Position numbers and translations under genes: made by a program | The notes under the pieces: model-generated | The model's input: only the letters and a program-made list of their open reading frames with translations | Told to the model about the DNA's origin: nothing | The model's database searches: none | From: Candidatus Magasanikiibacteriota bacterium | Lineage (GTDB): Bacteria > Patescibacteriota > Patescibacteriia > Magasanikbacterales > UBA922 | Assembly (NCBI GenBank): GCA_018650645.1 | Contig: JABIFP010000005.1 | Location: forward strand, 35,486-99,485 | Direction: 5' to 3' | DNA length: 64,000 nucleotides | Shown: one piece after another, positions 1-64,000 of the stretch | How the letters are laid out: each line of letters opens with the position of its first letter | Position numbering within the stretch: the first letter of the stretch is position 1

Positions 1-603
1 ATTCTGGCAACAAGAAATCCAGCAAAGGAAGATAGGTACAAAAATATTCTTGCTCCAATAAAAGGTTTGGTCACCGTGAACCTGGACTCTCTTAAGATTA
101 CAATAGCAGACTGTGCAGAAACTGGGGATACAGTGGATAAAAACGCAATTATCAAGGCGAATCACTACTATAAGGCCACAAAATCTGCAGTTTTTGCTTC
201 GGATGAGGGAATGTTTCTAGATTTTGACGATGGGCTGGGTAGTCCGGGTGTTCATGCTAGAAGACTTGTAGATGGTATTCGACCTCTTACGGATGAAGAA
301 ATCATTGAGTACTGGGTAAAGAGGCTTAAAGATGCTCCTCAAGGGGCTGGTGGCTGCTGGCGGTATGCGTATGTCATGTTGGAAGGGAATAGAAAAGTAA
401 CGGGAACTGTAGAGTCAAAGTTTGAGTTTGCTAAACAGCCTGCAGGGGAGTACGTCCCGGGATACCCGCTTTCATCGATGTGCTTAGTAAAAGGTTTGGA
501 TAAACTGTACACAGAAATGACTTCAGAAGAGAAGAAGGAGCATTATGATGAGATGTATGGTGAATTTAGAAGGAATATTGAAAAGGGTTTCTGTATAGAC
601 TAG
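1..603 (+). CDS. Ham1/RdgB-family non-canonical purine NTP pyrophosphatase; 5' end lies just outside the window
   Basis: Reading frame is open from base 1 (ILATRNPAKEDRY... resembles the RdgB N-terminal LATGNxGKxxE motif); 'GSPGVHARR' and C-terminal 'YPLSSM...TEMTSEEKKEH' resemble RdgB APGVYSARYAG and FGYDPIF...AEMSxEEKN motifs. The ORF track begins at TTG 67 but the upstream frame has no stop. Confidence 0.55.
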   Translation: MLATRNPAKEDRYKNILAPIKGLVTVNLDSLKITIADCAETGDTVDKNAIIKANHYYKATKSAVFASDEGMFLDFDDGLGSPGVHARRLVDGIRPLTDEEIIEYWVKRLKDAPQGAGGCWRYAYVMLEGNRKVTGTVESKFEFAKQPAGEYVPGYPLSSMCLVKGLDKLYTEMTSEEKKEHYDEMYGEFRRNIEKGFCID

Positions 604-610
604 TCTATAC
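593..610. promoter_or_regulatory. 18-bp perfect palindrome GTATAGACTAGTCTATAC (copy 1); overlaps the stop codon of the upstream CDS
   Basis: Read directly: perfect inverted repeat; the same 23-bp context TGTATAGACTAGTCTATACAAAC recurs 110 bp downstream. Confidence 0.5.
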
Positions 611-702
611 AAACGCACTTCGGTATAGTCTGTGTACGGTGTGTGCATAAGTTGTCTAAAAAGTGGTTGAGCCTGTGTACAACCCAGTTAGCAAAGTTTA
701 TT

Positions 703-720
703 GTATAGACTAGTCTATAC
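703..720. promoter_or_regulatory. 18-bp perfect palindrome GTATAGACTAGTCTATAC (copy 2), ~75 bp upstream of the SPFH gene start
   Basis: Identical to copy 1; candidate operator for a dimeric regulator. Confidence 0.5.
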
Positions 721-794
721 AAACAAAGGGTGTAGTCACTTGCACTTTATCTACCGATACACTATAGTATACATATATTCATAACCAGTTACAT

Positions 795-1541
795 ATGGCA
801 GAGTTTCTATCATTTGTCCTATTTGCAGGGATCTTCGTGGTCCTCATCAGCATTAGACAAGTAAACGAGTACCAAAGAGGTGTGAAGTTTCAATTAGGAA
901 AGTATAGAAAAATGGTCAATCCGGGCTGGAGATTGATTGTCCCAATTTTTCAGTCCATGACAAAGGTAGATTTACGTGTAAAGGCGGTAGATGTACCTTT
1001 TCAGGAAGCAATTACCAAGGATAATGTGTCAGCGCGTATAAATGCTGTTATTTACTACAAAGTAAGTGATGCCGCAAAGGCAATTTTGGAGGTTGAGAAC
1101 TTTTGGTTCGCTGTGAGTCAGCTGGCGCAGACAACCATGAGAAATGTCGTTGGGGAAATGGAACTCGATGAACTCCTCGCAAACAGAGACCAGGCAGCAA
1201 AAAAAATTAAGATTATTGTAGATCAGGCAACTGACCCGTGGGGAATTCAGGTTGATGCTGTTGAACTTAAAGATGTTATTTTACCAGATGATATGCAGCG
1301 TGTCATTGCAAAACAGGCAGAGGCTGAGAGAGAGCGGAGAGCTGTTATCATTAAATCTAAGGGTGAGGTAGAGGCTGCTGAGAACCTGACTAGAGCTGCT
1401 GAGATGCTTTCACAGCAAACAGGAGCCCTGCATTTAAGAACACTTAACACCTTAAATGATTTAAGCTCTGATCAGTCAAATACCGTGATTTTTGCAATGC
1501 CACTAGAGATTTTGCGTGCATTTGAGAGATCAAATCAATAA
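795..1541 (+). CDS. SPFH/band-7 (stomatin/prohibitin-like) membrane protein
   Basis: N-terminal TM helix followed by a typical SPFH domain (VDLRVKAVDVP...ARINAVIYYKV...) and a coiled-coil tail rich in AEAERER. Confidence 0.85.
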   Translation: MAEFLSFVLFAGIFVVLISIRQVNEYQRGVKFQLGKYRKMVNPGWRLIVPIFQSMTKVDLRVKAVDVPFQEAITKDNVSARINAVIYYKVSDAAKAILEVENFWFAVSQLAQTTMRNVVGEMELDELLANRDQAAKKIKIIVDQATDPWGIQVDAVELKDVILPDDMQRVIAKQAEAERERRAVIIKSKGEVEAAENLTRAAEMLSQQTGALHLRTLNTLNDLSSDQSNTVIFAMPLEILRAFERSNQ

Positions 1542-1662
1542 ATAAGGTAGGTCATCATAAGCCGGGCTGTTGTCCGGCTTATGTATTGACAGAGAAAAAA
1601 ATTTCCTCTATAATTACGCAGCATCATGATGATGCAATACAGAATCAAAAAGCCCCAATCGG

Positions 1663-1737
1663 GGTGGCTATGGTGTAGTGGTAACACAGAGGCTTGTGGT
1701 GCCTTTATCACGAGTTCGATCCTCGTTAGCCACCCCA
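1663..1737 (+). tRNA. tRNA-His (anticodon GTG) with genomically encoded G-1 and 3' CCA
   Basis: Cloverleaf folded by hand: acceptor GTGGCTA/TAGCCAC, D-stem GTGT/ACAC, anticodon loop TTGTGGT (GTG), T-loop TTCGATC; an extra 5' G pairs with discriminator C as is typical of tRNA-His. Confidence 0.85.
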
Positions 1738-1750
1738 ATCGGGGTTTGTA

Positions 1751-1782
1751 CAAAAAAGAAGGCTGTTAGGCCTTCTTTTTTG
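1751..1782. terminator. Rho-independent terminator (hairpin AGAAGGC-tgtta-GCCTTCT with A/T tracts on both sides; bidirectional)
   Basis: Perfect 7-bp GC-containing stem followed by TTTTTTGT; lies between tRNA-His (+) and the end of cheD (-). Confidence 0.7.
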
Positions 1783-1793
1783 TGTCTTGATCT

Positions 1794-2264
1794 TTATATT
1801 TTGCTGTCTACTTTTAGAATACCCGCGTGTACATTAAATTCGGCAAGCCGTCCATGTGATCCACCGGTATCTTCACCGGTTAGGGCTACGTGTTTGGCTT
1901 TTAGATATTTTTTTGCGGCTTCAATATTTTGAAATCCAATTCCTTTATTATCGCCACTTAGGTGTTTGAACATCTTTGCACCGCCTACAATTTTTGCATT
2001 CAGGTGCTTGACATCACCTCCGAGCTCTCTAATGCCCTCGAGGAGTAGGTCAATGGACTCATCAACAAATTTAGCTGTTTTTCCTACAGAAGCTTGTGAT
2101 CGGGTGTGTCTTTCTGGAAGCATGGCATGAGCCATACCGCCAATATGAGCCGCAGGGTCAAAAATGACGATTGCTACACACGAACCAATGCTTCCTGTTT
2201 CAATTATTTCCTCTTTATCGGTGACGTAATATTCAGCCGTTTTGACATTTACAGTACTACTCAT
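1794..2264 (-). CDS. cheD: Chemoreceptor glutamine deamidase CheD
   Basis: GSIGSCVAIVIFDP...GGMAHAMLP motif is characteristic of CheD. Confidence 0.85.
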   Translation of the reverse strand: MSSTVNVKTAEYYVTDKEEIIETGSIGSCVAIVIFDPAAHIGGMAHAMLPERHTRSQASVGKTAKFVDESIDLLLEGIRELGGDVKHLNAKIVGGAKMFKHLSGDNKGIGFQNIEAAKKYLKAKHVALTGEDTGGSHGRLAEFNVHAGILKVDSKI

Positions 2265-2266
2265 AT

Positions 2267-2878
2267 TTATGCGCCTAATTTTTCTTGAGTCTTCTCGAGA
2301 ACGGTTTTGGATGATTTAGGATCAAAAAGGAAATATAACTTTCCAGTTTTTGCAGCTTCTTTGACTGTCAGATCGACCTCAAACAATAGAAGTGAACCCT
2401 CTGTATCGAGTTCAACAAGAATTTCATCAAGAGAAGCTCCAAGCATGTCTACTGACACGTCTGGAATGGAATGGAGCAAGTTCATATCCAAAAATTTTCC
2501 AAGAGCCGTTACCGAGGCTCCAAGCAAAATATTGCCAACCTCTTGAAGGGCTGACAAATCCTCATCCTGGAAGTCCTTGATATCTTTGTGATTCGATTTT
2601 GTAAGCATGTTTGCAAAGCCTACAGCATCCTTCTTGTTGAAAATAAGAAGCATGGCACCTTCCATGTCACCATGAATTCTGAAAAACACATTTACAACGA
2701 CTTCATTTGTGTCTCCGAGTACGTTATGAATGTCTTCGATAGCTCCTGTGTGAATAAAGGGAACGGTCATGTCTACACCTTTCCCAATCATGTGTGACAT
2801 GGCAGTGGCTGCATTTCCAGCTCCTATATTTACTACCTCGGCCAGCTGCCCGATTTGCTCTTCTGTGATCTTTTTCAT
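2267..2878 (-). CDS. cheC: CheC-family chemotaxis phosphatase
   Basis: EVVNIGAGNAATAMS and a second E..GNILLGASVTALG motif (duplicated CheC signature); start chosen at internal MKKITEEQ so that cheA is not overlapped. Confidence 0.75.
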   Translation of the reverse strand: MKKITEEQIGQLAEVVNIGAGNAATAMSHMIGKGVDMTVPFIHTGAIEDIHNVLGDTNEVVVNVFFRIHGDMEGAMLLIFNKKDAVGFANMLTKSNHKDIKDFQDEDLSALQEVGNILLGASVTALGKFLDMNLLHSIPDVSVDMLGASLDEILVELDTEGSLLLFEVDLTVKEAAKTGKLYFLFDPKSSKTVLEKTQEKLGA

Positions 2879-2891
2879 AGTGTTTATATTA

Positions 2892-4646
2892 TTAAGCGCG
2901 CAATAATTGCAATCTGTTTTGTAAAATTGAACCGACATCTAGGATTAATATGGTTTTTCCATTTCCAAGAATTGTTGAGCCTGAAAATCCATTTACGCCT
3001 TGCAAGACAGGTGGAAGTGATTTAACAATGATTTCCTGCTCATCAAGTATGTCATCAACGATTAAGCCAACGACTTCCTTTCCATGAAAGGCGATTACCA
3101 CGGTGATTTGTTGTTGTTTCTGTGGGACTTCAGAGGGTTCAGTCGGCACAGCACTCTGAGTTGCAAAGGTTTTCTTTAGATCAAGTAGTGGCACCTCAAT
3201 CCCTTGAACTATCGCAATGTTTTGATCACCTACACTTTTGATATCACTGGGAGAGACCAGTACAGAGCGTTTTACTACCGAGAATGGGATTGCCGCTGTT
3301 TCACCGCCAATGCTAACTATAAGTGCGTTAATAATAGCAAGTGACATGGGTAGTTGCAATGAAAATCTTGTTCCGCCTTCTTGAAGAGGGGACTCAACAT
3401 GTAAAAGACCGCTACTTTTTTTTACAAACTCATCTACAACACTTAATCCGACCCCTCTTCCAGAAGTTTCTGTCACAACATCATTTGTAGATAGCTCGGG
3501 ATGAAAAATGAGAGATTCCACCAATCGGTTAGCTGCGGCATCTCGGGTTCCTTGCAGTGTACTTTTTTGCTCGGCGCTTATGATGCCTCGAGCATGAGCA
3601 GTTTCAATCACTTTGCTCCAATTAATACCGTTTCCTGAGTCTTGCACAGAGATGGTCGTGAAATTTTTGTCTCGCTGAGCTGAAAGAATAATATCTCCGC
3701 TTGTATCAATTCCATGATCGATAGCATTTCGGAGTAGATGCACAAGTGGTTCAGCAAGCGTATCAATGATAGAGCGATCGAGCTCAAGCTCGCTCCCTTG
3801 TATTGAAAAATTAATTTCTTTATTTTTTTGCTTTGAAAGATCGCGAACCATTCGTGGAAATCGAGCGAACACCTGTCCAAGAGGAATAAGCCTTGTTTGC
3901 ATAACGGTATGTTGAATGGCTGAAACAAGTTGACTCATGTGGTCCACAACAGGTGCTACTCGGGCATGGAGTGGGAATTTTTGCTCAATTGTTTTGGCGT
4001 TCATACCTGTAAAATGAGCAGCATTTGGGTCCATTACTGCATCAAGCTTCATTTTATCAATAAGAAGCTCTTCCACAAGGTCGAACAGCGTATCAATGCG
4101 CTCTGTGGGTACTTTAATATGAGAAATCGTATCGACTTTCACCTGCTCAGTTGCTTCAGTACGAATATTTCCGGAAGGCTCAGCTGGTTCTGGAGTGGGG
4201 GCACTAAGAGGTTTGCCCGTATCATCTCTTTCAGATTTTCCAGCACCCTTGGTTTTTACTCCCGTAAGTTTTCTAAGCGATTCTATAAATGTTGGGTCAA
4301 TTGATTCAGTGTTTTCTTTTGCAATATGGTCAAGGGATTGATCAAGAGCGTCTACAGTATGAAATAGCTCATCAAGTATGGAAGGAGAAATCGCAAGCAT
4401 CTCATTGCGTGCATAATCAAACACATCTTCCATGACATGGGTTAATTCTGCCATGTGAGTAAAGCCCATTGTTGCTGCAGATCCTTTAATAGTATGTGAA
4501 GAGCGCATGAGCTCATTTAAAATATCCTTTGAATCAGTTTTGTTCGCAGGATCACATTTTTCCAAGGCTAAAAGATGCTCATTTAGGAGAGCTATATGTT
4601 CTTCCGCCTCAGAAATGAAGAGTTGCTTGAATTGAGAGAGATCCAT
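2892..4646 (-). CDS. cheA: Chemotaxis histidine kinase CheA
   Basis: HPt motif HTIKGSAATMGF, dimerisation and HATPase regions (DHGID..G), and a C-terminal CheW-like domain. Confidence 0.9.
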   Translation of the reverse strand: MDLSQFKQLFISEAEEHIALLNEHLLALEKCDPANKTDSKDILNELMRSSHTIKGSAATMGFTHMAELTHVMEDVFDYARNEMLAISPSILDELFHTVDALDQSLDHIAKENTESIDPTFIESLRKLTGVKTKGAGKSERDDTGKPLSAPTPEPAEPSGNIRTEATEQVKVDTISHIKVPTERIDTLFDLVEELLIDKMKLDAVMDPNAAHFTGMNAKTIEQKFPLHARVAPVVDHMSQLVSAIQHTVMQTRLIPLGQVFARFPRMVRDLSKQKNKEINFSIQGSELELDRSIIDTLAEPLVHLLRNAIDHGIDTSGDIILSAQRDKNFTTISVQDSGNGINWSKVIETAHARGIISAEQKSTLQGTRDAAANRLVESLIFHPELSTNDVVTETSGRGVGLSVVDEFVKKSSGLLHVESPLQEGGTRFSLQLPMSLAIINALIVSIGGETAAIPFSVVKRSVLVSPSDIKSVGDQNIAIVQGIEVPLLDLKKTFATQSAVPTEPSEVPQKQQQITVVIAFHGKEVVGLIVDDILDEQEIIVKSLPPVLQGVNGFSGSTILGNGKTILILDVGSILQNRLQLLRA

Positions 4647-4655
4647 AGCAAGTAG

Positions 4656-5705
4656 TTATGAGCAAATGGAGGTTATTTTTTCAGCAATTTGTTTGGGAGA
4701 AAGAATTTCGTCAGCGGCTCCGGCATCAATGACAGACTGCGGCATAGAAGCAATAACGGCAGAGTAAGGATTCTGGACAAGGGTCAGCCCTCCATGTTTT
4801 TTAATATCTTTCATGCCGGACTGTCCATCTTTACCCATTCCAGTTAATTCAATTCCAATAATTTTTTCTTTAAAAAGAGGGGCTGCGCTTTGCATGGTGA
4901 CATCAATGGAGGGCTTTAAACCGTGAACAGGGTCTTCATCGGTCAACAAGCATACCGATGAGCCATTTTTTTTGCCTAATCGCAAATGTTTTCCGCCTGG
5001 AGCTATATATACACTTCCTCCATGTAAGACTGCTCCTTCATAGGCTTCTTTAACATCGAATGGAACTAATCGATCAAGCCGCTGCGCAAAGGTCTTTGTA
5101 AAAAAAGCAGGCATATGCTGCACGATAATAATGGGCGCTTTTATTGATTGTGGAAGAGCTAGTAAAATATCTTCTACAACTGGTGGTCCGCCAGTAGAAG
5201 ATCCTATGATAACCACGTGTTCAGCGGGTAGTAGCGGAGATTTATGGGAAACTGTTTTTTCCTTTAAAGGAGGTCTTACCTGAACTTTAGCTCGGTAGGC
5301 CTGTCTAATTTTTGAAAATATTTCTTCTTGTATTGTTTTAATATCGAGAGATATTTCTCCGGACGATTTTTGGATGGTAAACACGGCACCTGCCCGTAAG
5401 CTATTAAAGGTTTCCTTTGCGCCCTCAGTGGTATATGCCGAGAGCATAATAATACGAGGCTTTTTCTTTAGCGGAAGAGCCAAAATTTGTAGCACAGCCT
5501 CTGCGCCAGTCATCTCTGGCATGTTGTAATCCATGGTTATGACATCCGGATGAAGCTGCGCAGCATAGCCCACAGCTTCAATTCCATTTTTCGCTTCCCC
5601 TATTACTTCCATATCTGGAGCAGCCGAAATAAGCTCCGTTAATAATTTTCTCATGAAAAACGAATCGTCAACAACCAGTACACGAATAGGGGAGCTCTTT
5701 GACAT
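4656..5705 (-). CDS. cheB: Chemotaxis response regulator/methylesterase CheB
   Basis: N-terminal receiver domain (VLVVDDS...D) plus a C-terminal methylesterase domain (GSSTGGP...HMP). Confidence 0.9.
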   Translation of the reverse strand: MSKSSPIRVLVVDDSFFMRKLLTELISAAPDMEVIGEAKNGIEAVGYAAQLHPDVITMDYNMPEMTGAEAVLQILALPLKKKPRIIMLSAYTTEGAKETFNSLRAGAVFTIQKSSGEISLDIKTIQEEIFSKIRQAYRAKVQVRPPLKEKTVSHKSPLLPAEHVVIIGSSTGGPPVVEDILLALPQSIKAPIIIVQHMPAFFTKTFAQRLDRLVPFDVKEAYEGAVLHGGSVYIAPGGKHLRLGKKNGSSVCLLTDEDPVHGLKPSIDVTMQSAAPLFKEKIIGIELTGMGKDGQSGMKDIKKHGGLTLVQNPYSAVIASMPQSVIDAGAADEILSPKQIAEKITSICS

Positions 5706-5714
5706 ATAGATTGG

Positions 5715-6077
5715 TTATTCACCAAGAACAGCGTTCACGGCTTCTAGTACCTGCGCTTTTTCAAACGGTTTCACAATATACCCTTTTGCCCCAAGTGATT
5801 TTGCTTCTTCTGTTGTGGTATCTTGTCCTACCGCGGTTACCATAACGATGTTTGTGGTAGAACCAACTTCTTTGAGTACGTCCATTCCGCCCATTTCTGG
5901 CATGATAACGTCCAAAAGAACAAGTGCGGGGCTGTTTGCTTTAATGATTTCAAGCGCCTCTTTTCCGTTTGAGGCTTCTAAAAATTGTGTATGCCCTGCT
6001 TCAGTGAGGATGTTTTTTAATACACCGCGCATGAATGCTGAATCGTCGGTAAGAAGGATAAGTTGATCTTTTGCCAT
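5715..6077 (-). CDS. cheY: Chemotaxis response regulator CheY
   Basis: Single 120-aa receiver domain with the DD...D...K catalytic residues, located inside the che operon. Confidence 0.85.
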   Translation of the reverse strand: MAKDQLILLTDDSAFMRGVLKNILTEAGHTQFLEASNGKEALEIIKANSPALVLLDVIMPEMGGMDVLKEVGSTTNIVMVTAVGQDTTTEEAKSLGAKGYIVKPFEKAQVLEAVNAVLGE

Positions 6078-6101
6078 ATAAATAGTTATTAGTACTGAAA
6101 G

Positions 6102-6683
6102 TTAGCTCTCTTGTTGAAGTGTTTCAAGAAGAGAAGGATCAAAAACAAGATATAAACTGAGGTCTAGATGTTGTTCGTTTAACACAAGTGAGGTGTCTAA
6201 GAGGACTGAATGCTCTGCCGTCGGTTTATTGGATAGATCTGATGCAATAGATTTCATGCGCGTGCTGGTAACCATAAGAGGTGGCCCAATCATTACCTCT
6301 GACTGAAATTCTTTTGCAATAGATACGAGGTAAGCATTTGAAAGGATGTTAAGGGTTTCCTTAATCATTGATCGGTCTAAATCTTTCATAATGCCTGTGC
6401 TTCCAACAGGCTGATCATTCATGAGATCAATGAAAAGGAGTGCTTGTTCCCGAGACATAACGAAGAGTGCGAACCCTTCCATTCCTGAGATAAGCTGCGC
6501 GAAGGCAACAACGGCCTGCTCTCCATGTTTTTTAAATTTTTCAATGATCGTATCATCGGAGATTGATTGGATTTCAGTAACATTAGCGGTTACTTTTGTC
6601 TTAGACAATTTTCCAAATGCCTCTTGTACTCTTCTTGAACCCTCCGTTGCAGCGTGCTGCAATTTCGTCTTATCCATTTGCAT
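6102..6683 (-). CDS. CheC/CheX-family phosphatase-like protein
   Basis: ETLNILSNAYLVSIAKEF resembles the E..GNI..G.A..AL motif of CheC/CheX; operon context supports this. Confidence 0.5.
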   Translation of the reverse strand: MQMDKTKLQHAATEGSRRVQEAFGKLSKTKVTANVTEIQSISDDTIIEKFKKHGEQAVVAFAQLISGMEGFALFVMSREQALLFIDLMNDQPVGSTGIMKDLDRSMIKETLNILSNAYLVSIAKEFQSEVMIGPPLMVTSTRMKSIASDLSNKPTAEHSVLLDTSLVLNEQHLDLSLYLVFDPSLLETLQQES

Positions 6684-6695
6684 ATTGCTGTGTAA

Positions 6696-7292
6696 TTATA
6701 CTGAATTAGCTGATGGGGAAATTGAATCAATTGCCGTAGTTACGGTGAGGAGCTCATCAGTCTGCAATAATTTTGGTAAATTAAGCAGGACAATTAATCG
6801 AGAATCCTCGGATGTTTTTGATTCATTGGTTTTATCCTCATCTAATACTACCACACCAGACATATATTCTGCATTGATTTTAGTGGATAGTAATTCTGGT
6901 GTTGTTTTTACACTATCTTTGGGTACGGTAAGTACCTCAAGAACTTGATCTACAAGCACCCCAAAGGTACTTTTGTCTACCTCTGTCAGTATAATATGCT
7001 CTGAAACAGCTTGGTTCTCTCGTTGCAAGCCGAATCTTTTTTCTAAGTCGATGACAACGGCGATAGTTCCACGGACATTAATGATACCACTTACAAACGC
7101 AGGAGCGTTTGGCATGGTGGTTACTTCTTGAGAGGTAAGAATTTCATTTATGTCAGTTATTGGTACGGCATATTCCTCGCCATCAAGCGTAAACACAATA
7201 AGCTGCATGGTTTCTATTTGAGATTGCTCCTCGCTTTGCGATTGCTGAGCAACTGAAGCGACGATTTGTTGCATGTCTTCAGCCATAATCAT
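6696..7292 (-). CDS. cheW: Chemotaxis coupling protein CheW
   Basis: Single CheW domain (QLIVFTLDGEEYAVPITDINEI...). Confidence 0.85.
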   Translation of the reverse strand: MIMAEDMQQIVASVAQQSQSEEQSQIETMQLIVFTLDGEEYAVPITDINEILTSQEVTTMPNAPAFVSGIINVRGTIAVVIDLEKRFGLQRENQAVSEHIILTEVDKSTFGVLVDQVLEVLTVPKDSVKTTPELLSTKINAEYMSGVVVLDEDKTNESKTSEDSRLIVLLNLPKLLQTDELLTVTTAIDSISPSANSV

Positions 7293-7307
7293 TCATTAAT
7301 CTGATAA

Positions 7308-9194
7308 TTAAACACGTTTGGTTGGTGGCTTTGGTGGGGCAACAGGCTTTGTCGCCTCAGCCGCGGGTTGAGGTACTGGCGCTACTTTTTGCTCAGTAAT
7401 TGATTTTCTTGGCATTGGAGCTGCTGCCGCAATTGCTTTTTGTGCGTTCCCTGCGATGTTTTGAAGGTCAGATGAGAGTGCGAGCAGCTGTTGTGCTGCC
7501 GCGGACACTTGTTGGTTTGCCGCGCTTTCTTGCTGTGTTGAAGCTGCGAGTTGCTGTGCTCCAGAAGAATTTTGCTCTGCAACAACCGCAATGCTATCCA
7601 TAGTCTTCGCAACTTGAGTGACAGAAGAAGATTGTTGTTGAATGGTAGCTGAGAGTTCTTGAATTCTTGATGTTACTTCGCTAATTGCACCAACAGTGTC
7701 AGTAACTCCTTTTCCTACATCATCTACAACCACAGTAATTTCCTCTGCAGATTTCGCTGAACTTTCGGCTAATTTTCTTACTTCATCGGCAACCACAGCA
7801 AATCCTCTACCAGCTTCACCAGCTCTTGCGGCTTCAATTGCAGCGTTAAGGGCAAGTAGGTTGGTTTGCTCTGCAATATTTGTGATGGTACTTACGAGTA
7901 CACCAATTTTGTCTGTGTTTGCACCACTTTCTTGTGCGACTTTTGATGTTTGTGTTGCTGTGGCTGCAGCATCTTCAGCTGAGGCGGACATTTGCTGTAC
8001 AGCTGCTGCCATTTGGCTCATAGCTTGTGAAACTTCTTCAGATTGTTTTGATTGTTGCGCACTTCCGCTCGCCACCTGCTGTGCAATACTTGAATTTTGC
8101 TGAGACGCTGCAGCCGTCTGCTGAGAAGAAGCTGAAATTTGTCTTGCTGCAATATTGAGCTGTTCAATTGCTCTAATAATGGGCTTTCTAACAAAGGCGG
8201 CAAGTGATTTTGAGGCATAGAGCGCCACAAGGAAGATGCCAAGAACCGTAAAGATAATTGTCAAAATAATAGCATTTCTAATTCTTACAACAGGAGCAAA
8301 TGCTTCAGAGAGCTCAATTTGTGTAACAATACCTAAATCATATTCCTCTAAGTATCTCGATGCAGCAAAAACAGGCTGTCCGTTATAGCCTAGGGATGTT
8401 TCATGAATCGTCTCATCATTAGCAAGTGCACGGGTCATCGGGTCTTCTGAAAGTTGTTTGCTAATAACTTTATTGAGTTTTGTATTTTCCTCAAATCGGG
8501 CATTGGTAATAAGGAGTGCATCTCCATTTTCGTTTCGTTTTGCAAGGAGTGTTTCTCCTGTGTTAGTATGTTTTTCGTAATTATCTATGATTGTTTTCAA
8601 TTCTCCTTCACGTACTCTAGCACCCATAACTCCGGCAAAGGCATCGTTTAGGTGTCCAAATACCGGCGCTGCAATAACATGAGACTCAGCTCCTGTGCTA
8701 CCTGATCGATAAGTCATTTTTACATGAGGTTTTTCTTGAGTATGAGTGTAATACTCATCATTAGACTTATTAGACCCTAGAGATGCGGGGTCTGTACTGG
8801 CAATAACGGTACCATGCGCGTTTAACAAGAATAATTCTTCGTAATGAGGAATTCTGCCAAGAATTTCGGTAAATTCTTCATTGATTAATTGGAATTCCGC
8901 ATCAATTTGAGCTTGCTCTTCGGGGGTCAGCTCTCCACGCGTTTCTAAGGTGGAAGAATCACCAGCATAATCTTGAATGAATTTTCCAGCAGCGAGCCCA
9001 ATCATGGTTTCTAAATCTCTTTGAAAATATTCTCCAAGAGCAATTTCTGCTTCTGCAGCTAATGTATCAACCTCTCTAAGTGCTTCAAATTCTAAGGCAC
9101 TTTTGGACTCGGAATAGCCAAAATAGCCCACGACTCCCATTGGGATAAGTGAAATGAGAAGAAACCAGCCAATCAAACGACTAGAGAGTCCCAT
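7308..9194 (-). CDS. Methyl-accepting chemotaxis protein with extracellular Cache-like sensor domain
   Basis: N-terminal TM helix, ~270-aa periplasmic domain, second TM helix, HAMP domain, and a conserved MCP signalling domain ([32 protein letters not shown]). Confidence 0.9.
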
Positions 9195-9241
9195 TTTTGA
9201 TTCTTTAACAGACCTAGATGATCTCCTTTAAAAGTATTATA

Positions 9242-10759
9242 TTATTTTAATTTTCTTGTGCCTTCTTTTGGTTTCATACCATCAAGCGGCAATGCAATAA
9301 AGAAGGTTGTTCCTTTGTTCTCTTCAGATTCAAAATAAATAGTTCCACCTGAATTTTCAACAATTGATTTAACAATGTAAAGGCCTAATCCATTTCCCTC
9401 AACATCCATCGATTTAGCATTATCAGCCCGGAATAGTTTAGAGAAAATTTTGCTTTGTTCTTTTTTTGGGATACCGTATCCTGTATCTTTGAAAGTAATG
9501 TACACATGATTCTTTTTTGCCTTTTTTTTGCCAAGAGGCTTCATTGTAACGGAAATATCTACGCTTCCTTTTTCTGGAGTATATTTTACGGCATTACTGG
9601 TAAGATTTTGAAATACTATGCGAAGTAAATTTGAGTCCGCTTGCATAATAGGAACTTCTTTTTCAAAATGTGTTTTTAATTTCAGTTTCTTTTCTTTAAT
9701 TTTTGCTGTTAGTTCTGAAATTACGCTCTTGCTGAGCTTGGGTAAGTCAACATCAGAAAGCTCAACAGAAAATGTGCCCAGTTCGATACGAGAAACATTC
9801 AGAAGTGCGTTTACCAAATCGTTCATGTGTTGATTGCTTTCATATATCTGCTCAGTGTATTCCTTTTGCAGTTTGGTAAGTTTGCCTGTGTCTCCTGAGA
9901 GAATCATTTCAACATACCAGTTAATATTGGTAAGTGGTGTACGCAATTGATGAGATGCGAGTGAAACAAATTCTGTTTTAGCTTGATCAATTTCCTTTTC
10001 TTGAACAATATTTCTAAAGACGATTACCGACCCAACAATTTTTTTACCAAGTACATATGGAGTGACCGTAATGCTAACAGGGAACATCTCTCCCTTCTTT
10101 GGCTGATAGTAAAAACAGTGAGCAATAGAGGTTTTAATACGTTCTCCGGTTGCGAGTGCTTTTACGGTTGGGCGCTCATATACAGGAATGTCTTTTCCAT
10201 CTTCTTTTTTTACCGTTACTGCCTCTACCACAGGTTTTCCAATCATTTCATGGCTGGAATACCCAAGCAAATCTTCTGCAATTGTATTCATGAACAAAAT
10301 ATTTCCATCTTGATCCGTTGCAATTAGTCCATCTCCAATACTGGAAAGGATTGCCTCATTTTTTGATTGCTCTTTCTCACCGAGGATTGATTTTTTTTGT
10401 AAATCGTCAACCAACTCTGTCATTGTTGTGCGCGCAAGTTCAAGCTCCTCATTGCGTTTTGTTTCTTCAGAAAGTTTTGTGGCTAGTGTTTTGCTGTGTT
10501 TTTCGATGGCTTCAGAAATATATCGTGAGATGCTATAAAAAATAGCACTTGAAGTCACAATATATATTAAAGTTACCGAAAGAAATGATGGGGGAGATAT
10601 ACCTCGCTGAGCACTTTCTACTCCAAATACATAAAACAAAAGAATAGGGACAAGCATGAGCATTGCAAGCACGTGTCCAAAGAAGATTTTTGTGTAGATT
10701 CCTTTTGGTTGCGGTTCCATGTGGTGCGCAATCAATAAATTATTCGGAAACTTTTTCAA
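9242..10759 (-). CDS. Sensor histidine kinase (two TM helices, PAS domain, HisKA, HATPase)
   Basis: H-box FVSLASHQLRTPLT; G-boxes DTGYGIP and GNGLGL; PAS-like region between the TM helices and the HisKA domain. Confidence 0.85.
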   Translation of the reverse strand: MKKFPNNLLIAHHMEPQPKGIYTKIFFGHVLAMLMLVPILLFYVFGVESAQRGISPPSFLSVTLIYIVTSSAIFYSISRYISEAIEKHSKTLATKLSEETKRNEELELARTTMTELVDDLQKKSILGEKEQSKNEAILSSIGDGLIATDQDGNILFMNTIAEDLLGYSSHEMIGKPVVEAVTVKKEDGKDIPVYERPTVKALATGERIKTSIAHCFYYQPKKGEMFPVSITVTPYVLGKKIVGSVIVFRNIVQEKEIDQAKTEFVSLASHQLRTPLTNINWYVEMILSGDTGKLTKLQKEYTEQIYESNQHMNDLVNALLNVSRIELGTFSVELSDVDLPKLSKSVISELTAKIKEKKLKLKTHFEKEVPIMQADSNLLRIVFQNLTSNAVKYTPEKGSVDISVTMKPLGKKKAKKNHVYITFKDTGYGIPKKEQSKIFSKLFRADNAKSMDVEGNGLGLYIVKSIVENSGGTIYFESEENKGTTFFIALPLDGMKPKEGTRKLK

Positions 10760-11105
10760 TAACGGTGTTTATGATTTCGTCTACGGTGTGATCAGATTTT
10801 ACTAGGAAATCAACTACGTCATGTTCTAGCAGTTCTGCTTCTTTATTACTCAAGTTGGTGAGCATGATTACTTTTGCAGTTTTCCCCCATTTATCTTTGC
10901 GGAGCTCTTCTAACATTGAGATACCATCTTTTCTTGGCATGATAATATCAGCTAAAATGAGATCTGGATGCTCGGAAAGGGCTAGAGCCAATCCCTCTTC
11001 TCCGTTTTTTGCTAAAAGCACATTAAAACCTTCAGTTTTCAATTTTTCTGAAAGCAAGTGAGACTGAGGTGCCTCATCTTCTACCAAAAGAATTTTCTTA
11101 CTCAT
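10740..11105 (-). CDS. Stand-alone response regulator receiver protein
   Basis: KILLVEDE...DLILADIIMP...K receiver signature; overlaps the kinase gene start, indicating a co-transcribed pair. Confidence 0.85.
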   Translation of the reverse strand: MSKKILLVEDEAPQSHLLSEKLKTEGFNVLLAKNGEEGLALALSEHPDLILADIIMPRKDGISMLEELRKDKWGKTAKVIMLTNLSNKEAELLEHDVVDFLVKSDHTVDEIINTVIEKVSE

Positions 11106-11145
11106 AGAACGCAGTCATTAAATATAAACAAGTATACCACAATTT

Positions 11146-11823
11146 ATGACCGTGATGATAAAGAAGTGCACAGTTATGCACTTTTTTTATAGAAGTGAAA
11201 GAAAATCTGCTATAGTGCGTACTAGTATAGGTAATACAATATTTGTGACACACGCGGTTGCACAACTATCTGATGAGCAAGTAATTCCACATATTCTTAA
11301 AGACAGGGATTTATTTGCTGTGCTCGTGCAGCGATATGAAGAGAAACTCAGAAGATATATTCGGCGCATTATTGCCGTTTCAGAAGAAGATATTGAAGAT
11401 ATCTTACAGGAAGTGTTTATCTCGGTGTATAGAAACTTGCATGGATTTGATACGTCGCTTTCTTTTTCCTCTTGGATATATAGAATAGCGCATAATTATG
11501 TGCGATCACTGCACAGAAAGCGTTCAGTACGGCCAATTTCAGTCGAATTAACGCTGGATCACAGTAAAACAATTGCGGATTCAATCGATATAGCAAAGAC
11601 GTTTGATCAACAGGTGTTATCAGAGAATATTGCTACAGCAATGGCAAAGCTTCCGGATAAGTACAAAGAAGTGCTTATTTTGCAGTATTTAGAGCAAAAA
11701 GACTATAATGAAATAGCAGACATTATCAAAAAGCCTCCAGGCACGGTTGGAACCAGAATAAATCGAGCCAAAAAGAAGCTCAAAGCCCTATTAGCCCAGT
11801 TACCAGAGTCTTATGACCAATGA
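11146..11823 (+). CDS. ECF-type RNA polymerase sigma-70 family factor
   Basis: Region 2 (FISVYRNLHGF...WIYRIAHN) and region 4 (YKEVLILQYLEQKDYNEIADII...GTVGTRINRAKKKL) motifs; the true start may be internal. Confidence 0.8.
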   Translation: MTVMIKKCTVMHFFYRSERKSAIVRTSIGNTIFVTHAVAQLSDEQVIPHILKDRDLFAVLVQRYEEKLRRYIRRIIAVSEEDIEDILQEVFISVYRNLHGFDTSLSFSSWIYRIAHNYVRSLHRKRSVRPISVELTLDHSKTIADSIDIAKTFDQQVLSENIATAMAKLPDKYKEVLILQYLEQKDYNEIADIIKKPPGTVGTRINRAKKKLKALLAQLPESYDQ

Positions 11824-12541
11824 ATTTGAAAAAAAGATCCTTGAAACGCTCAAGGAGAAAGATATCACCCCAAAGTCAAAGTGGGAATTCTTGGTGAAAG
11901 ATTCTATGTTTTGGTCACTTGCAGCGCTTACGGTGCTGCTTGGGGCGGTTTGCGTATCGGCAATTGCGGCAATTTTGCATTCTGGCGATTGGGATATTGT
12001 AGAAAAGTTGGGTCATTCACCAATGGGATATGTTATTGCGCTACTACCGCACGCGTGGGTAATCATATTGGTTGGGTTTATACTTCTTGCGGATTATTAT
12101 GTGCGGCATACAAAAAAGGGATACACCTATTCGCTTTTGGCTATTGTTGCTGTGGTCGTCATAGCGAGTATTGCGCTTGGACTTCTCCTCTTTAGAGTTG
12201 GGGTTGGGCATGATGTTGACGAATTTTTGGCAGAGCGAGTTCCTCATTATAATCAATATGGAAATAAGCGTGAATTGTTCCTATTTCACCCAGAAAGTGG
12301 TGTAATTGCGGGGAAAGTCATCATGATACAGGGAGATAATTGGAATGTTGTTGATAAGCAAAAGCAAAACTGGCATATAGAAACAGAGGAGGCACGTATT
12401 TGGGGAAAGCAACGGATTCGTGTAGGAATGCATGTACGCATTGAGGGAGAAATAGAGGATGATACAGTGGAAGCAGAATATATCAAACCACTTCGACCAC
12501 CAAGACATATGCGTTTTAGGGAGCCGGCAATGGCACAATAG
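11813..12541 (+). CDS. Membrane protein, candidate anti-sigma factor (4-bp ATGA overlap with the sigma gene)
   Basis: Translationally coupled to the ECF sigma gene; 3-4 TM helices and a C-terminal soluble domain; no identifiable anti-sigma motif. Confidence 0.4.
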   Translation: MTNEFEKKILETLKEKDITPKSKWEFLVKDSMFWSLAALTVLLGAVCVSAIAAILHSGDWDIVEKLGHSPMGYVIALLPHAWVIILVGFILLADYYVRHTKKGYTYSLLAIVAVVVIASIALGLLLFRVGVGHDVDEFLAERVPHYNQYGNKRELFLFHPESGVIAGKVIMIQGDNWNVVDKQKQNWHIETEEARIWGKQRIRVGMHVRIEGEIEDDTVEAEYIKPLRPPRHMRFREPAMAQ

Positions 12542-12544
12542 AAA

Positions 12545-12577
12545 AAATATCGCTGTAATAAGCGATATTTTTTATTT
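12545..12577. terminator. Rho-independent terminator (AATATCGC-tgtaata-GCGATATT followed by a T tract)
   Basis: 8-bp inverted repeat followed by TTTTTTATTTTT, immediately after the 11813..12541 CDS. Confidence 0.65.
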
Positions 12578-12655
12578 TTGAAAGAAAATTATGAGAGCGG
12601 CGTATTACTAAGCAGAAGGGCGCAACTTCTTATAGATAATATATAAAAGACGAGT

Positions 12656-13474
12656 ATGAAGATTGATATAAAAAAACACAAAAAGAATATCGCGATTGGA
12701 ACACTTGGTGCAGCATTAATTCTCTCGAGTGGTCTGGTAGTAGTTTCTGCAGCCGAGCATGAGAGAGAAGGAAAACATGATAGAGGTGAGCATGGTGAGG
12801 CTATGCACGAGTTTCATGAGGCTGCTGTAGAAGGAGACTACGCAGAATATAAAGAACTTATTGAAGAAGGTGAATTGCCAGATCGCATGTCAGGCTTTTC
12901 TGAAGCTGAGTTTGCACAAATTGGTGAGATGATTACTTTGCATAAGGCAGGTGATAAAGAAGGTGCTGAAGCAATTCGCGATTCACTTGGATTGCCAGAA
13001 CATAAAGCCGGGCAGCGCAGAATGCACAAACAATTTGAAAACGTAACATTTGAAGATTGGCAAAATCGACTAGAAGAGAAGGGCGTTGATACTGAAAAAC
13101 TTACACAAGAGACGTTTGATGCATTTACTGCAGCAAGAGGTGATAGAGAAGCAATGACAACACTCCATGAATCACTTGGTATTGAAGCGCCGGAAAAGCG
13201 AGGTGATCGAGCACAAAAAGGAGAAAAATTACAGAGATTATTGGAATCAGATTATGAGCAGTGGTCGGAAAACGCGGCTGAAAGAGGAATGAATGAGCAG
13301 CAAATTACACCGGAAGTGTTTGCGGGATTACAGCAAGCGGCAACATTATTTGAAGCCGGAGATAAAGACGGAGCAAAAACAGTACTTGATGAACTTGGGA
13401 TTGAAAAACCAGAAGGACTTCACAAAAAAGATGGAAGCAGACGTGGTAATAGGGTAGACAAGCAAGGAAGATAA
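12656..13474 (+). CDS. Secreted His/Glu-rich protein with three internal ~60-aa repeats
   Basis: Signal peptide; N-terminal HEREGKHDRGEHGEAMHEFHE; repeated units ending ...SLGLPEHK / SLGIEAPEK / ELGIEKPEG. Confidence 0.5.
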   Translation: MKIDIKKHKKNIAIGTLGAALILSSGLVVVSAAEHEREGKHDRGEHGEAMHEFHEAAVEGDYAEYKELIEEGELPDRMSGFSEAEFAQIGEMITLHKAGDKEGAEAIRDSLGLPEHKAGQRRMHKQFENVTFEDWQNRLEEKGVDTEKLTQETFDAFTAARGDREAMTTLHESLGIEAPEKRGDRAQKGEKLQRLLESDYEQWSENAAERGMNEQQITPEVFAGLQQAATLFEAGDKDGAKTVLDELGIEKPEGLHKKDGSRRGNRVDKQGR

Positions 13475-13562
13475 CCTTATTGCCACAAGCATGGACCCGC
13501 AATGCGCGCCCTCTCCCCTGGGGTGCGTTTTGTATTGAATTATTCTCTATATTTGGTATAGT

Positions 13563-14672
13563 TTGAGCACTATGAAAAAGAAAAAAGTACTTATCGTGTC
13601 TGTCTCTGCTGGTTCTGGTCATGTGCGAGCAGCGCAAGCAATTGAACAGGCGGCTGCTGCGTTTCCAAATGCTAAGGTTCAGCATATTGATATGATGGAT
13701 TATGTCTCTGCACCGCTCAAGACAACAATTGTTGATGTATATGAGCAGCTTATTAAGCGTGCCCCGCAATTGTGGCGCTACTTATATGATAAGGCTGATG
13801 AAACAAATCGGATGAATCAATTTTACTCGCTCAGTAAATCAGTGAATCGGGTAAATGCACGCGCATTTTATGCATTTGTAAGCTCGTTTAAACCGGACCA
13901 TGTGATTTGTACACATTCATTTCCGGCACAGGTGCTTCGGCAGGCAAAAGATCCGGAGCTGCACGGAGTTCCCGTTAGTTTAGTAGTCACAGATTATGGC
14001 CTTCACCGTTTTTGGATAGTAAGTGATGTTGCACAGTATTTTGTGGCAACAAAGAAAATTGCTTGGGAGTTGCAACAGCATGGGGTAAACAAAAAATCGA
14101 TTGTTGTTTCGGGAATTCCTGTTGATGCGGCGTTTGCAAAGCGAGCAAATCAAAAACAAATGCGAACAACGTTAGGCCTGCCAGAAAAAAAGACGGTGCT
14201 CATAATGGGCGGGGGAGTTGGTTCCGTGCAAATGGATGATATCGTGAGTTTGTTAAGAGATCAGAAAGATAGTAAACCTCTGCATGTTATTGCCATAGCT
14301 GGGAAAAATGAGAAGTTGCTCAAGCGTTTACGAGCGCAAGAAAAAATCAAATCGCCTGTATCTATTTCTGCATTTGGGTGGAGCAACAACATTGCTGAAT
14401 TTATGGAAGCCGCAGATATTGTAGTGACAAAATCTGGTGGGCTGACAACATCAGAATGTATTGCCAGAAAAAGAATGATGGTTGTTGTTGAGCCGGTACC
14501 TGGGCAAGAAGAAAGAAATGCAGAATTTATTTTGGAACATGGGCTAGGGTTAGTAGCCAGATCTGCAGCAGATTTGTTATATGCACTTACACAAAAAAAG
14601 GAGTACGCACCAACATATAAAGTGCAACCTGCAAAAGCAGCGGCAACCATAATGAAGCGTGTCCTTGCGTAA
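13563..14672 (+). CDS. Glycosyltransferase of the MGDG-synthase / UgtP-like (diacylglycerol glycosyltransferase) family
   Basis: N-terminal KKVLIVSVSAGSGHVRAAQAI (MGDG_synth motif) plus a C-terminal GT28-like domain (GGGVGSV...VTKSGGLTTSE). Confidence 0.75.
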   Translation: MSTMKKKKVLIVSVSAGSGHVRAAQAIEQAAAAFPNAKVQHIDMMDYVSAPLKTTIVDVYEQLIKRAPQLWRYLYDKADETNRMNQFYSLSKSVNRVNARAFYAFVSSFKPDHVICTHSFPAQVLRQAKDPELHGVPVSLVVTDYGLHRFWIVSDVAQYFVATKKIAWELQQHGVNKKSIVVSGIPVDAAFAKRANQKQMRTTLGLPEKKTVLIMGGGVGSVQMDDIVSLLRDQKDSKPLHVIAIAGKNEKLLKRLRAQEKIKSPVSISAFGWSNNIAEFMEAADIVVTKSGGLTTSECIARKRMMVVVEPVPGQEERNAEFILEHGLGLVARSAADLLYALTQKKEYAPTYKVQPAKAAATIMKRVLA

Positions 14673-14683
14673 ATATTCAGTAA

Positions 14684-14712
14684 TAAAAAAACTGCCTTTC
14701 GGCAGCTTTTTT
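14684..14712. terminator. Bidirectional rho-independent terminator (CTGCC-tttc-GGCAG with A and T tracts)
   Basis: Lies between the convergent GT gene (+) and the last pilin-like gene (-). Confidence 0.7.
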
Positions 14713-14713
14713 A

Positions 14714-15256
14714 TTATTTGAGATATACACCATTGTTCCCATCAGCAGAAGGAGGAAGGGGAGAAAAGGCATTAATTCCTCTGTTTGATGGATCAGGGTT
14801 TGGATGTTGTTCTTTTTGTATTTCGATATAGTCACCGCTTCGTTTTTCGTCTCCGGTAGCCAGAGTAAAGGCAAGTAGTGTGAGGGAGTAGGCACTGAGG
14901 ACAACGGCCATACCAATTACACCGTTTCTAACGGTCTTTTTTCCGGTATCAACTCGTTCTTGGTTCCCTTGTGCGGTCATAATCATGTATCCCCCAAAGA
15001 TAATATAAGAGAGAACAATAATACCCAAAAATCCGAGAGCCAGGCGAATAATAAAGGCCGCAACCGCTCTAGGGTCAGTTGGCCGCTCAAATCCGGCCCC
15101 GTCGTCACCGGCAGTTGCCTGCAGTTGCCGCGAGAGGTCGTCTGTATAGCTTCCTTGTGCGTGAATTGGTGCAAGTGGGGTAAATATACCAAAACACAGT
15201 GCAATGCTCAGCAAAAGGGTAGTAATGCGTCTCATAGGTGGTATTATCCTCCCCAT
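14714..15256 (-). CDS. TrbC/VirB2-like pilin-fold protein, paralog 1 (C-terminal Pro/Asn-rich tail)
   Basis: Signal peptide, then the shared module ...FIIRLALGFLGIIVLSYIIFGGYMIMTAQGNQERVDTGKKTVRNGVIGMAVVLSAYSLTLLAF (two TM helices). Confidence 0.7.
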   Translation of the reverse strand: MGRIIPPMRRITTLLLSIALCFGIFTPLAPIHAQGSYTDDLSRQLQATAGDDGAGFERPTDPRAVAAFIIRLALGFLGIIVLSYIIFGGYMIMTAQGNQERVDTGKKTVRNGVIGMAVVLSAYSLTLLAFTLATGDEKRSGDYIEIQKEQHPNPDPSNRGINAFSPLPPSADGNNGVYLK

Positions 15257-15699
15257 TCATCAAAAAGAGTGTCATACGTTTCGCCATCAGGGGTAGTTTG
15301 GCGAATTTGTTCATTTCTGTCTAAACTAGTTTGTGTTATTTTTCCAATGAGTAGGGTAATAGAGTAGGCTCCAAGTACTACGATGAGCCCAATAACAGCG
15401 GTTCTGATGGTTGTTTGCGCTTTTTCTACCTTAGCTTCTTCACCCTTTGCGGTTGCCCACCAAAATCCAGCCATTACCATGAGGATAGTGAATCCGATAC
15501 CTACAACGCTGAGGCCGATTTTGATAACAGAAGTAATGATTTCTTGCGGATCTGCAGAACCGTCAACACCCGCTGTTTGCTCAGAGGCTTTTACTTGTCC
15601 AGAGATTTGTTGGCCAAGAGACTGTTGGGCAAGCGCCGGTGAGGGCAACATGACCAGTAGTGCAAGTGCGGCAGAGATTGTGAGGAAGAGTTTTTTCAT
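15244..15699 (-). CDS. TrbC/VirB2-like pilin-fold protein, paralog 2
   Basis: Signal peptide plus the module VIKIGLSVVGIGFTILMVMAGFWWATAKGEEAKVEKAQTTIRTAVIGLIVVLGAYSITLLIG. Confidence 0.75.
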   Translation of the reverse strand: MKKLFLTISAALALLVMLPSPALAQQSLGQQISGQVKASEQTAGVDGSADPQEIITSVIKIGLSVVGIGFTILMVMAGFWWATAKGEEAKVEKAQTTIRTAVIGLIVVLGAYSITLLIGKITQTSLDRNEQIRQTTPDGETYDTLFDEWGG

Positions 15700-15710
15700 A
15701 GCTGTTTTTT

Positions 15711-16316
15711 TTATCTGCAGAGACCTGCACGAACTTCAGAATATGATGCTGTGCCTACACTTTCTAATCTCACCTGACCTTCACATGCATCTTGAGCTAG
15801 TGCAGGATCTACACCTGTAGTGGCAAATTTTCTACAGTCAACATTGTTGTTTGGCGGACATACCTCGCAACAACCCACCATTTCTCCTCCCGCCTGTTCT
15901 GCCGCTCCGCCACCGGTAGGTTGCCCACCAGCGGTTCGTTCTACAATTCTTGGGACAACAAAGTTGGTAATTGAGTATGAACCAACGGTAATAATTAATC
16001 CAATAACTGCCGTACGCAAAATTCCTTGCGCCTTTTCTACAGCAGATGAGTCCCCGCGTGCATTCATCCAAATGAACCCAGCATAAATGGTGAGGAGTAA
16101 GAAAATCGTTCCCACAAAAGACAGTGCGATCTTAATGACGGAACCAATCGTCTGCGCCAGTGTTGTGTCATTTGTTGCGCCGCTGTATCCCCCCTGTGTT
16201 GCGGCACCTGTGGCGAGTTTTCTACCCAAATCGATTGCTTGCGCATCTACTACAAGGAGGAGGGCCGTAAGTGTTCCTGCTGCACCAGCAAGAGCGAGAA
16301 TTTGTTTCTTATTCAT
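15711..16316 (-). CDS. TrbC/VirB2-like pilin-fold protein, paralog 3, with C-terminal Cys-rich extension
   Basis: Module VIKIALSFVGTIFLLLTIYAGFIWMNARGDSSAVEKAQGILRTAVIGLIITVGSYSITNFVV followed by a tail containing CCEVCPPNNNVDC...C...C. Confidence 0.75.
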   Translation of the reverse strand: MNKKQILALAGAAGTLTALLLVVDAQAIDLGRKLATGAATQGGYSGATNDTTLAQTIGSVIKIALSFVGTIFLLLTIYAGFIWMNARGDSSAVEKAQGILRTAVIGLIITVGSYSITNFVVPRIVERTAGGQPTGGGAAEQAGGEMVGCCEVCPPNNNVDCRKFATTGVDPALAQDACEGQVRLESVGTASYSEVRAGLCR

Positions 16317-16328
16317 AATGTTGCAACA

Positions 16329-16703
16329 TTAGCCGGCAGCTTCAAGCCGTGAAGTAATAAGCGTGGTAATTGCAAATGCGCTCAGCACAACAACAATACC
16401 AATAAGTGAATTTGAAATAATTTTCTTTGCTTTATCTACCTGCGCTTCTTCTCCTCGTGCGGTCATCCAAAGGTATCCAGCGTAAATCATGAGGAGTAAA
16501 AAGATAAGTCCAACGGTGGTGAGGAAGGTGTTAATAACAGTTCCTACAATTACGTCTGGGCTTTCTTGTTGTACACCCGCTTGTCCAGCAGATCGCTTTA
16601 ACAGGGAAGAGGCATTATTCAAATTCCCTTGTGCTAACACTGGCGCAAACATCAGTGTTGTCAGCATAAGTGAAAGAGCAATCACTTTCAGTTTTTTCAT
16701 CAT
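16329..16703 (-). CDS. TrbC/VirB2-like pilin-fold protein, paralog 4 (minimal form)
   Basis: Signal peptide plus VINTFLTTVGLIFLLLMIYAGYLWMTARGEEAQVDKAKKIISNSLIGIVVVLSAFAITTLI. Confidence 0.75.
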   Translation of the reverse strand: MMKKLKVIALSLMLTTLMFAPVLAQGNLNNASSLLKRSAGQAGVQQESPDVIVGTVINTFLTTVGLIFLLLMIYAGYLWMTARGEEAQVDKAKKIISNSLIGIVVVLSAFAITTLITSRLEAAG

Positions 16704-16718
16704 ATAGGGATGTTAAAA

Positions 16719-17315
16719 TTATCCTCCGCAGCGAGCATCGCAGCTTGCTCCGTCAAGATTTGGAACCCAAACACGTGGATGTGATCGAGTATCATCTTGA
16801 GCATCTAAATCATTTGCAATTTGTTGACAGTTTGTCTCAGTATCTAATCGGCAGGCCATAATATCTGGGCCAGTTTCAATAACGCAGCAACCAAGTGCTG
16901 CATCACCAACTTGTCCAGCTGCTGGTGGTGGGGTAGAGCCTGAGCGGTCAATTAATCTTGAAGTAATAAGCGTTGTAATGGCATAGGCACTTACAACAAT
17001 ACTGATACCAATGACGGCAGCAGTAATGGTGCTTTTTGCTTTTTCTACTTGTGCTTCTTCTCCACGGGCAGTCATCCAGAGGAATCCTCCATAGACCATA
17101 AGGACTAGGAAGATAATACCAACAGCGCTGAGGAACAGTTTGATAAGCACCCCACTACTTGTAGCAAGGTCAGTTGTTTCAAGTCCCGTTGGTTCTGTTA
17201 CGGTATTTAAAAATCGAGTGGAATCACCTATTTTGAGCTGCGCTGCTGAAGCTGAAGATGGAAGCAGGAAGGCTGCCAGTAAAAGTGTGAGAATGAGTGA
17301 TTTCCAGAATTTCAT
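16719..17315 (-). CDS. TrbC/VirB2-like pilin-fold protein, paralog 5, with C-terminal Cys-rich extension
   Basis: LIKLFLSAVGIIFLVLMVYGGFLWMTARGEEAQVEKAKSTITAAVIGISIVVSAYAITTLI followed by a tail containing CCVIETGPDIMAC...C...C.ARC; start placed at internal MKFWKS. Confidence 0.75.
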   Translation of the reverse strand: MKFWKSLILTLLLAAFLLPSSASAAQLKIGDSTRFLNTVTEPTGLETTDLATSSGVLIKLFLSAVGIIFLVLMVYGGFLWMTARGEEAQVEKAKSTITAAVIGISIVVSAYAITTLITSRLIDRSGSTPPPAAGQVGDAALGCCVIETGPDIMACRLDTETNCQQIANDLDAQDDTRSHPRVWVPNLDGASCDARCGG

Positions 17316-17338
17316 AAAGGTGTTGGCAATAAAAAGGT

Positions 17339-17932
17339 TTACCCAATACATTGATAGAAAATATCTAAGCAGTTGACTTCACAATCAACGTCGTCATTAC
17401 ATTCAGGTACACAGGCTTCGTAGGGTGTATTACAGCTTAAATATTTTGGTTTGGTAACGCATTTCAAATATTCGGGACCTCGTGTAATTCTTTGACAAGA
17501 ATCATTAGCACCACACGCTTGAGAGGCAAGGCTATCGCAACTTGCTGAAGAATTGGCAACGGCTCCACCACCTCCACCAACAGAGTTAAAGACAAAACTC
17601 GTAATTGCATATGCACCAAGGACTAAGATAAGTCCAATGATTGCAGCAATGATAGTGTCTTTTGCTTTTGTAACCAGTTCTTCTTTTCCATGAGCAGTCA
17701 TCCAAAGGAATCCTCCATAAATCATCAGTACAAAGAAAACGACACCAATAACAGAAAGGGCAGTACCAACAATGGCACCCGTAAGAGTTGGTAAATCTTT
17801 TCCGTAAGCTGCAAGTCCTGATCGATTTGCTGTAGCATCAAGACCATAGTTTCCGGCAGCGAGTGCTGGAGCTACGGTGATTGGAAGCGCTAGGGTGCTT
17901 ACGGCTAGAGTATAAAAAAGTTTCTTAAGCAT
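17339..17932 (-). CDS. TrbC/VirB2-like pilin-fold protein, paralog 6, with C-terminal Cys-rich extension
   Basis: IVGTALSVIGVVFFVLMIYGGFLWMTAHGKEELVTKAKDTIIAAIIGLILVLGAYAITSFV followed by a ~80-aa tail with 14 Cys. Confidence 0.75.
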   Translation of the reverse strand: MLKKLFYTLAVSTLALPITVAPALAAGNYGLDATANRSGLAAYGKDLPTLTGAIVGTALSVIGVVFFVLMIYGGFLWMTAHGKEELVTKAKDTIIAAIIGLILVLGAYAITSFVFNSVGGGGGAVANSSASCDSLASQACGANDSCQRITRGPEYLKCVTKPKYLSCNTPYEACVPECNDDVDCEVNCLDIFYQCIG

Positions 17933-17940
17933 AGGGAATA

Positions 17941-18672
17941 TTAAGGTTGATCAGGAACAATATCTAGTGGTGCGGGGTTGTTATTGAGAATGTCATCTTC
18001 CCTGTCATTGTCATTGGGTATCCGATCTTCAACATTTCCAACCTCCGCATCAAGGCCTAAATCAAGATCAGAATTACGAAGTACGCATCGTTCATCGCTA
18101 CACATTAGGGCATCACCACCTTGCGGACCAATACAATCAGAATCTTGTGCACAAGCAACTCCCAAAATCGATTTACATTGTCCTGCATCACAATAAGAAT
18201 CACTATCAGGACAGTCAAAGTCTGTACTACAGGCCGTTATGGGTGGATTTGTGCTTCCTGCCCCTCCACTTGGCGTCCCCGCACTATTAAACACTAAATT
18301 CGTTACCGCATACGCCACTAAAATAACCACTACACCAATGATCGCTGCCGTTACAGATTCTTTTGCTTTATTAATGAGTGTTTCGTCTCCTCTTGCGGTC
18401 ATCCAGATAAATCCGGCGTATACTATTATGATAAAGAAGAGTACGCCAAGCAGTGAAAGCGCGTTGGCTATAATTCTTCCGGCTAGTTGCAAGAGTGCTG
18501 GGCCATTTTTTTCATTAATTGATTTGTCTGCAAGTTCTGCGGTTGCTACTGTTTCTCTTAATCCTGCGGCTGGATTTGATTGCACTGCAGAAACGGTCAT
18601 TGGCAAAAGTAATGCAAGACCGCATACACTTAGCAGCAATAATCGAGTAAAACTATGCAGGCGTAAGAACAT
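17941..18672 (-). CDS. TrbC/VirB2-like pilin-fold protein, paralog 7, with C-terminal Cys/Asp-rich extension
   Basis: IIANALSLLGVLFFIIIVYAGFIWMTARGDETLINKAKESVTAAIIGVVVILVAYAVTNLV followed by CSTDFDCPDSDSYCDAGQC...; start placed at internal MFLRLHSF (ATG confirmed at 18670-18672). Confidence 0.75.
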   Translation of the reverse strand: MFLRLHSFTRLLLLSVCGLALLLPMTVSAVQSNPAAGLRETVATAELADKSINEKNGPALLQLAGRIIANALSLLGVLFFIIIVYAGFIWMTARGDETLINKAKESVTAAIIGVVVILVAYAVTNLVFNSAGTPSGGAGSTNPPITACSTDFDCPDSDSYCDAGQCKSILGVACAQDSDCIGPQGGDALMCSDERCVLRNSDLDLGLDAEVGNVEDRIPNDNDREDDILNNNPAPLDIVPDQP

Positions 18673-18673
18673 A

Positions 18674-19039
18674 CTAATATCTATACGGGACTCCCGTTGT
18701 TGCTTCAAATAAGGCACCAGAAACAAATTGTGTGATTGCAAATGCAGCAAGAACAACTCCAAGACCAATAGCCGCAGCTTGTATAGTTCCCTTTGCTTTA
18801 TCAATAGCTTCTGAATTTCCTTGACTCGTCATCCACTGAAAACCGGCTTTGATGATGAGAGACACAAAGATAATACCGAGTAAACCGAGTGCCACATTGA
18901 TAATAGAAACGGCGGTAACGCGTACATCTCTTGATCCTAAACCTGTGGCAGCCCCGTATTCAAGGCCGATGTCTTGCGCAGAAGCGGCAACTGGGAGTGC
19001 TACAAATGCGGCGCAAATTGTCCAAAACGAATATTTCAT
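18674..19039 (-). CDS. TrbC/VirB2-like pilin-fold protein, paralog 8
   Basis: IINVALGLLGIIFVSLIIKAGFQWMTSQGNSEAIDKAKGTIQAAAIGLGVVLAAFAITQFV; start placed at internal MKYSFW (ATG at 19037-19039). Confidence 0.7.
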   Translation of the reverse strand: MKYSFWTICAAFVALPVAASAQDIGLEYGAATGLGSRDVRVTAVSIINVALGLLGIIFVSLIIKAGFQWMTSQGNSEAIDKAKGTIQAAAIGLGVVLAAFAITQFVSGALFEATTGVPYRY

Positions 19040-19099
19040 AGAGCTATTACTACAGGTGTGCACGGAATGCACAGTTGTAGGAACACCTGAAAGCCCGAA

Positions 19100-19120
19100 G
19101 GGGCAGGAAGTTCCTGCCCC
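19100..19120 (-). promoter_or_regulatory. Stable GC hairpin GGGGCAGGA-agt-TCCTGCCCC inside the pilin array (between paralogs 9 and 8)
   Basis: Perfect 9-bp stem; the only long intergenic gap (95 bp) in an otherwise tightly packed array; no strong T tract follows on the transcribed strand. Confidence 0.45.
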
Positions 19121-19134
19121 GCGAACGAGTTTCA

Positions 19135-19578
19135 CTATGCTGGATCAAATCCTGCAGTATTGGTTGCAGACCCGAGTGCGTTGATAACGAATCGAGTAAT
19201 AGCCCAAGCTGAAAGAATAATCGCAAGCCCGACAATACCAGAGAAGATAAGCTTTCGCGCTTCTCCAACTTTGTCTTCAGATCCACCAGATGTCATCCAC
19301 TTGAAGCCACCGATAAGAACGACGACTACAGCTACGATACCGAGGAGTGAGAGTGATACGTTGATAATTTTTGAAGCCGTAGTACGGAGATCTTGTTTAC
19401 CAAGAGCAATTCCGTCAGCATCATTATCGATTGGTTCAAGCCCCAAGGGGTCCTCAGGATTAAACTCACCTGGTTGTAACGCTTGTGACATAGATGGAAC
19501 CATGAGTGCCACCATTGCAAAAGCTGCAACAATAGCGATAATTCCACGATGGTGTGAGAGTTTAGCTAGTAAGTACAT
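19135..19578 (-). CDS. TrbC/VirB2-like pilin-fold protein, paralog 9
   Basis: IINVSLSLLGIVAVVVVLIGGFKWMTSGGSEDKVGEARKLIFSGIVGLAIILSAWAITRFV; ATG at 19576-19578. Confidence 0.7.
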   Translation of the reverse strand: MYLLAKLSHHRGIIAIVAAFAMVALMVPSMSQALQPGEFNPEDPLGLEPIDNDADGIALGKQDLRTTASKIINVSLSLLGIVAVVVVLIGGFKWMTSGGSEDKVGEARKLIFSGIVGLAIILSAWAITRFVINALGSATNTAGFDPA

Positions 19579-19706
19579 ATGTCTCACCCCCTTTCCGCAT
19601 GAAGATGTTCGACATAACCGGTCATATCGACCAGACCAAAGCGCAATATTTGTGCGTTGGGCCGGGCGATACGCTGCTAAGTGGAACAGTTTATTGAATA
19701 ATAAAC

Positions 19707-20123
19707 TTACTTGCCAGTAAGTCCTTTAATAACCAAGCTAAGTATAGCATAGGCCCCAAAAACGATAAAGAGCCCAAGCGCTGAGTAGATCATTGCATGC
19801 CATCCTTTTTTTACTTGCTCTGCAGAACCGGCTGATGTGAGCCACATAAAGCCTCCATAAATGAAGACAAGCAGAGTAAGCGACCCAACAAGTCCGAGTG
19901 CGCTTTTGATAACGCGTGCTGCTAGTTCGTTAATTGGAGCTGTGACATCTTTATCTTTTACTGCCTCTCTACTTATTCCGCGGGGGTTGTCTTTTGTTCC
20001 GCCAATTGGGTTGACGAGTTCCCCTCCAGACACTGTTCCACCTGCTGCGAATAATTGCAGCGGTAAAAACAGGCTTATCATAAGTGGTAGTGCCAGAAGC
20101 ATTGTACGTGATCTTTTTTTCAT
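19707..20123 (-). CDS. TrbC/VirB2-like pilin-fold protein, paralog 10
   Basis: VIKSALGLVGSLTLLVFIYGGFMWLTSAGSAEQVKKGWHAMIYSALGLFIVFGAYAILSLV. Confidence 0.7.
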   Translation of the reverse strand: MKKRSRTMLLALPLMISLFLPLQLFAAGGTVSGGELVNPIGGTKDNPRGISREAVKDKDVTAPINELAARVIKSALGLVGSLTLLVFIYGGFMWLTSAGSAEQVKKGWHAMIYSALGLFIVFGAYAILSLVIKGLTGK

Positions 20124-20124
20124 A

Positions 20125-21195
20125 TTACACGAACCAAGAAGTTAGCGCGTCAGTTACTTTTCTAAAGTCGAATTCTTTACTCACGCCAAGCGTATCAAGA
20201 ATAAATCCTACCAGCATATATGCGCTGAAAGAGATGGCAATACCAATCACTGCGGCTCCTAATATACTTTTTCCTTTCTTTACTTTGTCAGGGGAACCGA
20301 ATGATAAAATGATAGTAACACCACCGTAGATAAAGAAGGCAAGTGCTATGGTTCCGATAACGCCAAAGAGGATACGTGCAGCATTGATTAGGAGTTGTAC
20401 TAAATCATTTACATTTCTGCAGCCGCTATAACTAAATGCGCAATCGGGGATTGGTCCATCATAATTTGTTGGTGCACCGCGGACAGGTTTTCCGCCAACG
20501 TCGCCCCGGCATTCTGGGCAGGTTTGTACGCAGGCTTGGTGATTTTTTTGGAGGCACTCCTGTCTTGAAACAGTATTGAGAGGGGCATCTTCTCCTGATC
20601 CCAGGGGTGCCCCGATTTCGGGGCATTCAGGAACAAGCGAGCTATCAGACTGTGCCGTCATAAATACTTCACAATCGTCTTTAGTTTTAAAATTATCTTC
20701 AGGTTTTGCAACACGGCCAGCTAAACAGTCAGCAAATTTTGTTTTGCATGCATCGTTGTAGCCATCTGGAAGTGTACCGCCACGTAGGGAACAGTTTTGT
20801 GTTTCTAATTCTGCTCTACAGTGGAGTGCCTTTATGGGTGCAGATTGAAAGACTCTTCCACTTACAATCGGACTAATTCGTGCAGGAGTATAGTTTCCTG
20901 CTGGTCTAGCTTGTGTGCGGGTAAAGCCGGCACCACAGTCCTGAATTTTACAATTATTGTATCGAGGTAGTGTACAGATTTGTGCGCAGGCTGGTTGGTG
21001 ACGGCCTTCAGTGGTGTCAAACTGAATACAAATATTTCTTTTTTCGTCGAGGTCTTCAAAGACACAGGATTCTGTGTATCTATCGTCATCTACATCACCT
21101 GGATCATATCCATAGTCTGCATTTGCTGCAGCGGGAAAGATACATAATAATGAAAAAAGAGATAGGTAAAGGAATTGTTTCAGTATGTATCGCAT
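20125..21195 (-). CDS. Secreted protein: ~250-aa N-terminal Cys-rich domain (~24 Cys) fused to a C-terminal TrbC/VirB2-like two-TM module (paralog 11)
   Basis: Signal peptide MRYILKQFLYLSLFSLLCIFPAAANA; C-terminus ...LINAARILFGVIGTIALAFFIYGGVTIILSFGSPDKVKKGKSILGAAVIGIAISFSAYMLVGFI. Confidence 0.7.
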   Translation of the reverse strand: MRYILKQFLYLSLFSLLCIFPAAANADYGYDPGDVDDDRYTESCVFEDLDEKRNICIQFDTTEGRHQPACAQICTLPRYNNCKIQDCGAGFTRTQARPAGNYTPARISPIVSGRVFQSAPIKALHCRAELETQNCSLRGGTLPDGYNDACKTKFADCLAGRVAKPEDNFKTKDDCEVFMTAQSDSSLVPECPEIGAPLGSGEDAPLNTVSRQECLQKNHQACVQTCPECRGDVGGKPVRGAPTNYDGPIPDCAFSYSGCRNVNDLVQLLINAARILFGVIGTIALAFFIYGGVTIILSFGSPDKVKKGKSILGAAVIGIAISFSAYMLVGFILDTLGVSKEFDFRKVTDALTSWFV

Positions 21196-21196
21196 A

Positions 21197-22558
21197 TTAC
21201 ATCGTTTGCTGCATGCGTCTTGCAGCTTGATTTAATAAGCTCGCATCTCTATCTTCCTGATCAACATCATCTGGCACAGGAAGAAGATGCGCTTCAATCA
21301 GTGCTTCAAAAATATTTTCTGCAACGTCAGCGTTACTTCCTTGGTACCAGTTTCTTGCAGTAAGTAAGTTTACAACAAAGGGTTCAAGTAGTGGGTCTTC
21401 TAAACTTTCAGCAATATGTAATCTATATGGAGAAGGTTGGCGTGTTGCTGCAGTATATGTTTTTACATTTTCTTGTGATCCAATAAATCTAAGGAAGTCC
21501 CAGGCATAATCAGGCTCAGTTGTTTTTTTCACAACAGTTTCTACCCAATAGTTTGCGATATTTGTGGGGTTAGCAGGATCAAGTTGTGGAAGTGCAACAA
21601 CATCTAAATTTAATTGTGGATTTGCTGCGCGGATTCGTCCAGCATCAAAGGCGTATCCAATATAGAACACACTTCGGCCTCGTACAAATGCATCAAATGC
21701 ATTTTCTTGACGGTTGTTCCAGGTGTATGTGTCTCTGTCTTGCTGCGCAAAGTCGGTATAAAAACGAAGTACTTCTAATGCTGGCGCTTCTTCTGAACGT
21801 GTTCCACCTGTGGCAAAGCTGACAATACCATTTTCTGCTACACGCAATTTGCGTTGCATCATAAGTGTTGCCAAAATGTCTGGGGCATTATCTATATTAG
21901 TTGCTGTTCCCATTGCTACTCCAGATTGCACTATATCGTCTTGAGAATTAAATCGAGTTGATTTTTTCACAGCGTCTACAAATTCGTCCCATGTTGCTGG
22001 GGGAGTCGCAACACCCGCTCTGTCGAGCAAATCTTTATTATAATAAAGTGCTAAAGAATCCATGGCTAAAGGAAGACCATAAATTGCACCATTTCTGACA
22101 ACATCTGCGCCTACTGCGCTTACATAGTTTTGCCGAATGTTTGAAGCACTTGGCATGGCATTAATCTCTGGTTCTACCACAGTTTCTTTTACGTATTGTC
22201 CTTTTACATATACGTTAGAAACGCGAGTTGCTCTGGGCATTTCGAGTAGCCGTGGTTGATATTTACTGATATCTTTTGCATGTACAGAAATAATATCTGG
22301 TGCAACATCATCCGCGAGCGCATTTACAAACTTGTCTTCAAATTCTTCAAATCGCACTTGTCTAATATTTATTTGTACCTGCGGCTTTCTAGCTGAATAA
22401 GCAGAAGCGAATTGTCTGAGCTGCGATACGTTTCCAAAAACAGTCCAATAATCAAGCGTAACGCGCTGTGTGCGTTGCACTTCGGCAGCTGTTGGTCCTT
22501 TACATCCAAATCCAAAGAGAAGGAGGAGTGATAGGGTAAAAACTAAATAGCGTTTCAT
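21197..22558 (-). CDS. ABC transporter extracellular solute-binding lipoprotein (family 1, sugar-type)
   Basis: Lipobox LLLLFGFGCKG and the overall SBP_bac_1-like architecture; start placed at MKRYLV (ATG at 22556-22558). Confidence 0.7.
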   Translation of the reverse strand: MKRYLVFTLSLLLLFGFGCKGPTAAEVQRTQRVTLDYWTVFGNVSQLRQFASAYSARKPQVQINIRQVRFEEFEDKFVNALADDVAPDIISVHAKDISKYQPRLLEMPRATRVSNVYVKGQYVKETVVEPEINAMPSASNIRQNYVSAVGADVVRNGAIYGLPLAMDSLALYYNKDLLDRAGVATPPATWDEFVDAVKKSTRFNSQDDIVQSGVAMGTATNIDNAPDILATLMMQRKLRVAENGIVSFATGGTRSEEAPALEVLRFYTDFAQQDRDTYTWNNRQENAFDAFVRGRSVFYIGYAFDAGRIRAANPQLNLDVVALPQLDPANPTNIANYWVETVVKKTTEPDYAWDFLRFIGSQENVKTYTAATRQPSPYRLHIAESLEDPLLEPFVVNLLTARNWYQGSNADVAENIFEALIEAHLLPVPDDVDQEDRDASLLNQAARRMQQTM

Positions 22559-22571
22559 AGGGTACGGGCTA

Positions 22572-23354
22572 TTAAGTAAACGCATTTTCAATAATGAATT
22601 GAACAATCGCGTAAGAGCCTAGAACGATTAAGATACCAAGAGCTCCCCAATATAAAATTTCTTTTGCTTCGTTTTCTCTTTGTGCATTCCCTGTTGCTAC
22701 CATCCAGAGAATTCCTGCGTATACCATGACTACCAGCGCAATTGTTCCAATGATACCCATGGCTGTTTTAATTACACGACCGATGAGTTTTTGTGGAGAG
22801 GTGCCTGGAAGTTGGTCGAGGGCTTTTAAAGACGCTCCAAGGTTTCCGTCTGATGTTGCGAAGAGAGACTTGTCGCCGTCAGCAGACGTACCATACCACT
22901 GACAATTTGTGTAAATTGATCGATTGAGTGTTCCTTTTTCTTCTGGCTTTATGCTTTGGCCTGATTCGGCATTATCAAGCTGATTCCCCACGCTATCATC
23001 GCTACAGTTTGATTGGTTTAAGGAAGGCACCAGCTTAGGTTCGTTGGCACTTGTGCGTTCTTCGTTAGTTACTGTGCAATAACATCCTTCTTTTTTATCA
23101 GCACAGGCTTTATATTCATTTCCTTTCTTATAATTTTGTAGGCAAGTAAGGACTTTATCAATGGTAATATTTGTTGTTGCATTACACTGAGAAATTCCAG
23201 CTTGTAAACACTGTTTTTCTCTAGAAGACAGTCCTCCTAAATCTAATTTTCCAGAGCTGATACTTTGCGCCATCACATCAACCGGAAACAGCAAAGCAAC
23301 ACAAAAAAACATGATTGCTATAAAAAATGTATGTGACAAGCGTTTCAAAAACAT
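22572..23354 (-). CDS. Secreted protein: N-terminal Cys-rich domain fused to a C-terminal TrbC/VirB2-like two-TM module (paralog 12)
   Basis: Signal peptide; ~13 Cys in the N-terminal half; C-terminus VIKTAMGIIGTIALVVMVYAGILWMVATGNAQRENEAKEILYWGALGILIVLGSYAIVQFI. Confidence 0.7.
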   Translation of the reverse strand: MFLKRLSHTFFIAIMFFCVALLFPVDVMAQSISSGKLDLGGLSSREKQCLQAGISQCNATTNITIDKVLTCLQNYKKGNEYKACADKKEGCYCTVTNEERTSANEPKLVPSLNQSNCSDDSVGNQLDNAESGQSIKPEEKGTLNRSIYTNCQWYGTSADGDKSLFATSDGNLGASLKALDQLPGTSPQKLIGRVIKTAMGIIGTIALVVMVYAGILWMVATGNAQRENEAKEILYWGALGILIVLGSYAIVQFIIENAFT

Positions 23355-23355
23355 A

Positions 23356-24225
23356 CTAACAGTGAGAAGAAATAATTTCTTTTAGTGCCGGGTCTTTTTG
23401 TGCAAAGTGAAGCGTTGCTGTGAGAAGTGCTCCTTTGTTTCCTGTGTCGAAGTACTGTCCATCATATTCATACGCAAGGAATTTTTTCTTGCGGGCCATT
23501 TCGTTTGCTGCATCCGCTACCCAAATCTCTCCATCTTTTCCGTTTCCTTGTTTTTCTAGCATCTTCCAGATGTCTTTGGTAAAGATGTAGCGCATGCCCC
23601 CAATAATAAGGCCGTGCGGAGAGGTATTTTTTTCTGCAGGTTTTTCTACAAATTTTTGTACTTTATACAATCTACTTTCTTTTTCCTGTTTAGCAAATAC
23701 GTTTCCGTATTTGGTCATTGCCGCGCGGTCCTCTATTCGTTGCACACCAATAACCGGCGCTTGATGCCTGTTATACACTTTCATGAGCTGCTTAATAACA
23801 GGTGTTTTAGCATCAATAATACTGTCTCCGTCAGAGAATGCGAACGGCTCATCGCCTACAAAATGGCGGGCACACAGAAGTGCATGTCCATTTCCAAGTG
23901 GTGCCGATTGGCGTGTGTAAAAAAATTGCACTTTACTTGTAAGATCGATAAGTGGCTGGAGTCGGTCTAGTTTTCCTTTGCTCTTTAAAAACGCTTCAAA
24001 ATCTTTGTTTCTGTCAAAGTGATCTTCAATAGCGCGTTTTTGAGAACTTGTGACAAAGATAATTTGCTCAATACCACTTTCTACCATTTCTTCAACAATA
24101 TATTGTAATACTGGCTTATCCAAAACGGGAAGCATTTCTTTTGGCATTGCCTTCGTTGCTGGCAGGAATCGTGTTCCAAGTCCTGCTACAACAATAACTC
24201 CTTTTCTTACTTTCTCTTTTGGCAT
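23356..24225 (-). CDS. galU: UTP--glucose-1-phosphate uridylyltransferase
   Basis: VIVVAGLGTRFLPATKAMPKEMLPV nucleotidyltransferase motif typical of GalU. Confidence 0.85.
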   Translation of the reverse strand: MPKEKVRKGVIVVAGLGTRFLPATKAMPKEMLPVLDKPVLQYIVEEMVESGIEQIIFVTSSQKRAIEDHFDRNKDFEAFLKSKGKLDRLQPLIDLTSKVQFFYTRQSAPLGNGHALLCARHFVGDEPFAFSDGDSIIDAKTPVIKQLMKVYNRHQAPVIGVQRIEDRAAMTKYGNVFAKQEKESRLYKVQKFVEKPAEKNTSPHGLIIGGMRYIFTKDIWKMLEKQGNGKDGEIWVADAANEMARKKKFLAYEYDGQYFDTGNKGALLTATLHFAQKDPALKEIISSHC

Positions 24226-24321
24226 ATAAAAAAGTGCTGTTTTATGCGAAATTTTCGCAGATAAGATACTGCGCGTAGTATAACAAAAAAGTTGCGTGGT
24301 GCATACTCCTTATATACGTCA

Positions 24322-24356
24322 AAATAAAAAATGAGCCAGTAGCTCATTTTTTATTG
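24322..24356. terminator. Bidirectional rho-independent terminator (AATGAGC-cagta-GCTCATT) downstream of rpsR
   Basis: Hairpin flanked by an A tract and a T tract; lies after the rpsF-ssb-rpsR operon on the minus strand. Confidence 0.7.
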
Positions 24357-24370
24357 TTTGAAAATGTCTT

Positions 24371-24589
24371 TTATTTAGGCACAAATGCGATAAGTCCTGC
24401 AATGCGCGCCTGTTTGATTGCTCGTGCTACTCTTCGTTGGTGAAGTGCGCAGAGACCATTTCTTTTTCTTGGTGTGATCTTCATGTATGAAGAAACATAC
24501 CGTCTAAGAAGTGATACTTCTTTATAATCAACAGTAAGAACGTTGTTATGGCAGAAGTGGCAATATTTACTTGTTATGTTTTTTTTCAT
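24371..24589 (-). CDS. rpsR: 30S ribosomal protein S18
   Basis: KYCHFC...LLRRYVS...GLCALHQRRVARAIKQARIAGL is the S18 signature. Confidence 0.9.
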   Translation of the reverse strand: MKKNITSKYCHFCHNNVLTVDYKEVSLLRRYVSSYMKITPRKRNGLCALHQRRVARAIKQARIAGLIAFVPK

Positions 24590-24602
24590 AAATTCGGTTT
24601 AT

Positions 24603-25076
24603 CTAAAATGGGATATCCTCAACCTTGATTTCAGCATCTTCTGGTGCAGCTGCTGGAGTGCTTGGAGGAGTATATGTTTGAGAGTTGTTATTGCTATTAT
24701 TGTTGTTGTATTGCTTTGGCGCACCACCTTGGGCACCGCCTTCTCCTCTTGGCCCATCGAGCATAATGAGGTTTTCTGCAATAATTTCTGTTCTGTATTT
24801 CTTTACTCCATCTTGTCCAGTCCAATCGCGAGTTTCGATTCTTCCTTCCAAGTATACTCGGCGTCCCTTTGATAGATATTGTGCTGCAATATCAGCAAGT
24901 TTTCCCCAAAGTACCACATTGTGAAACTCCGTTCGTTCTTGTTTTACGCCTTGTTGATCATTCCAGACTCTTCCTGTCGCGATAGAGATTGACGTTACGT
25001 TTCTTCCATTTGACGTTGTACGCACTTCAGGATCACGAGTGAGTCTTCCAAGGAGGCTTGCTCTATTAAGGTCCAT
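24603..25076 (-). CDS. ssb: Single-stranded DNA-binding protein
   Basis: OB-fold N-terminus (LLGRLTRDPEVRTT...NGR), Gly/Asn-rich linker, C-terminal acidic tip DIPF. Confidence 0.9.
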   Translation of the reverse strand: MDLNRASLLGRLTRDPEVRTTSNGRNVTSISIATGRVWNDQQGVKQERTEFHNVVLWGKLADIAAQYLSKGRRVYLEGRIETRDWTGQDGVKKYRTEIIAENLIMLDGPRGEGGAQGGAPKQYNNNNSNNNSQTYTPPSTPAAAPEDAEIKVEDIPF

Positions 25077-25108
25077 ACTAAGTATGTTAATGAATACCGC
25101 CGATCAAT

Positions 25109-25645
25109 TTATACGTCTGAAATGCTTTTTTCAAGAATTTCATCAAGTTTTTCATCGATCTTCTCCAATGGTACACTATTTTTCTCTGCTTCGTCACTTT
25201 TTTCTTCAGTTTTCTCTTCTTTTTCTTCAGTTTCTTTCTTTTCTGCAGCTTTTGGAGCTTCTTTTTTCACTTCAGGTCGATCTTTTTTGACCTTGTGTGC
25301 TCCTCGAATGATTTCATTCACAGTTTCTTGAGAAGCTGGAATTTCTTTGGCTGTTTTTGGATCAATAACTTGCAAAACATGTCGGAGAAGTTCTCCATTT
25401 AGTCGAAGTTTTTGACTCAAAGCTGCCATATGTTCAGGTTCAAGCTCGAATCGGATGATAAAGAAATATCCGTATCGGATGTGCTTGATTGGGTAAGCCA
25501 ATCGGCTTTTTCCCATGTCGTGAAGAGAAATTTCTGTTGCGCCTGCGGCTGCAACCGTTTCTTTCACTGCTTCAGCCTGAGCTGAAACTTCTGTTTCTGC
25601 AACCGTTCCTGGGAAGATGCAGAGCATTTCGTAGTTAGTCGCCAT
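25109..25645 (-). CDS. rpsF: 30S ribosomal protein S6 with a long Lys/Glu-rich C-terminal extension
   Basis: YEMLCIFPG...LAYPIKHIRYGYFFIIRFE S6 core; first gene of the conserved rpsF-ssb-rpsR arrangement. Confidence 0.85.
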   Translation of the reverse strand: MATNYEMLCIFPGTVAETEVSAQAEAVKETVAAAGATEISLHDMGKSRLAYPIKHIRYGYFFIIRFELEPEHMAALSQKLRLNGELLRHVLQVIDPKTAKEIPASQETVNEIIRGAHKVKKDRPEVKKEAPKAAEKKETEEKEEKTEEKSDEAEKNSVPLEKIDEKLDEILEKSISDV

Positions 25646-25800
25646 AGCTAGATAAAAATGTACTAAAATTACGCGCGTACTATAACAAAATGGGGTTATC
25701 GTGTCAAGGGAAATACTGTTATTTGTTGCTCAGCAAACCTATCCGCAGAATTGTGTGGTCTGCGCTGAGTGAGTGTGATATACTTGTTGTAGAGAAAAAT

Positions 25801-26895
25801 ATGTATAAAACGGCTCAAAAAGTCTTATTTTTAGCACTATTGTGCTCGTTTTTGGGTATGAGTGTGTATTCTGTGCAGGCTGTTATGGAAGGGGGCGATT
25901 ATGAAATTTATGCGGACACCTTTTCTTCTATAGATGGCTCAGCTGTTGCTGGTGGAGGGTATCAAATATATCAAACAAGTGGTGAAGGGTACGCAGATAA
26001 TTATACGCAGGCAGTTACGGGGCAAATTACAGCATCGGGAACTCTGTTTGGCATCGATGAAGTAGTATATATAAGTGATGGCAGTACCACTACTCGATTC
26101 TTATATATAAATTTGGGCGGTGGAAACAGTGGATATTGCTATAACACAACTACCTTTAATCAATCTGGGCAGCCTTGCGTGAATAATCTTGTATTGATTG
26201 ATATTGGTGGCGGGTGTGATTTTGACCCGGTGTGTCTGGCAAATGCAACATATGATGCTATGGTAAGTTCTTCAGAGAAATTTCTAATGTCTGTTTCAAC
26301 CAGTACAAATGCCACAGTAAATTTGACCAATGCAAACCCTGATGCTACAGGGAATGTGGCAATTACAGATGAAGTGGCTGATGCAAACTACATAGTAAGT
26401 GGAATGACCATTAGCGGGGATAGTTATATATTAAAAGCAGGTTTTCAGGCGATGGAAAAGGGTTCGGTTACGATGACGCTAAGCACAAGCTCTCTTTCGT
26501 TTGGAACGCTGAGTGAGAGTACACTTACAACAAGCTCTATTATTGCTACAGTAACTTCAGATACCACTACAGGGTACGGAGTGACCGTTTCGGAAGATAC
26601 AAATTTATGTATTGGTGGAGTTAACTGTACGTTGGACGCGAATAATATTGATGACATTGTTGTAGCTCCAGTAGCGGCAGGTTCTGAAGGCTATGGTATG
26701 AAAACTTCAGGTGGTGCAGGACTTCTTGCGGCTGATACAGCGATTACAAGCGATGGAGTAGCTACAATAAACTCTGGAACAGATGTTACATCGCAGCAAA
26801 CGACCATACTTTTTAGTGTAGCAATCGATGCGGCTCAAACAATAGCCGGAGCATATTCACATACGGTGACAGTCACTGCAACAGCTAATCCATAG
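25801..26895 (+). CDS. Secreted Thr/Ser-rich cell-surface protein with a WxL-domain-like C-terminus
   Basis: Signal peptide (start at internal MYKTAQK); C-terminal ...AGAYSHTVTVTATANP resembles the WxL C-terminal motif (G.Y.G.LTWTL.DAP) of Firmicutes surface proteins. Confidence 0.45.
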   Translation: MYKTAQKVLFLALLCSFLGMSVYSVQAVMEGGDYEIYADTFSSIDGSAVAGGGYQIYQTSGEGYADNYTQAVTGQITASGTLFGIDEVVYISDGSTTTRFLYINLGGGNSGYCYNTTTFNQSGQPCVNNLVLIDIGGGCDFDPVCLANATYDAMVSSSEKFLMSVSTSTNATVNLTNANPDATGNVAITDEVADANYIVSGMTISGDSYILKAGFQAMEKGSVTMTLSTSSLSFGTLSESTLTTSSIIATVTSDTTTGYGVTVSEDTNLCIGGVNCTLDANNIDDIVVAPVAAGSEGYGMKTSGGAGLLAADTAITSDGVATINSGTDVTSQQTTILFSVAIDAAQTIAGAYSHTVTVTATANP

Positions 26896-26896
26896 T

Positions 26897-27736
26897 ATGT
26901 ATATTCGGCTCATGAGTTTACTTGCGCTTGCGCTCTTATTGCCGAGTAGCGTACTTGCGCTTACCGTTTCTCCGCCGCGCCAAACGGTGACGGTGGCTCC
27001 TGGGGAAACAGCAGAACTACCACTCTATGTAATAAATGAGGAGCGTGTTCCCGTTGTTATCAAAGGAGAAGTCGATGCATTTAGAATTGATCAGGAATCT
27101 GGAACGGCAATGTTTGGTCAGCCAGATAGGGCCAAAACATGGATTATTCCAAGGGAAAAAAAAGTTGTATTGCAACCAGGAGAGTCTGCAAGTCTAACAT
27201 TTGATGTGCGTATTCCAGAGGGCGCGTTGCCTGGGGCACATTATATGGGAGTGTTTGCAAGCGCAGCTGCGGGAGAGGGAAATGTGGGTGCAAAAGCTCG
27301 GATTGGATCGCTTGTATTTTTACATGTTGCGGGGGAAGTCCATGAAGAAGCGCGTATTGTTGATGTGTCTACAAAACAGTTTATTGTAAAAGAGAATACC
27401 GCAGAAGTATATATACGAGTAGAAAATTTGGGAGATATTCATATTATTCCAGAAGGAACCGTAACGCTTATTGGAGAAGAAACGCAGACACCGATTAATG
27501 TTTCGCAAGAAAAAGTGTTGGCAGATCACGCGCATACAATGGCGGTACCTGTGCCACTCGAGTTGCGGCATATCGGAAAACAAAAAGCGCGAGTTGCAGT
27601 AACGTATGGCGTAACGCAGCAACAATTATTTGAAGAAGTGACCTTTTATTATGTGCCGTTATGGCTGCGTTTTGCAGCAGGTGGAATATTTCTTCTATTA
27701 GTAATTGGAGCAAGTATATTTTTTACAAGAAAGTAG
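26897..27736 (+). CDS. Secreted protein with a C-terminal TM anchor, DUF916/DUF3324-like (WxL-locus partner type)
   Basis: Signal peptide, beta-rich ectodomain, single C-terminal TM helix (LWLRFAAGGIFLLLVIGASIFFTRK); lies adjacent to the WxL-like gene. Confidence 0.4.
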   Translation: MYIRLMSLLALALLLPSSVLALTVSPPRQTVTVAPGETAELPLYVINEERVPVVIKGEVDAFRIDQESGTAMFGQPDRAKTWIIPREKKVVLQPGESASLTFDVRIPEGALPGAHYMGVFASAAAGEGNVGAKARIGSLVFLHVAGEVHEEARIVDVSTKQFIVKENTAEVYIRVENLGDIHIIPEGTVTLIGEETQTPINVSQEKVLADHAHTMAVPVPLELRHIGKQKARVAVTYGVTQQQLFEEVTFYYVPLWLRFAAGGIFLLLVIGASIFFTRK

Positions 27737-27737
27737 T

Positions 27738-30041
27738 ATGAATCGCGGCAAGCTTGTAACAATTTTTTCTTTAGCACTCGCTTTGCCGGTGTTTATTGGC
27801 TTGTCAGTTGCGGGTGTTGCTCTTGCTGCTACTGTTGATGTAACGGCAACTGTTCCAGCACTCTGTGGAAATGGTGTAAAAGAAGGAGCCGAGGCGTGTG
27901 ATGGAGGAGATATTGGAACGACGTGTGGATTACAAGGATTTGATGCTGGTGCGATAAGTTGCAGTGGGACTTGTACGCTTGATGTGAGCGCCTGTACAAA
28001 TGATGATGGTGGAGCTGGAGCAATGGTACCGCCACCTGTTGTTAATCCTCCGGCACCAGATCCTGAACCAGAACCAGAGCCGGAACCTATAGATCCACCA
28101 GTAGAACCAGAACCAGAACCTGAACCTGTTGATCCACCTGCTGAACCGGAGCCTATTGATCCACCAGATCCAGATCCAGATGATCCACCAGCGCCAGATC
28201 CAGATCCTGCTGATCCACCTATAGAACCAGCGCCAGATAATGGAAACAACAATGCTCCACCGGCGATTATTCCAGTACCAGCACAGCCGCCTGTGGCACT
28301 CCCTCCGGTAAATAATGTTGTTGGGAATGCCGGCGGTGGTCTTGCACCAATTGATGAAAATTTGGTGCAAGGATTTGCATTTTGGGTTGGAAATCGTACC
28401 TTTAGTGTTGCGCCGCATCAAGGCAGGCTGACTTCACTAGCCGGAGACACTATTTCTATTGCTTCAAGGGTTGGGGCAGATCCAGCAGAAACTATTTTAG
28501 CGATTCGGATGGTAATTGGTCAGGATATTATCGTATTTAAAAAAGGAAATGATGGAAGTTGGTATACCGATGTAAAAATGCCAGCACCCGGGTCCTATAG
28601 AACGGTTATTGAAACAACACATAAGTCAGGGAAAGTAGAGCAGTTTGAGCTTATATTTGTGTCTGCTTCGTATGGACGAGTAACACAGTCTGGAAGTGGT
28701 GATCCTATTGCGTCTGCAAATGTGCAGCTGTTAGATAGTAACGCTGGTGGCCTGTGGGATGGAGGACCGTTTGGACAAGCAAACCCTATGGCGGCCTCAG
28801 AAAGTGGATATTATGGATATCTGGTACCAAATGGAACCTATCAGTTAATAGTTGAGCATGAAGGATATAAGCGCAGAGAAACACTAACGTTTGAAGTGCG
28901 CGATCATGTCATTAATAACAATTTAAAATTAATCGTAGAAGCTGCAGAACTTGCAGAGGTGCTCGATATATTTAATTCTGACGCGAGTGCTTCAGAAAAA
29001 ATTGCAGCATCAGTAAATGTAATTACCGGAGCTACCAAAGAAACATTGCTCGAAGCTGCAGAAACAATTACGGATGTTGCCAGAAAGATTGATGATGCCG
29101 CAGATAATCCGCAGGTTGAGGAAGTGACGCAAGAGGTTGTTGCCCCGGCTTTAGTAACAGTAGCTACGGCTGCGGTTGTGCCATCACTTTGGGGAACGGC
29201 GCTGCCACTACTCAGATACATTTTCTTGCAACCATTCTTACTCCTCGGTAGAAGAAAAAGAAAAGAGTGGGGAGTGGTATATAATTCACTTACCAAGTTA
29301 CCGATTGATCTTGCAACCATTCGTTTAATCGATGAGGCTACAGGAAAGATTAAGCAGTCAAGAGTAACAGATGCCGGAGGACGATACTTGTTTGTTGTGG
29401 AGCCTGGAGCGTATAAAATTGAAGTGATGAAGCAAGGGTTTACGTTTCCTACATCGGTGTTGCAGGGAATTTCGGCAGACGGAGAATTTTTGGATATTTA
29501 TCATGGTGAAGGCATTAAAGCCACAGCAGAAAAAATTGGTTTAACGCCAAATATTCCAGTCGATCCGGCAGGCAAACATAAAACACCAAGACGTATTGTC
29601 CGTGATAAATTTTTACGCGCATTGCAGCATACAATTTCTGTTGCGGGTGTGATTCTTTCTGGTGTTGCTTTGTATATTACTCCAACACTGACAACCAAAA
29701 TTATTTTGGGGGTAAATGTTGCTCTCTATCTTATCTTTATGCGATTTGTGAAGCCACCAAAACCATCCGGATGGGGGCTTGTGTCTGAGCGTGGAGGAAA
29801 AGAACTGAAAAATGCTGTAGTACGACTCTTTACGAAGGAATACAATAAGCTCGTTTCAACACAGGTAACAGATGCCAAAGGACGATACGCTTTTTTGGTG
29901 GGGCCGAATGATTATTATGTAAAAGTAAGTAAGCCGGGGTATCAAGAATTTAAGAGTGACGACATTGCGGTGAAAGGAAAGAAGGCGAGTTCAAAGGTGT
30001 TGAAGGAGAACATTGAGGTGGATAAGGAGGATAATAAATAA
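27738..30041 (+). CDS. Large cell-surface protein: signal peptide, Cys-rich repeat module, Pro/Glu-rich linker, three CarboxypepD_reg-like beta-sandwich repeats, C-terminal TM helices
   Basis: CGNGVKEGAEACDGGDIGTTCG...CSGTCTLDVSAC; PEPEPEP/DPP linker; GYYGYLVPNGTYQLIVEHEGY, GRYLFVVEPGAYKIEVMKQGF and GRYAFLVGPNDYYVKVSKPGYQE repeats. Confidence 0.7.
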   Translation: MNRGKLVTIFSLALALPVFIGLSVAGVALAATVDVTATVPALCGNGVKEGAEACDGGDIGTTCGLQGFDAGAISCSGTCTLDVSACTNDDGGAGAMVPPPVVNPPAPDPEPEPEPEPIDPPVEPEPEPEPVDPPAEPEPIDPPDPDPDDPPAPDPDPADPPIEPAPDNGNNNAPPAIIPVPAQPPVALPPVNNVVGNAGGGLAPIDENLVQGFAFWVGNRTFSVAPHQGRLTSLAGDTISIASRVGADPAETILAIRMVIGQDIIVFKKGNDGSWYTDVKMPAPGSYRTVIETTHKSGKVEQFELIFVSASYGRVTQSGSGDPIASANVQLLDSNAGGLWDGGPFGQANPMAASESGYYGYLVPNGTYQLIVEHEGYKRRETLTFEVRDHVINNNLKLIVEAAELAEVLDIFNSDASASEKIAASVNVITGATKETLLEAAETITDVARKIDDAADNPQVEEVTQEVVAPALVTVATAAVVPSLWGTALPLLRYIFLQPFLLLGRRKRKEWGVVYNSLTKLPIDLATIRLIDEATGKIKQSRVTDAGGRYLFVVEPGAYKIEVMKQGFTFPTSVLQGISADGEFLDIYHGEGIKATAEKIGLTPNIPVDPAGKHKTPRRIVRDKFLRALQHTISVAGVILSGVALYITPTLTTKIILGVNVALYLIFMRFVKPPKPSGWGLVSERGGKELKNAVVRLFTKEYNKLVSTQVTDAKGRYAFLVGPNDYYVKVSKPGYQEFKSDDIAVKGKKASSKVLKENIEVDKEDNK
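28045..28245 (+). repeat. Low-complexity tandem coding repeat (xDPP-xEPEPEP) inside the surface-protein gene
   Basis: Visible nucleotide periodicity ccagaaccagaacc / gatccacc; produces spurious GS-rich and W/R-rich ORFs on the opposite strand. Confidence 0.7.
29975..30028 (+). repeat. Direct repeat copy 1 (3' end of the surface-protein CDS, encodes ...SSKVLKENIEVDKE)
   Basis: ~85% identical to 31075..31130; the 42-bp core GAGTTCRAAGGTGTTGAARGARAAYATTGAGGTGGATAAGGA. Confidence 0.7.
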
Positions 30042-30056
30042 TGGAAAGATACGTAT

Positions 30057-31043
30057 ATGCAAATAACGGGAGAAGGACGGCGAGTTGAGCGGAAGGAACA
30101 AGAAAAGATGCCAGAAGTGATGTTTTATTTTTCATCTCATGTAAGCGCATCAGATTTTGAGGGTATGCGTAATGCGTTTGAAGAAGCTGATGTGTACTTC
30201 AGTGAAGCACATGGTTGGAAACAAGAAGACGCAGAATATTTAAATGCTATTTCTGAGGGAACAAAAACACCGCCTCATATGCAAGAGGGGCGCGTAGCAA
30301 AAACAGCTCTAGAGCTGGAAGAGGAGCTTCTGTTTTGTTCGCATAAACCAGTATATTTTGTTGACATACCGTCTGGGCACGAACTGGAGGATGCTGATGA
30401 TGGAATGGAAACATTAAAGCGTGCAGCGGAGGAATTTGTGTACAGAACATTTGAGCTGGCAGAGCAGCAAACGTTGAGTGCTGCAAAAAAGACTGCATTG
30501 TTTTTGAACAGGAAGGATAAGTACATAGCAGATAAAATCAGAGAAGATTTGCCAAAGATTATTCGTGAGAATCCAACATTAAAAGAAAAAAATAAAGTAA
30601 CGGCACTTGTGCAAATGGGAGCTTCCCATTCTCCAATTAGGCACCACGCTCCTCGGGAGTTTGTAGCTTCAAGCGCAGAAAAATCTACGCTTGTTTTTGG
30701 TTTCGAGGATGAACTAATCCGTCGATACCGATTCGAAAAAGAAATTCAACCTGATTTGCCGGCAAAAGCTGTCTTTGAACACCTCTTAAGAGAGGAATTT
30801 GCTGATGAAATTGAGCGGGCCCCCGATCAACTATTTGTCCTTGGATTGCGAGACCTTCTGAAAAGCATTAGTAGAGAGCAGCTGCAGCAGGTTTCATTTT
30901 GGGTTGTATATAGAATGACTTCCAGGGATGATGCAGATGAAAAAGATGTTATCAAAGAAGTGGTGAAGCGCCTTCTTCAAATTGATTTAGGAGATTTTTT
31001 TGAGGGCATTAATAGCGGCTCTGAAAATAAACGCACAGAGTAA
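30057..31043 (+). CDS. Hypothetical cytoplasmic protein, inserted between the two direct-repeat copies
   Basis: Long ORF with no signal peptide or TM helix and acidic composition; no family recognised; the real start may be MPEVMFYF. Confidence 0.5.
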   Translation: MQITGEGRRVERKEQEKMPEVMFYFSSHVSASDFEGMRNAFEEADVYFSEAHGWKQEDAEYLNAISEGTKTPPHMQEGRVAKTALELEEELLFCSHKPVYFVDIPSGHELEDADDGMETLKRAAEEFVYRTFELAEQQTLSAAKKTALFLNRKDKYIADKIREDLPKIIRENPTLKEKNKVTALVQMGASHSPIRHHAPREFVASSAEKSTLVFGFEDELIRRYRFEKEIQPDLPAKAVFEHLLREEFADEIERAPDQLFVLGLRDLLKSISREQLQQVSFWVVYRMTSRDDADEKDVIKEVVKRLLQIDLGDFFEGINSGSENKRTE

Positions 31044-31074
31044 AGTAGCAAAAAATTTATTTTACAAAAGCGGA

Positions 31075-31130
31075 AAAGGAAAGAGGGTGAGTTCGAAGGT
31101 GTTGAAAGAAAATATTGAGGTGGATAAGGA
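31075..31130 (+). repeat. Direct repeat copy 2 (outside any annotated CDS; would encode ...SSKVLKENIEVDKEST*)
   Basis: All four differences inside the shared 14-codon core are synonymous relative to copy 1. Confidence 0.7.
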
Positions 31131-31144
31131 ATCCACATAGTAAT

Positions 31145-31180
31145 AAAAAAAGACTTCCGTGCAAGGGAGTCTTTTTTTAT
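31145..31180. terminator. Rho-independent terminator (AGACTTCC-gtgcaa-GGGAGTCT followed by TTTTTTT)
   Basis: Hairpin plus T tract immediately after repeat copy 2. Confidence 0.65.
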
Positions 31181-31184
31181 TTGT

Positions 31185-31598
31185 TTATCTACAGAGCCAC
31201 ATGTTCGCTTCTTCTTCTGATGTGAATATATTAATCTTTTTATTCTTTTTTGCAAACAAACTGAGAACAAACGATGCAATTTTATGTTGAGTGTCCGTAT
31301 CATCCACAAGAATCGCTATTTTTTCAAAGGCTGGGTGATTGATGAGTTTTTCGTATTGTTTTGTAGAGTGTTTACTCATTGAATACACTTTTGTGGTTGC
31401 TGTATCAACAGATACTCGCCATATCAAATCAGGATATGTTTTGTGGACGGCCATAATTTCTTTGGCCACAAGGTCACTTTGCAGATCAATGTTTTCTTTT
31501 CCAACATCAGCGCTAATAAATCGTAATGCTATTCGTTTACTCGCTTCATCAGCTTCCACTGAGAACGTTTTTTTCAATACTTCTGCCGTGTGTTTCAT
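31185..31598 (-). CDS. STAS-domain (SpoIIAA-like / DUF4325-type) protein
   Basis: Size and the C-terminal ...INIFTSEEEANMWL pattern are typical of SpoIIAA-like STAS proteins. Confidence 0.45.
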   Translation of the reverse strand: MKHTAEVLKKTFSVEADEASKRIALRFISADVGKENIDLQSDLVAKEIMAVHKTYPDLIWRVSVDTATTKVYSMSKHSTKQYEKLINHPAFEKIAILVDDTDTQHKIASFVLSLFAKKNKKINIFTSEEEANMWLCR

Positions 31599-31607
31599 AC
31601 AACAAAA

Positions 31608-33572
31608 TTATTTTGTAATAGTTTTTACTTGTTTGGCAATGTGCTTTGCGCTAATGCCGGCTGCGTCATACAGGTCGGCTGCAGTGCCAGATAATTGATA
31701 ATGATCTACGCCGAGAGCAATATGTTTTTTCACACTTACACCTTTATCCTGAAGCATACGAGCAATTTGAGAAGCGTACCCAGAATGCGTATTGTGATCT
31801 TCAACAGTAATGAGTTGTTTTGTCTTTTTAATAGAGTTTAACAGTGCGTTTCCAAACTTCTTTGGTGATGTCATAATCACCAGCTCAACACTGAGTTTTG
31901 GTGATGTTTTTTTAAGGGATTCCCAAGCCTGCAGGGCTTCAATAACCATCGGACCACTCGCGGCTATAGTTACATCTGTTCCTTTGCGTAGTACGTGGCA
32001 ATCGCCATACGTATAGGTGTAATCTTTTCCAAATAGTGGTTTACCTTGCGCTGACGTAAGTACCGGAATTTTGTGTCTACCCATGCGCATGTATACATTA
32101 CCATAATGAGATGCGCTATAGCGAACCATTGCATCACATTGGTTTGGGTCAGCTGGTTCCATGACCATAGTATTGAATAATCCGAGCATTGAACCCATAT
32201 CATCAATTGCCTGATGGGTTGGTCCATCTTCTCCAACAGAAAGACCACAATGAGTGGCTACCATTTTAACATTTGCTTGATTCAAATCATTTACGCGTGC
32301 CTGATCTTTTGCGCGGCTTGTCATGAATGCGCCAAAGGTAGAGCAAAATGGGAGCATACCGTGAAGGCTTAATCCTCCAGAGCAAGAGACCATGTGTTGT
32401 TCAGCTACGCCAACATCAATATGTCTTTCAGGGTAGTGTTCTTTTACGCCGCTTGTTTTTACTGAATCTGCAACATCAGCTGTAAGCGCAATTACATTGG
32501 CATTTCGTTTTGCTAGATCGAGTAATGCGTTTCCGTAGGCGCTTCTGCAATCTGTGAGAGTGTCTGCGCTATAGGTCTTTCGTTGACCAGTCTTAACCTT
32601 TGGCATGGGTGTACCAAGTGGTAAAAATACTGGATCCTCTGGTTTCCATCTACCTTTTCCTACGCTAGAAAGTGCTTTTCGTTCTTGCCCAGATAATGTA
32701 AGCGATTCGAGCATAGTATCAGCAACTTCAGGTTTTGGTGCGTTGCCGTGCCAGGTTGCACGTTTCAGTCTACCTTCTTTCTCCATTCCTTTAATGCCTT
32801 TTCCCATAATGGTTTTTGCAAGCAGAAGAATGGGTTTTCCATTTTGTCTATACGCGCGCGAAAGTGCCCGCCACATGGCGGTGATATTATGGCCGTCTAC
32901 TTCAATAACTTTCCAGCCAGCTGCTTCCCATAGTTTTGCAGGGGAAATTGGCATAATCGATTTTAACGATCCACTCAGCTGCACACTGTTGTAATCCATG
33001 AAGACAATAAAATTATCAAGCTTGTATTTGGCCGCAAAGTTCATCATTTCGTATACCTGTCCTTCTTGCGATTCGCCATCTCCAATAAGAGCAAATACAT
33101 GTTTTTTTGAGTTGCGTAATTTTTCTGCAAGTGCAAAACCGGCGGCAGCACTCACTCCTGCACCAAGTGGGCCTGTACCAAAGTCTACTCCTGGTACATG
33201 TCTGGTAACGTGGCCTTCAAATTGAGAACCTATGTGTCTAAACGAATCGATAACTTCCTGTTTTTTTACATAGCCAAGCTGTGCAAGTACAGCATATACC
33301 GCCGGAGAAATATGACCATTTGATACCACAACTTTCTCTCCAGTTCTGCTGATGATTTGGGTATATAAAAGAGAAAGGTAATCAATACAACCAGCCGAGC
33401 CTCCTGGGTGACCACTTTGCGATTGGCGTAGCATGGAAATAATGGTGTGACGGCAATCTTTGGCAAACGCGTGTATTCCTTCAACGCGCTTTTTTGTGAG
33501 CGGCTTGAATTGCATAGAAGTATTTATGAATGATTGTATTGTAGCATATCGAGAGGTTTCTCTCTTGTGCAA
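31608..33572 (-). CDS. tkt: Transketolase
   Basis: TPP-binding N-terminus (HPGGSAGCIDYLSLLYT...SNGHISPAVYAVL...GPLGAGVSAAAGFALAE), pyrimidine-binding and C-terminal domains. Confidence 0.9.
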   Translation of the reverse strand: MHKRETSRYATIQSFINTSMQFKPLTKKRVEGIHAFAKDCRHTIISMLRQSQSGHPGGSAGCIDYLSLLYTQIISRTGEKVVVSNGHISPAVYAVLAQLGYVKKQEVIDSFRHIGSQFEGHVTRHVPGVDFGTGPLGAGVSAAAGFALAEKLRNSKKHVFALIGDGESQEGQVYEMMNFAAKYKLDNFIVFMDYNSVQLSGSLKSIMPISPAKLWEAAGWKVIEVDGHNITAMWRALSRAYRQNGKPILLLAKTIMGKGIKGMEKEGRLKRATWHGNAPKPEVADTMLESLTLSGQERKALSSVGKGRWKPEDPVFLPLGTPMPKVKTGQRKTYSADTLTDCRSAYGNALLDLAKRNANVIALTADVADSVKTSGVKEHYPERHIDVGVAEQHMVSCSGGLSLHGMLPFCSTFGAFMTSRAKDQARVNDLNQANVKMVATHCGLSVGEDGPTHQAIDDMGSMLGLFNTMVMEPADPNQCDAMVRYSASHYGNVYMRMGRHKIPVLTSAQGKPLFGKDYTYTYGDCHVLRKGTDVTIAASGPMVIEALQAWESLKKTSPKLSVELVIMTSPKKFGNALLNSIKKTKQLITVEDHNTHSGYASQIARMLQDKGVSVKKHIALGVDHYQLSGTAADLYDAAGISAKHIAKQVKTITK

Positions 33573-33618
33573 AAGTGATATCTGTGATATTACATGTGCA
33601 TCGCAATCGGGCGATTGA

Positions 33619-33990
33619 ATGGAGAGGGCAATGGGAGAGATGTTTGCCGAGTTCGGGCGGCTTCACTATGAGGTCCGGGAGTTGCGGCGGGATGTGCTGT
33701 ATATGCTTCGTCAGCTGGATGTACGCGGGTACACCACGCCGCGGGGTTTGGCACGCAAGTTTCGCAGCTGTGCGCGCGGTGCTGCGCGTCTGCACTTCGG
33801 TATGCGCTGGCTTTCGGTGGAACAGCTCCATCGCGGGACCGTGTTTTACGTTCCGTACATTGGGACATGCGTGTATCGCGGAGAATGTTCTGCGATGGTG
33901 GTTCACAGCGTGCTGTGGAAGTACCATCACGGTGATGTTGTTCGGCTGCCTGGTTACCAGCAGGTCAGGACCTTGCTGCCGCTGCCGTAG
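33619..33990 (+). CDS. Small hypothetical protein (GC-rich island 1, ORF A)
   Basis: High GC3 codon bias; GGAGAGGG lies 5-8 nt before the second ATG; no family recognised. Confidence 0.3.
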   Translation: MERAMGEMFAEFGRLHYEVRELRRDVLYMLRQLDVRGYTTPRGLARKFRSCARGAARLHFGMRWLSVEQLHRGTVFYVPYIGTCVYRGECSAMVVHSVLWKYHHGDVVRLPGYQQVRTLLPLP

Positions 33991-34125
33991 CCTACACGGC
34001 TGAAGATGAAAGGGGGAGGCGGCCAATGGCCGCAGGAGGGATGGGCGCTCGTAGGAGCGCCTTTTCTTTTTGCATTATTCTTTCTCTATGCTATTCTTTT
34101 CGCAGGATGTGACAGGGAGGAGAAG

Positions 34126-34548
34126 ATGTCCAATCACAGGGTGACGATTCGGCTTGTAGAAAAGCCGCGGAAGGGGCACACGCAGGTCCTGATCGAGGAT
34201 GGGTCGATTCGCGTCGACCCGGAAGTGCCGCCGTTGTATGTGCAGCAGGGAAGAGCCTTGCTCGCGGAGGTGTCGGTGCAAGTGCCAAAGCCGCATCAGG
34301 CCGAGTTTGGGCATGTAGCCGTTTCCTGCATCCAGTGGGGCATGGCAGCTCAGCTGGAAGGCGTGCAGGATGGGGCTCCAAACACTCCGGCTTTCTATTC
34401 CGTAGAGATGCGGGATGTCTGGGTTGCTGCCGGTAAGGCATTGGAGGAAAATAGGCAGCGCCGCGAGCGGGAGGCTTTGCAGCGAGGCCGTGAGCATCAT
34501 GCCTTAGTTTGCGCAGTGCGGGCAGAGCGCAATGGGAATGAGCCCTGA
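34126..34548 (+). CDS. Small hypothetical protein (GC-rich island 1, ORF B)
   Basis: Strong SD GGGAGGAGAAG before ATG MSNHRVTIRLVEKP...; high GC3. Confidence 0.3.
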   Translation: MSNHRVTIRLVEKPRKGHTQVLIEDGSIRVDPEVPPLYVQQGRALLAEVSVQVPKPHQAEFGHVAVSCIQWGMAAQLEGVQDGAPNTPAFYSVEMRDVWVAAGKALEENRQRREREALQRGREHHALVCAVRAERNGNEP

Positions 34549-34561
34549 GCATCAACCAAAA

Positions 34562-34581
34562 GGGCGACCCTCGGGTCGCCC
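34562..34581 (-). terminator. Perfect GC hairpin GGGCGACCC-tc-GGGTCGCCC; likely terminator for the minus-strand 34589..35781 genes
   Basis: 9-bp perfect stem; a T-run (ttttggttg) follows on the minus strand. Confidence 0.5.
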
Positions 34582-34588
34582 TACCAAC

Positions 34589-34921
34589 TTATAATAATGT
34601 ACGTACGTTTTCTGGTGGCCTTCCAAGGACCGCTTTTTTGTTATCTTTAATCACGATGGGCCGCTCGAGTAATATTGGATGTTGCGAAACAAGTTTCCGC
34701 AAAGCTTTTCCGGTAAGCGGCTTGTATGCGGTTTCTTTTTTTCGCACAAAGTTAGAGAGATCTGTTCCGAGAAGTATTTCGAGCTTAGCCAGCTCAGTTT
34801 CTGTTACCCCATCCTGCAAATAAAGAATAATTTCTGGAGTAATGCCTTCTGCTTCTAAAAGCGCAAGTGTTTCTCTGCTTTTTTTGCATCTAGGATTATG
34901 ATATATGCGGTATGAAGCCAT
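34589..34921 (-). CDS. ArsC/Spx/YffB-family thioredoxin-fold protein
   Basis: MASYRIYHNPRCKKSRETLALLEAEGI...LERPIV is the ArsC-family signature with the CxxS/R motif. Confidence 0.7.
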   Translation of the reverse strand: MASYRIYHNPRCKKSRETLALLEAEGITPEIILYLQDGVTETELAKLEILLGTDLSNFVRKKETAYKPLTGKALRKLVSQHPILLERPIVIKDNKKAVLGRPPENVRTLL

Positions 34922-34923
34922 AT

Positions 34924-35220
34924 CTATTGCACAAACAGCCAGCTAAAGAGCGCAATTTGCAAAGCAAGAATTACTGCCACTACAGCCTGAAAGCTTAGCT
35001 TCTTTGTTTTGTGTCTAAAATATTTCATGCCAAGAAGTGCACCAATCGATCCGCCAATAAGGGTAAACAACCACAATGATTTTTCAGAAACTCGGTCTCC
35101 TCGTTTACGTGCTCTGAGTTTATCAAAACCAAACGCAAAAAACGTAATAACATTGATAATTAAAAGATAGACAATGGCAATCTGTGTGCCAATAGGCAAT
35201 GTGAGCAAAAGTGCTTTCAT
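34924..35220 (-). CDS. DUF1294-family small membrane protein
   Basis: FFAFGFDKLRARKRGDRVSEKSLWLFTLIGGSIGALLGMKYFRHKTKK matches the DUF1294 pattern. Confidence 0.6.
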   Translation of the reverse strand: MKALLLTLPIGTQIAIVYLLIINVITFFAFGFDKLRARKRGDRVSEKSLWLFTLIGGSIGALLGMKYFRHKTKKLSFQAVVAVILALQIALFSWLFVQ

Positions 35221-35223
35221 ATA

Positions 35224-35781
35224 TTAGCTTTCGTCTGCAATAGCGACGGTGTAATGATATTTTCTGTCTTCATGAGAGAGGCGAATGAGCTGCTCTCTGA
35301 TAACATCTGGATGAGACACATCTTTAAACACAATATGTATATTGTTTGATGCTGTTTTAATGGTGACCACTCCATACTTCAGCAGCGTTGCAAAGAATCC
35401 GTGTACATCACTCGTTACATCTTGAATACGGAATAGGTCGAGTTCAGAAATAGTTCTTGAAAACAATCCAATCTGCTCAATATCTACAATCCTATCATTT
35501 GTAATAACCCACATGTCTAAATAGAAGACAATAAATTGCGTATAAAAGAACAGCAAAATACCAAGATAATAACAGCTCATAAGGAGAACTGATAGGGTAA
35601 AGGCAACGTCTGCGTTAAAGAGCTCTGGATAAATACTGCCAATCATTGCTCTTACAATAAGTGGCAAAGCGATGAGCACTAAAAAGAGAATAATTTTCGG
35701 AATAAACGTAAACCAATGCCTACGCAGTATGTATTGCACGTGTTCGTAGCTTTTCAGTTCCAAAAAATGCGAGACATTCAT
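35224..35781 (-). CDS. Membrane protein with a bacterial PH-like (YdbS/DUF304-like) domain
   Basis: Two N-terminal TM helices followed by a beta-rich cytoplasmic domain; family assignment is tentative. Confidence 0.45.
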   Translation of the reverse strand: MNVSHFLELKSYEHVQYILRRHWFTFIPKIILFLVLIALPLIVRAMIGSIYPELFNADVAFTLSVLLMSCYYLGILLFFYTQFIVFYLDMWVITNDRIVDIEQIGLFSRTISELDLFRIQDVTSDVHGFFATLLKYGVVTIKTASNNIHIVFKDVSHPDVIREQLIRLSHEDRKYHYTVAIADES

Positions 35782-35790
35782 ATATATGTA

Positions 35791-36051
35791 TTAAAACACT
35801 CCAGATATCCAGTCTATATTAAAGAGTGTTACCGGTTGGCGAAAATTGATACCTGCAGAAGTAATTGCTGTCCAGGTAAAGTACATAATTAGAGTAACAG
35901 AGGCAAAAACAAAGAAGGTCATGAAGAAACTTGGGAAGGTAAAACTTCCACTCGCAATGATGTGGTACAAGTTAATCAACATGAATGTGACAAATACCGC
36001 AACAAAAATCCAGTATAGGAAGAGGAATAGGTAAAGGGGAATTTGAAGCAT
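35791..36051 (-). CDS. Small hydrophobic membrane protein
   Basis: Three predicted TM helices in 86 aa; adjacent to and co-oriented with the upstream membrane genes. Confidence 0.35.
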   Translation of the reverse strand: MLQIPLYLFLFLYWIFVAVFVTFMLINLYHIIASGSFTFPSFFMTFFVFASVTLIMYFTWTAITSAGINFRQPVTLFNIDWISGVF

Positions 36052-36059
36052 GTCAGCAA

Positions 36060-37091
36060 TTAAAAATCAGTATTAGCAAGATGATCGTGAGCCTTTGGGG
36101 TGACCTTGCGTCCTCTGGGAGTTCGCTCAAGCATTCCCATTTGCAATAAAAACGGTTCATAGATGGTTTCTACCGTATCCATGTCTTCTGCAATGGCTGC
36201 GGCAAGGGTGCTGAGCCCAACGGGGCCTCCCTGAAACGAATCGATAATAGTTTTCAGAATCTTTCTATCAATGTCGTCTAATCCGTGCGCATCAACGCGC
36301 AGCATAGTAAGGGCAGTTTGTGCTACTTCTTGATCAATTATACCATTAGCACGCACCTGCGCATAGTCTCTGACGCGTTTTAAGAGCCTGTTAGCAATTC
36401 TAGGGGTCCTGCGGGCGCTATTCGCTATCTGCTCAGCTGCTACCTCGTGCATATCTACTTCAAGCAGCGCGGCATTGCGTTTTACAATCGAGTGCATATC
36501 AACGGCATCGTAATATTCAAGGTGGAAGACATGTCCAAATCGATCTCTAAGGGGAGAAGAGAGCAGATTGAGCCTTGTTGTAGCGCCAATAAGGGTAAAT
36601 GGCTCAACTGGCATACGCAAGGTGCGCGCTGCAGGGCCTTTTCCTACAATAATATCAATGGCAAAATCCTCCATTGCCGTATAGAGGACTTCTTCAATAG
36701 TTTTATTCATTCTGTGGATTTCATCTATAAAGAGAACGTCTCCAGCAGAGAGGTTCGATAAGATTGCGGCGAGATCTCCTACTCGGTCTAATGCTGGACC
36801 CGCAGTAATACGTATATTGGCATTCATTTCTTTGGCAATGATGTTTGCCAGGGTTGTTTTTCCAAGCCCTGGGTTGCCGTATAGCAGCACATGTTCGAGT
36901 GGCTCAGTTCTTTTTTGTGCAGCTTCAATAGAAATGATAAGTGGCATCTTTATGTGAGACTGGCCAACAAACTGATCCAGTCGTTGTGGGCGTAGAGTAA
37001 CCTCAAGGACGTCCTCAGTGGTAGTTGCTGACGGTTCTACAATACGCGGCTCGCTTGGCGCTTCATCATCTATAAATGTGTATTCGCTCAT
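36060..37091 (-). CDS. ruvB: Holliday junction branch-migration ATPase RuvB
   Basis: Walker [16 protein letters not shown], sensor motifs and the RuvB winged-helix C-terminus. Confidence 0.9.
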
Positions 37092-37270
37092 AGTGTTGGT
37101 ATGGTAGCATGGGTGTGTGCTTCACTCAAGGAAACCTTTTTGCACAGCACTGTGCACAGGGTGTGTGGATAACGTGTGCAAAAGGTGAAAAAAAACGGTC
37201 TTTTTGGCTGCATGAAGCAATAATTGCTGCACAGCAAAGGCCGTGCTATAATGGGACGACCATTTGGCTC

Positions 37271-37286
37271 ACACAATATGTAGTGG
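37271..37286 (+). promoter_or_regulatory. NrdR box 1 (ACACAATATGTAGTGG)
   Basis: Matches the NrdR-box consensus acaCwAtATaTwGtgt; lies in the nrdA leader. Confidence 0.6.
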
Positions 37287-37303
37287 TTCACGCAAACACT
37301 CAT

Positions 37304-37317
37304 CACTATATATAGTT
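37304..37317 (+). promoter_or_regulatory. NrdR box 2 (CACTATATATAGTT)
   Basis: Second palindromic NrdR-like box ~32 bp (three helical turns) from box 1, the typical tandem arrangement. Confidence 0.6.
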
Positions 37318-37389
37318 TTTTCAGAAAAAAGAGATCATTCGGTTTTTTCATTCGACTGCCTGCTATAAAGGCACATTAATACTGGAGGT

Positions 37390-40248
37390 ATGGCCATTTC
37401 AAGTACCATTACACAGATTAAAAAACGAAACAGCGACGTTGTTCCGTTTGAACCTGCAAAGATTGAAGCTGCAATGCTTAAGGCATTTAACGGAACTCGC
37501 GCGGGAGTTGACGCGGGACTTTTGAATGCACTTGCAAAAGAAGTGATTTCAACGTTAGAGACATTATTTGCCCAAAAATCACCAGGAGTAGAGGACGTAC
37601 AAAATGTAGTAGAAAATGTTTTGATGGAAGCGGGATATTTTGATGTTGCAAAGCACTATATTATTTATAGATACGAGCACACAAAAAAACGTGCCAAGAA
37701 AAAAGAAGAAACGGTAAAGAAATTAGAAGAGGGTGGTATCTATGTTGTAAAAAAGAATGGACAACGCGAGCCATTTTACATGGACAAACTCAAAAAGGCG
37801 GTACGATTTTATATTCAAGGATACGAATCGATTATTGATATTGATGTCATTACCAATCAGATTCGCCAAGAAGTATATGAAGACATTGCTACCAAAGACA
37901 TTGCACGCGCAATTGTCATGGTGCTTCGAAGTTTTATTGAACATGACCCAGCATATTCTTTTACCGCTGCAAGAGCAGTATTAGCAACAGTATATAAAGA
38001 AGTGATTGGAAAAGAATCAATCGATTACAAAAATATTGAAAATCAACAGCGTGCAGCATTTGTAAATAGCATTCAGCGTGGTGTAGGAGCAGGTAGACTC
38101 GACCCAAGAATGCTCATGTTCAACCTCACAGAGCTTGCTGATACATTAGTAATGAGCAGAGACAATTTGCACACATACTTAAGTACGCAAACTATTGTTG
38201 ATCGATATTTCTTGCGTATTCCAGAAACAAATGAACTCCTAGAAACACCACAAATCTTTTGGATGCGTGTGGCAATGGGACTTGCATTAGATGAAAAGGA
38301 AGACAGAAACGAATGGGCAAAGAAATTTTATGAAGAAATGTCTGCGCTTCTGTACATTCCATCTACGCCAACATTGTTCCATTCAGGAACTATGCATCCG
38401 CAGATGAGCTCATGCTACCTTACAACGGTAGAAGATTCATTAGATCATATTTTCAAATGTTTTGGAGATAATGCGCAGCTTTCTAAATGGTCTGGTGGAA
38501 TTGGAAACGATTGGACAAACCTGCGTGGTACGAGCTCACTGATTAAAGGAACGGGAGTTGGAAGTCAGGGGATTATTCCATTTTTGAAAATTGCGAACGA
38601 TACAACAGCCGCAATTAATCGATCTGGAAAAAGACGTGGTGCAACATGTGCGTATTTAGAAACATGGCATTGGGATATTGAAGACTTCTTGGAACTCAGA
38701 AAAAACACAGGTGACGAACGCAGAAGAACACACGACATGAATACGGCAAACTGGATTCCAGACCTCTTTATGATGCGTGTAAAAGAAGACGCAATGTGGA
38801 GTTTGTTTAGTCCAAATGAAACACCAGACCTGCATCACACATACGGAAAAGAATTCAAACGCAGATACGAAGCGTACGAAGAAAAAGGGAAAGCAGGAGA
38901 ACTGCAACTCTTTAAACAAATCAAAGCAAAAGATCTTTGGAAAAAGATGCTTACCATGCTCTTTGAAACAGGTCATCCATGGATTACGTTTAAAGATCCA
39001 TGTAACTTACGTTCGCCGCAAGATCACGTTGGTGTGGTACACAGTTCAAACCTTTGTACTGAAATTACCCTCAACACATCTGAAGACGAAACAGCTGTAT
39101 GTAATCTTGGTTCATTGAACTTGGAACGATTTATCAGCGGTGGAACTTTTGATGAAGAAAAAATCAAGCGATCAACAGGTATCGCAATGCGCATGCTTGA
39201 TAATGTGATCAACTTGAATTTTTACCCAACAAAAGAAGCAAAATTCTCTAACATGAAGCATCGTCCGGTTGGAATTGGTGTTCGTGGATTCCAAGATGCG
39301 CTCTTCATGCTCGGCATCAACTTTGATTCTGATGAGTGTGTAGAATTTGCAGACAAGAGTATGGAAATCATTTCTTACTATGCAATTTTGGGATCAAGTG
39401 AGCTGGCAAAAGAGCGTGGTACATACGAAACATACCGCGGATCAAAATGGGATAGAGGAATTTTCCCAATCGATACCATTGCGCTTGTAGAACAAGAACG
39501 CGATACGGTGATTGATGTACCAAGAACAGAAACAATGGATTGGTCTGTGGTGCGTGAACACGTTGCAAAGCATGGAATGAGAAATTCAAACTGTATTTCA
39601 GTTGCACCGAGTGCCACAACAGCAAATATTGCTGGATGTTTCCCAACGGTTGAGCCAATTTACAAAAATATTTATGTAAAGGCGAATCAAGCTGGGGACT
39701 TCACTATTGTAAACCCGTATTTGGTTGCAGAATTAAAGCAAAGAAATTTGTGGGATGCAGAAATGCTTGGGAAATTGAAATATTATGATGGGCAGCTCGC
39801 TCAAATTACAGAAATTCCACAAGACATGAAAGATAAGTTCAAAGAAGCATTTGAAATTCACCCAATGTGGCTCATTAAAGCTGCTGCATACAGAGGAAAA
39901 TGGATTGATCAAAGTCAATCACTGAACATTTTCTATTCAGGGAAAAGTGGAAAGGAAATCAATGACATATATATGTATGCCTGGGATATGGGGCTTAAAA
40001 CGACGTACTACATGCGTACCATGGCAGCCTCACAGGTAGAAAAGTCTACTGTACAAATCAGCAAATACGGAGAAACACATAACAGAGCAACAGGAACCGC
40101 CGCGGCTCCTGAGGCTTCTACTCCAGCTCAACCTGTTCCTGCTCCTACTCCTGCAGCAGCAAAAGCAACCGTGTCAGCAGCCGTTATGGCGCAGGCGGTT
40201 CCTCAGTGTCGGATTGATGATCCGGACTGTGATTCATGTGGGGGATAA
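37390..40248 (+). CDS. nrdA: Ribonucleoside-diphosphate reductase alpha subunit (class I, with N-terminal ATP-cone)
   Basis: ATP-cone (VVKRNGQREPF / KIEAAMLKAF), catalytic core (NLCTEI, PSATTANI) and C-terminal Cys pair; followed by the R2 gene. Confidence 0.9.
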   Translation: MAISSTITQIKKRNSDVVPFEPAKIEAAMLKAFNGTRAGVDAGLLNALAKEVISTLETLFAQKSPGVEDVQNVVENVLMEAGYFDVAKHYIIYRYEHTKKRAKKKEETVKKLEEGGIYVVKKNGQREPFYMDKLKKAVRFYIQGYESIIDIDVITNQIRQEVYEDIATKDIARAIVMVLRSFIEHDPAYSFTAARAVLATVYKEVIGKESIDYKNIENQQRAAFVNSIQRGVGAGRLDPRMLMFNLTELADTLVMSRDNLHTYLSTQTIVDRYFLRIPETNELLETPQIFWMRVAMGLALDEKEDRNEWAKKFYEEMSALLYIPSTPTLFHSGTMHPQMSSCYLTTVEDSLDHIFKCFGDNAQLSKWSGGIGNDWTNLRGTSSLIKGTGVGSQGIIPFLKIANDTTAAINRSGKRRGATCAYLETWHWDIEDFLELRKNTGDERRRTHDMNTANWIPDLFMMRVKEDAMWSLFSPNETPDLHHTYGKEFKRRYEAYEEKGKAGELQLFKQIKAKDLWKKMLTMLFETGHPWITFKDPCNLRSPQDHVGVVHSSNLCTEITLNTSEDETAVCNLGSLNLERFISGGTFDEEKIKRSTGIAMRMLDNVINLNFYPTKEAKFSNMKHRPVGIGVRGFQDALFMLGINFDSDECVEFADKSMEIISYYAILGSSELAKERGTYETYRGSKWDRGIFPIDTIALVEQERDTVIDVPRTETMDWSVVREHVAKHGMRNSNCISVAPSATTANIAGCFPTVEPIYKNIYVKANQAGDFTIVNPYLVAELKQRNLWDAEMLGKLKYYDGQLAQITEIPQDMKDKFKEAFEIHPMWLIKAAAYRGKWIDQSQSLNIFYSGKSGKEINDIYMYAWDMGLKTTYYMRTMAASQVEKSTVQISKYGETHNRATGTAAAPEASTPAQPVPAPTPAAAKATVSAAVMAQAVPQCRIDDPDCDSCGG

Positions 40249-40260
40249 TACTATACGCAT

Positions 40261-41295
40261 ATGCCAATTAAAAAAACATCAGAACGAATTGATATCAATC
40301 AGCGTCGGATCATTAATGGAGCCGATGCTGATGTGATGCAATTATATCCAATGCGACATACATTTGCGTGGGAAGCTTACAATGCAGGAAACGCAAACCA
40401 TTGGCTTCCAACAGAAATCATGATGCAAAATGATATTGAGCAGTGGCGAGCAGATGACGTACTTTCAGATGATGAACGTGCGGCATTTAAAACGGTCCTT
40501 GGATTTTTCTCAACAGCAGACTCGATTGCGGCAAACAATATCGTAATTGCAATGTACAAACACATCACTTCTCCGGAGTGTAGAATGTATTTGCTCCGTC
40601 AGGGATATGAAGAAGCAATTCACACGCATGCATATCAGTATATTGTAGAATCACTTGGGTTAGATGAAGGAGAAATCTTCAACATGTACAGAGAAGTTGA
40701 TGCCATTTACGACAAAGCATCATTTATTCTGACATTTAATGAAGGAATCTTTGATCCGTCATTTAAAACAGGAACGTTTGAAGCTGATCAGAAATTTTTA
40801 GAAAATATTGCCGTATTTTCTTTGATCATGGAAGGAATTTTCTTCTATAGTTCATTTGCAGTGATCTTTGGATTCCACAGACAGAACAAAATGATTGGTT
40901 CTGCGGAACAAATTCAATACATCATGAGAGACGAGTCTCAGCACTTAAACTTTGGTATTAATTTGATCAATACGATTAAAGACGAGCAACCAGAACTTTG
41001 GACTGAAGAATTCCAGGCGCACTTGGTGGGTCTGATTAGAGAAGCTGTTGATCTTGAAGCAACATTTGCAGCAACGGTATTCCCGAAAGGAATATTTGGT
41101 ATGAATGCGCCAAGTTTCCGTCAGTATATTGAGCATATCGCAGACCGTAGACTTGCACGTGTTGGTTTGCCAAAGCAATATAATGTAACAAATCCATTTC
41201 CATGGATGAGTGAAGCCGCTGATCTAAATAAAGAAAAAAACTTTTTTGAAACTCGTGTTATTGAGTATCAAACAGGTGGAGCACTCGACTGGTAA
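40261..41295 (+). CDS. nrdB: Ribonucleoside-diphosphate reductase beta subunit (class I R2, ferritin-like)
   Basis: Di-iron ligand motifs EEAIHTHAY and ESQHLNF; located directly after the R1 gene. Confidence 0.9.
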   Translation: MPIKKTSERIDINQRRIINGADADVMQLYPMRHTFAWEAYNAGNANHWLPTEIMMQNDIEQWRADDVLSDDERAAFKTVLGFFSTADSIAANNIVIAMYKHITSPECRMYLLRQGYEEAIHTHAYQYIVESLGLDEGEIFNMYREVDAIYDKASFILTFNEGIFDPSFKTGTFEADQKFLENIAVFSLIMEGIFFYSSFAVIFGFHRQNKMIGSAEQIQYIMRDESQHLNFGINLINTIKDEQPELWTEEFQAHLVGLIREAVDLEATFAATVFPKGIFGMNAPSFRQYIEHIADRRLARVGLPKQYNVTNPFPWMSEAADLNKEKNFFETRVIEYQTGGALDW

Positions 41296-41511
41296 TTGCG
41301 TACTCCTGTTGGCTCTAGATATTCTGGGGCTGCAGAAGGACACAATTGTATCGGGGGTAGAGGAGTGATAGTGAGATTACTCTGAGGGATTGTTCTTGTG
41401 CCTCTCTTGTCGTGGTAAGTCCACTCGTTAGTTCGGGTGGGCTTTTTGTTTGACGGATATTCGTTTAATCAGTACTCTGTAATAGCATTTGCTGATGGAG
41501 GAGAAAATCAG

Positions 41512-41736
41512 ATGGAAATGCAGGCGATTGTGAAGTACGAGCACCTGTCGGTGCTCAAAGGGATGCTCGCTGATGCGAAGACGCTTGAGGCGTTGCGCAA
41601 ACTCGCGGGTGTTTCGCTGCAGGAACTGCTCACTGGCATGGCATGGTTCAAACTTGAGGCATCGTCGCAGGAAGACGAGCGACGGGACTTGGGCAGCGTG
41701 ACTCTGGGCGAGCTCAGGCAGATGCTCGCAGAGTAG
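41512..41736 (+). CDS. Small hypothetical protein (GC-rich island 2, ORF A, ~74 aa)
   Basis: GGAGGAG SD 9 nt upstream of the ATG; high GC relative to flanks; no family recognised. Confidence 0.3.
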   Translation: MEMQAIVKYEHLSVLKGMLADAKTLEALRKLAGVSLQELLTGMAWFKLEASSQEDERRDLGSVTLGELRQMLAE

Positions 41737-41824
41737 GGCTAAGTGGACCGAACCAACCTATCCACCGTTGACGAGAGGGCAACGATCCTGTATTCTCTTG
41801 TGACGAACACAAGGGGGACATTGG

Positions 41825-42061
41825 GTGTTTGAAATGCGAGTACATGCTCGCGATCCATATCAGGTAAAGATTGTGGTGGGGACGGCCGGGCCGCTCGGTA
41901 GCAATTGGGAGCCTGATGTGACGCAAGAAGAGGACGGTGTTGTTGGCACGATTCGTATTACTGACCGCCGCCTTGCCAGGCAGTTTCTGCAGGATGCCAT
42001 GGTGGTAGCCCGTGCGCTGCCGAGTCAGATCACCGTCATCGGCGACCTGTCGCTGAACTAA
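41825..42061 (+). CDS. Small hypothetical protein (GC-rich island 2, ORF B, ~78 aa)
   Basis: AGGGGGA SD 7 nt before GTG 41825 (an ATG lies at 41834); high GC3. Confidence 0.3.
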   Translation: MFEMRVHARDPYQVKIVVGTAGPLGSNWEPDVTQEEDGVVGTIRITDRRLARQFLQDAMVVARALPSQITVIGDLSLN

Positions 42062-42099
42062 CTTCCCAATACAATGGGGCATTGAAGGAGGTATTGGGA

Positions 42100-42137
42100 A
42101 CAAACAAAAAAGACGCATGTGTGCGTCTTTTTTGTTT
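42100..42137. terminator. Bidirectional rho-independent terminator (AAGACGCA-tgtg-TGCGTCTT flanked by A and T tracts)
   Basis: Lies between island 2 (+) and the end of the Nudix gene (-); near-identical to the terminator at 51268..51302. Confidence 0.75.
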
Positions 42138-42717
42138 ATGTAGAGAAAAGATTTTTTAACGATTCTTTTTTCTCTGTATCAACTTGCGCTTCCCAGAAGT
42201 AACGCTGTATTTCTTTTTCGTAAAACTGTGGTTCTGTTCCAATCTTGAGTAATTCTTCAAAACTTACGGGATAGAGTGAAATTTTTTCACCAGCATCGAG
42301 GTTTAATTCAGCTACATTTGTAATCCCCTTTGCAATAAAGGTGTAAACGGCCCATTCAATCTTTGATATTGGTTGTTGTGCGTCCAAGAGAATATATTCT
42401 TTTGCGCTGTATCCGGTTTCTTCAAGAAGCTCTCGTTTTGCTGCTGTGAGAATATCTTCCCCTGCATCAACGCGACCACCTGCAGCACCAATGAAGGGCG
42501 CTTTTCCGGGCTGTTCTTGTTTTGTTAACAATATCTTTCCATCATCTGTAATTGCAAAAACAATCACGGTGTCTGGTCGCTTTAGTTTCTCAAATATCGT
42601 CGTTGAGCCATCATACATCTTTTGCTCCCATTGATACACATCAAATATTGCACCAGAGAAAACCTTTTTTGCATGTGCTGGAAGTGGTTGTGAGGATTTT
42701 GGTCGTGGAATGTCCAT
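42136..42717 (-). CDS. Nudix hydrolase (ADP-ribose pyrophosphatase-like)
   Basis: Nudix box GGRVDAGEDILTAAKRELLEETG; start set at MDIPRP (ATG at 42715-42717) because the longer ORF would run through the tRNA-Leu gene. Confidence 0.8.
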   Translation of the reverse strand: MDIPRPKSSQPLPAHAKKVFSGAIFDVYQWEQKMYDGSTTIFEKLKRPDTVIVFAITDDGKILLTKQEQPGKAPFIGAAGGRVDAGEDILTAAKRELLEETGYSAKEYILLDAQQPISKIEWAVYTFIAKGITNVAELNLDAGEKISLYPVSFEELLKIGTEPQFYEKEIQRYFWEAQVDTEKKESLKNLFST

Positions 42718-42756
42718 GTGTTTTTTTTGCTCGCCTGCCGAAGCTTTAGCGTAGGC

Positions 42757-42843
42757 TGGTGCCGTGGGCGGGACTCGAACCCGCGCGAGGTTTCCCTCAA
42801 GGGATTTTAAGTCCCTCGTGTCTACCAACTCCACCACCACGGC
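42757..42843 (-). tRNA. tRNA-Leu (anticodon TAA), type II with long variable arm, CCA encoded
   Basis: Minus-strand sequence GCCGTGG...CCACGGC-A-CCA; anticodon loop CTTAAAA; T-loop GGTTCGAGTCC; 87 nt. Confidence 0.8.
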
Positions 42844-42895
42844 GTGAAGTAGGGACAATATAGCAGAAAGAGGTAACTCAGGCAAGAGGGCGGTG

Positions 42896-42910
42896 GATTG
42901 ACAGAAAGAG
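42896..42910 (+). promoter_or_regulatory. Promoter-like motif GATTGACAGAAAGAG (-35 TTGACA), 17-nt spacer, -10 TTAAGT, upstream of island 3 ORF
   Basis: The identical 15-mer recurs at 44549..44563 in the same position relative to another GC-rich small ORF; followed by SD TAAGGAGG and ATG 42954. Confidence 0.5.
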
Positions 42911-42953
42911 GAGGGTTTGGTTAAGTTACTATAGAAACCATAAGGAGGTTCTG

Positions 42954-43322
42954 ATGAGAAATGCTCTGGTAGACGATAAGACGTTGCCGCTGTACGATCA
43001 AAGTGATGTGGCCATGTTTGGCTGCCCGCTCTGTGAGTGTAGTGATGCGTCGTACCGGGTTGTGGATGTGTGGGAAGTTGCGGGCAACCCAATTGTCCAG
43101 GTGCTTGTGCACCTCGATGCGGAGTGCTCGGGGCGGTTCCGTCAGCGTTGCGATGCAATGTTTTGTCTGGAGTCCCCGCGGACACACCCATGCGGGATTT
43201 GCTCCAGCAGGGATTTCGATCATCCTGACGACGCGGAGCTGCCGCGGCCCACGCCACCACGATCGTCTAGGCACAGGCACACGGGCTCTCCGCCCAAGGT
43301 TCCTGCCGTCCTTGATGACTAG
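42954..43322 (+). CDS. Small Cys/His-rich hypothetical protein (GC-rich island 3)
   Basis: Perfect SD (TAAGGAGGTT, 6 nt spacer); CPLCEC...HLDAEC...HPCGIC suggests a zinc-ribbon-like arrangement; Pro/Arg-rich tail. Confidence 0.4.
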   Translation: MRNALVDDKTLPLYDQSDVAMFGCPLCECSDASYRVVDVWEVAGNPIVQVLVHLDAECSGRFRQRCDAMFCLESPRTHPCGICSSRDFDHPDDAELPRPTPPRSSRHRHTGSPPKVPAVLDD

Positions 43323-43402
43323 TTCTGGCGGCGTTCGGTTCTTCGCGCGTCGCCCTGAGTATATATACGTATATTCAGGGAGGAGGATGCGAAGAATCGA
43401 AT

Positions 43403-43440
43403 AAAAAAAAGAGACTGCATAGCGCAGTCTCTTTTCGTTT
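43403..43440. terminator. Bidirectional rho-independent terminator (AGAGACTGC-atagc-GCAGTCTCT)
   Basis: Perfect 9-bp stem flanked by AAAAAAAA and TTTTCGTTT; lies between island 3 (+) and the end of the permease gene (-). Confidence 0.75.
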
Positions 43441-43446
43441 GTAATA

Positions 43447-44505
43447 TTAATTGTGTTGCAGTTCTTTATTGTAATAATGATCGTACATGGTAACAACTGC
43501 AAGGAAGAGTGACATAAGCACCGGCCCAATGACGAATCCAGAAATACCAAAGATCATGAGCCCACCAAGAGTAGAAAAGAGTACTAATAGCGGATGCATT
43601 TGTGTGTCTTTTCCAATAAGTGGTGGTCTGAGTAAATTATCAATGTTACTGATAATTACTGCGCCCACAATAAGAATGGTAAGTCCTTGCCATGTGCTGC
43701 CTGTTGCCAGCATGATCACACCAGCAGGGAACCATACAACAAACGATCCAATTGCTGGAATAATAGAAAGAATCGTCATAACTACTCCCCAAATCAGTAC
43801 CCCTTCTACGCCGGTAATGGCAAAGAGAATTGCACCAAGCACACCCTGAATTCCGCCAATAATAACGGTACTTTTCAGTGTTGCTCTTGCTGTAGAAGTA
43901 AATCGACTATAGAGCATTTTTTCATACGTGTCTCCAAGAGGAGAGAGGTGCATGAGCCTATCAAGCATGCGCTTTCCGTCTTTGAGGAAATAGAAGAGGG
44001 AATAGAGCATGAGGAAAGAAAGGAACAGGAACCGTAGTGAATTGGATGTGAGTGCTTTGACACTGGCAAAGATTGTAACTGAAAGCGATTTTGCTGCGCC
44101 CGCTGCATATTCTTGCCATTGCGCTTGAATCATATCGAATACCGGAGCTGCAAATGATTGCTGCAGCCTGGTGGTAAGTTCTGCTGCGCTTCCAAACATC
44201 TCGCCTGAAGCAATTTGTGTATAAAGGACTGCCGATTCTTGCACTAAGAGAAGTGAAAGCAAAATAAGTGGCATAAACAGGAGCACAATCACGAGTAGCA
44301 CAGTAATTGCTGCACTGGCTGATTTGATTTTGATATGTTTATCAATCCACAAATATAGTGGATAGAACATAACCGCGACAACGGCCGCCCAAAAAATTGG
44401 ATAGGCAAATGGACGAAGCAGATACAGGGCCATGAGTCCAAGTAGGATGATAGTACCTACAAAGAACCCAGATTGCATCCGCGCAAAGCTAATGCTTTCT
44501 TTCAT
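43447..44505 (-). CDS. AI-2E family (PerM/UPF0118) transporter
   Basis: 8 TM helices and the family-typical FAYPIFWAAVVAVMFYPLY...IGGIQGVLGAILFAITG...WFPAGV pattern; start set at MKESISF (ATG at 44503-44505) to avoid the extension that overlaps island 4. Confidence 0.75.
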   Translation of the reverse strand: MKESISFARMQSGFFVGTIILLGLMALYLLRPFAYPIFWAAVVAVMFYPLYLWIDKHIKIKSASAAITVLLVIVLLFMPLILLSLLLVQESAVLYTQIASGEMFGSAAELTTRLQQSFAAPVFDMIQAQWQEYAAGAAKSLSVTIFASVKALTSNSLRFLFLSFLMLYSLFYFLKDGKRMLDRLMHLSPLGDTYEKMLYSRFTSTARATLKSTVIIGGIQGVLGAILFAITGVEGVLIWGVVMTILSIIPAIGSFVVWFPAGVIMLATGSTWQGLTILIVGAVIISNIDNLLRPPLIGKDTQMHPLLVLFSTLGGLMIFGISGFVIGPVLMSLFLAVVTMYDHYYNKELQHN

Positions 44506-44548
44506 AGGGTGAAGATAAGAATATTGATGTGAGTATAGCACGGATGGG

Positions 44549-44563
44549 AGATTGACAGAAAGA
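44549..44563 (+). promoter_or_regulatory. Promoter-like motif GATTGACAGAAAGAG (second copy), 17-nt spacer, -10 TAGGTT
   Basis: Identical 15-mer to 42896..42910; precedes the island 4 ORF. Confidence 0.5.
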
Positions 44564-44593
44564 GTAATTAGTGGTAGGTTCAGGGTGCGTTTC

Positions 44594-45115
44594 ATGAAGC
44601 CCAGAAGGGAGGGCAGAATGCTGAAGAGTTTGAACAGGAAGAGGAACGGGGAGTACTCACCACCAGTGATGGGGGTCCTTATTCTGCTTGTAGGGGTGTT
44701 TGCCTTCATGCTCGGGAGGGAGCAGGGCTTTTCAGAGACCAAAACTCCGGAGCAGAAGCTCACGCGGCAACGTGCTGTCGGCTACCATCGTCTCAACAGC
44801 GGACTGGAGAATGGCTCCTGCCGCAAGAAGAGCGACTGGCGGCGCTTTCCGGGCGAGTGCATCACCGTATGCACAACGACGTCCGGCATGGCCATGGTCA
44901 CCGTTCACGAAGCAGATGACTGCAAGAACGGACAGTTCGACGGGCTGCGTCCGACACAACTGCAGATGTTGCAGACCAACCTGAACGAGTGCGGCATCTT
45001 CAACAGGTGGGCAACGGACAACCAGTGTCGGCTGGTCTGCCCGCTCGGTCGTGCCCGCTTTAGCCTTCCGCAGCACATGTGCGACAAGTTCGCAGATCAG
45101 CCACCGGAAGGATGA
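44594..45115 (+). CDS. Small membrane-anchored/secreted Cys-rich hypothetical protein (GC-rich island 4)
   Basis: N-terminal TM/signal-anchor PVMGVLILLVGVFAFMLG followed by a domain with 10 Cys; alternative start ATG 44618 is preceded by SD AGGGAGGG; high GC3. Confidence 0.4.
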   Translation: MKPRREGRMLKSLNRKRNGEYSPPVMGVLILLVGVFAFMLGREQGFSETKTPEQKLTRQRAVGYHRLNSGLENGSCRKKSDWRRFPGECITVCTTTSGMAMVTVHEADDCKNGQFDGLRPTQLQMLQTNLNECGIFNRWATDNQCRLVCPLGRARFSLPQHMCDKFADQPPEG

Positions 45116-45247
45116 TCACAACCTCTTGAGTCGGGCGCCCAAGGCGTCCGGCTCAACCAATATATGCATCCCCATGCATTATTTTTTTTGTTTCCATATA
45201 GCGTAGGGCATGGTATACTTTTCTCGTATATTTTTGCCTGTTTTTTT

Positions 45248-46243
45248 ATGAAAGAACCAACATATCGCTCAGCCCTTTCTCATGGGTGGAATATTTTCTG
45301 GGACCACAAGCTATTGTGGCTATTTGGTTTCTTTGCTGCCTTTTTAGGGCAAATGGGACTCCTCGATATAATTACACAATTGAATTTGGCGCCAAAGCAA
45401 TACACCATGTATGAACCGATTTCGAATCTTCCAGAGATTATTGCATTTATTATTGCAACAGTGAAAGCACTTCCATGGGATGCGGGAAGTATGGTGTGGT
45501 CACTGTGGTTATTGATTTTCTTTGGTGGAGCAGCGCTGTTATTAGTATTCGTATCAGTCACTTCACAAGGGGCATTGATTCACGGCATTGGGCAATCACT
45601 TAAGGGTCGTAAAAAGAAACATATCGATGTATCAAAAGCATGGCATGCTGGAACCGGACATTTTTGGCGCCTATTCTTTTTACATATTGCAAAAAAGGTA
45701 TCGCTATTTACCGTAATGGTAATTGCCGGGCTTGCAGCATACAGTTATGGTATGAGCGGCGCACCACTTGATGCTGGATTATTTTATGCAGCACTCATTT
45801 TGGCAGTAGCAGTCGGTGTAATCACTTCATTCTTGCTCATTTATGCAGCAGGGTATGTCGTTATTGAAGAGTATTCGTTTGGTGAAGCTATTAAGGCAGC
45901 CTGGGCACTCTTTAAAGATCACTGGCTCGTCTCTTTAGAAGTGGCTGCGATTATGGTGCTTGTGAATATTCTGTTTGCTATTGTCTCTGCCGCAGTATTC
46001 CTATTGTTTGTTGGAGAAATGGCTATCATTTTGGCAGGATCACTTGTACTTAGTGCGGGTGCGCTGTATACCGGTATGCTGATTTTTGGTTCATTACTAT
46101 TTGCGACATGTTTGGCATTCTTTGGAAGCTTGCTGACTGTATTTTCAACATCAACATGGATGTATTTATTTGCAACAATGCATAAAAAAGGAATGAAGAG
46201 TAGAATTCATCATACGTTTGCCCGCCTGCTCAAACGTCGTTAA
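45248..46243 (+). CDS. Polytopic membrane protein (paralog of 60088..60909)
   Basis: About 7 TM helices; N-terminal SHGWNIFWDHK...FGFFAAFLG resembles DSWNLCKKN...IGALLGVS of the other copy. Confidence 0.55.
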   Translation: MKEPTYRSALSHGWNIFWDHKLLWLFGFFAAFLGQMGLLDIITQLNLAPKQYTMYEPISNLPEIIAFIIATVKALPWDAGSMVWSLWLLIFFGGAALLLVFVSVTSQGALIHGIGQSLKGRKKKHIDVSKAWHAGTGHFWRLFFLHIAKKVSLFTVMVIAGLAAYSYGMSGAPLDAGLFYAALILAVAVGVITSFLLIYAAGYVVIEEYSFGEAIKAAWALFKDHWLVSLEVAAIMVLVNILFAIVSAAVFLLFVGEMAIILAGSLVLSAGALYTGMLIFGSLLFATCLAFFGSLLTVFSTSTWMYLFATMHKKGMKSRIHHTFARLLKRR

Positions 46244-46255
46244 TCTGAACGTAAT

Positions 46256-47986
46256 ATGCCAGGACATCAGTCTATTGAAGATCTCATTGGAGGAAAAACG
46301 AAAGCTGCACCATCTAATGCCGCGCAAGATCCGACTACTTCAGGAAAAGTATCGGCTGCATTTTCAAAGAAGATGGGTGAAATTGAAAATAAAGAAACAG
46401 AACTTGAAACAGAACGATCTGCAAGCATAACAGGTGCGCCATATATTGATTTGATTAAGTTTCCTGTTAGTCAGTACGCATTAAAACAATTGCCATTAGA
46501 GCGTGCAAAAGAATTGCAGGCTGTTTGTTTTTACGCAACACAAGAAGAAGTGCGCATTGGTGCCATCGATCCACAAGATCCGGATGTGATTGCGCTTGGA
46601 GAATCTATTGCCCATGAAATCGGTGCTAATCAGGAACTTTATACTATTTCTGAACGAAGTCTAAATAGAATTATTGAATTATATAAAACCCTTCCAGACA
46701 TTAAACCAATTTCAAAAGATGTAGAGATTGATGGGGAAGAACTAGCGCGCATTCAAGAAAGCGTTACGGACTTTGAATCATTTCAAGGACTGTTTGATGA
46801 AGCGAGCACTACCGATTTGGTAACATATATTATGGGTGGGGCGCTGAAGCTTGGAACAAGTGATGTTCATATTGAAGCAGAAGAAAATGGTATTGTTGTA
46901 CGTTTCCGTTTAGATGGAATATTACAAGACGCGGCTATTCTGCCAAAAGCGACGTTTAAAAAATTGGTATCAAGATTGAAATTAGTATCAGGATTAAAAA
47001 TTAACATCACCACAAAGCCGCAAGATGGTCGGTTTACGGTAAAAATGCCTGACGGAGATGTGGATGTGCGTGTTTCTACCATTCCAACAATTTACGGAGA
47101 AAGTATTGTAATGCGTTTGCTTGTTCAAAACGAGCAGATTATGACGCTTGAGTCGTTAGGGCTTCGTGGACGTGCATATGATCAGCTCAAAACAGAAATC
47201 GATAGACCAAATGGAATGATTGTGACAACGGGGCCTACAGGAAGTGGTAAAACAACGTCTTTGTACGCAATTATGCGTATGCTTAATAAGCCGGGTGTAA
47301 AAATTATTACCTTAGAAGATCCTGTTGAGTATAAAATGGAAGGAGTAAATCAAAGTCAGATTGATCACAGTAAAGATTATACGTTTGCAAAAGGGCTTCG
47401 CTCTATGCTTCGTCAAGATCCGGATATTGCCATGGTTGGGGAAATCCGTGATATTGAAACTGCAGAAATTGCTATTCAGGCATCTTTGACTGGGCATCTT
47501 ATCCTTTCAACAATCCATACAAACGATGCGTTTGGAGCGATTCCACGGTTTATGTCTATGGGGGTAAAGCCATTTTTGCTTGCGCCTGCACTAAACTGTG
47601 TAATTGGGCAGCGATTGGTAAGAAAGCTTTGTACTCTGTGTAAAGAAGCTTCTCCACTAGAAGCAAAATTACAAGAAAAGGTAAACACCGTCATGGCAGA
47701 GTTACCAGAACCTGAAAAATCAGAGGTGGCAGCTATGGAGCAAGTATTTTATGCACCAAAAGGATGTGATAAGTGTAATGAAGGGTATAAAGGACGATTA
47801 GGAATCTATGAAATTTTTGTTGTAAATGAAGCGATTGAAAAAGCGGTATTAGATGGACAGGTCGCAGAATATGATATTCGCAGGATTGCTATTGAAAACG
47901 GAACCGTTACTATGGTGCAAGATGGTATTATTAAGGCGTTGCTAGGAGACACATCGATTGAAGAGGTATACCGTGTGACTGAATAA
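46256..47986 (+). CDS. GspE/PilB-family secretion ATPase (type II secretion / type IV pilus assembly)
   Basis: GSPII_E N-domain, Walker A GPTGSGKTT, Asp and His boxes, and the tetracysteine motif CTLC...CDKC. Confidence 0.85.
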   Translation: MPGHQSIEDLIGGKTKAAPSNAAQDPTTSGKVSAAFSKKMGEIENKETELETERSASITGAPYIDLIKFPVSQYALKQLPLERAKELQAVCFYATQEEVRIGAIDPQDPDVIALGESIAHEIGANQELYTISERSLNRIIELYKTLPDIKPISKDVEIDGEELARIQESVTDFESFQGLFDEASTTDLVTYIMGGALKLGTSDVHIEAEENGIVVRFRLDGILQDAAILPKATFKKLVSRLKLVSGLKINITTKPQDGRFTVKMPDGDVDVRVSTIPTIYGESIVMRLLVQNEQIMTLESLGLRGRAYDQLKTEIDRPNGMIVTTGPTGSGKTTSLYAIMRMLNKPGVKIITLEDPVEYKMEGVNQSQIDHSKDYTFAKGLRSMLRQDPDIAMVGEIRDIETAEIAIQASLTGHLILSTIHTNDAFGAIPRFMSMGVKPFLLAPALNCVIGQRLVRKLCTLCKEASPLEAKLQEKVNTVMAELPEPEKSEVAAMEQVFYAPKGCDKCNEGYKGRLGIYEIFVVNEAIEKAVLDGQVAEYDIRRIAIENGTVTMVQDGIIKALLGDTSIEEVYRVTE

Positions 47987-48074
47987 CAATTGTGTACAAG
48001 CCTTTGGCGCAAAAGGAGAAATTTTGCTATACTTAGACCTAGACGTAAAAAAACTTCAAATAAAAACAAATATA

Positions 48075-49219
48075 TGGTGTCATCAAGAGGCAATACTGCC
48101 CTTCCGCCAACTCACTCGGTGCGATTTTATAAAATTATTGCACTTACGTTTTTGGCTTTAACAATTGTATTACTTGCGGTTGTTGTATTCATGTCTTCTA
48201 AACGAGCAGACATTACTATTACCACAAAAAGTAGCCCAATTGATGTGCATGCGGAAGTAGTAATTGGATCTGACGTGATGCCAAACTCAGTTGACGGAGA
48301 AGTAAAGACGGAAACAATGGCGTTATCAAAAACGTTTGAGCCTACGGGCAATAGACAAGAGCCTGGAATTTCGACTGGTGTAGTTACGTTACACAATGAT
48401 ACAAGTTCAGATCAGCCACTGGTAAAGACAACACGTGTATTAACACCAGACGGAACACTTTTTAGACTGACAGAAGCGGTAGTAGTACCAAAAAATGGTA
48501 CGGTTGACGCAGCAGTATATGCAGACAAGGAAGGGCCAAGCGGAAATATCAGCGCAGTAGATAAGTGGACTATTCCCGGCCTGAATGAAACTAAGCAAAA
48601 AGTCATTTACGGATCAAGTAGCGTAGCAATGACTGGGGGAGTGAGAAACGTAGGTATTTTATCTCAAGCAGATGTAGAAAAAGCACGAAAACAGCTTGAA
48701 GGAGAATTACAACAAGAAGCAAGTTCAGCATTTGGTGAAGTTGATGCAACAAAACCAGTTGTGTTTTCTGCCGTGATTGATTCGCTGAGTGTTGGGTCAG
48801 ATATTGGAACAGAAGTGAGTGAATTTTCTGTAACAGCAACGGCTACAGTAGTTTCTGTGCAGTATGATGAAGCCGCTGTTGCGCAGTGGGCAACAACGCA
48901 GCTCAGAAATAGAGCTATTGGTGATTCAGACATTATTACAGCCGCAAACAATAAACCAACAGTGACATTTTCAGCGTACGATGCAAATGCAGGGATTGCA
49001 ACACTCGGAGTATTTATGGATGGAACGGTAACACTCAATCCGGAAGGAAGTGATTTATCTAAAGAAATGTTCTTTGGCAAAGATAAAAATGAAGTGCGTA
49101 GATATTTGCTGACACTTGATCATGTCCATAAGGTAGAAATCGATTTTTCACCGGTATGGATGCAAACAGTACCGCATATTCATGAGCACGTCACAATCAA
49201 AGTAAAAGAAGTAGAATAA
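48075..49219 (+). CDS. Membrane-anchored (N-terminal TM) extracytoplasmic protein, function unknown
   Basis: Single N-terminal TM helix (IIALTFLALTIVLLAVVVF), then a ~350-aa Thr/Val-rich beta-type domain; immediately downstream of the PilB-like gene. Confidence 0.5.
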
Positions 49220-49223
49220 TCTA

Positions 49224-49252
49224 TTGACAGTACATAAAAGAGCGTGTAGCAT
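49224..49252 (+). promoter_or_regulatory. Sigma-70-like promoter (TTGACA, 17-nt spacer, TAGCAT) for the thrS leader
   Basis: Consensus -35 with a 17-bp spacer to a -10-like hexamer, just upstream of the T-box leader. Confidence 0.45.
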
Positions 49253-49254
49253 AC

Positions 49255-49480
49255 CTACATGCTCTTTTTGTTTCGTTAATCAAAGCCAGCCCAGCTGCCA
49301 CTCGCTCACAGAGAGGAAGGATATTTGCTGAAAATCCTTCTGCGTCGAGTTTGCATGGTACCACTTTGTCAGAAACTACAAATCAAATAAGAAGTAAATA
49401 ATTGGGTGGAACCGTCTTCCATGAAGACCCCGATGTGTTTGCAGTGTCTTTTGCTGCAGGTACATCGGGTTTTTTAATTA
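49255..49480 (+). ncRNA. T-box riboswitch leader of thrS
   Basis: Conserved T-box core AATTGGGTGGAACCG (49401-49415) overlapping the 5' side of a long terminator hairpin (CCCCGATGT...ACATCGGG followed by TTTTTT, 49428-49475); upstream Stem-I-like region with AGAGA; candidate Thr specifier codons ACC/ACU. Confidence 0.55.
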
Positions 49481-49489
49481 GTACGTTTT

Positions 49490-51250
49490 ATGAAAGAACT
49501 ATCTCAAATCGATAAAGTGCGCCATTCGCTCTCACACATTATGTCTATGGCGGTGCTTGAGTTATATCCAAACGCAGGGCTCGGTGTTGGGCCAGTTATT
49601 GAAAACGGATTTTACCAAGACTACGACTTGCCAGAACCGCTGAGCGAAGACATGCTTCCAAAGATTGAAGCGCGCATGAAAGAAATTGTGAAAGAAAAAA
49701 TTGCATTTGTGCAATCAAACAGTTCTGTAGAAGAAGCACTCGCTTTTTATAAAAATGACGTATATAAAACCGAGTTGATTGAAGAATTGGCAAAAAAAGG
49801 GGAGAAAGAAATCAGTTTTTACGACTCTGGATCATTTCATAACATGTGTGAGGGGCCGCATGTAGAAAATTCGAATAAGATTCGGTACGACTCGTTTAAA
49901 CTTATGAGTGTTGCCGGTGCATATTGGCGCGGAGACGAAAAAAATAAGATGCTTACTAGAATTTATGGTGTTGCCTTTGCAGATAAAAAAGCATTAAAGG
50001 AACATTTACATCTTTTAGAAGAAGCGAAAAAACGAGATCATAGAAAAATTGGAAAAGAGCAAGAATTATTCTTTATTGATGAAACCGTTGGGAAGGGGCT
50101 GGCTATGTGGCTGCCAAACGGAACAATTATCCGTGAGCAAATTGAACAGTTTGCTAAAGATACTGAGTCTGCAGCAGGATATGTGCGCGTGGTAACACCA
50201 CACATCGCCAAGGAAGAGCTGTTTTTGCGCAGTGGGCACCTGCCATACTATAAAGATGACATGTACCCAGCAATGGAGATGGATGACGGTACATACTACC
50301 TCAGAGCCATGAACTGTCCGCATCATCATCAAATATTCCTGCACGGGCCAAAGAGTTACAAAGACATGCCAATGCGTATTGCGGAATATGGCATGGTATA
50401 TAGAAACGAGCTTTCTGGAACGTTAGCAGGACTTTTACGTGTGCGCGGTCTTGCCATGAATGATTCACATATTTATTGCAAAAAGGATCAGATTAAAGAT
50501 GAGTTCAAAGCAGTACTAGAAATGACCATGATGTACTTCAAAGTGTTTGGTTTTGATACGTACTGGTTCAGATTATCAAAATGGGATCCAGCTCATACTG
50601 ATAAATATATCGATCAGCCTGAAAATTGGGCACACAGCGAACAGATTATTAGAGAAGTGCTTGTTGAAATGGACGTACCGTTTGTAGAGGTAGAAGATGA
50701 AGCGGCATTCTACGGACCAAAAGTAGATGTACAATTTACATCAGTGCTTGGTAGGGAAGAAAGCATGAGTACTATTCAACTCGACTTCTTGGCAAAAGAA
50801 CGTTTTGGATTTGAGTATACTGATGATAGTGGTGAAAAGAATAATGAAGTATTTGTGATTCATAGAGCGCCACTTTCTGTTCATGAGCGATTCCTCGCAT
50901 TTTTGACAGAACACTACGCAGGGTATTGGCCAGTTTGGCTTGCGCCTGTGCAGGTGTCTATTTTGCCAGTGTCTACAGACAAACATGTAGATGGTGCAAA
51001 GGAATTGGCGGCAGAACTTAGAGCGGCAGGTATGAGAGTGTCAGTTGATAGTGCAGACGAAACAGTGGGAAAGAAAATTCGCGCAGCTGCGCAGGCAAAA
51101 GTACCGTATGTATTAGTTGTTGGAGAGAAAGAACTCTCTGGAGAAGACTTTACTGTACGTGTGCGCCGGCAAGAAGAGCAGTTGGCTCTTTCAAAGGCTG
51201 ACTTTGTTCAGCGAGTTGCAGAGGACATTGCGCAAAAGCGAGTTTGGTAA
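49490..51250 (+). CDS. thrS: Threonyl-tRNA synthetase (lacks the N-terminal TGS domain)
   Basis: Editing-domain HxxxH (SHIMSMAV), class II motifs (FRLSKWD, ...GREESMSTIQLDF), and an anticodon-binding C-terminal domain. Confidence 0.9.
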   Translation: MKELSQIDKVRHSLSHIMSMAVLELYPNAGLGVGPVIENGFYQDYDLPEPLSEDMLPKIEARMKEIVKEKIAFVQSNSSVEEALAFYKNDVYKTELIEELAKKGEKEISFYDSGSFHNMCEGPHVENSNKIRYDSFKLMSVAGAYWRGDEKNKMLTRIYGVAFADKKALKEHLHLLEEAKKRDHRKIGKEQELFFIDETVGKGLAMWLPNGTIIREQIEQFAKDTESAAGYVRVVTPHIAKEELFLRSGHLPYYKDDMYPAMEMDDGTYYLRAMNCPHHHQIFLHGPKSYKDMPMRIAEYGMVYRNELSGTLAGLLRVRGLAMNDSHIYCKKDQIKDEFKAVLEMTMMYFKVFGFDTYWFRLSKWDPAHTDKYIDQPENWAHSEQIIREVLVEMDVPFVEVEDEAAFYGPKVDVQFTSVLGREESMSTIQLDFLAKERFGFEYTDDSGEKNNEVFVIHRAPLSVHERFLAFLTEHYAGYWPVWLAPVQVSILPVSTDKHVDGAKELAAELRAAGMRVSVDSADETVGKKIRAAAQAKVPYVLVVGEKELSGEDFTVRVRRQEEQLALSKADFVQRVAEDIAQKRVW

Positions 51251-51267
51251 GTTGCTAAAACACAGTA

Positions 51268-51302
51268 AACAAAAAAGACGCACATGGTGCGTCTTTTTTG
51301 TT
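51268..51302. terminator. Bidirectional rho-independent terminator (AAGACGCAC-atg-GTGCGTCTT flanked by A and T tracts)
   Basis: Near-identical to the 42100..42137 terminator; lies between thrS (+) and the 415-aa gene (-). Confidence 0.75.
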
Positions 51303-52549
51303 TAGCGTAAGAAGTTAAGTATTCTTCTTTTTATAGATGGTTTTGGAGCGTGTACATTACGCTTATTTGGTTCCATGTCCCGGATAAACATCATTAGCGC
51401 TTTGTAGTTCTCATCAAGAACAACCTTCTGTGCTCGTTTTTCAGAGCGTCTACCTTCTGCTCTATTGGTAAATTCTGAAATGTGAATCCCATATATTTCC
51501 ATAATCTTCTTTCGCGCCATATTTGCAAGATCATTCGGTGGTACGAGCTGCGATCGACGTTCTCTTCCTCTTGCTATGAATCCTCTAATATCTTCTCTTG
51601 CTTGCAGTGTGAGCGCTGTCTGATGTAAGAATCCTCTGGCTTCATTTGCAGCGCGCAGGGCTTCTACTTTGTGGTTATATCCTTGCTGGTTGCTTTCTTT
51701 TATCGCTCGCTCGCGCATTTCTCTATAGACCTGTTTTTCATACGCTGTAAGCTGATCTGCTATAGCAGAATACGCGGTTGCTGCAGTATCAAGTGCTTGC
51801 TGAATTCCAGCCAGATGTTCTTGTTTTTGCACTTGCTCCTGTGATCCATCAGCATCTTTTGTACGAATTACGGTGACTCCAGGTTCTTTTTGTTCAGCAG
51901 GTGTCATAGAAACGGGAACTTCAACCATGCTTTTTAGCAGTGCTGTTGTCTCATGCATTTGCTGCATTTCTAGAGGATCGGGTTTCAATTCGTAAATGGG
52001 TTTTTCTGTAATTTGTTCGGCAAATTCATTCCACGCATCATAAGTGGCAGCATGTTCAGCATCTATTTTTCCTTGCTCTTCCGCCAGTTTATATGCTTCT
52101 ACAAGTGCTTCGGCTTGATCAGAAAACCCTTGTTGCTCTTCGGTTATTAAAGTAACTTCGACTTCTCTAGGTGTTGTTGGTACAAGATGAGTGGTTGCTT
52201 CTACAATATCATCCAGATTATCTGCAATCGCAGCCCATTTTGCAGTGCGCTCCATTGCTGAAAGGGTAAGGTTCTCTTTAATAAGAGCCGAGATCTCTTG
52301 CACACTTAATCGTAACGCTTGTGCCTGACTGCTAGGTAGTGATTCTATAGAAGAGAAGAGCTCTTTTGCATGAGCCAGTGCCTGTTCTTGCATTTGGGTA
52401 GCCTGAAGCTCTTGCGCTTCAGAATCTTGCGTATCTTTAAAAACCTCCATTGCTTGGTGCGGCGCTGTAAATTCTAATTTTCTTGCTGCATCACCCATAG
52501 TGCACGTAGTATAGCATTTTTTATAGGAGTTCGACAGTTGCTGACGCAT
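51302..52549 (-). CDS. Hypothetical coiled-coil protein (415 aa)
   Basis: Long ORF with Gln/Glu/Ala-rich heptad-like composition; 29-nt overlap with the upstream 1348-aa gene; no family recognised. Confidence 0.5.
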   Translation of the reverse strand: MRQQLSNSYKKCYTTCTMGDAARKLEFTAPHQAMEVFKDTQDSEAQELQATQMQEQALAHAKELFSSIESLPSSQAQALRLSVQEISALIKENLTLSAMERTAKWAAIADNLDDIVEATTHLVPTTPREVEVTLITEEQQGFSDQAEALVEAYKLAEEQGKIDAEHAATYDAWNEFAEQITEKPIYELKPDPLEMQQMHETTALLKSMVEVPVSMTPAEQKEPGVTVIRTKDADGSQEQVQKQEHLAGIQQALDTAATAYSAIADQLTAYEKQVYREMRERAIKESNQQGYNHKVEALRAANEARGFLHQTALTLQAREDIRGFIARGRERRSQLVPPNDLANMARKKIMEIYGIHISEFTNRAEGRRSEKRAQKVVLDENYKALMMFIRDMEPNKRNVHAPKPSIKRRILNFLR

Positions 52550-55500
52550 TTCCTCCTTCTCCTATCTTATCAAATTTGAGCCTAAATATTTTACCTGGCA
52601 TAGTTTCGTGAGGAACACCTGCAATTAATAGGTCAACTGTTATGTCGGCTCTAATTTGGTCTTTAGTAAGTCCAGTTTTCTCTGCAATATATTCGGTAAT
52701 ACATCTAATTGGATTTCCGCCAGCGGTAAGAATTACTTCACCTTGGTTTTCTGCAATATCTTTACTCAGGAATTGTTTATGTTTTTCCATACCGTGTGCA
52801 GAAAAGGCTCGCGCTTTTACGGTGCTGTCTTTGGCTGCAAACCATGGGGAATGAGGGCGAGCAGGCCGTGCAAATTGTACAATGCCGTTTGCAATGTTAA
52901 ATACGACCAGGCGCAATGCCTTACCGGTCTTTGGAGAAATGTAATAGGTGACATCGCCAACAGAAATGCTTTCTCCTTCTCTTAGTTCTAATGATGCCAC
53001 CTCCGTTTCTGCTTCAGCCTGTGTTTCTTCTATTTCGGTTTCAGCTTTTTGCTCAGATTCTGCTTCTTCTGCAATCTCTACCAGACGATCAACTCGCTCT
53101 TCTGGCATGATAAATTCAAACGATGTCGCACCATTTTTTTGAATATCAGCGTAGATACTGTATTCAAAGCCAGGAAGAACGCGTATATCGTTCAGTTCAG
53201 ACTTTCCTTCAAGCCGCCGCATAATTACCGCATGCAGTACTGCATCTACGGCTTGTTCATGTGCGGCTTTTGGAGTCATATCTGGCAAGCGAACAATTTC
53301 TCTTGTGAGATATTTAATTGCTGCAAGGCGAATTCCTTCACCTTTTTTCACGGTAATTTCGTGATAGCTTTTTGTGGATTTTTCTTTCTTTGCTTCTGTA
53401 ACTTCTACCGGTGCTGCAGGTTCTGGTTCTAAAGGATCAGTGTCTGTAACAATTTCTGGTACGGGTAATGGTGCTGGCGTCTCTGGCGTAGCTGCATCTA
53501 ACGGAGGAAGTTCAGCTTCCAGCGGTACGAGAGCGTCAAGAGGGTCTTTTCCTGGCGCGGCATTGACAATCGGTGCTGCTTCCGGCACACCGGCGTCTTG
53601 CGGTGCTGTCTCAGGAACACCGGCAGGCAATTCAGTCGTTACGTTAGCATCCGCAGCGGTTGGTTTGGCAGCATCAGGCGCTTTGGGAGTCTCGGCACGT
53701 TTCATTTGCGTTACAGCTGCCCGTGGTGCATTGTCAGCAGGTCTATACGGTTCTGAATCTTGTTTCATTAATGCAGAAAGTGCTATAGACCAGGCAAGTG
53801 TTTTGATAAGGAAACCATGTTTCTTCTTAATTTTTTCAAATAATCGTCCTATCAGACCTCGCTGTTTTTTTTCTGGAGCAGACTCTGCGTGAACCTCAAC
53901 TTTTTTTGGAGATGTTGGCACAAAATCAGCTTCTGTAGCAGCTGCTTCATGAGCTTCTGGAATAGCATGTGCCAATGAGTCAGGAATCACAAGTGCCGAT
54001 TCTGTAATTCCCGTTTGACTCGCCTGGACGGTGGTCTCTTCTTCTAAATGGACAGCTCCAGAATCTGGATCAATGACGGAGTGATAAATTGTCACATCAA
54101 ATCCCTTGAGTGTGTCTTGCCATATCGATGCAGGAATGTCTTGCGATGCTCCTAATAGTGGGTTTGTTGCATTCTGTTGATTGCTTTCTCTTGTAAACAA
54201 TAGTACCTCGTGCGTTGTTGGGTGCACAAACTTCCATACAGTTGGAAATTGTCGTGTTCTGCGGGTATCACTACTTATAGATACTTGTGGGACATTCCGC
54301 TGCCAAGATGTGAGTACCGCAGGAGTAATTCTGAGCCATTTTTTTCTCATCAAGAACGTTTCTAATGGTTCTTTTTCCCCATCTTTCAGAGCTATTTCAT
54401 GGGGTGTTGGGTTGGCAATATCTTCAAATTGGATATGTTGTTTGGTCGTTCCACTTTGTTTTACATCATAAACAGAATATGATCGATACATCTTTGATTG
54501 ATGGGGTTGTATTGTTTTTCCTTGCACATTAATCGAGGGCGCCTCTACAGCAGCCTCAGAATAAACGGCAGCTACACGAATAGGGGGTTCATCTCCAACC
54601 TTATATGTTGCTGTAGTGATATATGTATCAGGCATGAGTCCTCCTGGAACGAGCGTTCCCCTTTCTATTGAACGCTGAAGATCTGGAGCAATAACTCTCC
54701 ATCCAAGTTTTTCTAATTCTGAATGCAGCAAGGCTGTATCTCCCTCTCTTACATTTGCATATTCTCCTTTAAGTGGCGGCATGTTCTCTGCCTCCTGGAT
54801 TGGATGAAACACTTGCTCTGCAAATTTACCAAACTTTCCACTTTTTGTAGAAATAGTACTAAGATTTTCAGAAACCATGACCCGTGTTGGTACTTCTTCA
54901 AGAACTCCGGCCTCTTTAAGTTCTGCTCCTTTTTGATGAATCAGGGCGCGCGCTTGAGCCAGCGTATCTGCTGCAAAAACGTATGTTTCTTCTTGTTCAC
55001 TTCCTTCAAAAAATATAATGCGTGCCACAAATTGAGTGAGATCGGGAATGTCCTCTGGACCTTGAATGTTTACCCATTCTTTAGTTCCAGCTGCAAGCTC
55101 AGCTTGTTTCATGACACGTTCAATCCCATGCTGAATATCAACTTTAACTTTCTCCGCATACTGCATGTTTTGTTTGAGTATACCGGAAAGCTCAACAATT
55201 TTGGTCGTATACATACTGAGCGGCCAGGGTTCTCCAGATCCATCTGGTGATGGACGCATTTTGCCTTGTAGCTCTTCTAGATCACGCTGCAGAGCATCAA
55301 AGTTTCCTCTTGTTTCATCAGGGGCTTGTGTTTTATATTTCTCTGCTTGCTTCGATAGTCCTTTAAGTACTGGTGCAAACACGCTATCCCACTTAAATGC
55401 GTTTTCTGTTTCTATTTTTCGCAGCTCAGCTAATCGATCAAAAAGATTAGGTAGCGTAAACGCTTGTTCATACAATTGCTGAATCTTTTCTGCATGATTT

Positions 55501-56567
55501 TTCTGCTTTGTTGGAAAGCGCTCCTGAATGAGCTTAAGCGTGGGGTGAAGCTCTGCTTGGTATAACGCTCGCTGTTGCTGACTCGCTTCTTGCATGCGCT
55601 GCTGGATTTCTGCATCACCAAGGATGGCTTCTTCCGTTCGCAAAATGCTCTGCCCAAATAGCTTTGGATCATCGGTGCTTTCTCGTTGAATAAGGGCATT
55701 TAGACGCTTGATGTATGCTTCACTGTTCGGAAGCTGCTCAAGTTGGTGTCTTACATGCAAAAAGTTATTAAGGAGGGCAAAATGGGCGCGTTCCATCTCT
55801 TCTGAAAATTTAGGGGCATCTGTATCAAAAAAACTACGCAAAGTATCGTGTATTTCTTGCAGAATTTTTTCTTTATCTTCTGAAGTCTCTGCAAGAATTG
55901 CCTCGATACCCGTATCCTGTAGTTTCTGCCAGAGTTCGCGGGCGGCAGGTGTCTGAACTTTCTGTAAACGACCCAAAAGGGCTTCATTTTGCTGTGCAAG
56001 GTGCTCTGCGTCAATAGCACCTTCTGGCGCAATAGGAGCCGGAGGATCAGTATCATCAGTCCTCAAAGTAGAAGATGCTTCTTGTGCCGGTTGTTGTGCT
56101 ACAGCAGCCTCTAAATCAGCCTTTAACTGTTGTAAATAGGGAATCGCATCTTTTGTGTCTTCTGGTACCGCTCGTGATCGGTCTTCAAATAGTCGTCTTG
56201 CTCCGCTATCAATTGCAGTAAGCAGGGTATTAACATCGCGGTGTAATGTGCTACTTTCCAAGACAAGCTCGGCGTCGGATTTCTGCTCAGGGACATCAGG
56301 TGTCTCTGCTGAAGCAGCCTCAATAGATGTTTGTGCGGCCACTAACTCTGCAGAAATATTTCTATACTCTGCTACAGCTGTCCGGGGATCGCTACTAATT
56401 TGAGATAATCGTCTTTTGATCATGCCAGCTTGCTGTGGATTCATTTGCATTTTTGCTATATCAAAAAGCCTGTCAGTATCAGCCTTAATCTGTGCAAGCT
56501 CTCTGGCTGCAGCGGCAAAACTCTTGTTTTCAGGTGAACGCGGCGGGTTACCGGTTGGCTCACTCAT
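52521..56567 (-). CDS. Large hypothetical protein (1348 aa), coiled-coil-rich N-terminal half, Pro/Ala/Glu-rich linker, C-terminal globular region
   Basis: Intact 4-kb ORF; no P-loop and no known catalytic motif recognised; one hydrophobic segment (LIKTLAWSIALSALM) near residue 930. Confidence 0.6.
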   Translation of the reverse strand: MSEPTGNPPRSPENKSFAAAARELAQIKADTDRLFDIAKMQMNPQQAGMIKRRLSQISSDPRTAVAEYRNISAELVAAQTSIEAASAETPDVPEQKSDAELVLESSTLHRDVNTLLTAIDSGARRLFEDRSRAVPEDTKDAIPYLQQLKADLEAAVAQQPAQEASSTLRTDDTDPPAPIAPEGAIDAEHLAQQNEALLGRLQKVQTPAARELWQKLQDTGIEAILAETSEDKEKILQEIHDTLRSFFDTDAPKFSEEMERAHFALLNNFLHVRHQLEQLPNSEAYIKRLNALIQRESTDDPKLFGQSILRTEEAILGDAEIQQRMQEASQQQRALYQAELHPTLKLIQERFPTKQKNHAEKIQQLYEQAFTLPNLFDRLAELRKIETENAFKWDSVFAPVLKGLSKQAEKYKTQAPDETRGNFDALQRDLEELQGKMRPSPDGSGEPWPLSMYTTKIVELSGILKQNMQYAEKVKVDIQHGIERVMKQAELAAGTKEWVNIQGPEDIPDLTQFVARIIFFEGSEQEETYVFAADTLAQARALIHQKGAELKEAGVLEEVPTRVMVSENLSTISTKSGKFGKFAEQVFHPIQEAENMPPLKGEYANVREGDTALLHSELEKLGWRVIAPDLQRSIERGTLVPGGLMPDTYITTATYKVGDEPPIRVAAVYSEAAVEAPSINVQGKTIQPHQSKMYRSYSVYDVKQSGTTKQHIQFEDIANPTPHEIALKDGEKEPLETFLMRKKWLRITPAVLTSWQRNVPQVSISSDTRRTRQFPTVWKFVHPTTHEVLLFTRESNQQNATNPLLGASQDIPASIWQDTLKGFDVTIYHSVIDPDSGAVHLEEETTVQASQTGITESALVIPDSLAHAIPEAHEAAATEADFVPTSPKKVEVHAESAPEKKQRGLIGRLFEKIKKKHGFLIKTLAWSIALSALMKQDSEPYRPADNAPRAAVTQMKRAETPKAPDAAKPTAADANVTTELPAGVPETAPQDAGVPEAAPIVNAAPGKDPLDALVPLEAELPPLDAATPETPAPLPVPEIVTDTDPLEPEPAAPVEVTEAKKEKSTKSYHEITVKKGEGIRLAAIKYLTREIVRLPDMTPKAAHEQAVDAVLHAVIMRRLEGKSELNDIRVLPGFEYSIYADIQKNGATSFEFIMPEERVDRLVEIAEEAESEQKAETEIEETQAEAETEVASLELREGESISVGDVTYYISPKTGKALRLVVFNIANGIVQFARPARPHSPWFAAKDSTVKARAFSAHGMEKHKQFLSKDIAENQGEVILTAGGNPIRCITEYIAEKTGLTKDQIRADITVDLLIAGVPHETMPGKIFRLKFDKIGEGGNASATVELL

Positions 56568-56871
56568 ATGGAAGATGTTAATTGTGTTTAGTATAGCAAA
56601 AAAAAAGTGTTTTGTCGTTTATCTTCTCGTTTTTATTAAAAAAACTGTGGAAAAGAAAAGTGCATGGTTAAGCACAATTTCAAATTATCCCATCTTGAAA
56701 TATAATTTGCTTTCTGATAGAATGATGCAAATCATCCGGTGGCGTATTATGCGCTATTGGTTGCCAGCAAAGCGCTATGCGGTATACTGTAAGAGAATAG
56801 AGATGCTGATGGATGGGGCATGTCGTACCCAAAGAGGATATTTATACCACCATATGTGGTAACAAGGAGAT

Positions 56872-57816
56872 ATGAACAAGCAATTACCCAAAGCAATAGT
56901 AATTTGCGGGCCAACGGCCTCAGGGAAAACTGATTGGAGTTTACGACTAGCAGAAGCGCATAACGGAGAAATTATTTCTGCTGATTCGCGGCAGGTGTAT
57001 AAAAAAATGAATATTGGAACGGCCAAGACGATTGGAGATTGGCAGTGGAGAGCAAGCTGGCGCGGATTGCGTCGCTCTTACGTGGTGAAAGATATTATTC
57101 ACCATTTAGTCGATTTTTTGGATCCGGGAAAGCGGTTTACCATGGCAGAGTTTAGAGATAAAGCAACGAAATACGCAAAATTAGCACATAAGAATAAACG
57201 GCTCCCAATGATTGTTGGGGGAACGGGGCTATATATTTCTTCTGTAGTAGATAATTTGCACATTCCGCGGGTTCCTGCGAATAACAAACTCAGAAATAGT
57301 TTAGAAACGAAGAGTAATGAAGAATTGATGCAGCTTTTAGGTGCACTTGATCCAATTGCGGCTGAAACGATTGATCAAAAAAACAAACGCCGCATTGTAC
57401 GAGCGTTAGAGGTGTGTATTTTAACCGGCGTTCCGTTTTCTGAACAAAAAAAGAAAGGGGAACAGGTGTTTGATTTTTTGGTGATTGGTGTGAAAGTAGA
57501 TAAGGAAGTATTGTATGAGCGGATTGATCAGCGAGTAGATAAAATGGTAGAGCGAGGTCTTGTGCAAGAGATTGAAGGGCTTATGAAGCAGCGCTATAGC
57601 TGGAATTTACCAAGCATGAGTGGTATTGGATACAAACAGTTTAAGCTCTACTTTGAAGGAAGTGCATCATTAGAAGAGGCGGTAGAAGCACTGAAGCGCG
57701 ATACTCGAAGATATGCACGCAGGCAGCTCACATGGTTTAAAAGAGACAAACGCATTGTATGGTGTGAATCATTTGAAGAAGCTGAGGCCGCAGTGCAAGC
57801 ATTTACGAAAAAGTAA
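56872..57816 (+). CDS. miaA: tRNA dimethylallyltransferase
   Basis: P-loop VICGPTASGKTDWSLRLAE followed by IISADSRQVYKKMNIGTAK, typical of MiaA. Confidence 0.85.
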   Translation: MNKQLPKAIVICGPTASGKTDWSLRLAEAHNGEIISADSRQVYKKMNIGTAKTIGDWQWRASWRGLRRSYVVKDIIHHLVDFLDPGKRFTMAEFRDKATKYAKLAHKNKRLPMIVGGTGLYISSVVDNLHIPRVPANNKLRNSLETKSNEELMQLLGALDPIAAETIDQKNKRRIVRALEVCILTGVPFSEQKKKGEQVFDFLVIGVKVDKEVLYERIDQRVDKMVERGLVQEIEGLMKQRYSWNLPSMSGIGYKQFKLYFEGSASLEEAVEALKRDTRRYARRQLTWFKRDKRIVWCESFEEAEAAVQAFTKK

Positions 57817-57857
57817 TTGAGTAGAAAAACAAAACATGATACGATACACGCATACTC

Positions 57858-58433
57858 ATGCGTGTATTTTGTATGCCTTTACCACTCTCACTTGGACAAT
57901 CCGGAGGCGCTTCTGTTGGCAGAGCGCAGAATTTTTCTACGTCAAAATTAATGCAGCATACACAAAGAGCACAGGCTACCACATCAATTGGAAGAGCAAT
58001 GAATCACACAATGAATAACAAACCAACCACATCGATTGCTCATCCAAGCGGGGCACCGGAAGGCGCGCAAACATCAGCACTCAGAAAAAAAGGAGATAAG
58101 CGTACAACATCATTAGGGCGCCCAGCAGAAGAAGCAAATGAAGAGAGAGAAAACAATCGATATGATTACATGATGCGCCAAAGAATGCGAAAAAAGCGTC
58201 ATGACAGGGCGGAAGCAAAACGCGGCTTTGGGAGAAAGCTTACCGGAGATGCGTCAAAAAAAAGCAAAAACTATATAAATAGAATGGTGGAGCGTCATGA
58301 AAAGAAACATGGACTTACTGTTGATGCCGATGCAAAGAAGATGATGAAGATGGAACTCAAGCGAGCCGGTAGAAGGGGAGACCTGAATACTAATGACCTT
58401 GGTGAAATGGAAAAAATGGTAGACAAATTATAA
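57858..58433 (+). CDS. Hypothetical highly basic (Lys/Arg-rich) protein
   Basis: ORF followed by a terminator; low-complexity basic composition; real start uncertain. Confidence 0.3.
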   Translation: MRVFCMPLPLSLGQSGGASVGRAQNFSTSKLMQHTQRAQATTSIGRAMNHTMNNKPTTSIAHPSGAPEGAQTSALRKKGDKRTTSLGRPAEEANEERENNRYDYMMRQRMRKKRHDRAEAKRGFGRKLTGDASKKSKNYINRMVERHEKKHGLTVDADAKKMMKMELKRAGRRGDLNTNDLGEMEKMVDKL

Positions 58434-58462
58434 AAAGAACGCAGTTGCCTGCGTTCTTTTTG
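58431..58462. terminator. Bidirectional rho-independent terminator (AGAACGCAG-ttgc-CTGCGTTCT followed by TTTTT)
   Basis: Perfect 9-bp stem between convergent genes. Confidence 0.75.
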
Positions 58463-58469
58463 GTTATTG

Positions 58470-60005
58470 TTATGAGAGTTGTTTTTTGAGCAGCTCTTCA
58501 AGCATGTTAGGATCACCGGTTCCTTCGGTGGCCTTCATTGCCATGCCGATTAAGAACTTGATAATTCCTTCTTTTCCGTTTTTATATTGCGCTACTTGAT
58601 CTGGGTAGTTCAGTATTACTTCTTCAACAACGCGTTGTAGTGCCGCGCTATCTTGCACTTGCCCATATCCTTTTTCTTCCATGATATGCGATGGGTCAAT
58701 GTTGGTGCCAGCAGCCAGCATATCTGCCAGTAGCTTTTGCGCATTTGTTGAATTGATTTTGCTGGTGTAAATAAGCGCAATAAACTCAGCAAAATTTTCT
58801 GGAGAGATTTTCACCTCTTTAATTGAATCAACGTGACTCAGGAGTTTATTAATAATCCATCCGCTGGTTAATTTGGCAGCGCGAGTTTTATGCTGCTCAG
58901 CAATCTCATCAGACGCACCCTTTACTTCCGGAAGCGAGTGCAGCCATTCAACTAATTCTGACATGACCTGCTCTGTAAATGCACCAAGGGCTTTTGTTGC
59001 GCCAAGAATATGCGCATCAGCAAAAGAAAATCCGTATTCTTCATGAAATCGAGCTCGTTTTGCCTGTGGCAATTCTCCAAGTGAAAATGTTCCTGCAATT
59101 TCAGCTGGGTGAAATGGTGGAATGTCTGGTTCTGGGAAATATCTGTAGTCTGCAGAGTTTTCTTTTTCTCTTTGCATGACGGTTTCTCCTTTGTCTTCAT
59201 CCCATCCGCGTGTTTGTTGAATCCACGGCTGTTCGTCTTCAATCATTTGCGTTTGCCGAGCAATTTCAAAGGCAATTCCACGTTCAACCGCTTTAAAACT
59301 ATTCAAATTTTTTAATTCGACTTTATTATTGAGGGTAACGCCAGGTCGTGGCACCACAAGGCCGTCAACAATATCAAAGCTATCAGTTTCTTGGACAGAA
59401 ATATTGGCTTCGCAGCGCATTTGTCCTTTTTCCATATCAGCGTCAGACACTTCAAGGAAGCGGAGCATGGTACGGAGCTCCTGGCAGTATAATTTTGCCT
59501 CAGCTCCTGACTGAAAATCAGGTCCAGTCACAATTTCTACCAGTGGCACACCAGATCGATTAAAATCAACCAGTGTTGAGCCATCCGTATCATGCAGTAG
59601 CTTTGCCGTATCCTCCTCTAAATGCGCCCTGGTGATCGAAATAGGCGCTTCAGGACGATGATTGTCTGTGAGCGTCATATCGAGCGTCATGGCACCGTTT
59701 TCGGCTACAGGCTCGTCGTATTGAGAGATCTGGTATCCTTTTGGCAGATCTGGGTAGAAATAGTGCTTTCTATCGAATTTTGAGAGTTCTCTAATACTGC
59801 AACCGAGTGCCTTTCCTATGCGGACAGTCTCAATAATGGCTTCTTTATTGGCAAGCGGCAGGGTTCCTGGGTGACCTAAACAAATATCACAAATATGTGT
59901 ATTTGGTGACGCTGCCGTAGGATTATTTACGCAGCGGCAAAACATTTTTGAGTTTGTGCCGAGTTCCACATGGACTTCCATGCCGATAATTGCAGTATAT
60001 GCCAT
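58470..60005 (-). CDS. gatB: Asp-tRNA(Asn)/Glu-tRNA(Gln) amidotransferase subunit B
   Basis: N-terminal MAYTAIIGMEVHVEL and the GatB/YqeY C-terminal domain. Confidence 0.9.
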   Translation of the reverse strand: MAYTAIIGMEVHVELGTNSKMFCRCVNNPTAASPNTHICDICLGHPGTLPLANKEAIIETVRIGKALGCSIRELSKFDRKHYFYPDLPKGYQISQYDEPVAENGAMTLDMTLTDNHRPEAPISITRAHLEEDTAKLLHDTDGSTLVDFNRSGVPLVEIVTGPDFQSGAEAKLYCQELRTMLRFLEVSDADMEKGQMRCEANISVQETDSFDIVDGLVVPRPGVTLNNKVELKNLNSFKAVERGIAFEIARQTQMIEDEQPWIQQTRGWDEDKGETVMQREKENSADYRYFPEPDIPPFHPAEIAGTFSLGELPQAKRARFHEEYGFSFADAHILGATKALGAFTEQVMSELVEWLHSLPEVKGASDEIAEQHKTRAAKLTSGWIINKLLSHVDSIKEVKISPENFAEFIALIYTSKINSTNAQKLLADMLAAGTNIDPSHIMEEKGYGQVQDSAALQRVVEEVILNYPDQVAQYKNGKEGIIKFLIGMAMKATEGTGDPNMLEELLKKQLS

Positions 60006-60087
60006 AAAGAGTTGTTATGAAGCCATTGTAACAAAGTGGCAAAAAAAAGCAACGCTATAGAGCGTTGCTTTTGATGTATGTAATGTA

Positions 60088-60909
60088 TTATTTTCGCTCT
60101 TGCAGATGCAAGTATAACAGGGTAAGAGCAGCAGAACTCAGCGGACTAATCAATAAAATCAGTAGTGCTGTCACAATATTGATACTCCATACAGCTGCTC
60201 CAATCGCGGCTGCTGCAATGCTTAACTCGGTAATAACTTTAATGAGCCAAATACCAAGTTTATCAATAAGGATCATTGGGGCCACAAAAGCCAAAGTTGG
60301 CGCTAAAATGAGCCAAAGGACTTCCCACCAGCGTCCATCAACTAATGATTTACTATATTTGAGAGATTCAACCACTTTTTTATTATCAAGCAAAATGGCA
60401 TGTGTTGTGAACGTGAGCCATACTGAGAAAATAATGGCAGGAACAACAAGGAGTAAGAATCCTCCACCAATAGCAAGACCGGTGAGGATTGATGCCAAGA
60501 TCACTGGCCACAAAAACTTTGCATTATATGTGAGGACTGTGCGAATAGGTTTTGCTGACCCTGCTTTTTTGATCGATGCTACCGCAGTAATCATTCCAAG
60601 AGAAATCCAGAGGCCAACCAAAGAGAATAGCGCTGCCAAGATGACAAACGGCAATCCTTTAATAAGTTGATCAAACGTGTCGACTGGTCCGATTAAAATA
60701 TCGGTAATAAGTGTGAGAATAGATACTCCGAGTAATGCTCCAATATATGGAACAAAGGCCTTTGCATTTTTTTTACAAAGATTCCAGGAATCTATAATAA
60801 TTTGCGATGCTGTCATAAATATACAATAAAAACTACGAGGCAAGTATACCAAGGATGCTGCTTCTTGGGTAGGTGTTAGGAAGAAAGAAGCGTAGAAAGT
60901 CTGTTCCAA
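60088..60909 (-). CDS. Polytopic membrane protein (paralog of 45248..46243)
   Basis: About 7 TM helices with the same architecture as the gene upstream of the PilB-like ATPase. Confidence 0.5.
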   Translation of the reverse strand: MEQTFYASFFLTPTQEAASLVYLPRSFYCIFMTASQIIIDSWNLCKKNAKAFVPYIGALLGVSILTLITDILIGPVDTFDQLIKGLPFVILAALFSLVGLWISLGMITAVASIKKAGSAKPIRTVLTYNAKFLWPVILASILTGLAIGGGFLLLVVPAIIFSVWLTFTTHAILLDNKKVVESLKYSKSLVDGRWWEVLWLILAPTLAFVAPMILIDKLGIWLIKVITELSIAAAAIGAAVWSINIVTALLILLISPLSSAALTLLYLHLQERK

Positions 60910-61484
60910 AGTTTATCGTGGATGTCGTCAATCGATTTGTTTGCATCAATTTCTTCCCAGCCATATTCTGCTGCAAGTTCATCATGCGTTTGTTTTACAA
61001 TGCGCATCAGTTCAGAATCTGTTTCAAATTTATGGTTTTGTTCTTGCGCTTCCATAAATCGATTTCCTACAAAATGAAATGCGATATCTTCTTTGCGGAG
61101 GTGACTGTTTGTTTCTTTTAAATACGATTGGTCTACGCCAGAACCTGTTCCCCAAGCGATTCCCGTTCCGGTATAATCTTCTGCAATAATATGTGTGCCT
61201 TCGGCAAGGTGCTTGTCTACGTCTGCCTGATACTGTGTTCTATTCAGAATGTAGAGGAGTTGCGCTTCTCTTGGCGAAAGCTTGTGTGGGTTGCCTTCTC
61301 TAAGATATGCATTCAGCTGTGGCCCGGAAGGCGCCAGATCATAAATAGGATACTTAATATACAGCGACGTTTCTCCTGCTTCGTTTAAGCGATCTACCAG
61401 TTTTTTTGCCTGCGTAGATTTTCCTAAGTTGTTAATGCCGTAGAAGACAATGAATTTTCCTTGTGCCATATTAATACAAGCCAA
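60876..61484 (-). CDS. tmk: Thymidylate kinase
   Basis: P-loop FIVFYGINNLGKSTQ plus the LID region; context with dut/folA/dCMP deaminase supports the call. Confidence 0.7.
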   Translation of the reverse strand: MACINMAQGKFIVFYGINNLGKSTQAKKLVDRLNEAGETSLYIKYPIYDLAPSGPQLNAYLREGNPHKLSPREAQLLYILNRTQYQADVDKHLAEGTHIIAEDYTGTGIAWGTGSGVDQSYLKETNSHLRKEDIAFHFVGNRFMEAQEQNHKFETDSELMRIVKQTHDELAAEYGWEEIDANKSIDDIHDKLWNRLSTLLSS

Positions 61485-61938
61485 TTATGTGTTTGAGAAC
61501 AGGAATATCATGTTCAATCCAAGTTCGTTCAAAAATCTGTGGGTCTGATAGATCAATCCATTCCATTGCTTGCCCTTCTTCTTGGAGAAGTTTTTTACTT
61601 GAGTCGAATTGTTCAACAAAAACATATTTTGTGACGTCTACTTGTTGCGACATTACTAGAAGTGGGGCAGTCAGTGTGTAATTCAATTCTTCCTGACATT
61701 CTCTCTTTACTGCTTCTTCTGGTGTCTCTCCTTCATCAATACCGCCGCCAAAAAATCCCCACTTTCCCGGAGATCGTTTTTGGTCCATTGATCTGTGTTG
61801 CACGAGTATCCGTTTTTTTTCGTCAAAAAGTAAAATAACGGCAACGCCAAATCGAATATTTTTTACGTCATCAAAGTCGCTCATAACTCGCAAATGAATA
61901 GTCTTCAAAATTTTCTCTAGCTGTCTCTTTCCACTCAT
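61471..61938 (-). CDS. Nudix hydrolase
   Basis: Nudix box GGGIDEGETPEEAVKRECQEELN. Confidence 0.75.
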   Translation of the reverse strand: MSGKRQLEKILKTIHLRVMSDFDDVKNIRFGVAVILLFDEKKRILVQHRSMDQKRSPGKWGFFGGGIDEGETPEEAVKRECQEELNYTLTAPLLVMSQQVDVTKYVFVEQFDSSKKLLQEEGQAMEWIDLSDPQIFERTWIEHDIPVLKHIIGLY

Positions 61939-62341
61939 CCCAGTTTACATCAGGAAAAAAGGTATCGCCATCTACATGTTTGTGAACATGCGTTACTTCT
62001 AGCTTGTCGGCAATGGGAAGCATCGCTTTGTAAATGCCGGCTCCTCCAAAACTGACAATTTCTTCATTTTTATGTGCCTCTATTGCCGCCTCTATAGAAT
62101 TGTAGACTTCTACACCCTTAGGAACATCATACGCTTCATTGCGGGTAATCACAATATTAGTACGATTTGGGAGAGGTCGGAATTTTTTTGGAATAGATTC
62201 CCAAGTGTTGCGACCCATGATGAGCACTTTACCAGTGGTAAATGCTTTTACGCGAGCCATGTCTTCTTTAATATGCCATGGCAGGCCGCCATCTTTTCCT
62301 ATACAGTTGTTTTCGCTCATTGCGACGATTAGTGAAATCAT
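61871..62341 (-). CDS. folA: Dihydrofolate reductase
   Basis: MISLIVAMSENNCIGKDGGLPW...LIMGRNTWESIP is the DHFR signature. Confidence 0.85.
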   Translation of the reverse strand: MISLIVAMSENNCIGKDGGLPWHIKEDMARVKAFTTGKVLIMGRNTWESIPKKFRPLPNRTNIVITRNEAYDVPKGVEVYNSIEAAIEAHKNEEIVSFGGAGIYKAMLPIADKLEVTHVHKHVDGDTFFPDVNWDEWKETARENFEDYSFASYERL

Positions 62342-62772
62342 AGAGTTCCAGTTGTTCCAAAGCCGCCACGGTTTTCATTATCCATTGAATCGACTTCGGT
62401 AAATGTTGCTTGCTCAATTTTGGTAAATACCGCTTGCGCAACGCGTTCTCCTTTTTTAATGAATTGCGATTCTTTTCCAAAGTTATATAAAAAGACAAAC
62501 AGTTCATCATCATCTCCACAGTAATCAGAATCAATAATGGCCACCGCATTTCTTTTGGTAAGGTTTCTTTTTGTTGCAGCACTAGATCTAATATACACTT
62601 TGAGTGCAAAATCTTTTGGAAAATCAATAACAAAGTTTGTTGGCAAAAGAAGTGACTCGCCTGCAGGAATTTCTGCATCAATCCTTGAATATAAATCAAA
62701 ACCAGCCGCGCCATCAGTTTTATATGCGGGCATTGGGAGGGAAGTGTCTATGCGTTTAACGCGTACCTGCAT
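62338..62772 (-). CDS. dut: dUTP diphosphatase
   Basis: Trimeric dUTPase motifs (AGFDLY, GxIDSDYCG, RGGFGTTG). Confidence 0.85.
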   Translation of the reverse strand: MQVRVKRIDTSLPMPAYKTDGAAGFDLYSRIDAEIPAGESLLLPTNFVIDFPKDFALKVYIRSSAATKRNLTKRNAVAIIDSDYCGDDDELFVFLYNFGKESQFIKKGERVAQAVFTKIEQATFTEVDSMDNENRGGFGTTGTL

Positions 62773-63772
62773 ATGTTTCTACCAGTTGATCGATTTGCGC
62801 ATAGAGTGCAGCAAAGTCGCCATTATTATGAATGTGTTCTGTTGCTTGTTCACTAAGCTTGCTGATGTTGAGTTCTGTTCCTCGTTTACTATCTTCCAAA
62901 AAGTCTTCAAACGATTTATTATCGTCAACATTTTCTCCGCGAGAGATGAGTCGATTGTAGCGCACCTTGGTGTCAGCATCAATACTTACCAGAACAAATT
63001 CCCCGGCATCTTTAATATGTGCAAAGTCGCCCTCGCGTCTAATTCCTTCTACTACCATAATGGATTGATCGAGTTGCTCAATATCAGCGCGCATGGTTTT
63101 AGACAGAATATCTTCACCAAACTGTTCGCAGAGCGCGAGGCATAATTCTTGCAGGGATTTACGTTTGTGCGGCTCATGCAAGCGGTCTAACACGTCTCGC
63201 AAAATATTTGAACTCCTATACACGCCTGCTCCGTATCGGCTTTCTAAATATGCTGCCGCTGCTCCTTTTCCACTTCCAATGTGCCCAACAATACCAAAGA
63301 TAATCCGTTTTTTGGCTTCTTTTGTAAAGGTATTGTGTGCGTCTTCCATCAAATAAACGTCACGGATGCCTGCAGCAATCATTTGTTGCCAACACGGTTC
63401 GCAGCACCACCAGTGACCCCATAAATAGATGTCGGCACCCTCTGCATCATGTTCTTTTTTTGCAGCGTCTTTGAGTGCGGCTGGTTCTGAATGATTTTTT
63501 GGATGACACCCCTCGCATAAATCATAACCCTGCCCAGTAGGGATGCCGAGTTCTTTTCGTTTGCATCCGTGGTTGTCGTGATAATCACTTCCGTTTGCTC
63601 CCATGCCAATAATTTTACCATTCTTCACCATGATAGATGCATTTGGGTAATGCTTATCGAGTGAATGCGTTTCTGCATACGCCTTTGCCATGGTCATGAA
63701 CGGATCCGAAAGTGGCGTGAACTTGAATGCACGGCCTTTTGGGATGTAGGGGTAGGCAATGTTAGCGAGCAT
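62756..63772 (-). CDS. Fusion protein: N-terminal dCMP deaminase domain plus C-terminal P-loop (nucleoside/nucleotide kinase-like) domain
   Basis: Zn-binding HSEPAALKDA...CEPCWQQMIAAGI (CMP/dCMP deaminase) followed by IIFGIVGHIGSGKGAAAAYLESRYG (Walker A). Confidence 0.7.
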   Translation of the reverse strand: MLANIAYPYIPKGRAFKFTPLSDPFMTMAKAYAETHSLDKHYPNASIMVKNGKIIGMGANGSDYHDNHGCKRKELGIPTGQGYDLCEGCHPKNHSEPAALKDAAKKEHDAEGADIYLWGHWWCCEPCWQQMIAAGIRDVYLMEDAHNTFTKEAKKRIIFGIVGHIGSGKGAAAAYLESRYGAGVYRSSNILRDVLDRLHEPHKRKSLQELCLALCEQFGEDILSKTMRADIEQLDQSIMVVEGIRREGDFAHIKDAGEFVLVSIDADTKVRYNRLISRGENVDDNKSFEDFLEDSKRGTELNISKLSEQATEHIHNNGDFAALYAQIDQLVETYAGTR

Positions 63773-63783
63773 GAAAATTCTAT

Positions 63784-64000
63784 TTATTTGGTGAACTTTT
63801 CGTGTGCATCTTCTAGCAGATATACTTGTTTAATGCCAGCCTTTTTCATTTCATTCCAGCACGGTTCGCAGCACCACCAGTGACCGTGTAAGTAGAGGTC
63901 GGCACCTGCCATTGCTTTGCCTGCTTCTGTTGTGGCGCGGATTGCGGTTGGTTCAGAATGGTTTTTTGGATGACACCCTTCGCAAAGTTCATATCCTTCT
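63784..64000 (-). CDS. dCMP deaminase paralog (stand-alone; N-terminal part lies beyond the window end)
   Basis: Minus-strand translation ...HGHWWCCEPCWNEMKKAGIKQVYLLEDAHEKFTK* is nearly identical to the deaminase domain of the neighbouring fusion gene; nucleotide identity is also visible (ccagcacggttcgcagcaccaccagtgacc). Confidence 0.65.
   Translation of the reverse strand, partial: EGYELCEGCHPKNHSEPTAIRATTEAGKAMAGADLYLHGHWWCCEPCWNEMKKAGIKQVYLLEDAHEKFTK

Follow-up and report, generated by a model that had tools for sequence, protein, structure and literature searches.

The pilins VirB2 (Ti plasmid), TrbC (RP4) and TraA (F) have a signal peptide and two hydrophobic helices joined by a short cytoplasmic loop. 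These canonical pilins are single-copy, encoded within a diderm T4SS operon, and have a mature length of ~70-80 aa. The NCBIfam family NF045849 ('pilin-like conjugal transfer protein', Mbov_0395 family), known from Mycoplasma ICE and Bacillota, is likewise single-copy in a conjugative element. Tandem sets of diverged VirB2 genes are found in the T4SS of Bartonella, Anaplasma and Rickettsiales, where host interaction or antigenic variation has been proposed (PMC12102498), and 441 arrays of 2-11 VirB2-like pilins, mostly from Microgenomatia and Saccharimonadia, have been described in Patescibacteria (Quinonero-Coronel et al. 2025, PMC12102498). In addition, an essential pilin series lies within T4SS cluster SEML1_0006-0019 of Southlakia epibionticum (Wang et al. 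2023, PMC10633639). Given these publications from 2023-2025, arrays of the kind described here are already known, and the novelty implied in a preliminary description of the locus is not supported; public annotation already names the array genes T4SS_pilin or 'pilin', and the NCBI pipeline calls some homologs 'pilin'.

The present array lies in a 64,000-nt stretch of DNA (the window) from a MAG of Candidatus Magasanikbacteria (Patescibacteria/CPR, class ABY1), an ultra-small genome. Similar to the published Patescibacteria arrays, which include the TM7x 'Sec-secreted array', it belongs to the same phylum and the same Pfam families (PF18895 and PF04956), and in both cases a non-pilin gene may interrupt the copies. 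Pairwise core identity between its paralogs averages 34% (range 21-57%), compared with a published average of 25% and maximum of 54%, and with 11-12 copies it is among the largest, the published arrays having 2-11. However, unlike those arrays, it is located neither within nor close to a T4SS cluster, in a conserved GalU-SBP-glycosyltransferase neighbourhood, and half of its copies carry Cys-rich ectodomains. The differences from canonical pilins are a monoderm-type CPR host, 12 copies, and mature proteins of 100-330 aa that carry ectodomains at the N- or C-terminus. The Bartonella, Anaplasma and Rickettsiales genes belong to diderm intracellular pathogens, are tied to the virB operon and are lineage-specific expansions, whereas the copies here are ancient collinear orthologs.

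Organization of the pilin operon

Eleven minus-strand ORFs in succession fill 14714-21195, and alignment reveals an ~80-aa module common to all of them. The preliminary description, which counted eleven genes, was correct for this tandem stretch but overlooked a copy at 22572-23312, beyond an embedded solute-binding lipoprotein gene, that brings the pilin-type copies to 12. The copies are designated P1 to P12 below; public gene calls place the starts of P7, P8, P9, P10 and P1 downstream of the longest-ORF starts.

13563-14672, plus strand: MGDG/diglucosyl-diacylglycerol synthase-like glycosyltransferase (PF06925 E = 2e-28; NF010135 192 bits, below cut-off)
14692-14705, no strand assigned: canonical bidirectional intrinsic terminator, CTGCC-tetraloop-GGCAG between A7 and T7 (inverted repeat I1)
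14714-15235, minus strand: P1, pilin with Pro/Asn-rich tail, final operon gene, 173 aa by gene call (PF18895 21.5 bits, below cut-off; leave-out HMM 78.5 bits)
15244-15699, minus strand: P2, short pilin with acidic tail (PF18895 20.6 bits, below cut-off; leave-out HMM 79 bits)
15711-16316, minus strand: P3, pilin with 6-Cys tail (PF18895 21.6 bits, below cut-off; leave-out HMM 90 bits)
16329-16703, minus strand: P4, minimal pilin, 124 aa (PF18895 34.4 bits; NF045849 36 bits, cut-off 40)
16719-17351, minus strand: P5, pilin with 6-Cys tail (PF18895 31.7 bits)
17339-17932, minus strand: P6, pilin with Gly-rich linker and 10-Cys tail (PF18895 35.5 bits)
17941-18672, minus strand: P7, pilin with Gly/Ser/Pro linker, 8-Cys tail and acidic C-terminus (PF18895 29.6 bits)
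18674-19039, minus strand: P8, short pilin, 121 aa by gene call, nearest paralog of P9 (PF18895 29.8 bits)
19040-19134, minus strand: structured intercistronic region 3' of P9, hairpin fold
19135-19578, minus strand: P9, candidate major subunit, 147 aa, without Cys (PF18895 42.7 bits, highest pilin score in the array)
19579-19706, minus strand: 128-nt intergenic region 5' of P9, ribosome-binding site GGAAAGGGGG 6 nt ahead of ATG
19707-20102, minus strand: P10, short pilin, 131 aa, mature part without Cys (PF04956 31.7 bits against a cut-off of 27.9; PF18895 32.9 bits)
20125-21195, minus strand: P11, signal peptide, ~240-aa N-terminal domain (18 Cys) and pilin module (PF18895 31.6 bits)
21197-22558, minus strand: solute-binding protein SBP_bac_1/8 with lipobox-like N-terminus LLLFGFGC, embedded in the array (Pfam E = 8e-24)
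22572-23312, minus strand: P12, C-terminal pilin module behind a signal peptide and a ~150-aa N-terminal ectodomain with 8 Cys (PF18895 30.3 bits)
23356-24225, minus strand: galU, UTP-glucose-1-phosphate uridylyltransferase (Pfam NTP_transferase; TIGR01099 284 bits against a 326.8-bit cut-off)

Gaps of 2-15 bp had been given for the array, but by public gene calls the genes are separated by 1-22 nt or overlap slightly, with two exceptions that both border P9, where the intergenic regions measure 128 nt and 95 nt. P12-SBP-P11...P1 is a single operon that ends at the canonical terminator, located 9 nt past the P1 stop and shared with the convergent glycosyltransferase gene. The upstream galU gene is co-directional, lies 43 nt ahead of P12, and is possibly co-transcribed with the operon.

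Profile searches bear out the earlier assignment of all copies to one TrbC/VirB2-like module. All 12 match PF18895 T4SS_pilin (E = 1e-4 to 6e-11), nine of them above the curated cut-off, and the remaining P1-P3 score 78-90 bits against an HMM trained on P4-P12 alone. The curated cut-off of PF04956 TrbC/VirB2 is passed by P10 only, with P9, P12 and P4 matching below it. NF045849 is alignable to the module over 66-69 residues at 29.6-36 bits; these scores fall under its 40-bit cut-off, and the array proteins are therefore not members of that family. In every paralog, a hydrophobic signal-like segment at the N-terminus ends in an AxA-type site and precedes two long hydrophobic helices. Sequence together with the known VirB2/TraA topology suggests that both termini would be outside and the short loop cytoplasmic. 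The operon of twelve diverged VirB2/TrbC-like pilin gene copies is real.

The sole PLSDB homolog of P10 detected by tblastn is a Pontibacillus 'pilin-like conjugal transfer protein' on a Bacillota megaplasmid, with a gene for a 'VirB4-like conjugal transfer ATPase, CD1110 family' ~4 kb downstream, and this proximity provides a monoderm T4SS precedent for the module. Single-chain proteins composed of 2-17 tandem modules are present in the global library, and the example inspected (P0247) has 6 modules behind one signal peptide; such chains offer a Rosetta-stone argument for side-by-side packing of modules.

Conserved order, variable domains and the P9 hairpin

For each paralog in the window, cross-genome matches outscore the best in-window paralog, and positional orthologs are found in dozens of related genomes, including for P12 (246 aa by public gene call). 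Gene order is kept in 37 loci, with a median Kendall tau of -0.87 and 76% at or below -0.7. Orthology is one-to-one and strictly collinear for P12, P11, P10, P9, P8, P4, P3, P2 and P1; the P5-P7 class differs in copy number between genomes, and loci in class ABY1 (Magasanikbacteria) contain up to 13 copies. Judged by sequence comparison, the array is ancient and collinear, its paralogs being ancient orthologs with no recent diversification. Because they are not a recently diversifying set, the 'diversified ligand/receptor repertoire' suggested earlier is unsupported.

The appended parts are as first described: tails with 6, 6, 10 and 8 Cys on P3, P5, P6 and P7, the Cys-rich N-terminal domain of P11 and the Pro/Asn-rich tail of P1. 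Mature Cys counts from P1 to P12 are all even, at 0, 0, 6, 0, 6, 10, 8, 0, 0, 0, 18 and 8. P11, which is 100% identical to NCBI HOE53_00735 of Candidatus Magasanikbacteria, has the motif Y.GP(I/L)PDCAF directly ahead of TM1 and, by alignment, an 'SFG' loop within the pilin module. The P7 tail gives no more than a weak EB-module-like match (E = 0.007). When P6 is compared with its orthologs, identity is 61% in the mature core (residues 25-118) and ~21% in the tail; the nearest ortholog has 78% identity over residues 1-118 and 38% over the tail. The signature motif of the class, DYGL..TA, is conserved. At the level of sequence, the Cys-rich tails are hypervariable on a conserved core. In relatives, the same module is fused to Ig-like Big_5/TIG domains, and extensions of about 480-2100 aa occur, with Ig-like domains confirmed in L039 and L071; the poly-module single chains have 12-34 TM. 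The earlier picture of a constant core that bears variable extracellular parts fits both the tails and the Ig-domain fusions.

P9 has 669 homolog clusters; the best 120 of the 669 are mostly 50-64% identical, most across at least 95% of their length. Its AlphaFold model is a two-helix hairpin (helices 64-95 and 101-139 at pLDDT >90; mean pLDDT 83). The hairpin reported after this gene is confirmed, with a 9-bp GC-rich stem at 19100-19120, GGGGCAGGA-ACU-UCCUGCCCC, a second hairpin after it, and a 116-nt fold of -44.5 kcal/mol (z = -5.3); no clean U-tract follows in the P9 3' region. The 128-nt region ahead of P9 is moderately structured (z = -2.5). A strong RNA hairpin is specific to P9-type genes in relatives (85 orthologs, Mann-Whitney p = 6e-24), with a median dG of -27.2 at this position compared with -9 to -12 after other internal paralog classes and -19 after the terminal P1 type. 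Most P9-type hairpins among relatives lack U-tracts, and for this reason a regulatory role is best regarded as putative. Nevertheless, the restriction of the hairpin to P9-type genes, together with the top pilin score, full-length conservation in hundreds of clusters and flanking intergenic regions of its own, indicates that P9 is likely the major subunit. In systems such as the chaperone-usher operons pap/fim and the type IV pilin genes, a stem-loop follows the major-subunit gene. The same logic of plain, well-conserved subunit, strong hairpin and then minor or adhesin subunits is seen here; the protein families and machines are unrelated, and the analogy is regulatory only. Neither collinear orthology nor a P9 hairpin is mentioned in the available portions of the literature on Patescibacteria arrays (PMC12102498, PMC10633639).

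Gene neighbourhood and T4SS genes

The cell-envelope setting noted previously is conserved, with GalU, SBP, glycosyltransferases and DUF2079 as neighbours across related loci. Of 80 related loci, 33 have a 290-aa gene homologous to galU upstream of the array and 35-39 have an SBP homolog inside or adjoining it; a homolog of the convergent glycosyltransferase lies downstream in 16 related loci. No ABC permease turned up in those window ORFs that were scanned.

VirB4 and VirD4, reported missing from the window, are also missing from the 10 kb past each end, and no recognisable VirB6 was found in the same ~84 kb; at 80 related loci, the 10 kb on each side of the matched pilin gene likewise contain neither VirB4 nor VirD4. 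Neither a cyclisation peptidase nor a VirB5 tip protein was seen here. Magasanikbacteria (class ABY1) assemblies are listed as VirB4-positive in Table S1 of PMC12102498. PMC12102498, PMC10633639, PMC12857230 and PMC11665869 contain no report of a VirB2-type pilus observed on a Patescibacterium.

Possible functions of the array

The preliminary interpretation as a whole is partly supported. We lean, with moderate confidence, towards the array proteins being subunits of one heteromeric surface filament, in which a single major subunit is joined by about eleven that are minor or carry adhesins; a T4SS encoded at another site would probably assemble it. Each protein would be exported by Sec, cleaved at the AxA site and inserted as a two-helix hairpin. 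The paralogs would be parts of one assembly and not alternatives, since cross-genome orthologs outscore in-window paralogs and 37 loci retain the gene order. P9, which is the best conserved of the Cys-free copies, would be the abundant structural subunit, its excess set by the conserved stem-loop 3' of the stop codon, which would either terminate transcription in part or stabilise the mRNA. The remaining eleven would be low-abundance subunits, several with disulfide-bonded, fast-evolving extracellular domains. Divergence of the tail relative to the core, even Cys counts and the Ig-like fusions in relatives suggest that the variable parts are exposed, and they may lie on the filament's exterior or at its tip, touching a host cell or substrate. 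A VirB4-type T4SS encoded at another genomic site would probably carry out membrane extraction and polymerisation; the parallel is with Saccharibacteria, whose pilin series lies within an essential T4SS cluster. Filament formation, T4SS dependence, an adhesin role and disulfide bonding are properties that we infer for the array proteins.

The lack of T4SS genes near the array, here and at the 80 related loci, and the conserved envelope and glycoconjugate genes found there instead count against a filament. They would suit T4SS-independent anchors, in which the two-helix module presents Cys-rich or Ig-like domains on a wall-poor ultrasmall cell, perhaps as a membrane hetero-oligomer with no filament. 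Ectodomains of 250-2200 aa would also be difficult to accommodate if each subunit of a helical pilus bore one, and the long extensions in relatives and the poly-module chains resemble membrane proteins more than pilus subunits. However, five of the 12 copies (P2, P4, P8, P9 and P10) display almost nothing and yet are the best conserved, a dedicated stoichiometry signal behind one plain subunit suits a polymer better, and the homologous Saccharibacteria series lies within an essential T4SS cluster (PMC10633639); we consider such anchors rather unlikely. Strong divergence among the copies, and the hypervariable tails and differing copy number of the P5-P7 class, could instead reflect interchangeable major pilins or adhesins that are alternated for evasion of host defence or matching of host strains, a role proposed for the Bartonella and Anaplasma VirB2 paralogs and suggested for Patescibacteria (PMC12102498). 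This seems improbable given one-to-one collinear orthology for nine of the paralogs and a distinct conserved motif in each class (such as Y.GPIPDCAF in P11 and DYGL..TA in P6). Furthermore, the genes form one operon in which a sequence scan revealed no internal promoter-like sites above chance expectation, and no long repeats or invertible elements that could serve as recombination substrates were found in the array region.

The proteins are very unlikely to be unrelated small membrane proteins (a holin, a bacteriocin immunity protein or a transporter subunit) that look pilin-like merely as two-helix hydrophobic hairpins. Helical hairpins are indistinguishable by fold search, weak sub-threshold matches to FixQ, Cyt_bd_oxida_II, SieB and TctB occur, and some JGI automatic names of homologs read 'cbb3 oxidase subunit 3' or 'TRAP permease small subunit'. 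However, these other families score far below cut-off whereas the curated cut-offs of T4SS_pilin and TrbC are passed by nine of the 12 copies and by P10, respectively, the proteins have cleavable signal peptides, and homologs are found inside T4SS clusters of Bacillota and Saccharibacteria.

The twelve-gene array and its shared module

ORF calling in the window recovers eleven open reading frames arranged back to back on the minus strand at 14714-21195, as reported in the preliminary description. However, the eleven paralogs of that description are in fact twelve, as a further copy lying behind a gene for a solute-binding lipoprotein (SBP) had been missed. The paralogs are numbered P1 to P12 from low to high coordinates, and two features are added to the original string:

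22572-23312, minus strand: P12, the twelfth copy, with an N-terminal domain containing 8 cysteines, located upstream of the SBP gene in the same string
21197-22558, minus strand: the SBP gene, interposed between P12 and P11

Alignment of P1 to P11 defines a common module of ~80 residues with the consensus ...IxxALSxxGxIFLxLxIYGGFxWMTAxGxExxVxKAKxxIxxAxIGLxIVLxAYAIT..., within which pairwise identity averages 34% (range 21-57%). By hydropathy, each of the 12 copies begins with a signal-like segment that precedes two long hydrophobic helices, and cleavage sites of the AxA type are visible in the paralog alignment. All 12 copies therefore have the organization that characterizes VirB2/TrbC proteins, namely a signal peptide followed by a hairpin of two transmembrane helices with a short loop. 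Public gene calls on the identical DNA place the starts of P1, P7, P8, P9 and P10 later.

Most intergenic gaps are 1-22 nt, or the genes overlap slightly. Long intergenic regions flank only P9, a 147-aa cysteine-free copy at 19135-19578, with 128 nt before and 95 nt after the gene. Upstream, rpsF-ssb-rpsR-galU are co-directional with the array, and a bidirectional textbook terminator located 9 nt past P1 is common to the array and a convergent MGDG/diglucosyl-DAG-synthase-like gene. An Rfam scan of the locus returned a single match, at chance level, that falls on this terminator, and consensus promoter sites were no more frequent than in shuffled sequence. In the array region, neither long repeats, direct or inverted, nor invertible segments were found that could serve as substrates for recombination or phase variation. 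The locus is one operon encoding twelve membrane hairpins of the VirB2 family, the order of which is conserved.

The suggestion that the module is TrbC/VirB2-like was borne out by profile searches. Pfam PF18895 (T4SS_pilin) matches all 12 proteins, nine of them above the curated gathering score of 26.6 bits (P4-P12, 29.6-42.7 bits), with P1-P3 below it at 20.6-21.6 bits. Nevertheless, P1-P3 are genuine members of the set, because an HMM built from P4-P12 only gives them 78-90 bits. For PF04956 (TrbC/VirB2; cut-off 27.9 bits), P10 alone passes, at 31.7 bits; P9 (20.2), P12 (21.2) and P4 (17.5 bits) fall below the cut-off and the other paralogs have no match. P9, P4 and P12 also score 29.6-36 bits against NF045849 (Mbov_0395 family pilin-like conjugal transfer protein), under its 40-bit cut-off, and by these scores are relatives of that family yet not members of it. 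Nine of the 12 genes are already tagged T4SS_pilin in public annotation, and PGAP calls some homologs "pilin". An AlphaFold model of P9 based on an alignment of 84 sequences (mean pLDDT 83, core >90) has the expected helical hairpin, with helices at residues 64-95 and 101-139.

The paralogs differ in what is appended to the module, and the Cys-rich tails, the N-terminal domain of P11 and the Pro/Asn-rich tail of P1 noted earlier are all present as described. The C-terminal tails of P3, P5, P6 and P7 contain 6, 6, 10 and 8 cysteines, respectively, and the N-terminal domain of P11 contains 18 in ~240 residues. Discounting cysteines in signal peptides, the mature counts from P1 to P12 are 0, 0, 6, 0, 6, 10, 8, 0, 0, 0, 18 and 8. 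These numbers are even throughout, as expected if extracellular disulfides form, suggesting that the cysteines may be paired in disulfides. When the appended parts were searched on their own against Pfam (tails of P3, P5, P6 and P7; N-terminal domains of P11 and P12), no family match was obtained, the sole signal being a sub-threshold match of the P7 tail to the EB module. The structure predicted for P11 with its Cys-rich domain, based on an alignment of 6 sequences, reached a mean pLDDT of 55, which is not good enough for a fold search.

Related loci and the hairpin after P9

A genome scan with the core alignment of four paralogs (P4-P7) retrieved 80 loci, most of which are titled Magasanikbacteria, Uhrbacteria, Falkowbacteria or "Patescibacteria group". 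An HMM of the window cores detects pilin ORFs in nearly all of them, between 1 and 13 per locus; 68 of the 80 have at least five and four loci have 13, with contig ends cutting off many loci. Arrays are the rule in this lineage. Many loci, L006, L009 and L013 among them, are titled "uncultured Gammaproteobacteria bacterium" though they are syntenic with Magasanikbacteria arrays; these titles of MAG records are probably placeholders or wrong taxon labels.

In syntenic loci, the best window matches follow the order P12-(SBP)-P11-P10-P9-P8-[P7/P6]-P5-P4-P3-P2-P1. Across the 37 loci with at least eight pilins, position correlates with paralog number with a median Kendall tau of -0.87, and tau is -0.7 or lower in 76% of these loci. 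Furthermore, for each window paralog some cross-genome matches outscore its best paralog within the window. The conserved order, the cross-genome matches and the lack of long repeats speak against a repertoire that switches or was amplified recently, and in favor of twelve non-redundant parts; by these comparisons, the array is both ancient and ordered.

Variation in copy number and in tail length (4 to 38 cysteines) is confined to the class in the middle of the array, the P5-P7 type with its Cys-rich tails. Compared with 25 P6-type orthologs, the mature core of P6 is on average 61% identical and its tail 21%; for the closest ortholog, residues 1-118 are 78% identical and the tail 38%. Elsewhere, in further genomes, the module is fused to Ig-like Big_5/TIG extensions that reach 2,206 residues. 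The variable domains are predicted to face outward. Proteins of 600-2200 aa with the pilin module at the N-terminus occur at L039:9845-11686 and L071:9839-16459, where the extensions contain Ig-like Big_5, TIG and DUF4215 domains, and also in L054, L072 and L080; the L039 and L071 proteins resemble giant adhesins on a pilin anchor.

In a global protein library clustered at 50% identity, 79,125 cluster representatives match the module (E up to 1e-3), and the best among the matches listed are single chains of 2-17 tandem modules. These "poly-pilins" (library entries P0247-P0396) include P0247, with one signal peptide followed by six modules in 555 aa, and P0250, with 17 modules in 1775 aa. Such fusion in one chain is a Rosetta-stone hint that different modules pack side by side.

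P9 has the best pilin score of the array and is kept full length, mostly at 50-64% identity over usually at least 95% of its length in more than 100 clusters among the matches listed. A 9-bp GC-rich hairpin lies 15 nt past its stop codon, and the 116-nt fold has a z-score of -5.3. The 80 nt past P9-type genes fold with a median of -27.2 kcal/mol (n = 85), significantly stronger than the other classes (Mann-Whitney p = 6e-24): every other internal class gives -9 to -12 kcal/mol, including P10-type genes despite their intergenic spacers, and the terminal P1 type gives -19. The hairpin is conserved as a property of position and not of sequence. Most P9-type hairpins lack a U-tract; a canonical U-tract terminator follows P1 in the same genome. 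By analogy, we read the hairpin as a candidate intercistronic attenuator or mRNA stabilizer that would lift P9 over the downstream genes. A strong hairpin after the gene is a classic arrangement for a major pilus subunit, and P9, marked by this conserved RNA structure, is a candidate for that role.

Secretion-system context and interpretation

The earlier statement that the window has no VirB4 or VirD4 holds, and extends to its surroundings: Pfam searches and gene tables revealed no VirB4, VirD4 or recognizable VirB6 in the window or 10 kb past either end, nor was there a Pfam match to T4SS machinery (VirB4, VirB6, VirB3 and others) among the scanned window ORFs or precomputed gene tables. The co-encoding with T4SS machinery expected of a conjugative pilin is thus not seen within the ~84 kb of genome read. 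Likewise, in the 80 related loci the 10 kb on each side of the matched pilin gene encode no VirB4-like ATPase. Walker-A ORFs of at least 300 aa in these loci that have no window homolog were considered as VirB4 candidates and are UvrA, FtsH or DnaA.

The conserved neighborhood is not a T4SS. Of the 80 loci, 35-39 contain the SBP gene, at the place it has here between P12 and P11, 33 contain galU, 16 the MGDG-synthase-like gene and 9-11 GT2 glycosyltransferases. Further recurrent neighbors are a PBP, a Xer-type recombinase (phage-integrase family), DUF2079 and Band_7. The SBP is an orphan lipoprotein-type sugar-binding protein, with no ABC permease detected among the scanned window ORFs, and may act in nutrient capture or as a lectin associated with the pilus.

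The only plasmid-database match of P10 is a Pontibacillus (Bacillota) gene for an "Mbov_0395 family pilin-like conjugal transfer protein" on megaplasmid NZ_CP062975 (351801-358115, locus L092). It lies ~4 kb upstream of genes for a "VirB4-like conjugal transfer ATPase, CD1110 family" and a large cell-wall endopeptidase. Because this homolog is near a VirB4-like gene, a T4SS setting for the module exists in a monoderm that is not a CPR bacterium, and VirB2-like proteins may not be absent from monoderm T4SSs, contrary to what is frequently stated.

The PF18895 and PF04956 models were used by Quinonero-Coronel et al. 2025 (PMC12102498) to screen 3,035 Patescibacteria genomes; there, an array is at least two VirB2-like genes of low mutual identity, in tandem or with one non-pilin gene between them, and Magasanikbacteria assemblies among the Table S1 entries covered are VirB4-positive. 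The locus described here is such an array, with 12 genes, one interposed SBP gene and a mean core identity of 34%. In the one genetically tractable Patescibacteria species, Southlakia epibionticum, the Tn-seq study of Wang et al. 2023 (PMC10633639) finds the T4SS and the series of predicted pilins in its cluster to be essential. According to a 2025 review, these are the only T4SS pilins known from monoderm-type bacteria (PMC12857230), and the role of the Patescibacteria T4SS has been described as completely unknown (PMC11665869). The structural reading in the preliminary description was therefore right, but the novelty that it implied was not, as the array class is already published (PMC12102498, PMC10633639) and annotated. 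The array itself would not surprise specialists and reveals no new class of system. Its 12 copies are at the top of the published size range, it is detached from any T4SS within the ~84 kb read, and its regular internal logic could guide experiments.

By analogy with VirB2/TraA pilins, the paralogs would be exported by Sec, lose their signal peptides and insert into the membrane with both termini outside, followed by extraction and helical polymerization. The termini would then lie on the filament surface, and additions at either end would therefore be displayed. The product would be a heteromeric surface filament made mainly of P9, plus eleven low-copy subunits, several of which would present disulfide-rich adhesin-like domains for host-cell contact; it would probably be driven by a VirB4-type T4SS encoded elsewhere. 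We hold this chain, taken as a whole, to be somewhat probable.

We are almost certain that the locus is a Patescibacteria VirB2-like pilin array, and Pfam matches at curated thresholds together with T4SS-linked homologs make an unrelated family of small membrane proteins extremely improbable. A more serious rival is that the proteins are T4SS-independent membrane anchors for surface display, which would account for the lack of T4SS linkage, the envelope neighborhood and the giant fusions. That conservation is highest in the plainest copies, and that one of them has a stoichiometry signal, is poorly accounted for by this reading, which we consider rather unlikely. Alternate use of the paralogs as a variation repertoire, a published suggestion, fits the variability of the tails but is at odds with the collinear orthology and with the layout as one operon, and seems to us quite improbable.

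Returning to the P9-based filament, a bolder and tentative reading, which we rather doubt, is that the conserved Magasanikbacteria/ABY1 locus (galU, P12, SBP, P11 to P1, glycolipid synthase) specifies a new kind of surface organelle in monoderms: a VirB2-fold filament with P9 as major subunit, about eleven adhesin-bearing minor subunits and a distant T4SS or none linked. The adhesin domains of the minor subunits would be modular, fast-evolving and disulfide-rich or Ig-like, with assembly possibly occurring together with the glycolipid or the embedded SBP. If true, this would be a pilus type with labor divided among a dozen VirB2 paralogs, and no filament of that type is described in the T4SS literature covered. 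Patescibacteria, a large and mostly uncultured share of bacterial diversity, apparently live attached to host cells. Our data suggest that the pilin set of Magasanikbacteria/ABY1 is a kit of about twelve distinct parts whose composition and order are fixed, with one part recognizable as the candidate major subunit and with hypervariable domains that face outward. This turns the observation of many pilins into testable predictions about stoichiometry, host-contacting subunits and the filament's need for a T4SS.

Other features of the window

P11 and P6 are 100% identical to HOE53_00735 and HOE53_00710 at NCBI, from a MAG of "Candidatus Magasanikbacteria bacterium", within the Patescibacteria group; PMC12102498 gives the GTDB class of Magasanikbacteria as ABY1. 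The window is ordinary chromosome, encoding a chemotaxis operon, RNR, RuvB, ThrRS, transketolase, PilB and more. The chemotaxis operon at 1794-11105 contains CheD, CheC, CheA, CheB, CheY, CheW, a dCache MCP, a PAS histidine kinase and a response regulator, and is accompanied by a type IV pilus ATPase (PilB/T2SSE; 46256-47986); together these may be a chemosensory system steering twitching motility. Four plus-strand ORFs at 25690-31043 (401, 279, 778 and 328 aa) have little or no annotation, and because the 778-aa ORF has three CarboxypepD_reg domains, this block may be another surface structure. A 1348-aa ORF at 52521-56567 has no Pfam match, and the neighboring 415-aa ORF (51302-52549) is also unannotated. 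Finally, genes for ThyA, DCD, two dCMP deaminases, dUTPase, DHFR, NUDIX and Tmk form a dense cluster of deoxynucleotide metabolism at 60000-64000 and L003:7956-12897, and a class I RNR is encoded at 37390-41295; for a CPR bacterium this biosynthetic capacity is notable.

Follow-up and report, generated by a model that had tools for sequence, protein, structure and literature searches.

What are two proteins that join a large cysteine-rich ectodomain to a pilin-like module, and does the gene of the sugar-type solute-binding protein (SBP) that they bracket belong to the same system? [quoted passage not shown] Our best explanation of the whole, held tentatively at a probability of roughly 0.45, is that par11 and par12 are fixed members of the pilin array, probably low-copy surface subunits of the adaptor or adhesin type that act with the SBP.

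All genes of the locus lie on the minus strand. The open reading frames of par11 (20125..21195, 356 aa) and par12 (22572..23354, 260 aa) are genuine genes, called as such in public data: par11 is 100% identical to a public Candidatus Magasanikbacteria protein, and par12 has a 98% identical match. Between them lies the SBP gene, as initially described, encoding a family-1 sugar-type lipoprotein (21197..22558; 453 aa if the start is taken at MKRY, with the longest reading frame beginning at 22606), and upstream of par12 is a galU-like nucleotidyl transferase (23356..24225, 289 aa; Pfam NTP_transferase, 101.7 bits). The gaps between galU and par12, SBP and par11, and par11 and par10 are 1 nt each and that between par12 and SBP is 13 nt, i.e., galU-par12-SBP-par11-par10 and the genes that follow form a tightly packed operon. 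The remaining paralogs are par10 (19707..20123, short VirB2-like pilin of 138 aa; PF18895 32.9 bits and TrbC 31.7 bits, both above the Pfam cut-off), the short paralogs par9 (19135..19587) and par8 (18674..19135), both given as longest reading frames with a module HMM match (the true start of par8 is probably an internal MKYSFW), par7 (17941..18804, C-terminal cysteine-rich tail with 8 Cys; PF18895 29.6 bits), par6 (17339..17932, C-terminal tail with 10 Cys), par5 (16719..17351, C-terminal tail with 6 Cys; PF18895 31.7 bits), the short par4 (16329..16703, 124 aa; PF18895 34.4 bits), par3 (15711..16316, C-terminal tail with 6 Cys), the short par2 (15244..15699), and par1 (14714..15256), the final pilin paralog of the array (par6 and par3 assigned by Cys positions and module HMM, par2 and par1 by module HMM). 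The best match to a sigma-70-like promoter (25679..25707, minus strand; 11/12 hexamer matches, extended -10 TG) lies upstream of rpsF and is a possible, though weak, candidate for the start of a long transcript rpsF-ssb-rpsR-galU-par12-SBP-par11; the total of promoter-like sites in the region was not above that of shuffled sequences.

The preliminary description had placed a module with two transmembrane segments at the extreme C-terminus of both proteins, and the hydrophobic segments (aa 279-297 and 315-333 in par11, aa 201-219 and 237-255 in par12) agree with the positions of PF18895 (par11: aa 265-332, 20200..20403, minus strand; par12: aa 186-254, 22593..22799, minus strand). With 31.6 bits in par11 and 30.3 bits in par12 (Pfam cut-off 26.6), PF18895 exceeded its gathering score in both proteins and in every short paralog tested, whereas TrbC (PF04956) remained under its cut-off in par12 (21.2 bits). 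The C-terminal module is thus the same as that of the ten short paralogs: the 12 modules aligned with gaps solely at the ends (73 fully occupied core columns) at pairwise identities of 21-62%, the par11 module being the most divergent of the array (21-34% identity to the 11 others). In AF2 models, the par12 module is a helical hairpin (pLDDT 67-77), and that of par11 consists of helices at aa 262-297 and 302-336 (pLDDT 73-79); no sequence-level match to solved pilins was obtained. The pilin concerned is the conjugation-type, VirB2/TrbC-like T4SS pilin and not the pilin of type IV pili.

In front of the module, each protein has a signal-peptide-like segment followed by a long hydrophilic stretch (about 236 aa in par11 and 155 aa in par12), in line with the 150-250 aa originally claimed. 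The signal peptides (par11: aa 1-26, 21118..21195, minus strand, hydrophobic segment aa 4-26; par12: aa 1-29, 23268..23354, minus strand, hydrophobic segment aa 10-28) end in A-x-A-type sites, AANA|D in par11 and VMA|Q in par12, with putative cleavage after ANA and VMA as judged by eye from the sequence. The ectodomains (par11: aa 27-264, 20404..21117, minus strand; par12: aa 30-185, 22800..23267, minus strand) contain fewer cysteines than the approximately 24 and 13 first counted: par11 has 19 in total, 18 of them past the signal peptide, and par12 has 9, of which 8 are past the signal peptide and six of those in the ectodomain are invariant among 7 homologs. The motifs quoted for them were all found (CVQTCPEC at aa 222-229, CAFSYSGC at aa 252-259, and CYCTVT at aa 91-96). 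Neither ectodomain matched Pfam (E up to 10) or PDB sequences, leaving no link to a known enzyme or inhibitor family; the two are not homologous to each other (hhalign probability 21%), and the C-terminal tail of par7 gave only a sub-threshold match to the EB module. The cysteine density of such ectodomains is 5.7% compared with 0.9% in neighbouring proteins, and an even number of cysteines occurs in 76 N-terminal ectodomains out of 92 and in 74 of 82 C-terminal tails (loci counted irrespective of shared ancestry). These figures, like the Pfam scores and the gap-free core of the module alignment, speak against a chance pattern. The ectodomains are orphan, fast-evolving domains of the disulfide type. 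AF2 models of the whole proteins had low confidence (pLDDT 55 for both par11 and par12), so no function can be read from the fold. The build of par11 and par12 is that of the short paralogs, a signal peptide plus a two-helix hairpin, with the segment between the signal peptide and helix 1, short in other paralogs, enlarged into the cysteine-rich domain.

This arrangement had been called a reverse architecture, but topologically nothing is reversed: a hairpin puts both of its ends on the same outer side, so the N-terminal extensions and the C-terminal cysteine-rich extensions of paralogs 3, 5, 6 and 7 are equivalent displays. Nor are ectodomains on pilin members unusual within the family, about 40% of the members in 62 arrays carrying a cysteine-rich extension. 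We infer that par11 and par12 probably function as low-copy, surface-displayed adaptor or adhesin subunits with the SBP as partner. They would be exported by the Sec pathway and their signal peptides cleaved, the hairpin would stay embedded in the membrane and turn its basic loop to the cytoplasm, and the ectodomain would be extracellular. In VirB2-type pilins, the loop is directed toward the lumen and the termini are adjacent (PMC12037004). Polymerisation of Patescibacteria PF18895 proteins is putative; if the hairpins polymerise in VirB2 fashion, the loop would face the lumen and the termini the outer side, and N- and C-terminal extensions would decorate the exterior of the fibre. A domain of 150-240 aa on every subunit could not be packed, and par11 and par12 would thus most likely be low-copy subunits at the base or tip or adaptors, functionally similar to VirB5 or minor pilins. 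The variable distal parts of the ectodomains may contact the host surface, a conserved neck in par11 may attach to either the shaft or the membrane-tethered SBP, and the SBP may recognise a conserved carbohydrate-like ligand where contact is made. The functions first suggested, tip subunits, minor pilins or membrane-tethered binders that feed the SBP, may apply and are contradicted by none of the data.

Whether homologs co-occur with the SBP in related genomes was addressed in the best 80 of 553 relatives of the SBP, a sample that is therefore biased to this SBP subfamily. A gene with the pilin module was immediately downstream of the SBP in 66 of the 71 testable loci, from many lineages of Patescibacteria. 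In a reverse test, in which metagenomes were scanned with the short paralog par4 as probe, every array whose head was covered by the retrieved DNA contained the SBP (15/15), and its downstream neighbour was a member with an N-terminal ectodomain in 27 of 28 loci; the co-occurrence is thus strongly conserved. Three loci (L001, L002 and L003) have the gene order of the window, with par12 orthologs at the matching position in L001 and L003, and pilin genes flanking the SBP on both sides are specific to a clade related to Magasanikbacteria. The arrays, with 12 members here and up to 14 in related loci, are stereotyped in order: members with N-terminal ectodomains are beside the SBP and those with C-terminal cysteine-rich tails farther down (median array rank 2 for N-terminal-ectodomain members vs 4 for short members, loci counted irrespective of shared ancestry). 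No gene for VirB4 or VirB6 was found in the 64-kb window or, at a distance of up to 10 kb, in any locus, and the surroundings of the loci hold no conserved VirB4 cluster, which makes the tie to a T4SS machine indirect.

The SBP itself matches SBP_bac_8 (85.3 bits) and SBP_bac_1 (78.2 bits), both above the Pfam threshold, and carries a signal peptide as well as a conserved, lipobox-like G-F-G-C cysteine. In the PDB, its nearest relatives are sugar SBPs (4qrz, 7e-14), the solved relatives closest in sequence being binders of sugars or glycosyl-glycerol. Among 74 orthologs with a median identity of 34%, conservation reaches at least 85% in 64 columns, many of which hold aromatic residues or Asp/Asn/Gln. 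It is possible, with a chance we put well below that of the preferred reading, that the hairpin is a mere membrane anchor and no fibre exists, the 12 proteins and the tethered SBP forming a bindosome-like capture platform that concentrates a host-derived sugar or glycoconjugate and passes it on to an ABC importer whose genes lie elsewhere. The conserved position of the SBP at the array head and its tethering by a lipid or a TM helix across loci would fit such a platform, as would the strong conservation of its putative ligand-contact-type residues, the bulky domains on two fifths of the members, which are hard to fit in a fibre, and the lack of a T4SS ATPase gene near the loci. On the other hand, the module is a member of the VirB2/TrbC pilin superfamily, the array of Saccharibacteria sits within an essential T4SS cluster, and a polymer with accessory subunits agrees with the stereotyped order, in which several members are short and plain. 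Moreover, a search of 84 sequences (the window and 83 loci) showed no ABC permease or ATPase partner, the EAA motif of ABC permeases is absent from all of them, and no ABC permease gene occurs within 10 kb of the SBP-headed arrays.

The linkage of SBP and galU to the array might also reflect nothing but conserved gene order, par11 and par12 being decorated minor pilins or adhesins of a T4SS-like pilus and the SBP serving ordinary sugar uptake. An ortholog of galU occurs in 53 of 78 SBP loci and is the direct upstream neighbour in 42 of 70, and with other housekeeping neighbours (rpsF, ssb, rpsR, gyrA, recA, ftsH) some of the order may persist without functional coupling; furthermore, the essential pilin array of Southlakia ML1 lacks any family-1 SBP. 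We regard this explanation as unlikely: the SBP-array pairing holds at about 30% SBP identity in very distant lineages although other neighbours vary, the genes are 1-13 nt apart, genes of the par11 family stay directly after the SBP, and sugar SBP genes normally adjoin permease genes, which are absent here.

The par11 family, i.e., the 30-member family of ectodomains nearly all of which are encoded by the first gene after the SBP, shares a membrane-proximal neck, P242..Y245.G247..P250.CAF....C259 (20419..20472, minus strand), which includes CAFSYSGC and comprises the sole columns conserved to at least 70%; several of its residues are invariant in another alignment of relatives. Conservation of the SBP and of the hairpins contrasts with fast divergence of the ectodomains: compared with L001, identity is 88% for the SBP, 88% for the modules and 39-55% for the ectodomains, par11 having 55% in its ectodomain and 88% in its module; the par9 ortholog in L001 is 89% identical. 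The cysteine-rich domains could be read as cargo or pro-domains that are cut at the neck and released as disulfide-rich effectors or toxins, in keeping with the speculation on release of secreted effectors for the Saccharibacteria 'secreted protein array' (PMC7427843). Lying directly before helix 1, the neck could serve as a site of processing, which is known to occur at the termini of T4SS pilins (PMC12037004), and fast evolution would suit released domains. We consider this improbable. Only 10 matches to the par11 ectodomain were found at E<=1e-3 among 1.84 billion representatives, all nine of those in the pilin family (9/9) retain PF18895 C-terminally, and no free-standing copy was found among recognisable relatives; the ectodomains also lack similarity to toxin or enzyme families, and the C-terminal cysteine-rich tails of other paralogs would require a second, different processing logic.

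Variation in antigens or host range has been proposed for the VirB2 paralogs of Bartonella and Anaplasma. That the paralogs here are interchangeable variants of this kind, as has been suggested for Patescibacteria (PMC12102498), is very improbable despite the low identity between their modules and the fast divergence of the ectodomains, because all 12 have 1:1 orthologs at corresponding positions in L001 and L003, the architectural classes follow a stereotyped order in dozens of loci and no recent duplicates were seen, a pattern that fits distinct, fixed roles rather than a variable repertoire.

Tandem arrays of VirB2-like pilins have already been published for Patescibacteria (Quinonero-Coronel et al. 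2025, PMC12102498), including the essential array SEML1_0014-0019 of the saccharibacterium Southlakia epibionticum (Wang et al. 2023, PMC10633639) and the TM7x 'secreted protein array' (McLean et al. 2020, PMC7427843). Like these, the array in the window is a tandem, same-strand set of highly divergent two-helix proteins of the PF18895/TrbC-like type, which bear signal peptides, in a CPR genome. It differs from them in not being beside virB4 or virB6, in having a conserved family-1 SBP at its head or within it and galU upstream, and in its frequent cysteine-rich ectodomains and stereotyped order; the SBP head, galU, the ectodomain order and the size of 12-14 members are not mentioned in PMC12102498, PMC10633639 or PMC7427843. 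We found no description of SBP-headed arrays, their stereotyped order or the orphan ectodomains in the literature searched. Pilin array and binding protein form a conserved operon across many Patescibacteria.

Classical conjugative pilins are about 70-120 aa long without an extra domain, are encoded in T4SS operons and assemble with phospholipid. The proteins of the window share with the VirB2/TrbC/TraA pilins (F, T, H, R388) the signal peptide, the helix-loop-helix hairpin and the basic loop, and the Pfam relation is seen in TrbC, which par10 passes and par12 approaches below threshold; however, they derive from a monoderm, carry disulfide-rich additions of 150-240 aa and have no assembly machine nearby. 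The likeness to VirB5 and minor pilins (pilus-tip adhesins) would be functional only, a proposed low-copy surface subunit for target contact encoded beside major pilin genes, since VirB5, a soluble helical protein, lacks the VirB2 hairpin and has no sequence similarity. In the archaeal bindosome, sugar-binding proteins of Sulfolobus with pilin-like signal peptides are assembled by the Bas system. Both systems tie sugar-type SBPs to pilin-like modules on the surface of a cell without an outer membrane, but the bindosome SBP itself bears the class III (type IV pilin) signal peptide, whereas the SBP of the window is anchored as a lipoprotein or by a TM helix and the VirB2-type modules are on separate proteins. 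With the family-1 carbohydrate SBPs of ABC importers (MalE, UgpB, SmoF-like), it shares the SBP_bac_1/SBP_bac_8 fold family and the lipoprotein tether typical of monoderms; in place of an adjacent permease and ATPase, its constant partner is the pilin array.

The observation that par11 and par12, two of the twelve paralogous pilin-module genes of the array (par1-par12), carry cysteine-rich ectodomains ahead of a C-terminal pair of hydrophobic segments is real, with the exception of the cysteine counts given in the preliminary description. Both genes lie on the minus strand in a tightly packed run (14714..24225) that reads from a galU-like nucleotidyl transferase gene (galU, 23356..24225) through par12 (22572..23354; 260 aa), a solute-binding protein (SBP) gene (21197..22558, counted from its MKRY start) and par11 (20125..21195; 356 aa) to ten more paralogs that extend as far as 14714. 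The operon packing is tight, with gaps of 1 nt each for galU-par12, SBP-par11 and par11-par10 and of 13 nt for par12-SBP. The genes rpsR, ssb and rpsF were found upstream of the run, and an rpsF-proximal site was the only strong promoter-like match in a promoter/terminator scan, the overall counts of which were not above those of shuffled sequences. Scanning the window for Rfam families and tRNAs returned two tRNAs only, neither of them in the SBP/pilin locus. A Candidatus Magasanikbacteria MAG encodes a protein 100% identical to par11, which places the window in a CPR/Patescibacteria genome. An MGDG-synthase/GT28-type glycolipid glycosyltransferase gene (13563..14672, plus strand; 13891..15000 in the related locus L003; seven loci in total) runs convergent to the last pilin gene, and the array is flanked by UDP-sugar and glycolipid enzymes.

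By hydropathy, the two hydrophobic segments lie at the very C-terminal end of both proteins (aa 279-297 and 315-333 in par11, aa 201-219 and 237-255 in par12), preceded by a hydrophobic signal-peptide-like N-terminus, as had been described. The cysteine motifs quoted for the ectodomains were present as well, but the counts of about 24 and 13 were too high: par11 has 19 cysteines (18 past the signal peptide) and par12 has 9 (8 past the signal peptide).

The C-terminal pair was identified by profile methods. The PF18895 (T4SS_pilin) HMM scored 31.6 bits for par11 and 30.3 bits for par12 against a cut-off of 26.6, and all short paralogs tested were likewise above the curated threshold; TrbC (PF04956) scored 21.2 bits for par12, under its cut-off of 27.9, and was above cut-off for par10. 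In an alignment of the 12 modules gaps occurred at the ends only and 73 core columns were fully occupied. Judged from these profiles, the two-TM module is a VirB2/TrbC-like, conjugation-type T4SS pilin module that aligns with the rest of the array, and the claim that par11 and par12 share it holds. Both proteins have the corresponding hairpin architecture, in which a Sec-type signal peptide precedes two hydrophobic helices connected by a short, basic loop (SFGSPDKVKKGK in par11, ATGNAQRENEAK in par12), and AlphaFold2 modelled the hairpin as two long helices with a pLDDT of about 70-79. They are not small, hairpin-only mature proteins, since about 238 aa (par11) and 156 aa (par12) precede the hairpin; the other ten paralogs are nearer to that norm. 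The 'reverse architecture' of the preliminary description is not a domain swap: the ectodomain is an enlarged form of the segment between signal peptide and helix 1 that is common to every paralog. Recent duplication of par11 and par12 was also rejected, because their modules are only 29% identical (the two are not mutual closest paralogs) and the two ectodomains are not related to each other (an hhalign probability of 21%, with the signal peptides alone aligned). A reading as type IV pilus pilins was rejected because a class III signal peptide is absent and the hairpin is C-terminal; the signal peptides are of the Sec type, and no type IV pilus pilin family of Pfam was matched. A profile of the 12 modules matched, among PDB sequences, designed 'Pizza' beta-propellers only, through a 20-residue G-x-W-x-T-x-x-G stretch, and these matches are spurious because each individual domain was insignificant.

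The twelve genes lie on the same strand with 21-62% identity between paralog modules, par11 being the most divergent (21-34% to the remaining modules), and thus agree with the Patescibacteria VirB2-like arrays, i.e., at least two tandem pilin-module genes of low paralog identity, for which an average of 25% and a maximum of 54% have been published (PMC12102498). As array members par11 and par12 are ordinary, and the kind of array is known. In Southlakia epibionticum ML1 an essential array of six genes is embedded in the T4SS cluster (PMC10633639), TM7x has a 'secreted protein array' (PMC7427843), and T4SS-like genes and VirB2-like arrays were essential in the one species tested, their function being 'completely unknown' (PMC11665869). 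The SBP, galU and the cysteine-rich ectodomain members are not mentioned in PMC12102498, PMC10633639 or PMC7427843, and a family-1 SBP, in contrast to the array studied here, is absent from the ML1 annotation table. A full-text literature search combining Patescibacteria/CPR and VirB2/TrbC with solute-binding or cysteine-rich returned no papers (its coverage is incomplete and an earlier description possible). The array represents a conserved variant, SBP-headed, ectodomain-bearing and stereotyped in order, that is undescribed in the literature searched.

Our preferred, still tentative reading (probability roughly 0.45) is that par11 and par12 are outward-decorated, low-copy adaptor, tip or base subunits that act together with the SBP at the cell surface. 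In VirB2-type pili the loop points toward the lumen and both termini lie at the opposite end, near enough for cyclisation (PMC12037004); N- and C-terminal extensions would then be topologically equivalent decorations facing outward, and the bulky members would probably be present in few copies. The tip adhesin of classical systems is VirB5 (PMC12857230). T4SS machinery (virB4, virB6, virB3/prgI) was found neither within the 64-kb window nor among the conserved neighbours (up to 10 kb) in the window and the first 83 related loci, and no VirB4 cluster appeared among the ORF clusters of the loci.

The gene between par11 and par12 encodes a family-1, sugar-type SBP, as had been proposed (SBP_bac_1 78.2 bits, SBP_bac_8 85.3 bits, both above cut-off), and its best solved relatives in the PDB are sugar binders (down to 7e-14); UgpB- and SmoF-like binders are among its solved relatives. 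Its N-terminus has a conserved signal peptide and a G-F-G-C cysteine. A strict lipobox pattern matched 13 of 78 SBPs and a relaxed one (a hydrophobic stretch followed by Cys, mostly G-x-G-C) 60 of them, the remainder having an uncleaved TM anchor; the SBP that partners the array is thus tethered. Across 74 orthologs (median identity 34%), 64 columns were at least 85% conserved, many of them Trp/Tyr/Phe or Asp/Asn/Gln, as a conserved site of carbohydrate type, or a conserved interface with another protein, would be expected to show. The SBP is not encoded beside permease and ATPase genes of its own: at the level of regular expressions, neither the window nor any of the first 83 loci yielded an ORF with the EAA motif of a MalF/G-type permease, and ABC-ATPase-like motifs occurred in only four loci of this set. 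It is possible, if doubtful, that the hairpins do not polymerise and that the array proteins and the SBP form a bindosome-like capture platform; the tethering of the SBP would suit such a platform, and the pilin identity of the module speaks against it.

The locus is conserved far beyond the window. The order S6-SSB-S18-galU-par12-SBP-par11-array was seen in three related contigs, one of them partial and with SBP-par11-array only. When the SBP was used to scan one genome per species, 80 loci (the best 80 of 553 relatives) were obtained from Magasanik-, Uhr-, Doudna-, Andersen- and Terrybacteria, Paceibacteria, Saccharibacteria-labelled MAGs and others. ORFs of the window and 83 loci were searched with an HMM made from the 12 modules; pilin-module genes were present in 78 of these 84 sequences, and one lay directly downstream of the SBP in 66 of 71 testable loci. 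Conversely, in metagenome loci retrieved by alignment to par4 orthologs, the SBP was found in 15 of the 15 loci whose array head fell inside the retrieved DNA; array and SBP thus co-occur in related genomes. A galU gene lay directly upstream of the SBP locus in 42/70 and was present in 53/78; the adjacency of this UTP-glucose-1-phosphate uridylyltransferase-like gene persists across very distant lineages of Patescibacteria, in which other neighbours vary. Clustering of all ORFs recovered the SBP, the pilin module and galU as the only widely conserved families, the other neighbours being housekeeping genes (e.g., gyrA, recA, ftsH, leuS, comM). That the SBP adjoins the array merely through an incidental operon neighbourhood, as those housekeeping genes might suggest, is unlikely. 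The SBP is bracketed by pilin genes in 28 metagenome loci and in 6/70 loci of the genome set, which makes the bracket a typical feature of the clade related to Magasanikbacteria; elsewhere the SBP directly follows galU, at the array head.

The ectodomains themselves match no known cysteine-rich domain, enzyme or inhibitor family: neither Pfam (E up to 10) nor PDB sequences gave a match for that of par11 or par12, and Pfam and NCBIfam searches of the full proteins returned the pilin module only. A HMMER search with the par11 ectodomain, hairpin removed, against 1.84 billion representative proteins gave 10 matches at E<=1e-3, nine of which are pilin-family proteins with a C-terminal PF18895, indicating that the fusion of ectodomain and hairpin is stable and the domain lineage-restricted. 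The tenth, P0019 (1152 aa), is a large surface protein carrying Ig-like as well as dockerin domains; its match is weak (E 2.5e-4, four repeated stretches) and may reflect a shared cysteine-rich repeat or chance. Cleaved, secreted cargo is an improbable role for domains so regularly joined to a pilin hairpin. When 193 N-terminal ectodomains of related loci were searched iteratively, 30 par11 relatives were gathered, almost all encoded by the first gene past the SBP, and their only conserved columns form a membrane-proximal neck (P242..Y245.G247..P250.C252-A-F....C259) that contains the motif CAFSYSGC. AlphaFold2 models of par11 (6-sequence alignment) and par12 (7 sequences) had a mean pLDDT of 55 and a pTM below 0.3; resting on shallow alignments made without the 30-member family, they are unusable for the ectodomains. 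Compared with the related locus L001, the SBP is 88% identical, as are the par11 and par12 modules, and the ectodomains 55% (par11) and 39% (par12). With par11 and par12 as surface subunits, the variable ectodomain parts would be the host-facing side and candidate host-specificity determinants, and the neck might serve docking or processing. The par12 ectodomain (22800..23267, minus strand) has five N-x-S/T sequons (NAT, NIT, NQS, NCS, NRS) in about 155 aa, and in ML1 the pilin gene SEML1_0024 adjoins an STT3/PglB-like oligosaccharyltransferase gene (SEML1_0023); pilin glycosylation is a possibility.

Extended members are common and occupy fixed places. The 62 arrays that continue for four or more members downstream of the SBP comprise 237 short members, 79 with an N-terminal ectodomain, 67 with a C-terminal tail and 16 with both extensions. 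Their median ranks were 2 for N-ectodomain, 4 for short and 5 for C-tail members (extended vs short members by relative rank, Mann-Whitney p 5e-13, with loci counted without correction for phylogeny), and the order in the 28 metagenome loci began with galU and one to three N-ectodomain members; the SBP came next, then one or two further N-ectodomain members, then short, C-tail and again short members. N-ectodomains contain 5.7% Cys, neighbouring proteins 0.9%, and the number of cysteines is even in 76/92 N-ectodomains and 74/82 C-tails, a parity that marks cysteines paired in disulfides outside the cell. In the window, paralogs 3, 5, 6 and 7 (15711..18804, minus strand) have C-terminal tails with 6, 6, 10 and 8 cysteines, a mirror image of par11 and par12, and C-tail members stand mid-array in dozens of related loci. 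Sub-threshold scores of the par7 tail for EB, nodulin or WAP were discarded as generic cysteine-pattern noise. Some lineages have a first member past the SBP of 900-1000 aa with about 60 Cys ahead of the hairpin, or members of 600-760 aa with long cysteine-rich C-terminal parts (L038, 2356..5163; L039, 7655..10606; L062; also L057, L072, L075 and L080), and arrays of the window's clade (14714..23354 in the window; metagenome loci L104 and L127) reach 12-14 pilin-module genes, compared to the published 2-11 in Patescibacteria. Paralog identities are fixed, paralogs 1-12 all having positional 1:1 orthologs in both L001 and L003; maintenance of paralogs for antigenic or host-range variation, a published idea that their divergence might recall, is very improbable given this orthology and stereotyped order, which favour a heteromeric structure.

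CPR/Patescibacteria account for a large part of bacterial diversity and are without most biosynthetic pathways, and the locus bears on the problem of how they attach to hosts and extract nutrients. A conserved operon that pairs the array with a membrane-tethered, transporter-less sugar-type SBP offers concrete handles on host contact: the soluble SBP lends itself to expression and ligand screening, and the par11 neck is a target for mutagenesis. Speculatively, and with little likelihood, SBP and array could constitute an undescribed, Patescibacteria-wide organelle of host extraction, in which a fibre or sheath would stand at the contact, the ectodomains would read the host envelope and the SBP would capture a host glycoconjugate or lipid head group; the ligand would then go to uptake or to the building of a lipid-containing pilus, and galU and the MGDG-type synthase would link the locus to glycolipid metabolism. 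Since VirB2-type pili contain stoichiometric lipid, the pairing of galU with a glycolipid enzyme may not be accidental.

Divergent from rpsF lies a conserved cluster of secreted or surface proteins (25690..30041, plus strand; orthologs in L001 at 1126..5378 and in L003 at 307..2235): a 401-aa protein without Pfam match, an Ig-like protein of 279 aa that has a TM helix at its C-terminus, and a protein of 778 aa whose repeats are of the CarboxypepD_reg/PEGA/prealbumin-like type. Exported proteins of the PEGA and prealbumin-like kinds (SEML1_0004, SEML1_0005) likewise flank the essential T4SS cluster of ML1. Two regions (about 33400..34600 and 41700..45100), near tRNA-Leu (42757..42843), have many overlapping ORFs on both strands and an odd composition, and the Rfam scan assigned no family to either. 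On the minus strand, 1794..9194 holds an apparent chemotaxis cluster (CheD-, CheC-, CheA-, CheB-, CheY- and CheW-like and a methyl-accepting protein, from translations read by eye), followed by a two-component pair (9242..11105); the same small CPR genome also encodes a PilB-type ATPase (46256..47986; T2SSE, 394 bits).

Follow-up and report, generated by a model that had tools for sequence, protein, structure and literature searches.

A GC-rich intergenic islet with two orphan coding sequences, probably of horizontal origin, in a Candidatus Magasanikbacteria genome

We analysed a window of 64,000 nucleotides, the whole stretch of DNA under study, from a Candidatus Magasanikbacteria genome with a GC content of 42.7%, and focused on a segment of about 1 kb (island 1, 33600-34585) with a GC content of 59.0%. 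Island 1 is intergenic and lies between two minus-strand host genes, the transketolase gene tkt (31608-33515; a 635-aa call with the Pfam domains Transketolase_N/pyr/C) and an ArsC-family gene (34589-34921; 110 aa; PF03960). Both flanking genes are host-like in composition, with GC3 values of 0.335 and 0.336, respectively; tkt has no Shine-Dalgarno (SD) motif upstream, and its product would be 654 aa long if translation began at an upstream TTG (33572). The neighbourhood is made up of housekeeping genes (tkt, ruvB, nrdAB), and a gene string running from ruvB to DUF1294-arsC ends at island 1. Same-size windows elsewhere have a mean GC of 0.420 (sd 0.023, maximum 0.485), which places the 0.590 of island 1 at a z-score of about +7.3, far outside the variance of the sliding-window comparison, and the GC-rich intergenic island in a poorer genome that the first-pass annotation had described is therefore real. 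When the whole 64 kb was scanned in 500-nt windows, we observed that windows above 52% GC are confined to four segments, 33401-34801, 41401-42101, 42701-43501 and 44401-45301, exactly the number of islands that had been proposed. In line with the first-pass annotation, ORFs of 92-181 aa occur in further frames of island 1 on both strands.

GC content shifts abruptly at both borders of island 1, as would be expected if the assembly were chimeric or a contaminant had been joined in. We found island 1 in the same context in 22 contigs from JGI, ENA and Logan assemblies, and its sequence is identical across all fetched contigs, all copies being free of variation; the 36 mismatches of one contig (L006) reflect a chimeric contig end inside ruvB. 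The same junctions recur in independent JGI, ENA (MEGAHIT and SPAdes-type names) and Logan assemblies of several samples, the contigs that bear them reach 614 kb, with JGI contigs of 606-614 kb, and the borders fall at gene starts and terminators rather than at arbitrary points. The source samples include JGI 3300022902, 3300022888 and 3300024259, and the NCBI MAG includes the proteins MBT4153175.1 and MBT4153176.1 under HOE53_ locus tags. An artefactual join thus has next to no probability left, and this reading of island 1 is refuted for practical purposes.

Island 1 contains two plus-strand ORFs, both of which exist as originally reported, although the start of the first one had probably been placed too far upstream. 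ORF A (33619-33990, TAG stop) would encode 123 aa from ATG 33619 and 119 aa from ATG 33631, and the latter is the more likely start, because the SD-like motif GGAGAGGG (33621-33628, plus strand) falls within the 33619 version and lies upstream of ATG 33631. Its product is a basic (pI 10), arginine-rich orphan protein. ORF B (34126-34548, TGA stop) encodes an orphan protein of 140 aa and is preceded by the SD motif GGGAGGAG (34115-34122, plus strand), 3 nt ahead of ATG 34126. An alternative start at 34006, which was picked by the JGI gene caller, yields 180 aa; in this reading, the N-terminus encoded by positions 34063-34112 is hydrophobic and resembles a lipobox (…FLFALFFLYAILFAGC). This longer ORF B is in frame with ORF A, and the single stop between 33619 and 34548 is the TAG at 33988-33990. 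Single-sequence AF2 models reached a pLDDT of 37 for ORF A and 46 for ORF B, in which the confident part is restricted to a C-terminal helix (95-137), and both models were too poor for a fold search.

The two ORFs are set in a series of putative regulatory elements. The intergenic region from which tkt and ORF A diverge (33516-33618) is AT-rich (36.9% GC) and, when read by eye, has weak promoter-like hexamers only, TTGTGC-17-TATTAC with a TG extension; a consensus promoter scan detected no strong promoter on the plus strand. ORF A is followed by hairpins and an intrinsic-terminator-like element found by the terminator scan (34014-34073, plus strand), with a stem at 34043-34062 followed by TTTTCTTTTT and a fold energy of -36.3 kcal/mol (z -3.05). 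This element lies inside the 135-nt gap between the ORFs, which also includes an AT-rich spacer (34063-34112, plus strand; 32% GC) with weak promoter-like hexamers, TTGCAT-16-TATTCT. Beyond ORF B, the terminator scan detected, on the minus strand, a perfect 9-bp GC-rich hairpin (34561-34582) with a fold energy of -20.4 kcal/mol and z-scores of -5.05 on the plus and -3.48 on the minus strand, which is predicted to act as a bidirectional terminator common to ORF B on the plus strand and arsC on the minus strand.

Next, we investigated whether these ORFs are coding. Codon periodicity, expressed as min(GC1,GC3)-GC2, is 0.23-0.24 for ORF A and ORF B and was exceeded in none of 992 random open stretches; its phase is constant along both ORFs. 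GC1/GC2/GC3 values are 0.66/0.44/0.68 in ORF A (G1 0.33, A3 0.06) and 0.71/0.43/0.67 in ORF B (G1 0.43, G3 0.46), and for the island ORFs G exceeds C at the first position on the plus strand only. Because no random open stretch reaches this periodicity, ORF A and ORF B are coding at present or were so until recently, in agreement with the earlier claim of genuine coding sequence. It is very improbable that island 1 is instead a structured non-coding RNA gene whose ORFs are by-products of high GC. Its intergenic position, its GC-richness amid an AT-richer genome, the stop-free stretches in several frames and a folding z-score of about -3 on each strand would all fit such a gene; however, the score is the same on both strands and is mostly due to the terminator hairpins, the phase-constant three-base periodicity is unmatched by random open stretches, and Rfam searches revealed no family in island 1, either at the gathering threshold or permissively at E up to 5. 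The tRNA/tmRNA scan found none within island 1. With regard to the idea of overlapping genes, stop-like trinucleotides are depleted (39 versus 55 +/- 5), which is mostly explained by in-frame constraint together with avoidance of A-ending codons; under codon permutation ORF A keeps an excess of open alternative frames, and the antisense frames of the island have C-rich first positions, unlike genes.

The other three GC-rich segments also contain ORFs on the plus strand. Island 2 (41437-42061) carries two orphan ORFs with the codon signature of island 1: ORF 2a (41437/41512-41736), with the SD motif GGAGGAG ahead of ATG 41512, and ORF 2b (41825-42061). In island 3, ORF 3a (42954-43322) encodes a Cys-rich protein of 122 aa with CxxC motifs; upstream of it are TAAGGAGG, which is a perfect SD, and a -35 box (TTGACA). 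ORF 4a of island 4 (44618-45115), which encodes 165 aa from ATG 44618 and has the SD motif GGGAGGG, shows a signal-anchor-like helix at its N-terminus and, after it, a Cys-rich domain. The four islands share one strand and fall within 12 kb, a tighter cluster than independent random events would give, and this counts against horizontal acquisition.

The island ORFs differ from the host genes in codon choice, translation signals and stop codons. The high GC3 that had been attributed to ORF A and ORF B is borne out, at 0.67-0.68 versus approximately 0.33 in host genes, and a G3-rich, A3-poor signature is common to islands 1-3. G-rich SD motifs, which had been noted ahead of both ORFs of island 1, precede all six island ORFs (6/6), a count to be read with the facts that SD-like motifs arise by chance more often in G-rich DNA (15% of positions in island 1) and that some island starts were picked with the SD in view; the corresponding count in host ORFs is 4/51, in keeping with the background level of 6-7%. 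Stop codons are TAG in three, TGA in two and TAA in one of the island ORFs, versus TAA in 43, TAG in 6 and TGA in 2 of the 51 host genes. In about half of Parcubacteria, no anti-SD motif is detected in the 16S rRNA (PMC9297842). To check for an anti-SD here, we looked for 16S 3' ends in the fetched loci, and none was present.

We found no credible homologue of ORF A or ORF B among approximately 15 billion proteins. Both retrieved only themselves from 5.8e9 protein clusters, and searches of all island ORFs, including antisense ones, against Pfam, PHROG, PADLOC and NCBIfam returned nothing meaningful, so that the two proteins are ORFans, as had been suggested. An exhaustive phmmer search of ORF B against 1.84e9 representatives recovered, besides itself, two repeat proteins (P0003, P0004), which we judged spurious; the E-value of 3.6e-8 for P0003 arises only from five summed repeats. 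A Listeria-Bacteroides repeat (Flg_new-like) was likewise rejected, as a single P0003 repeat matches with 35 bits (32% identity over 95 aa), too low for significance in a search of 1.8e9 proteins, and Pfam is empty for ORF B. Phages and plasmids, searched by tblastn with all six island ORFs, gave no match, nor did IMG/VR scans of ORF A and ORF B. A joined 600-aa query of the ORFs of islands 2-4 found nothing in the 5.8e9 clusters, and it also missed known self clusters. We also rejected a toxin-antitoxin pair or known anti-phage defence system, since PADLOC, Pfam and NCBIfam gave no match, and a tightly coupled two-gene operon of the toxin-antitoxin kind does not fit the 135 nt and the terminator-like hairpin between the ORFs.

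There are no integrase or transposase Pfam domains among the neighbours of island 1, and terminal inverted or flanking direct repeats are at chance level only, in line with the initial reading of the sequence; an 11-nt repeat pair sits within the tkt and arsC coding regions, and the closest tRNA is 8 kb away. A classical genomic island or integrative element was consequently rejected, given the lack of integrase, att site and flanking repeats and the distance of the tRNA. When examining relatives, of which the nearest are only 56-66% identical in tkt, we observed that DUF1294 directly adjoins tkt in five syntenic genomes (L097, L101, L104, L107, L119), leaving the slot empty, which indicates that the slot is variable. 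The island is absent from two further relatives in which the slot is filled otherwise: in L090 the order is arsC, an unrelated 111-aa ORF, tkt, and in L094 the slot beside tkt is occupied by a GC-rich orphan gene of 205 aa that is likewise unrelated. Thus, the presence or absence of the island in relatives, a check that the first-pass annotation had proposed, shows it to be missing from this slot in all seven.

Many GC-rich, coding-like ORFs occur in the relatives, and unrelated GC-rich orphan genes are found there in this slot as well as in others; nine of the ten tested have no Pfam family, and they share no mutual resemblance. Among these ORFs, 18/31 are SD-led, with 4.8 expected, compared with 116/943 host-like ORFs (Fisher p 5e-9). 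Two GC-rich ORFs of L090 are recognisable, as thymidine kinase and dUTPase, and several in the relatives have signal or transmembrane segments. Nine GC-rich orphan ORFs of relatives gave no match to phages by tblastn.

Island 1 shares features with several known systems. Chromosomal HGT hotspots, reportedly described by Oliveira et al. in 2017 as being flanked by core genes and devoid of mobility genes, resemble it, as do genomic islets: the segment is short, atypical in composition, located between core genes and integrase-free, and its slot is filled by different genes in some relatives and empty in others. Acquired and orphan genes are usually AT-richer than their host, whereas island 1 is GC-richer and only 1 kb long; also unlike islets, the four segments lie in separate neighbouring intergenic regions on one strand, and neither donor nor pangenome relatives were found. 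Phage morons are said (Hendrix/Juhala) to be self-contained units of promoter, gene and terminator that have a deviant GC content and were inserted between genes, and island 1 similarly has small ORFs, each with a candidate translation signal and terminator hairpin, a GC content that departs from the host and undisturbed neighbours. It differs in residing in a cellular chromosome amid tkt, ruvB and nrdAB rather than in a prophage; phage genes are missing from the vicinity, and neither PHROG nor phage tblastn searches gave a match. Integron cassettes and CALINs likewise consist of small, mostly orphan, co-oriented ORFs with a hairpin after each; unlike them, the islands form no head-to-tail array, have housekeeping genes in between and no IntI, their hairpins have, judged by reading the sequence, no R''/R' (RYYYAAC/GTTRRRY) cores, and their cassettes have their own SD and in some cases promoter-like boxes. 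An integron cassette was hence rejected, there being no attC cores by eye, no array and no integrase. Bacterial ORFans of the kind reportedly described by Daubin and Ochman are short and lineage-specific and, in their classical form, AT-rich relative to the genome; the island genes are equally short, lineage-restricted and free of homologues, yet they are 17 points GC-richer, and their translation and stop signals are unlike those of the host.

We consider it probable, with moderate confidence, that island 1 is a small, integrase-less, moron-like islet acquired horizontally from a GC-rich, SD-using donor. Composition, SD use and stop usage unlike the host fit a foreign origin, and it is from this composition and these signals that we infer horizontal acquisition; the part of the earlier proposal that named a high-GC donor stands to that extent, while a donor homologue was not found. 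The lack of any homologue argues against a recent transfer from a sampled lineage, in which relatives would be expected. The other option of the first-pass annotation was a family of native genes under compositional constraint, and our results weaken it. In its fuller form, the ORFs would be native, lineage-specific genes, either fast-evolving or de novo, whose GC, G-ending codons and SD stem from an intrinsic constraint, for example a structured, GC-rich mRNA that cannot use AT-rich, SD-independent initiation and so needs an SD. We regard such an origin as rather improbable. Protein clusters, phages and plasmids yielded no donor homologue, high GC is limited to the coding parts and the spacers are AT-rich and host-like, which fits a native origin; unrelated GC-rich orphans fill the same slots in relatives, much as might be expected of fast-evolving surface genes, and the signal or transmembrane segments of several such ORFs point the same way. 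However, we know of no process that lifts GC3 from 0.33 to 0.68 in single genes while the neighbours stay at 0.33. Stop-codon usage unlike the host, a slot that is empty in five syntenic relatives and whose occupants share no detectable similarity, and the thymidine kinase and dUTPase among the GC-rich ORFs of L090, which are ordinary transferable genes, also speak against native genes.

It is unlikely, too, that the segment is recent foreign DNA that is inert in its host, a relic on its way to deletion and possibly derived from a gene of approximately 309 codons split by one in-frame TAG. ORF A and the 180-aa ORF B are indeed in one frame with one stop between them (TAG 33988-33990), no fold was predicted by AF2 (pLDDT 46 and 37), and the SDs would be useless relics if the host had no anti-SD, compare about half of Parcubacteria (PMC9297842). 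Against a broken gene, the gap between the ORFs is exactly where a strong hairpin of the terminator type, including a T-run, is found together with AT-rich spacer sequence and a strong SD, so that two units fit better. Small CPR genomes are deletion-prone, and despite this the four islands persist, fixed in 22/22 contigs of several samples.

As a horizontally acquired islet, island 1 would consist of two independent small-gene cassettes in the slot bounded by the tkt promoter on one side and by the end of the ruvB...DUF1294-arsC string on the other. Each cassette would bring its own G-rich SD and a strong hairpin at its end, the distal one also serving arsC, and since their transcription would run towards that of the upstream operon and away from tkt, no host transcription unit would be disrupted. 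The traits of the donor would have been kept, namely a GC3 of about 0.68, G- and T-ending codons, TAG and TGA stops and SD-led starts, and entry may have occurred through DNA uptake, followed by illegitimate or flank-homology recombination at a tolerated hotspot. The products are possibly accessory, envelope-associated proteins, as suggested by the lipobox-like 180-aa version of ORF B, by ORF 4a and by the signal and transmembrane segments of the ORFs in relatives. A broader and decidedly doubtful proposal is that the islands represent an undescribed class in CPR bacteria of the Magasanikbacteria/Uhrbacteria type, with GC-rich, SD-led orphan cassettes in a few recurring slots of genomes that are otherwise SD-free. 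Such cassettes might be adapted to the GC-rich, SD-using organisms on which these episymbionts live or be taken from them, for instance by type-IV-pilus DNA uptake.

Taken alone, the locus provides a CPR genome with two further orphan genes, and its GC anomaly is real and no artefact. GC3, SD usage and stop choice provide three independent marks by which foreign or atypical genes of this lineage stand out. If the contrast in SD use seen in the relatives (18/31 versus 116/943) holds genome-wide, it would offer a simple route to catalogue acquired genes in Patescibacteria, would allow one to ask whether ribosomes with a reduced or absent anti-SD can translate such genes, and would let composition serve as a lead to donors or hosts. 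If the class of recurring cassettes exists, the hosts would have left a genomic fingerprint in the composition and signals of the cassettes, which would themselves be a source of host-interaction proteins.

We observed that island 1, a GC-rich patch at 33600-34585, has a GC content of 59.0%, in comparison with 42.7% for the window overall and a mean of 0.420 (sd 0.023, maximum 0.485) for same-size windows off the islands, a deviation of z ~+7. All 500-nt windows exceeding 52% GC within the 64 kb belong to four segments (33401-34801, 41401-42101, 42701-43501 and 44401-45301), and the first-pass annotation, which described island 1 as one of four such islands within 12 kb, is correct on this point. 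Pfam places island 1 between the transketolase gene tkt (31608-33515, minus strand) and an ArsC-family gene, arsC (34589-34921, minus strand). The organism can be assigned to the CPR/Patescibacteria, since the RuvB of the window matches Candidatus Magasanikbacteria MAGs at up to 74% identity and one island-2 ORF is identical to an NCBI MAG protein with that label. Island 3 is directly adjoined by a tRNA-Leu(UAA) gene (42757-42843, minus strand), and a consensus TTGACA box (42899-42904) is directed toward its ORF 3a. A type II/IV secretion-system ATPase gene (PF00437, PilB-like; 46256-47986, plus strand) lies 1.1 kb past island 4, with membrane proteins lacking a Pfam family on both sides, and may be part of a pilus or DNA-uptake machinery.

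An assembly artefact is effectively excluded as the origin of island 1. An exact look-up of the longer, 180-aa ORF B product retrieved 22 contigs, up to 614 kb long, which derive from several samples assembled by JGI, ENA or Logan and all carry the identical order tkt-A-B-arsC-DUF1294-bPH-ruvB. Over the 1.3 kb surrounding island 1, every fetched contig is 100% identical. The only mismatches among the copies occur in one ENA contig (ERZ4200986), inside ruvB and distant from island 1; all 36 fall within its final 150 nt (window equivalent 36660-36804), probably reflecting a chimera with another species at the end of the contig rather than strain variation.

Island 1 carries two plus-strand ORFs. 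For ORF A the most likely start is ATG 33631, yielding 119 aa up to a TAG stop, and its Shine-Dalgarno (SD) sequence GGAGAGGG (33621-33628) has its GGAG 6 nt before this codon. It is followed by a terminator-like hairpin (stem 34043-34062, then TTTTCTTTTT) and a spacer of 32% GC (34063-34112), after which the SD GGGAGGAG (34115-34122) precedes ATG 34126 of ORF B (140 aa, TGA stop). The 9-bp hairpin 3' of ORF B (34561-34582) is perfect and also serves as the terminator of the convergent arsC, and promoter searches of the island yielded weak hexamer matches and nothing stronger. JGI calls ORF B from ATG 34006, in which case it shares one frame with ORF A, separated by a single TAG (33988-33990). 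The extra 40 residues resemble a hydrophobic, lipobox-like signal (…FLFALFFLYAILFAGC; …ILFAGC), and this segment is the in-frame translation of the terminator T-run and the AT-rich spacer. We favour the 140-aa form, because the additional residues overlap the terminator and have no SD.

Next, we examined the coding status of the two ORFs. GC1/GC2/GC3 values are 0.66/0.44/0.68 in ORF A and 0.71/0.43/0.67 in ORF B, the phase of this periodicity is unchanged along the whole of each, and first-position G enrichment is restricted to the plus strand, the antisense frames being C-rich at first positions. Dinucleotide shuffles of island 1 yielded 992 random open stretches with 100 codons or more, and not one attained the min(GC1,GC3)-GC2 of 0.23-0.24 seen in the two ORFs. 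A search of the island against Rfam matched no family, and folding of the whole island is just ~3 sd above shuffles and equal on both strands. From the periodicity, the Rfam result and the modest, strand-symmetric folding we conclude that ORFs A and B are, or recently were, protein-coding, in agreement with the earlier proposal of genuine coding sequence. The remaining open frames remarked on in that annotation are by-products, the depletion of stop-like trinucleotides being attributable mostly to the constraint of the plus frame itself and the avoidance of A-ending codons. The alternative frames of ORF A (33619-33990) are open nearly end to end (122 of 123 codons in the +1 frame), a residual excess over the codon-permutation expectation (sum over frames, P < 0.001).

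Translation signals differ markedly between islands and host genes. Among 51 host ORFs of at least 150 aa in the window, four have an SD match of at least 5 nt before the first start, equal to the 6-7% background at random positions, and SD sites are thus essentially unused by host genes. All six island ORFs (A, B, 2a at 41437/41512-41736, 2b at 41825-42061, 3a at 42954-43322 and 4a at 44618-45115) carry a G-rich SD, namely GGAGAGGG, GGGAGGAG, GGAGGAG, GGGGGA, TAAGGAGG and GGGAGGG, a count to be read with the caveats that chance SD-like strings are commoner in G-rich DNA (15% of island 1 positions) and that certain starts were picked with the SD in view. Stop codons in the host set are TAA 43, TAG 6 and TGA 2, versus TAG 3, TGA 2 and TAA 1 in the island ORFs, and islands 1-3 have in common an unusual third-position signature (G3 0.37-0.46, A3 0.06-0.17). 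These signals are newly shown here. A survey failed to detect the anti-SD motif in approximately half of Parcubacteria 16S rRNAs (PMC9297842); no 16S rRNA for an anti-SD check is present in the window or the fetched loci.

Strong terminal hairpins close the cassettes of the other islands too. ORF 2b and a NUDIX gene have in common a perfect 16-bp bidirectional terminator (42102-42137), and ORF 4a is followed by a 14-bp GC hairpin that lacks a T-run (45126-45156). Just past ORF 3a there is a near-perfect palindrome of ~70 nt (43333-43402, plus strand), lying around TATATATACGTATAT and including GGGAGGAGGATG and a 5-codon ORF; the stretch 43323-43440, which includes a bidirectional terminator (43404-43435), folds at -60.7 kcal/mol (z -9.1).

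The island 1 ORFs are orphans in every collection searched. Pfam, PHROG, PADLOC and NCBIfam gave no match, word-seeded HMMER over 5.8 billion clusters matched nothing beyond the ORFs themselves, tblastn of all six island ORFs against phage and plasmid collections returned no matches, and neither did an IMG/VR scan with ORFs A and B. When ORF B was compared with 1.84 billion representatives by exhaustive phmmer, the search retrieved, besides ORF B itself, two giant repeat proteins, which we consider noise, their E-values being sums over 5-6 repeats with 35 bits for a single repeat. AlphaFold models without an alignment (pLDDT 46 for ORF B, 37 for ORF A) were too poor for a fold search, the sole predicted element in ORF B being a C-terminal helix (residues 95-137).

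When examining metagenomic relatives, we find that the ruvB-86aa-bPH-DUF1294 string is kept throughout Magasanikbacteria, and that in five of them (L097, L101, L104, L107 and L119; tkt 56-64% identical) tkt directly follows DUF1294, island 1 being absent. In the closest relative by tkt, L090 (66% identical), arsC is followed by an unrelated 111-aa membrane ORF and then tkt, while in L094 (tkt 63% identical) the slot holds, in the orientation of ORFs A and B, an unrelated 205-aa multi-transmembrane orphan ORF (4443-5060, minus strand) whose GC reaches 60% against 39% for its genome, adjoined by a TrmB-family regulator. These differing contents indicate that the slot is variable and that island 1 is a lineage-specific occupant of it. 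More broadly, GC-rich, codon-periodic ORFs are frequent in the fetched Magasanikbacteria/Uhrbacteria contigs (loci L010-L121); 18 of 31 are SD-led, whereas their own interiors predict 4.8 and the proportion among host-like ORFs is 116 of 943 (12%; Fisher p-value 5e-9). Pfam assigned no family to nine of ten tested, and no similarity was found among them or to the window ORFs. Large GC-rich orphan ORFs without similarity to one another also lie immediately upstream of ruvB in L016 (8758-9768, 336 aa) and L019 (9038-9847, 269 aa), both on the minus strand, a position that looks like another recurrent slot. A GC-rich patch of L090 encodes, on the minus strand, a thymidine kinase (PF00265; 1513-2088) and a dUTPase-like protein (PF00692; 2271-2855), which are ordinary transferable, typically mobile nucleotide-metabolism genes, and therefore some GC-rich patches of the lineage are conventional acquisitions.

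The best-supported reading, and on balance a probable one, is that island 1 is a small islet, devoid of an integrase, which was acquired horizontally and consists of two moron-like cassettes. The donor would have been GC-richer and SD-using, and the island would retain its SD sites and stop codons along with its codon choice and GC content. Integration, by a route that we infer, would have followed DNA uptake through illegitimate recombination or flanking homology, and the secretion ATPase gene at 46256-47986 may be mentioned beside this route. Transcribed away from tkt and toward arsC, with which it shares a terminator, the island leaves every host transcription unit intact.

The chief weakness of acquisition is the complete lack of donor homologues of the island 1 ORFs in any collection searched, and because of it three rivals stay alive. 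That the island is inert relic DNA, possibly a single gene broken by the TAG, appears unlikely; that ORFs A and B are native, fast-evolving genes under intrinsic constraint seems quite unlikely; and a non-coding RNA is highly improbable. The first-pass annotation had offered acquisition from a high-GC donor or small genes under compositional constraint; its finding is real and its reading largely sound, with the high-GC donor remaining unproven.

As for the products, hints suggestive of a possible envelope localisation come from the lipobox-like N-terminus of the 180-aa ORF B, from ORF 4a, which has a signal anchor and a Cys-rich domain, and from GC-rich ORFs of the relatives L012 and L094, which show lipoprotein or transmembrane signals. 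Taken singly, island 1 is a genomic islet of orphan genes, an already known kind. Overall, the part most worth pursuing is the contrast, throughout a CPR lineage, between host genes that lack an SD and GC-rich orphan genes that are led by one.
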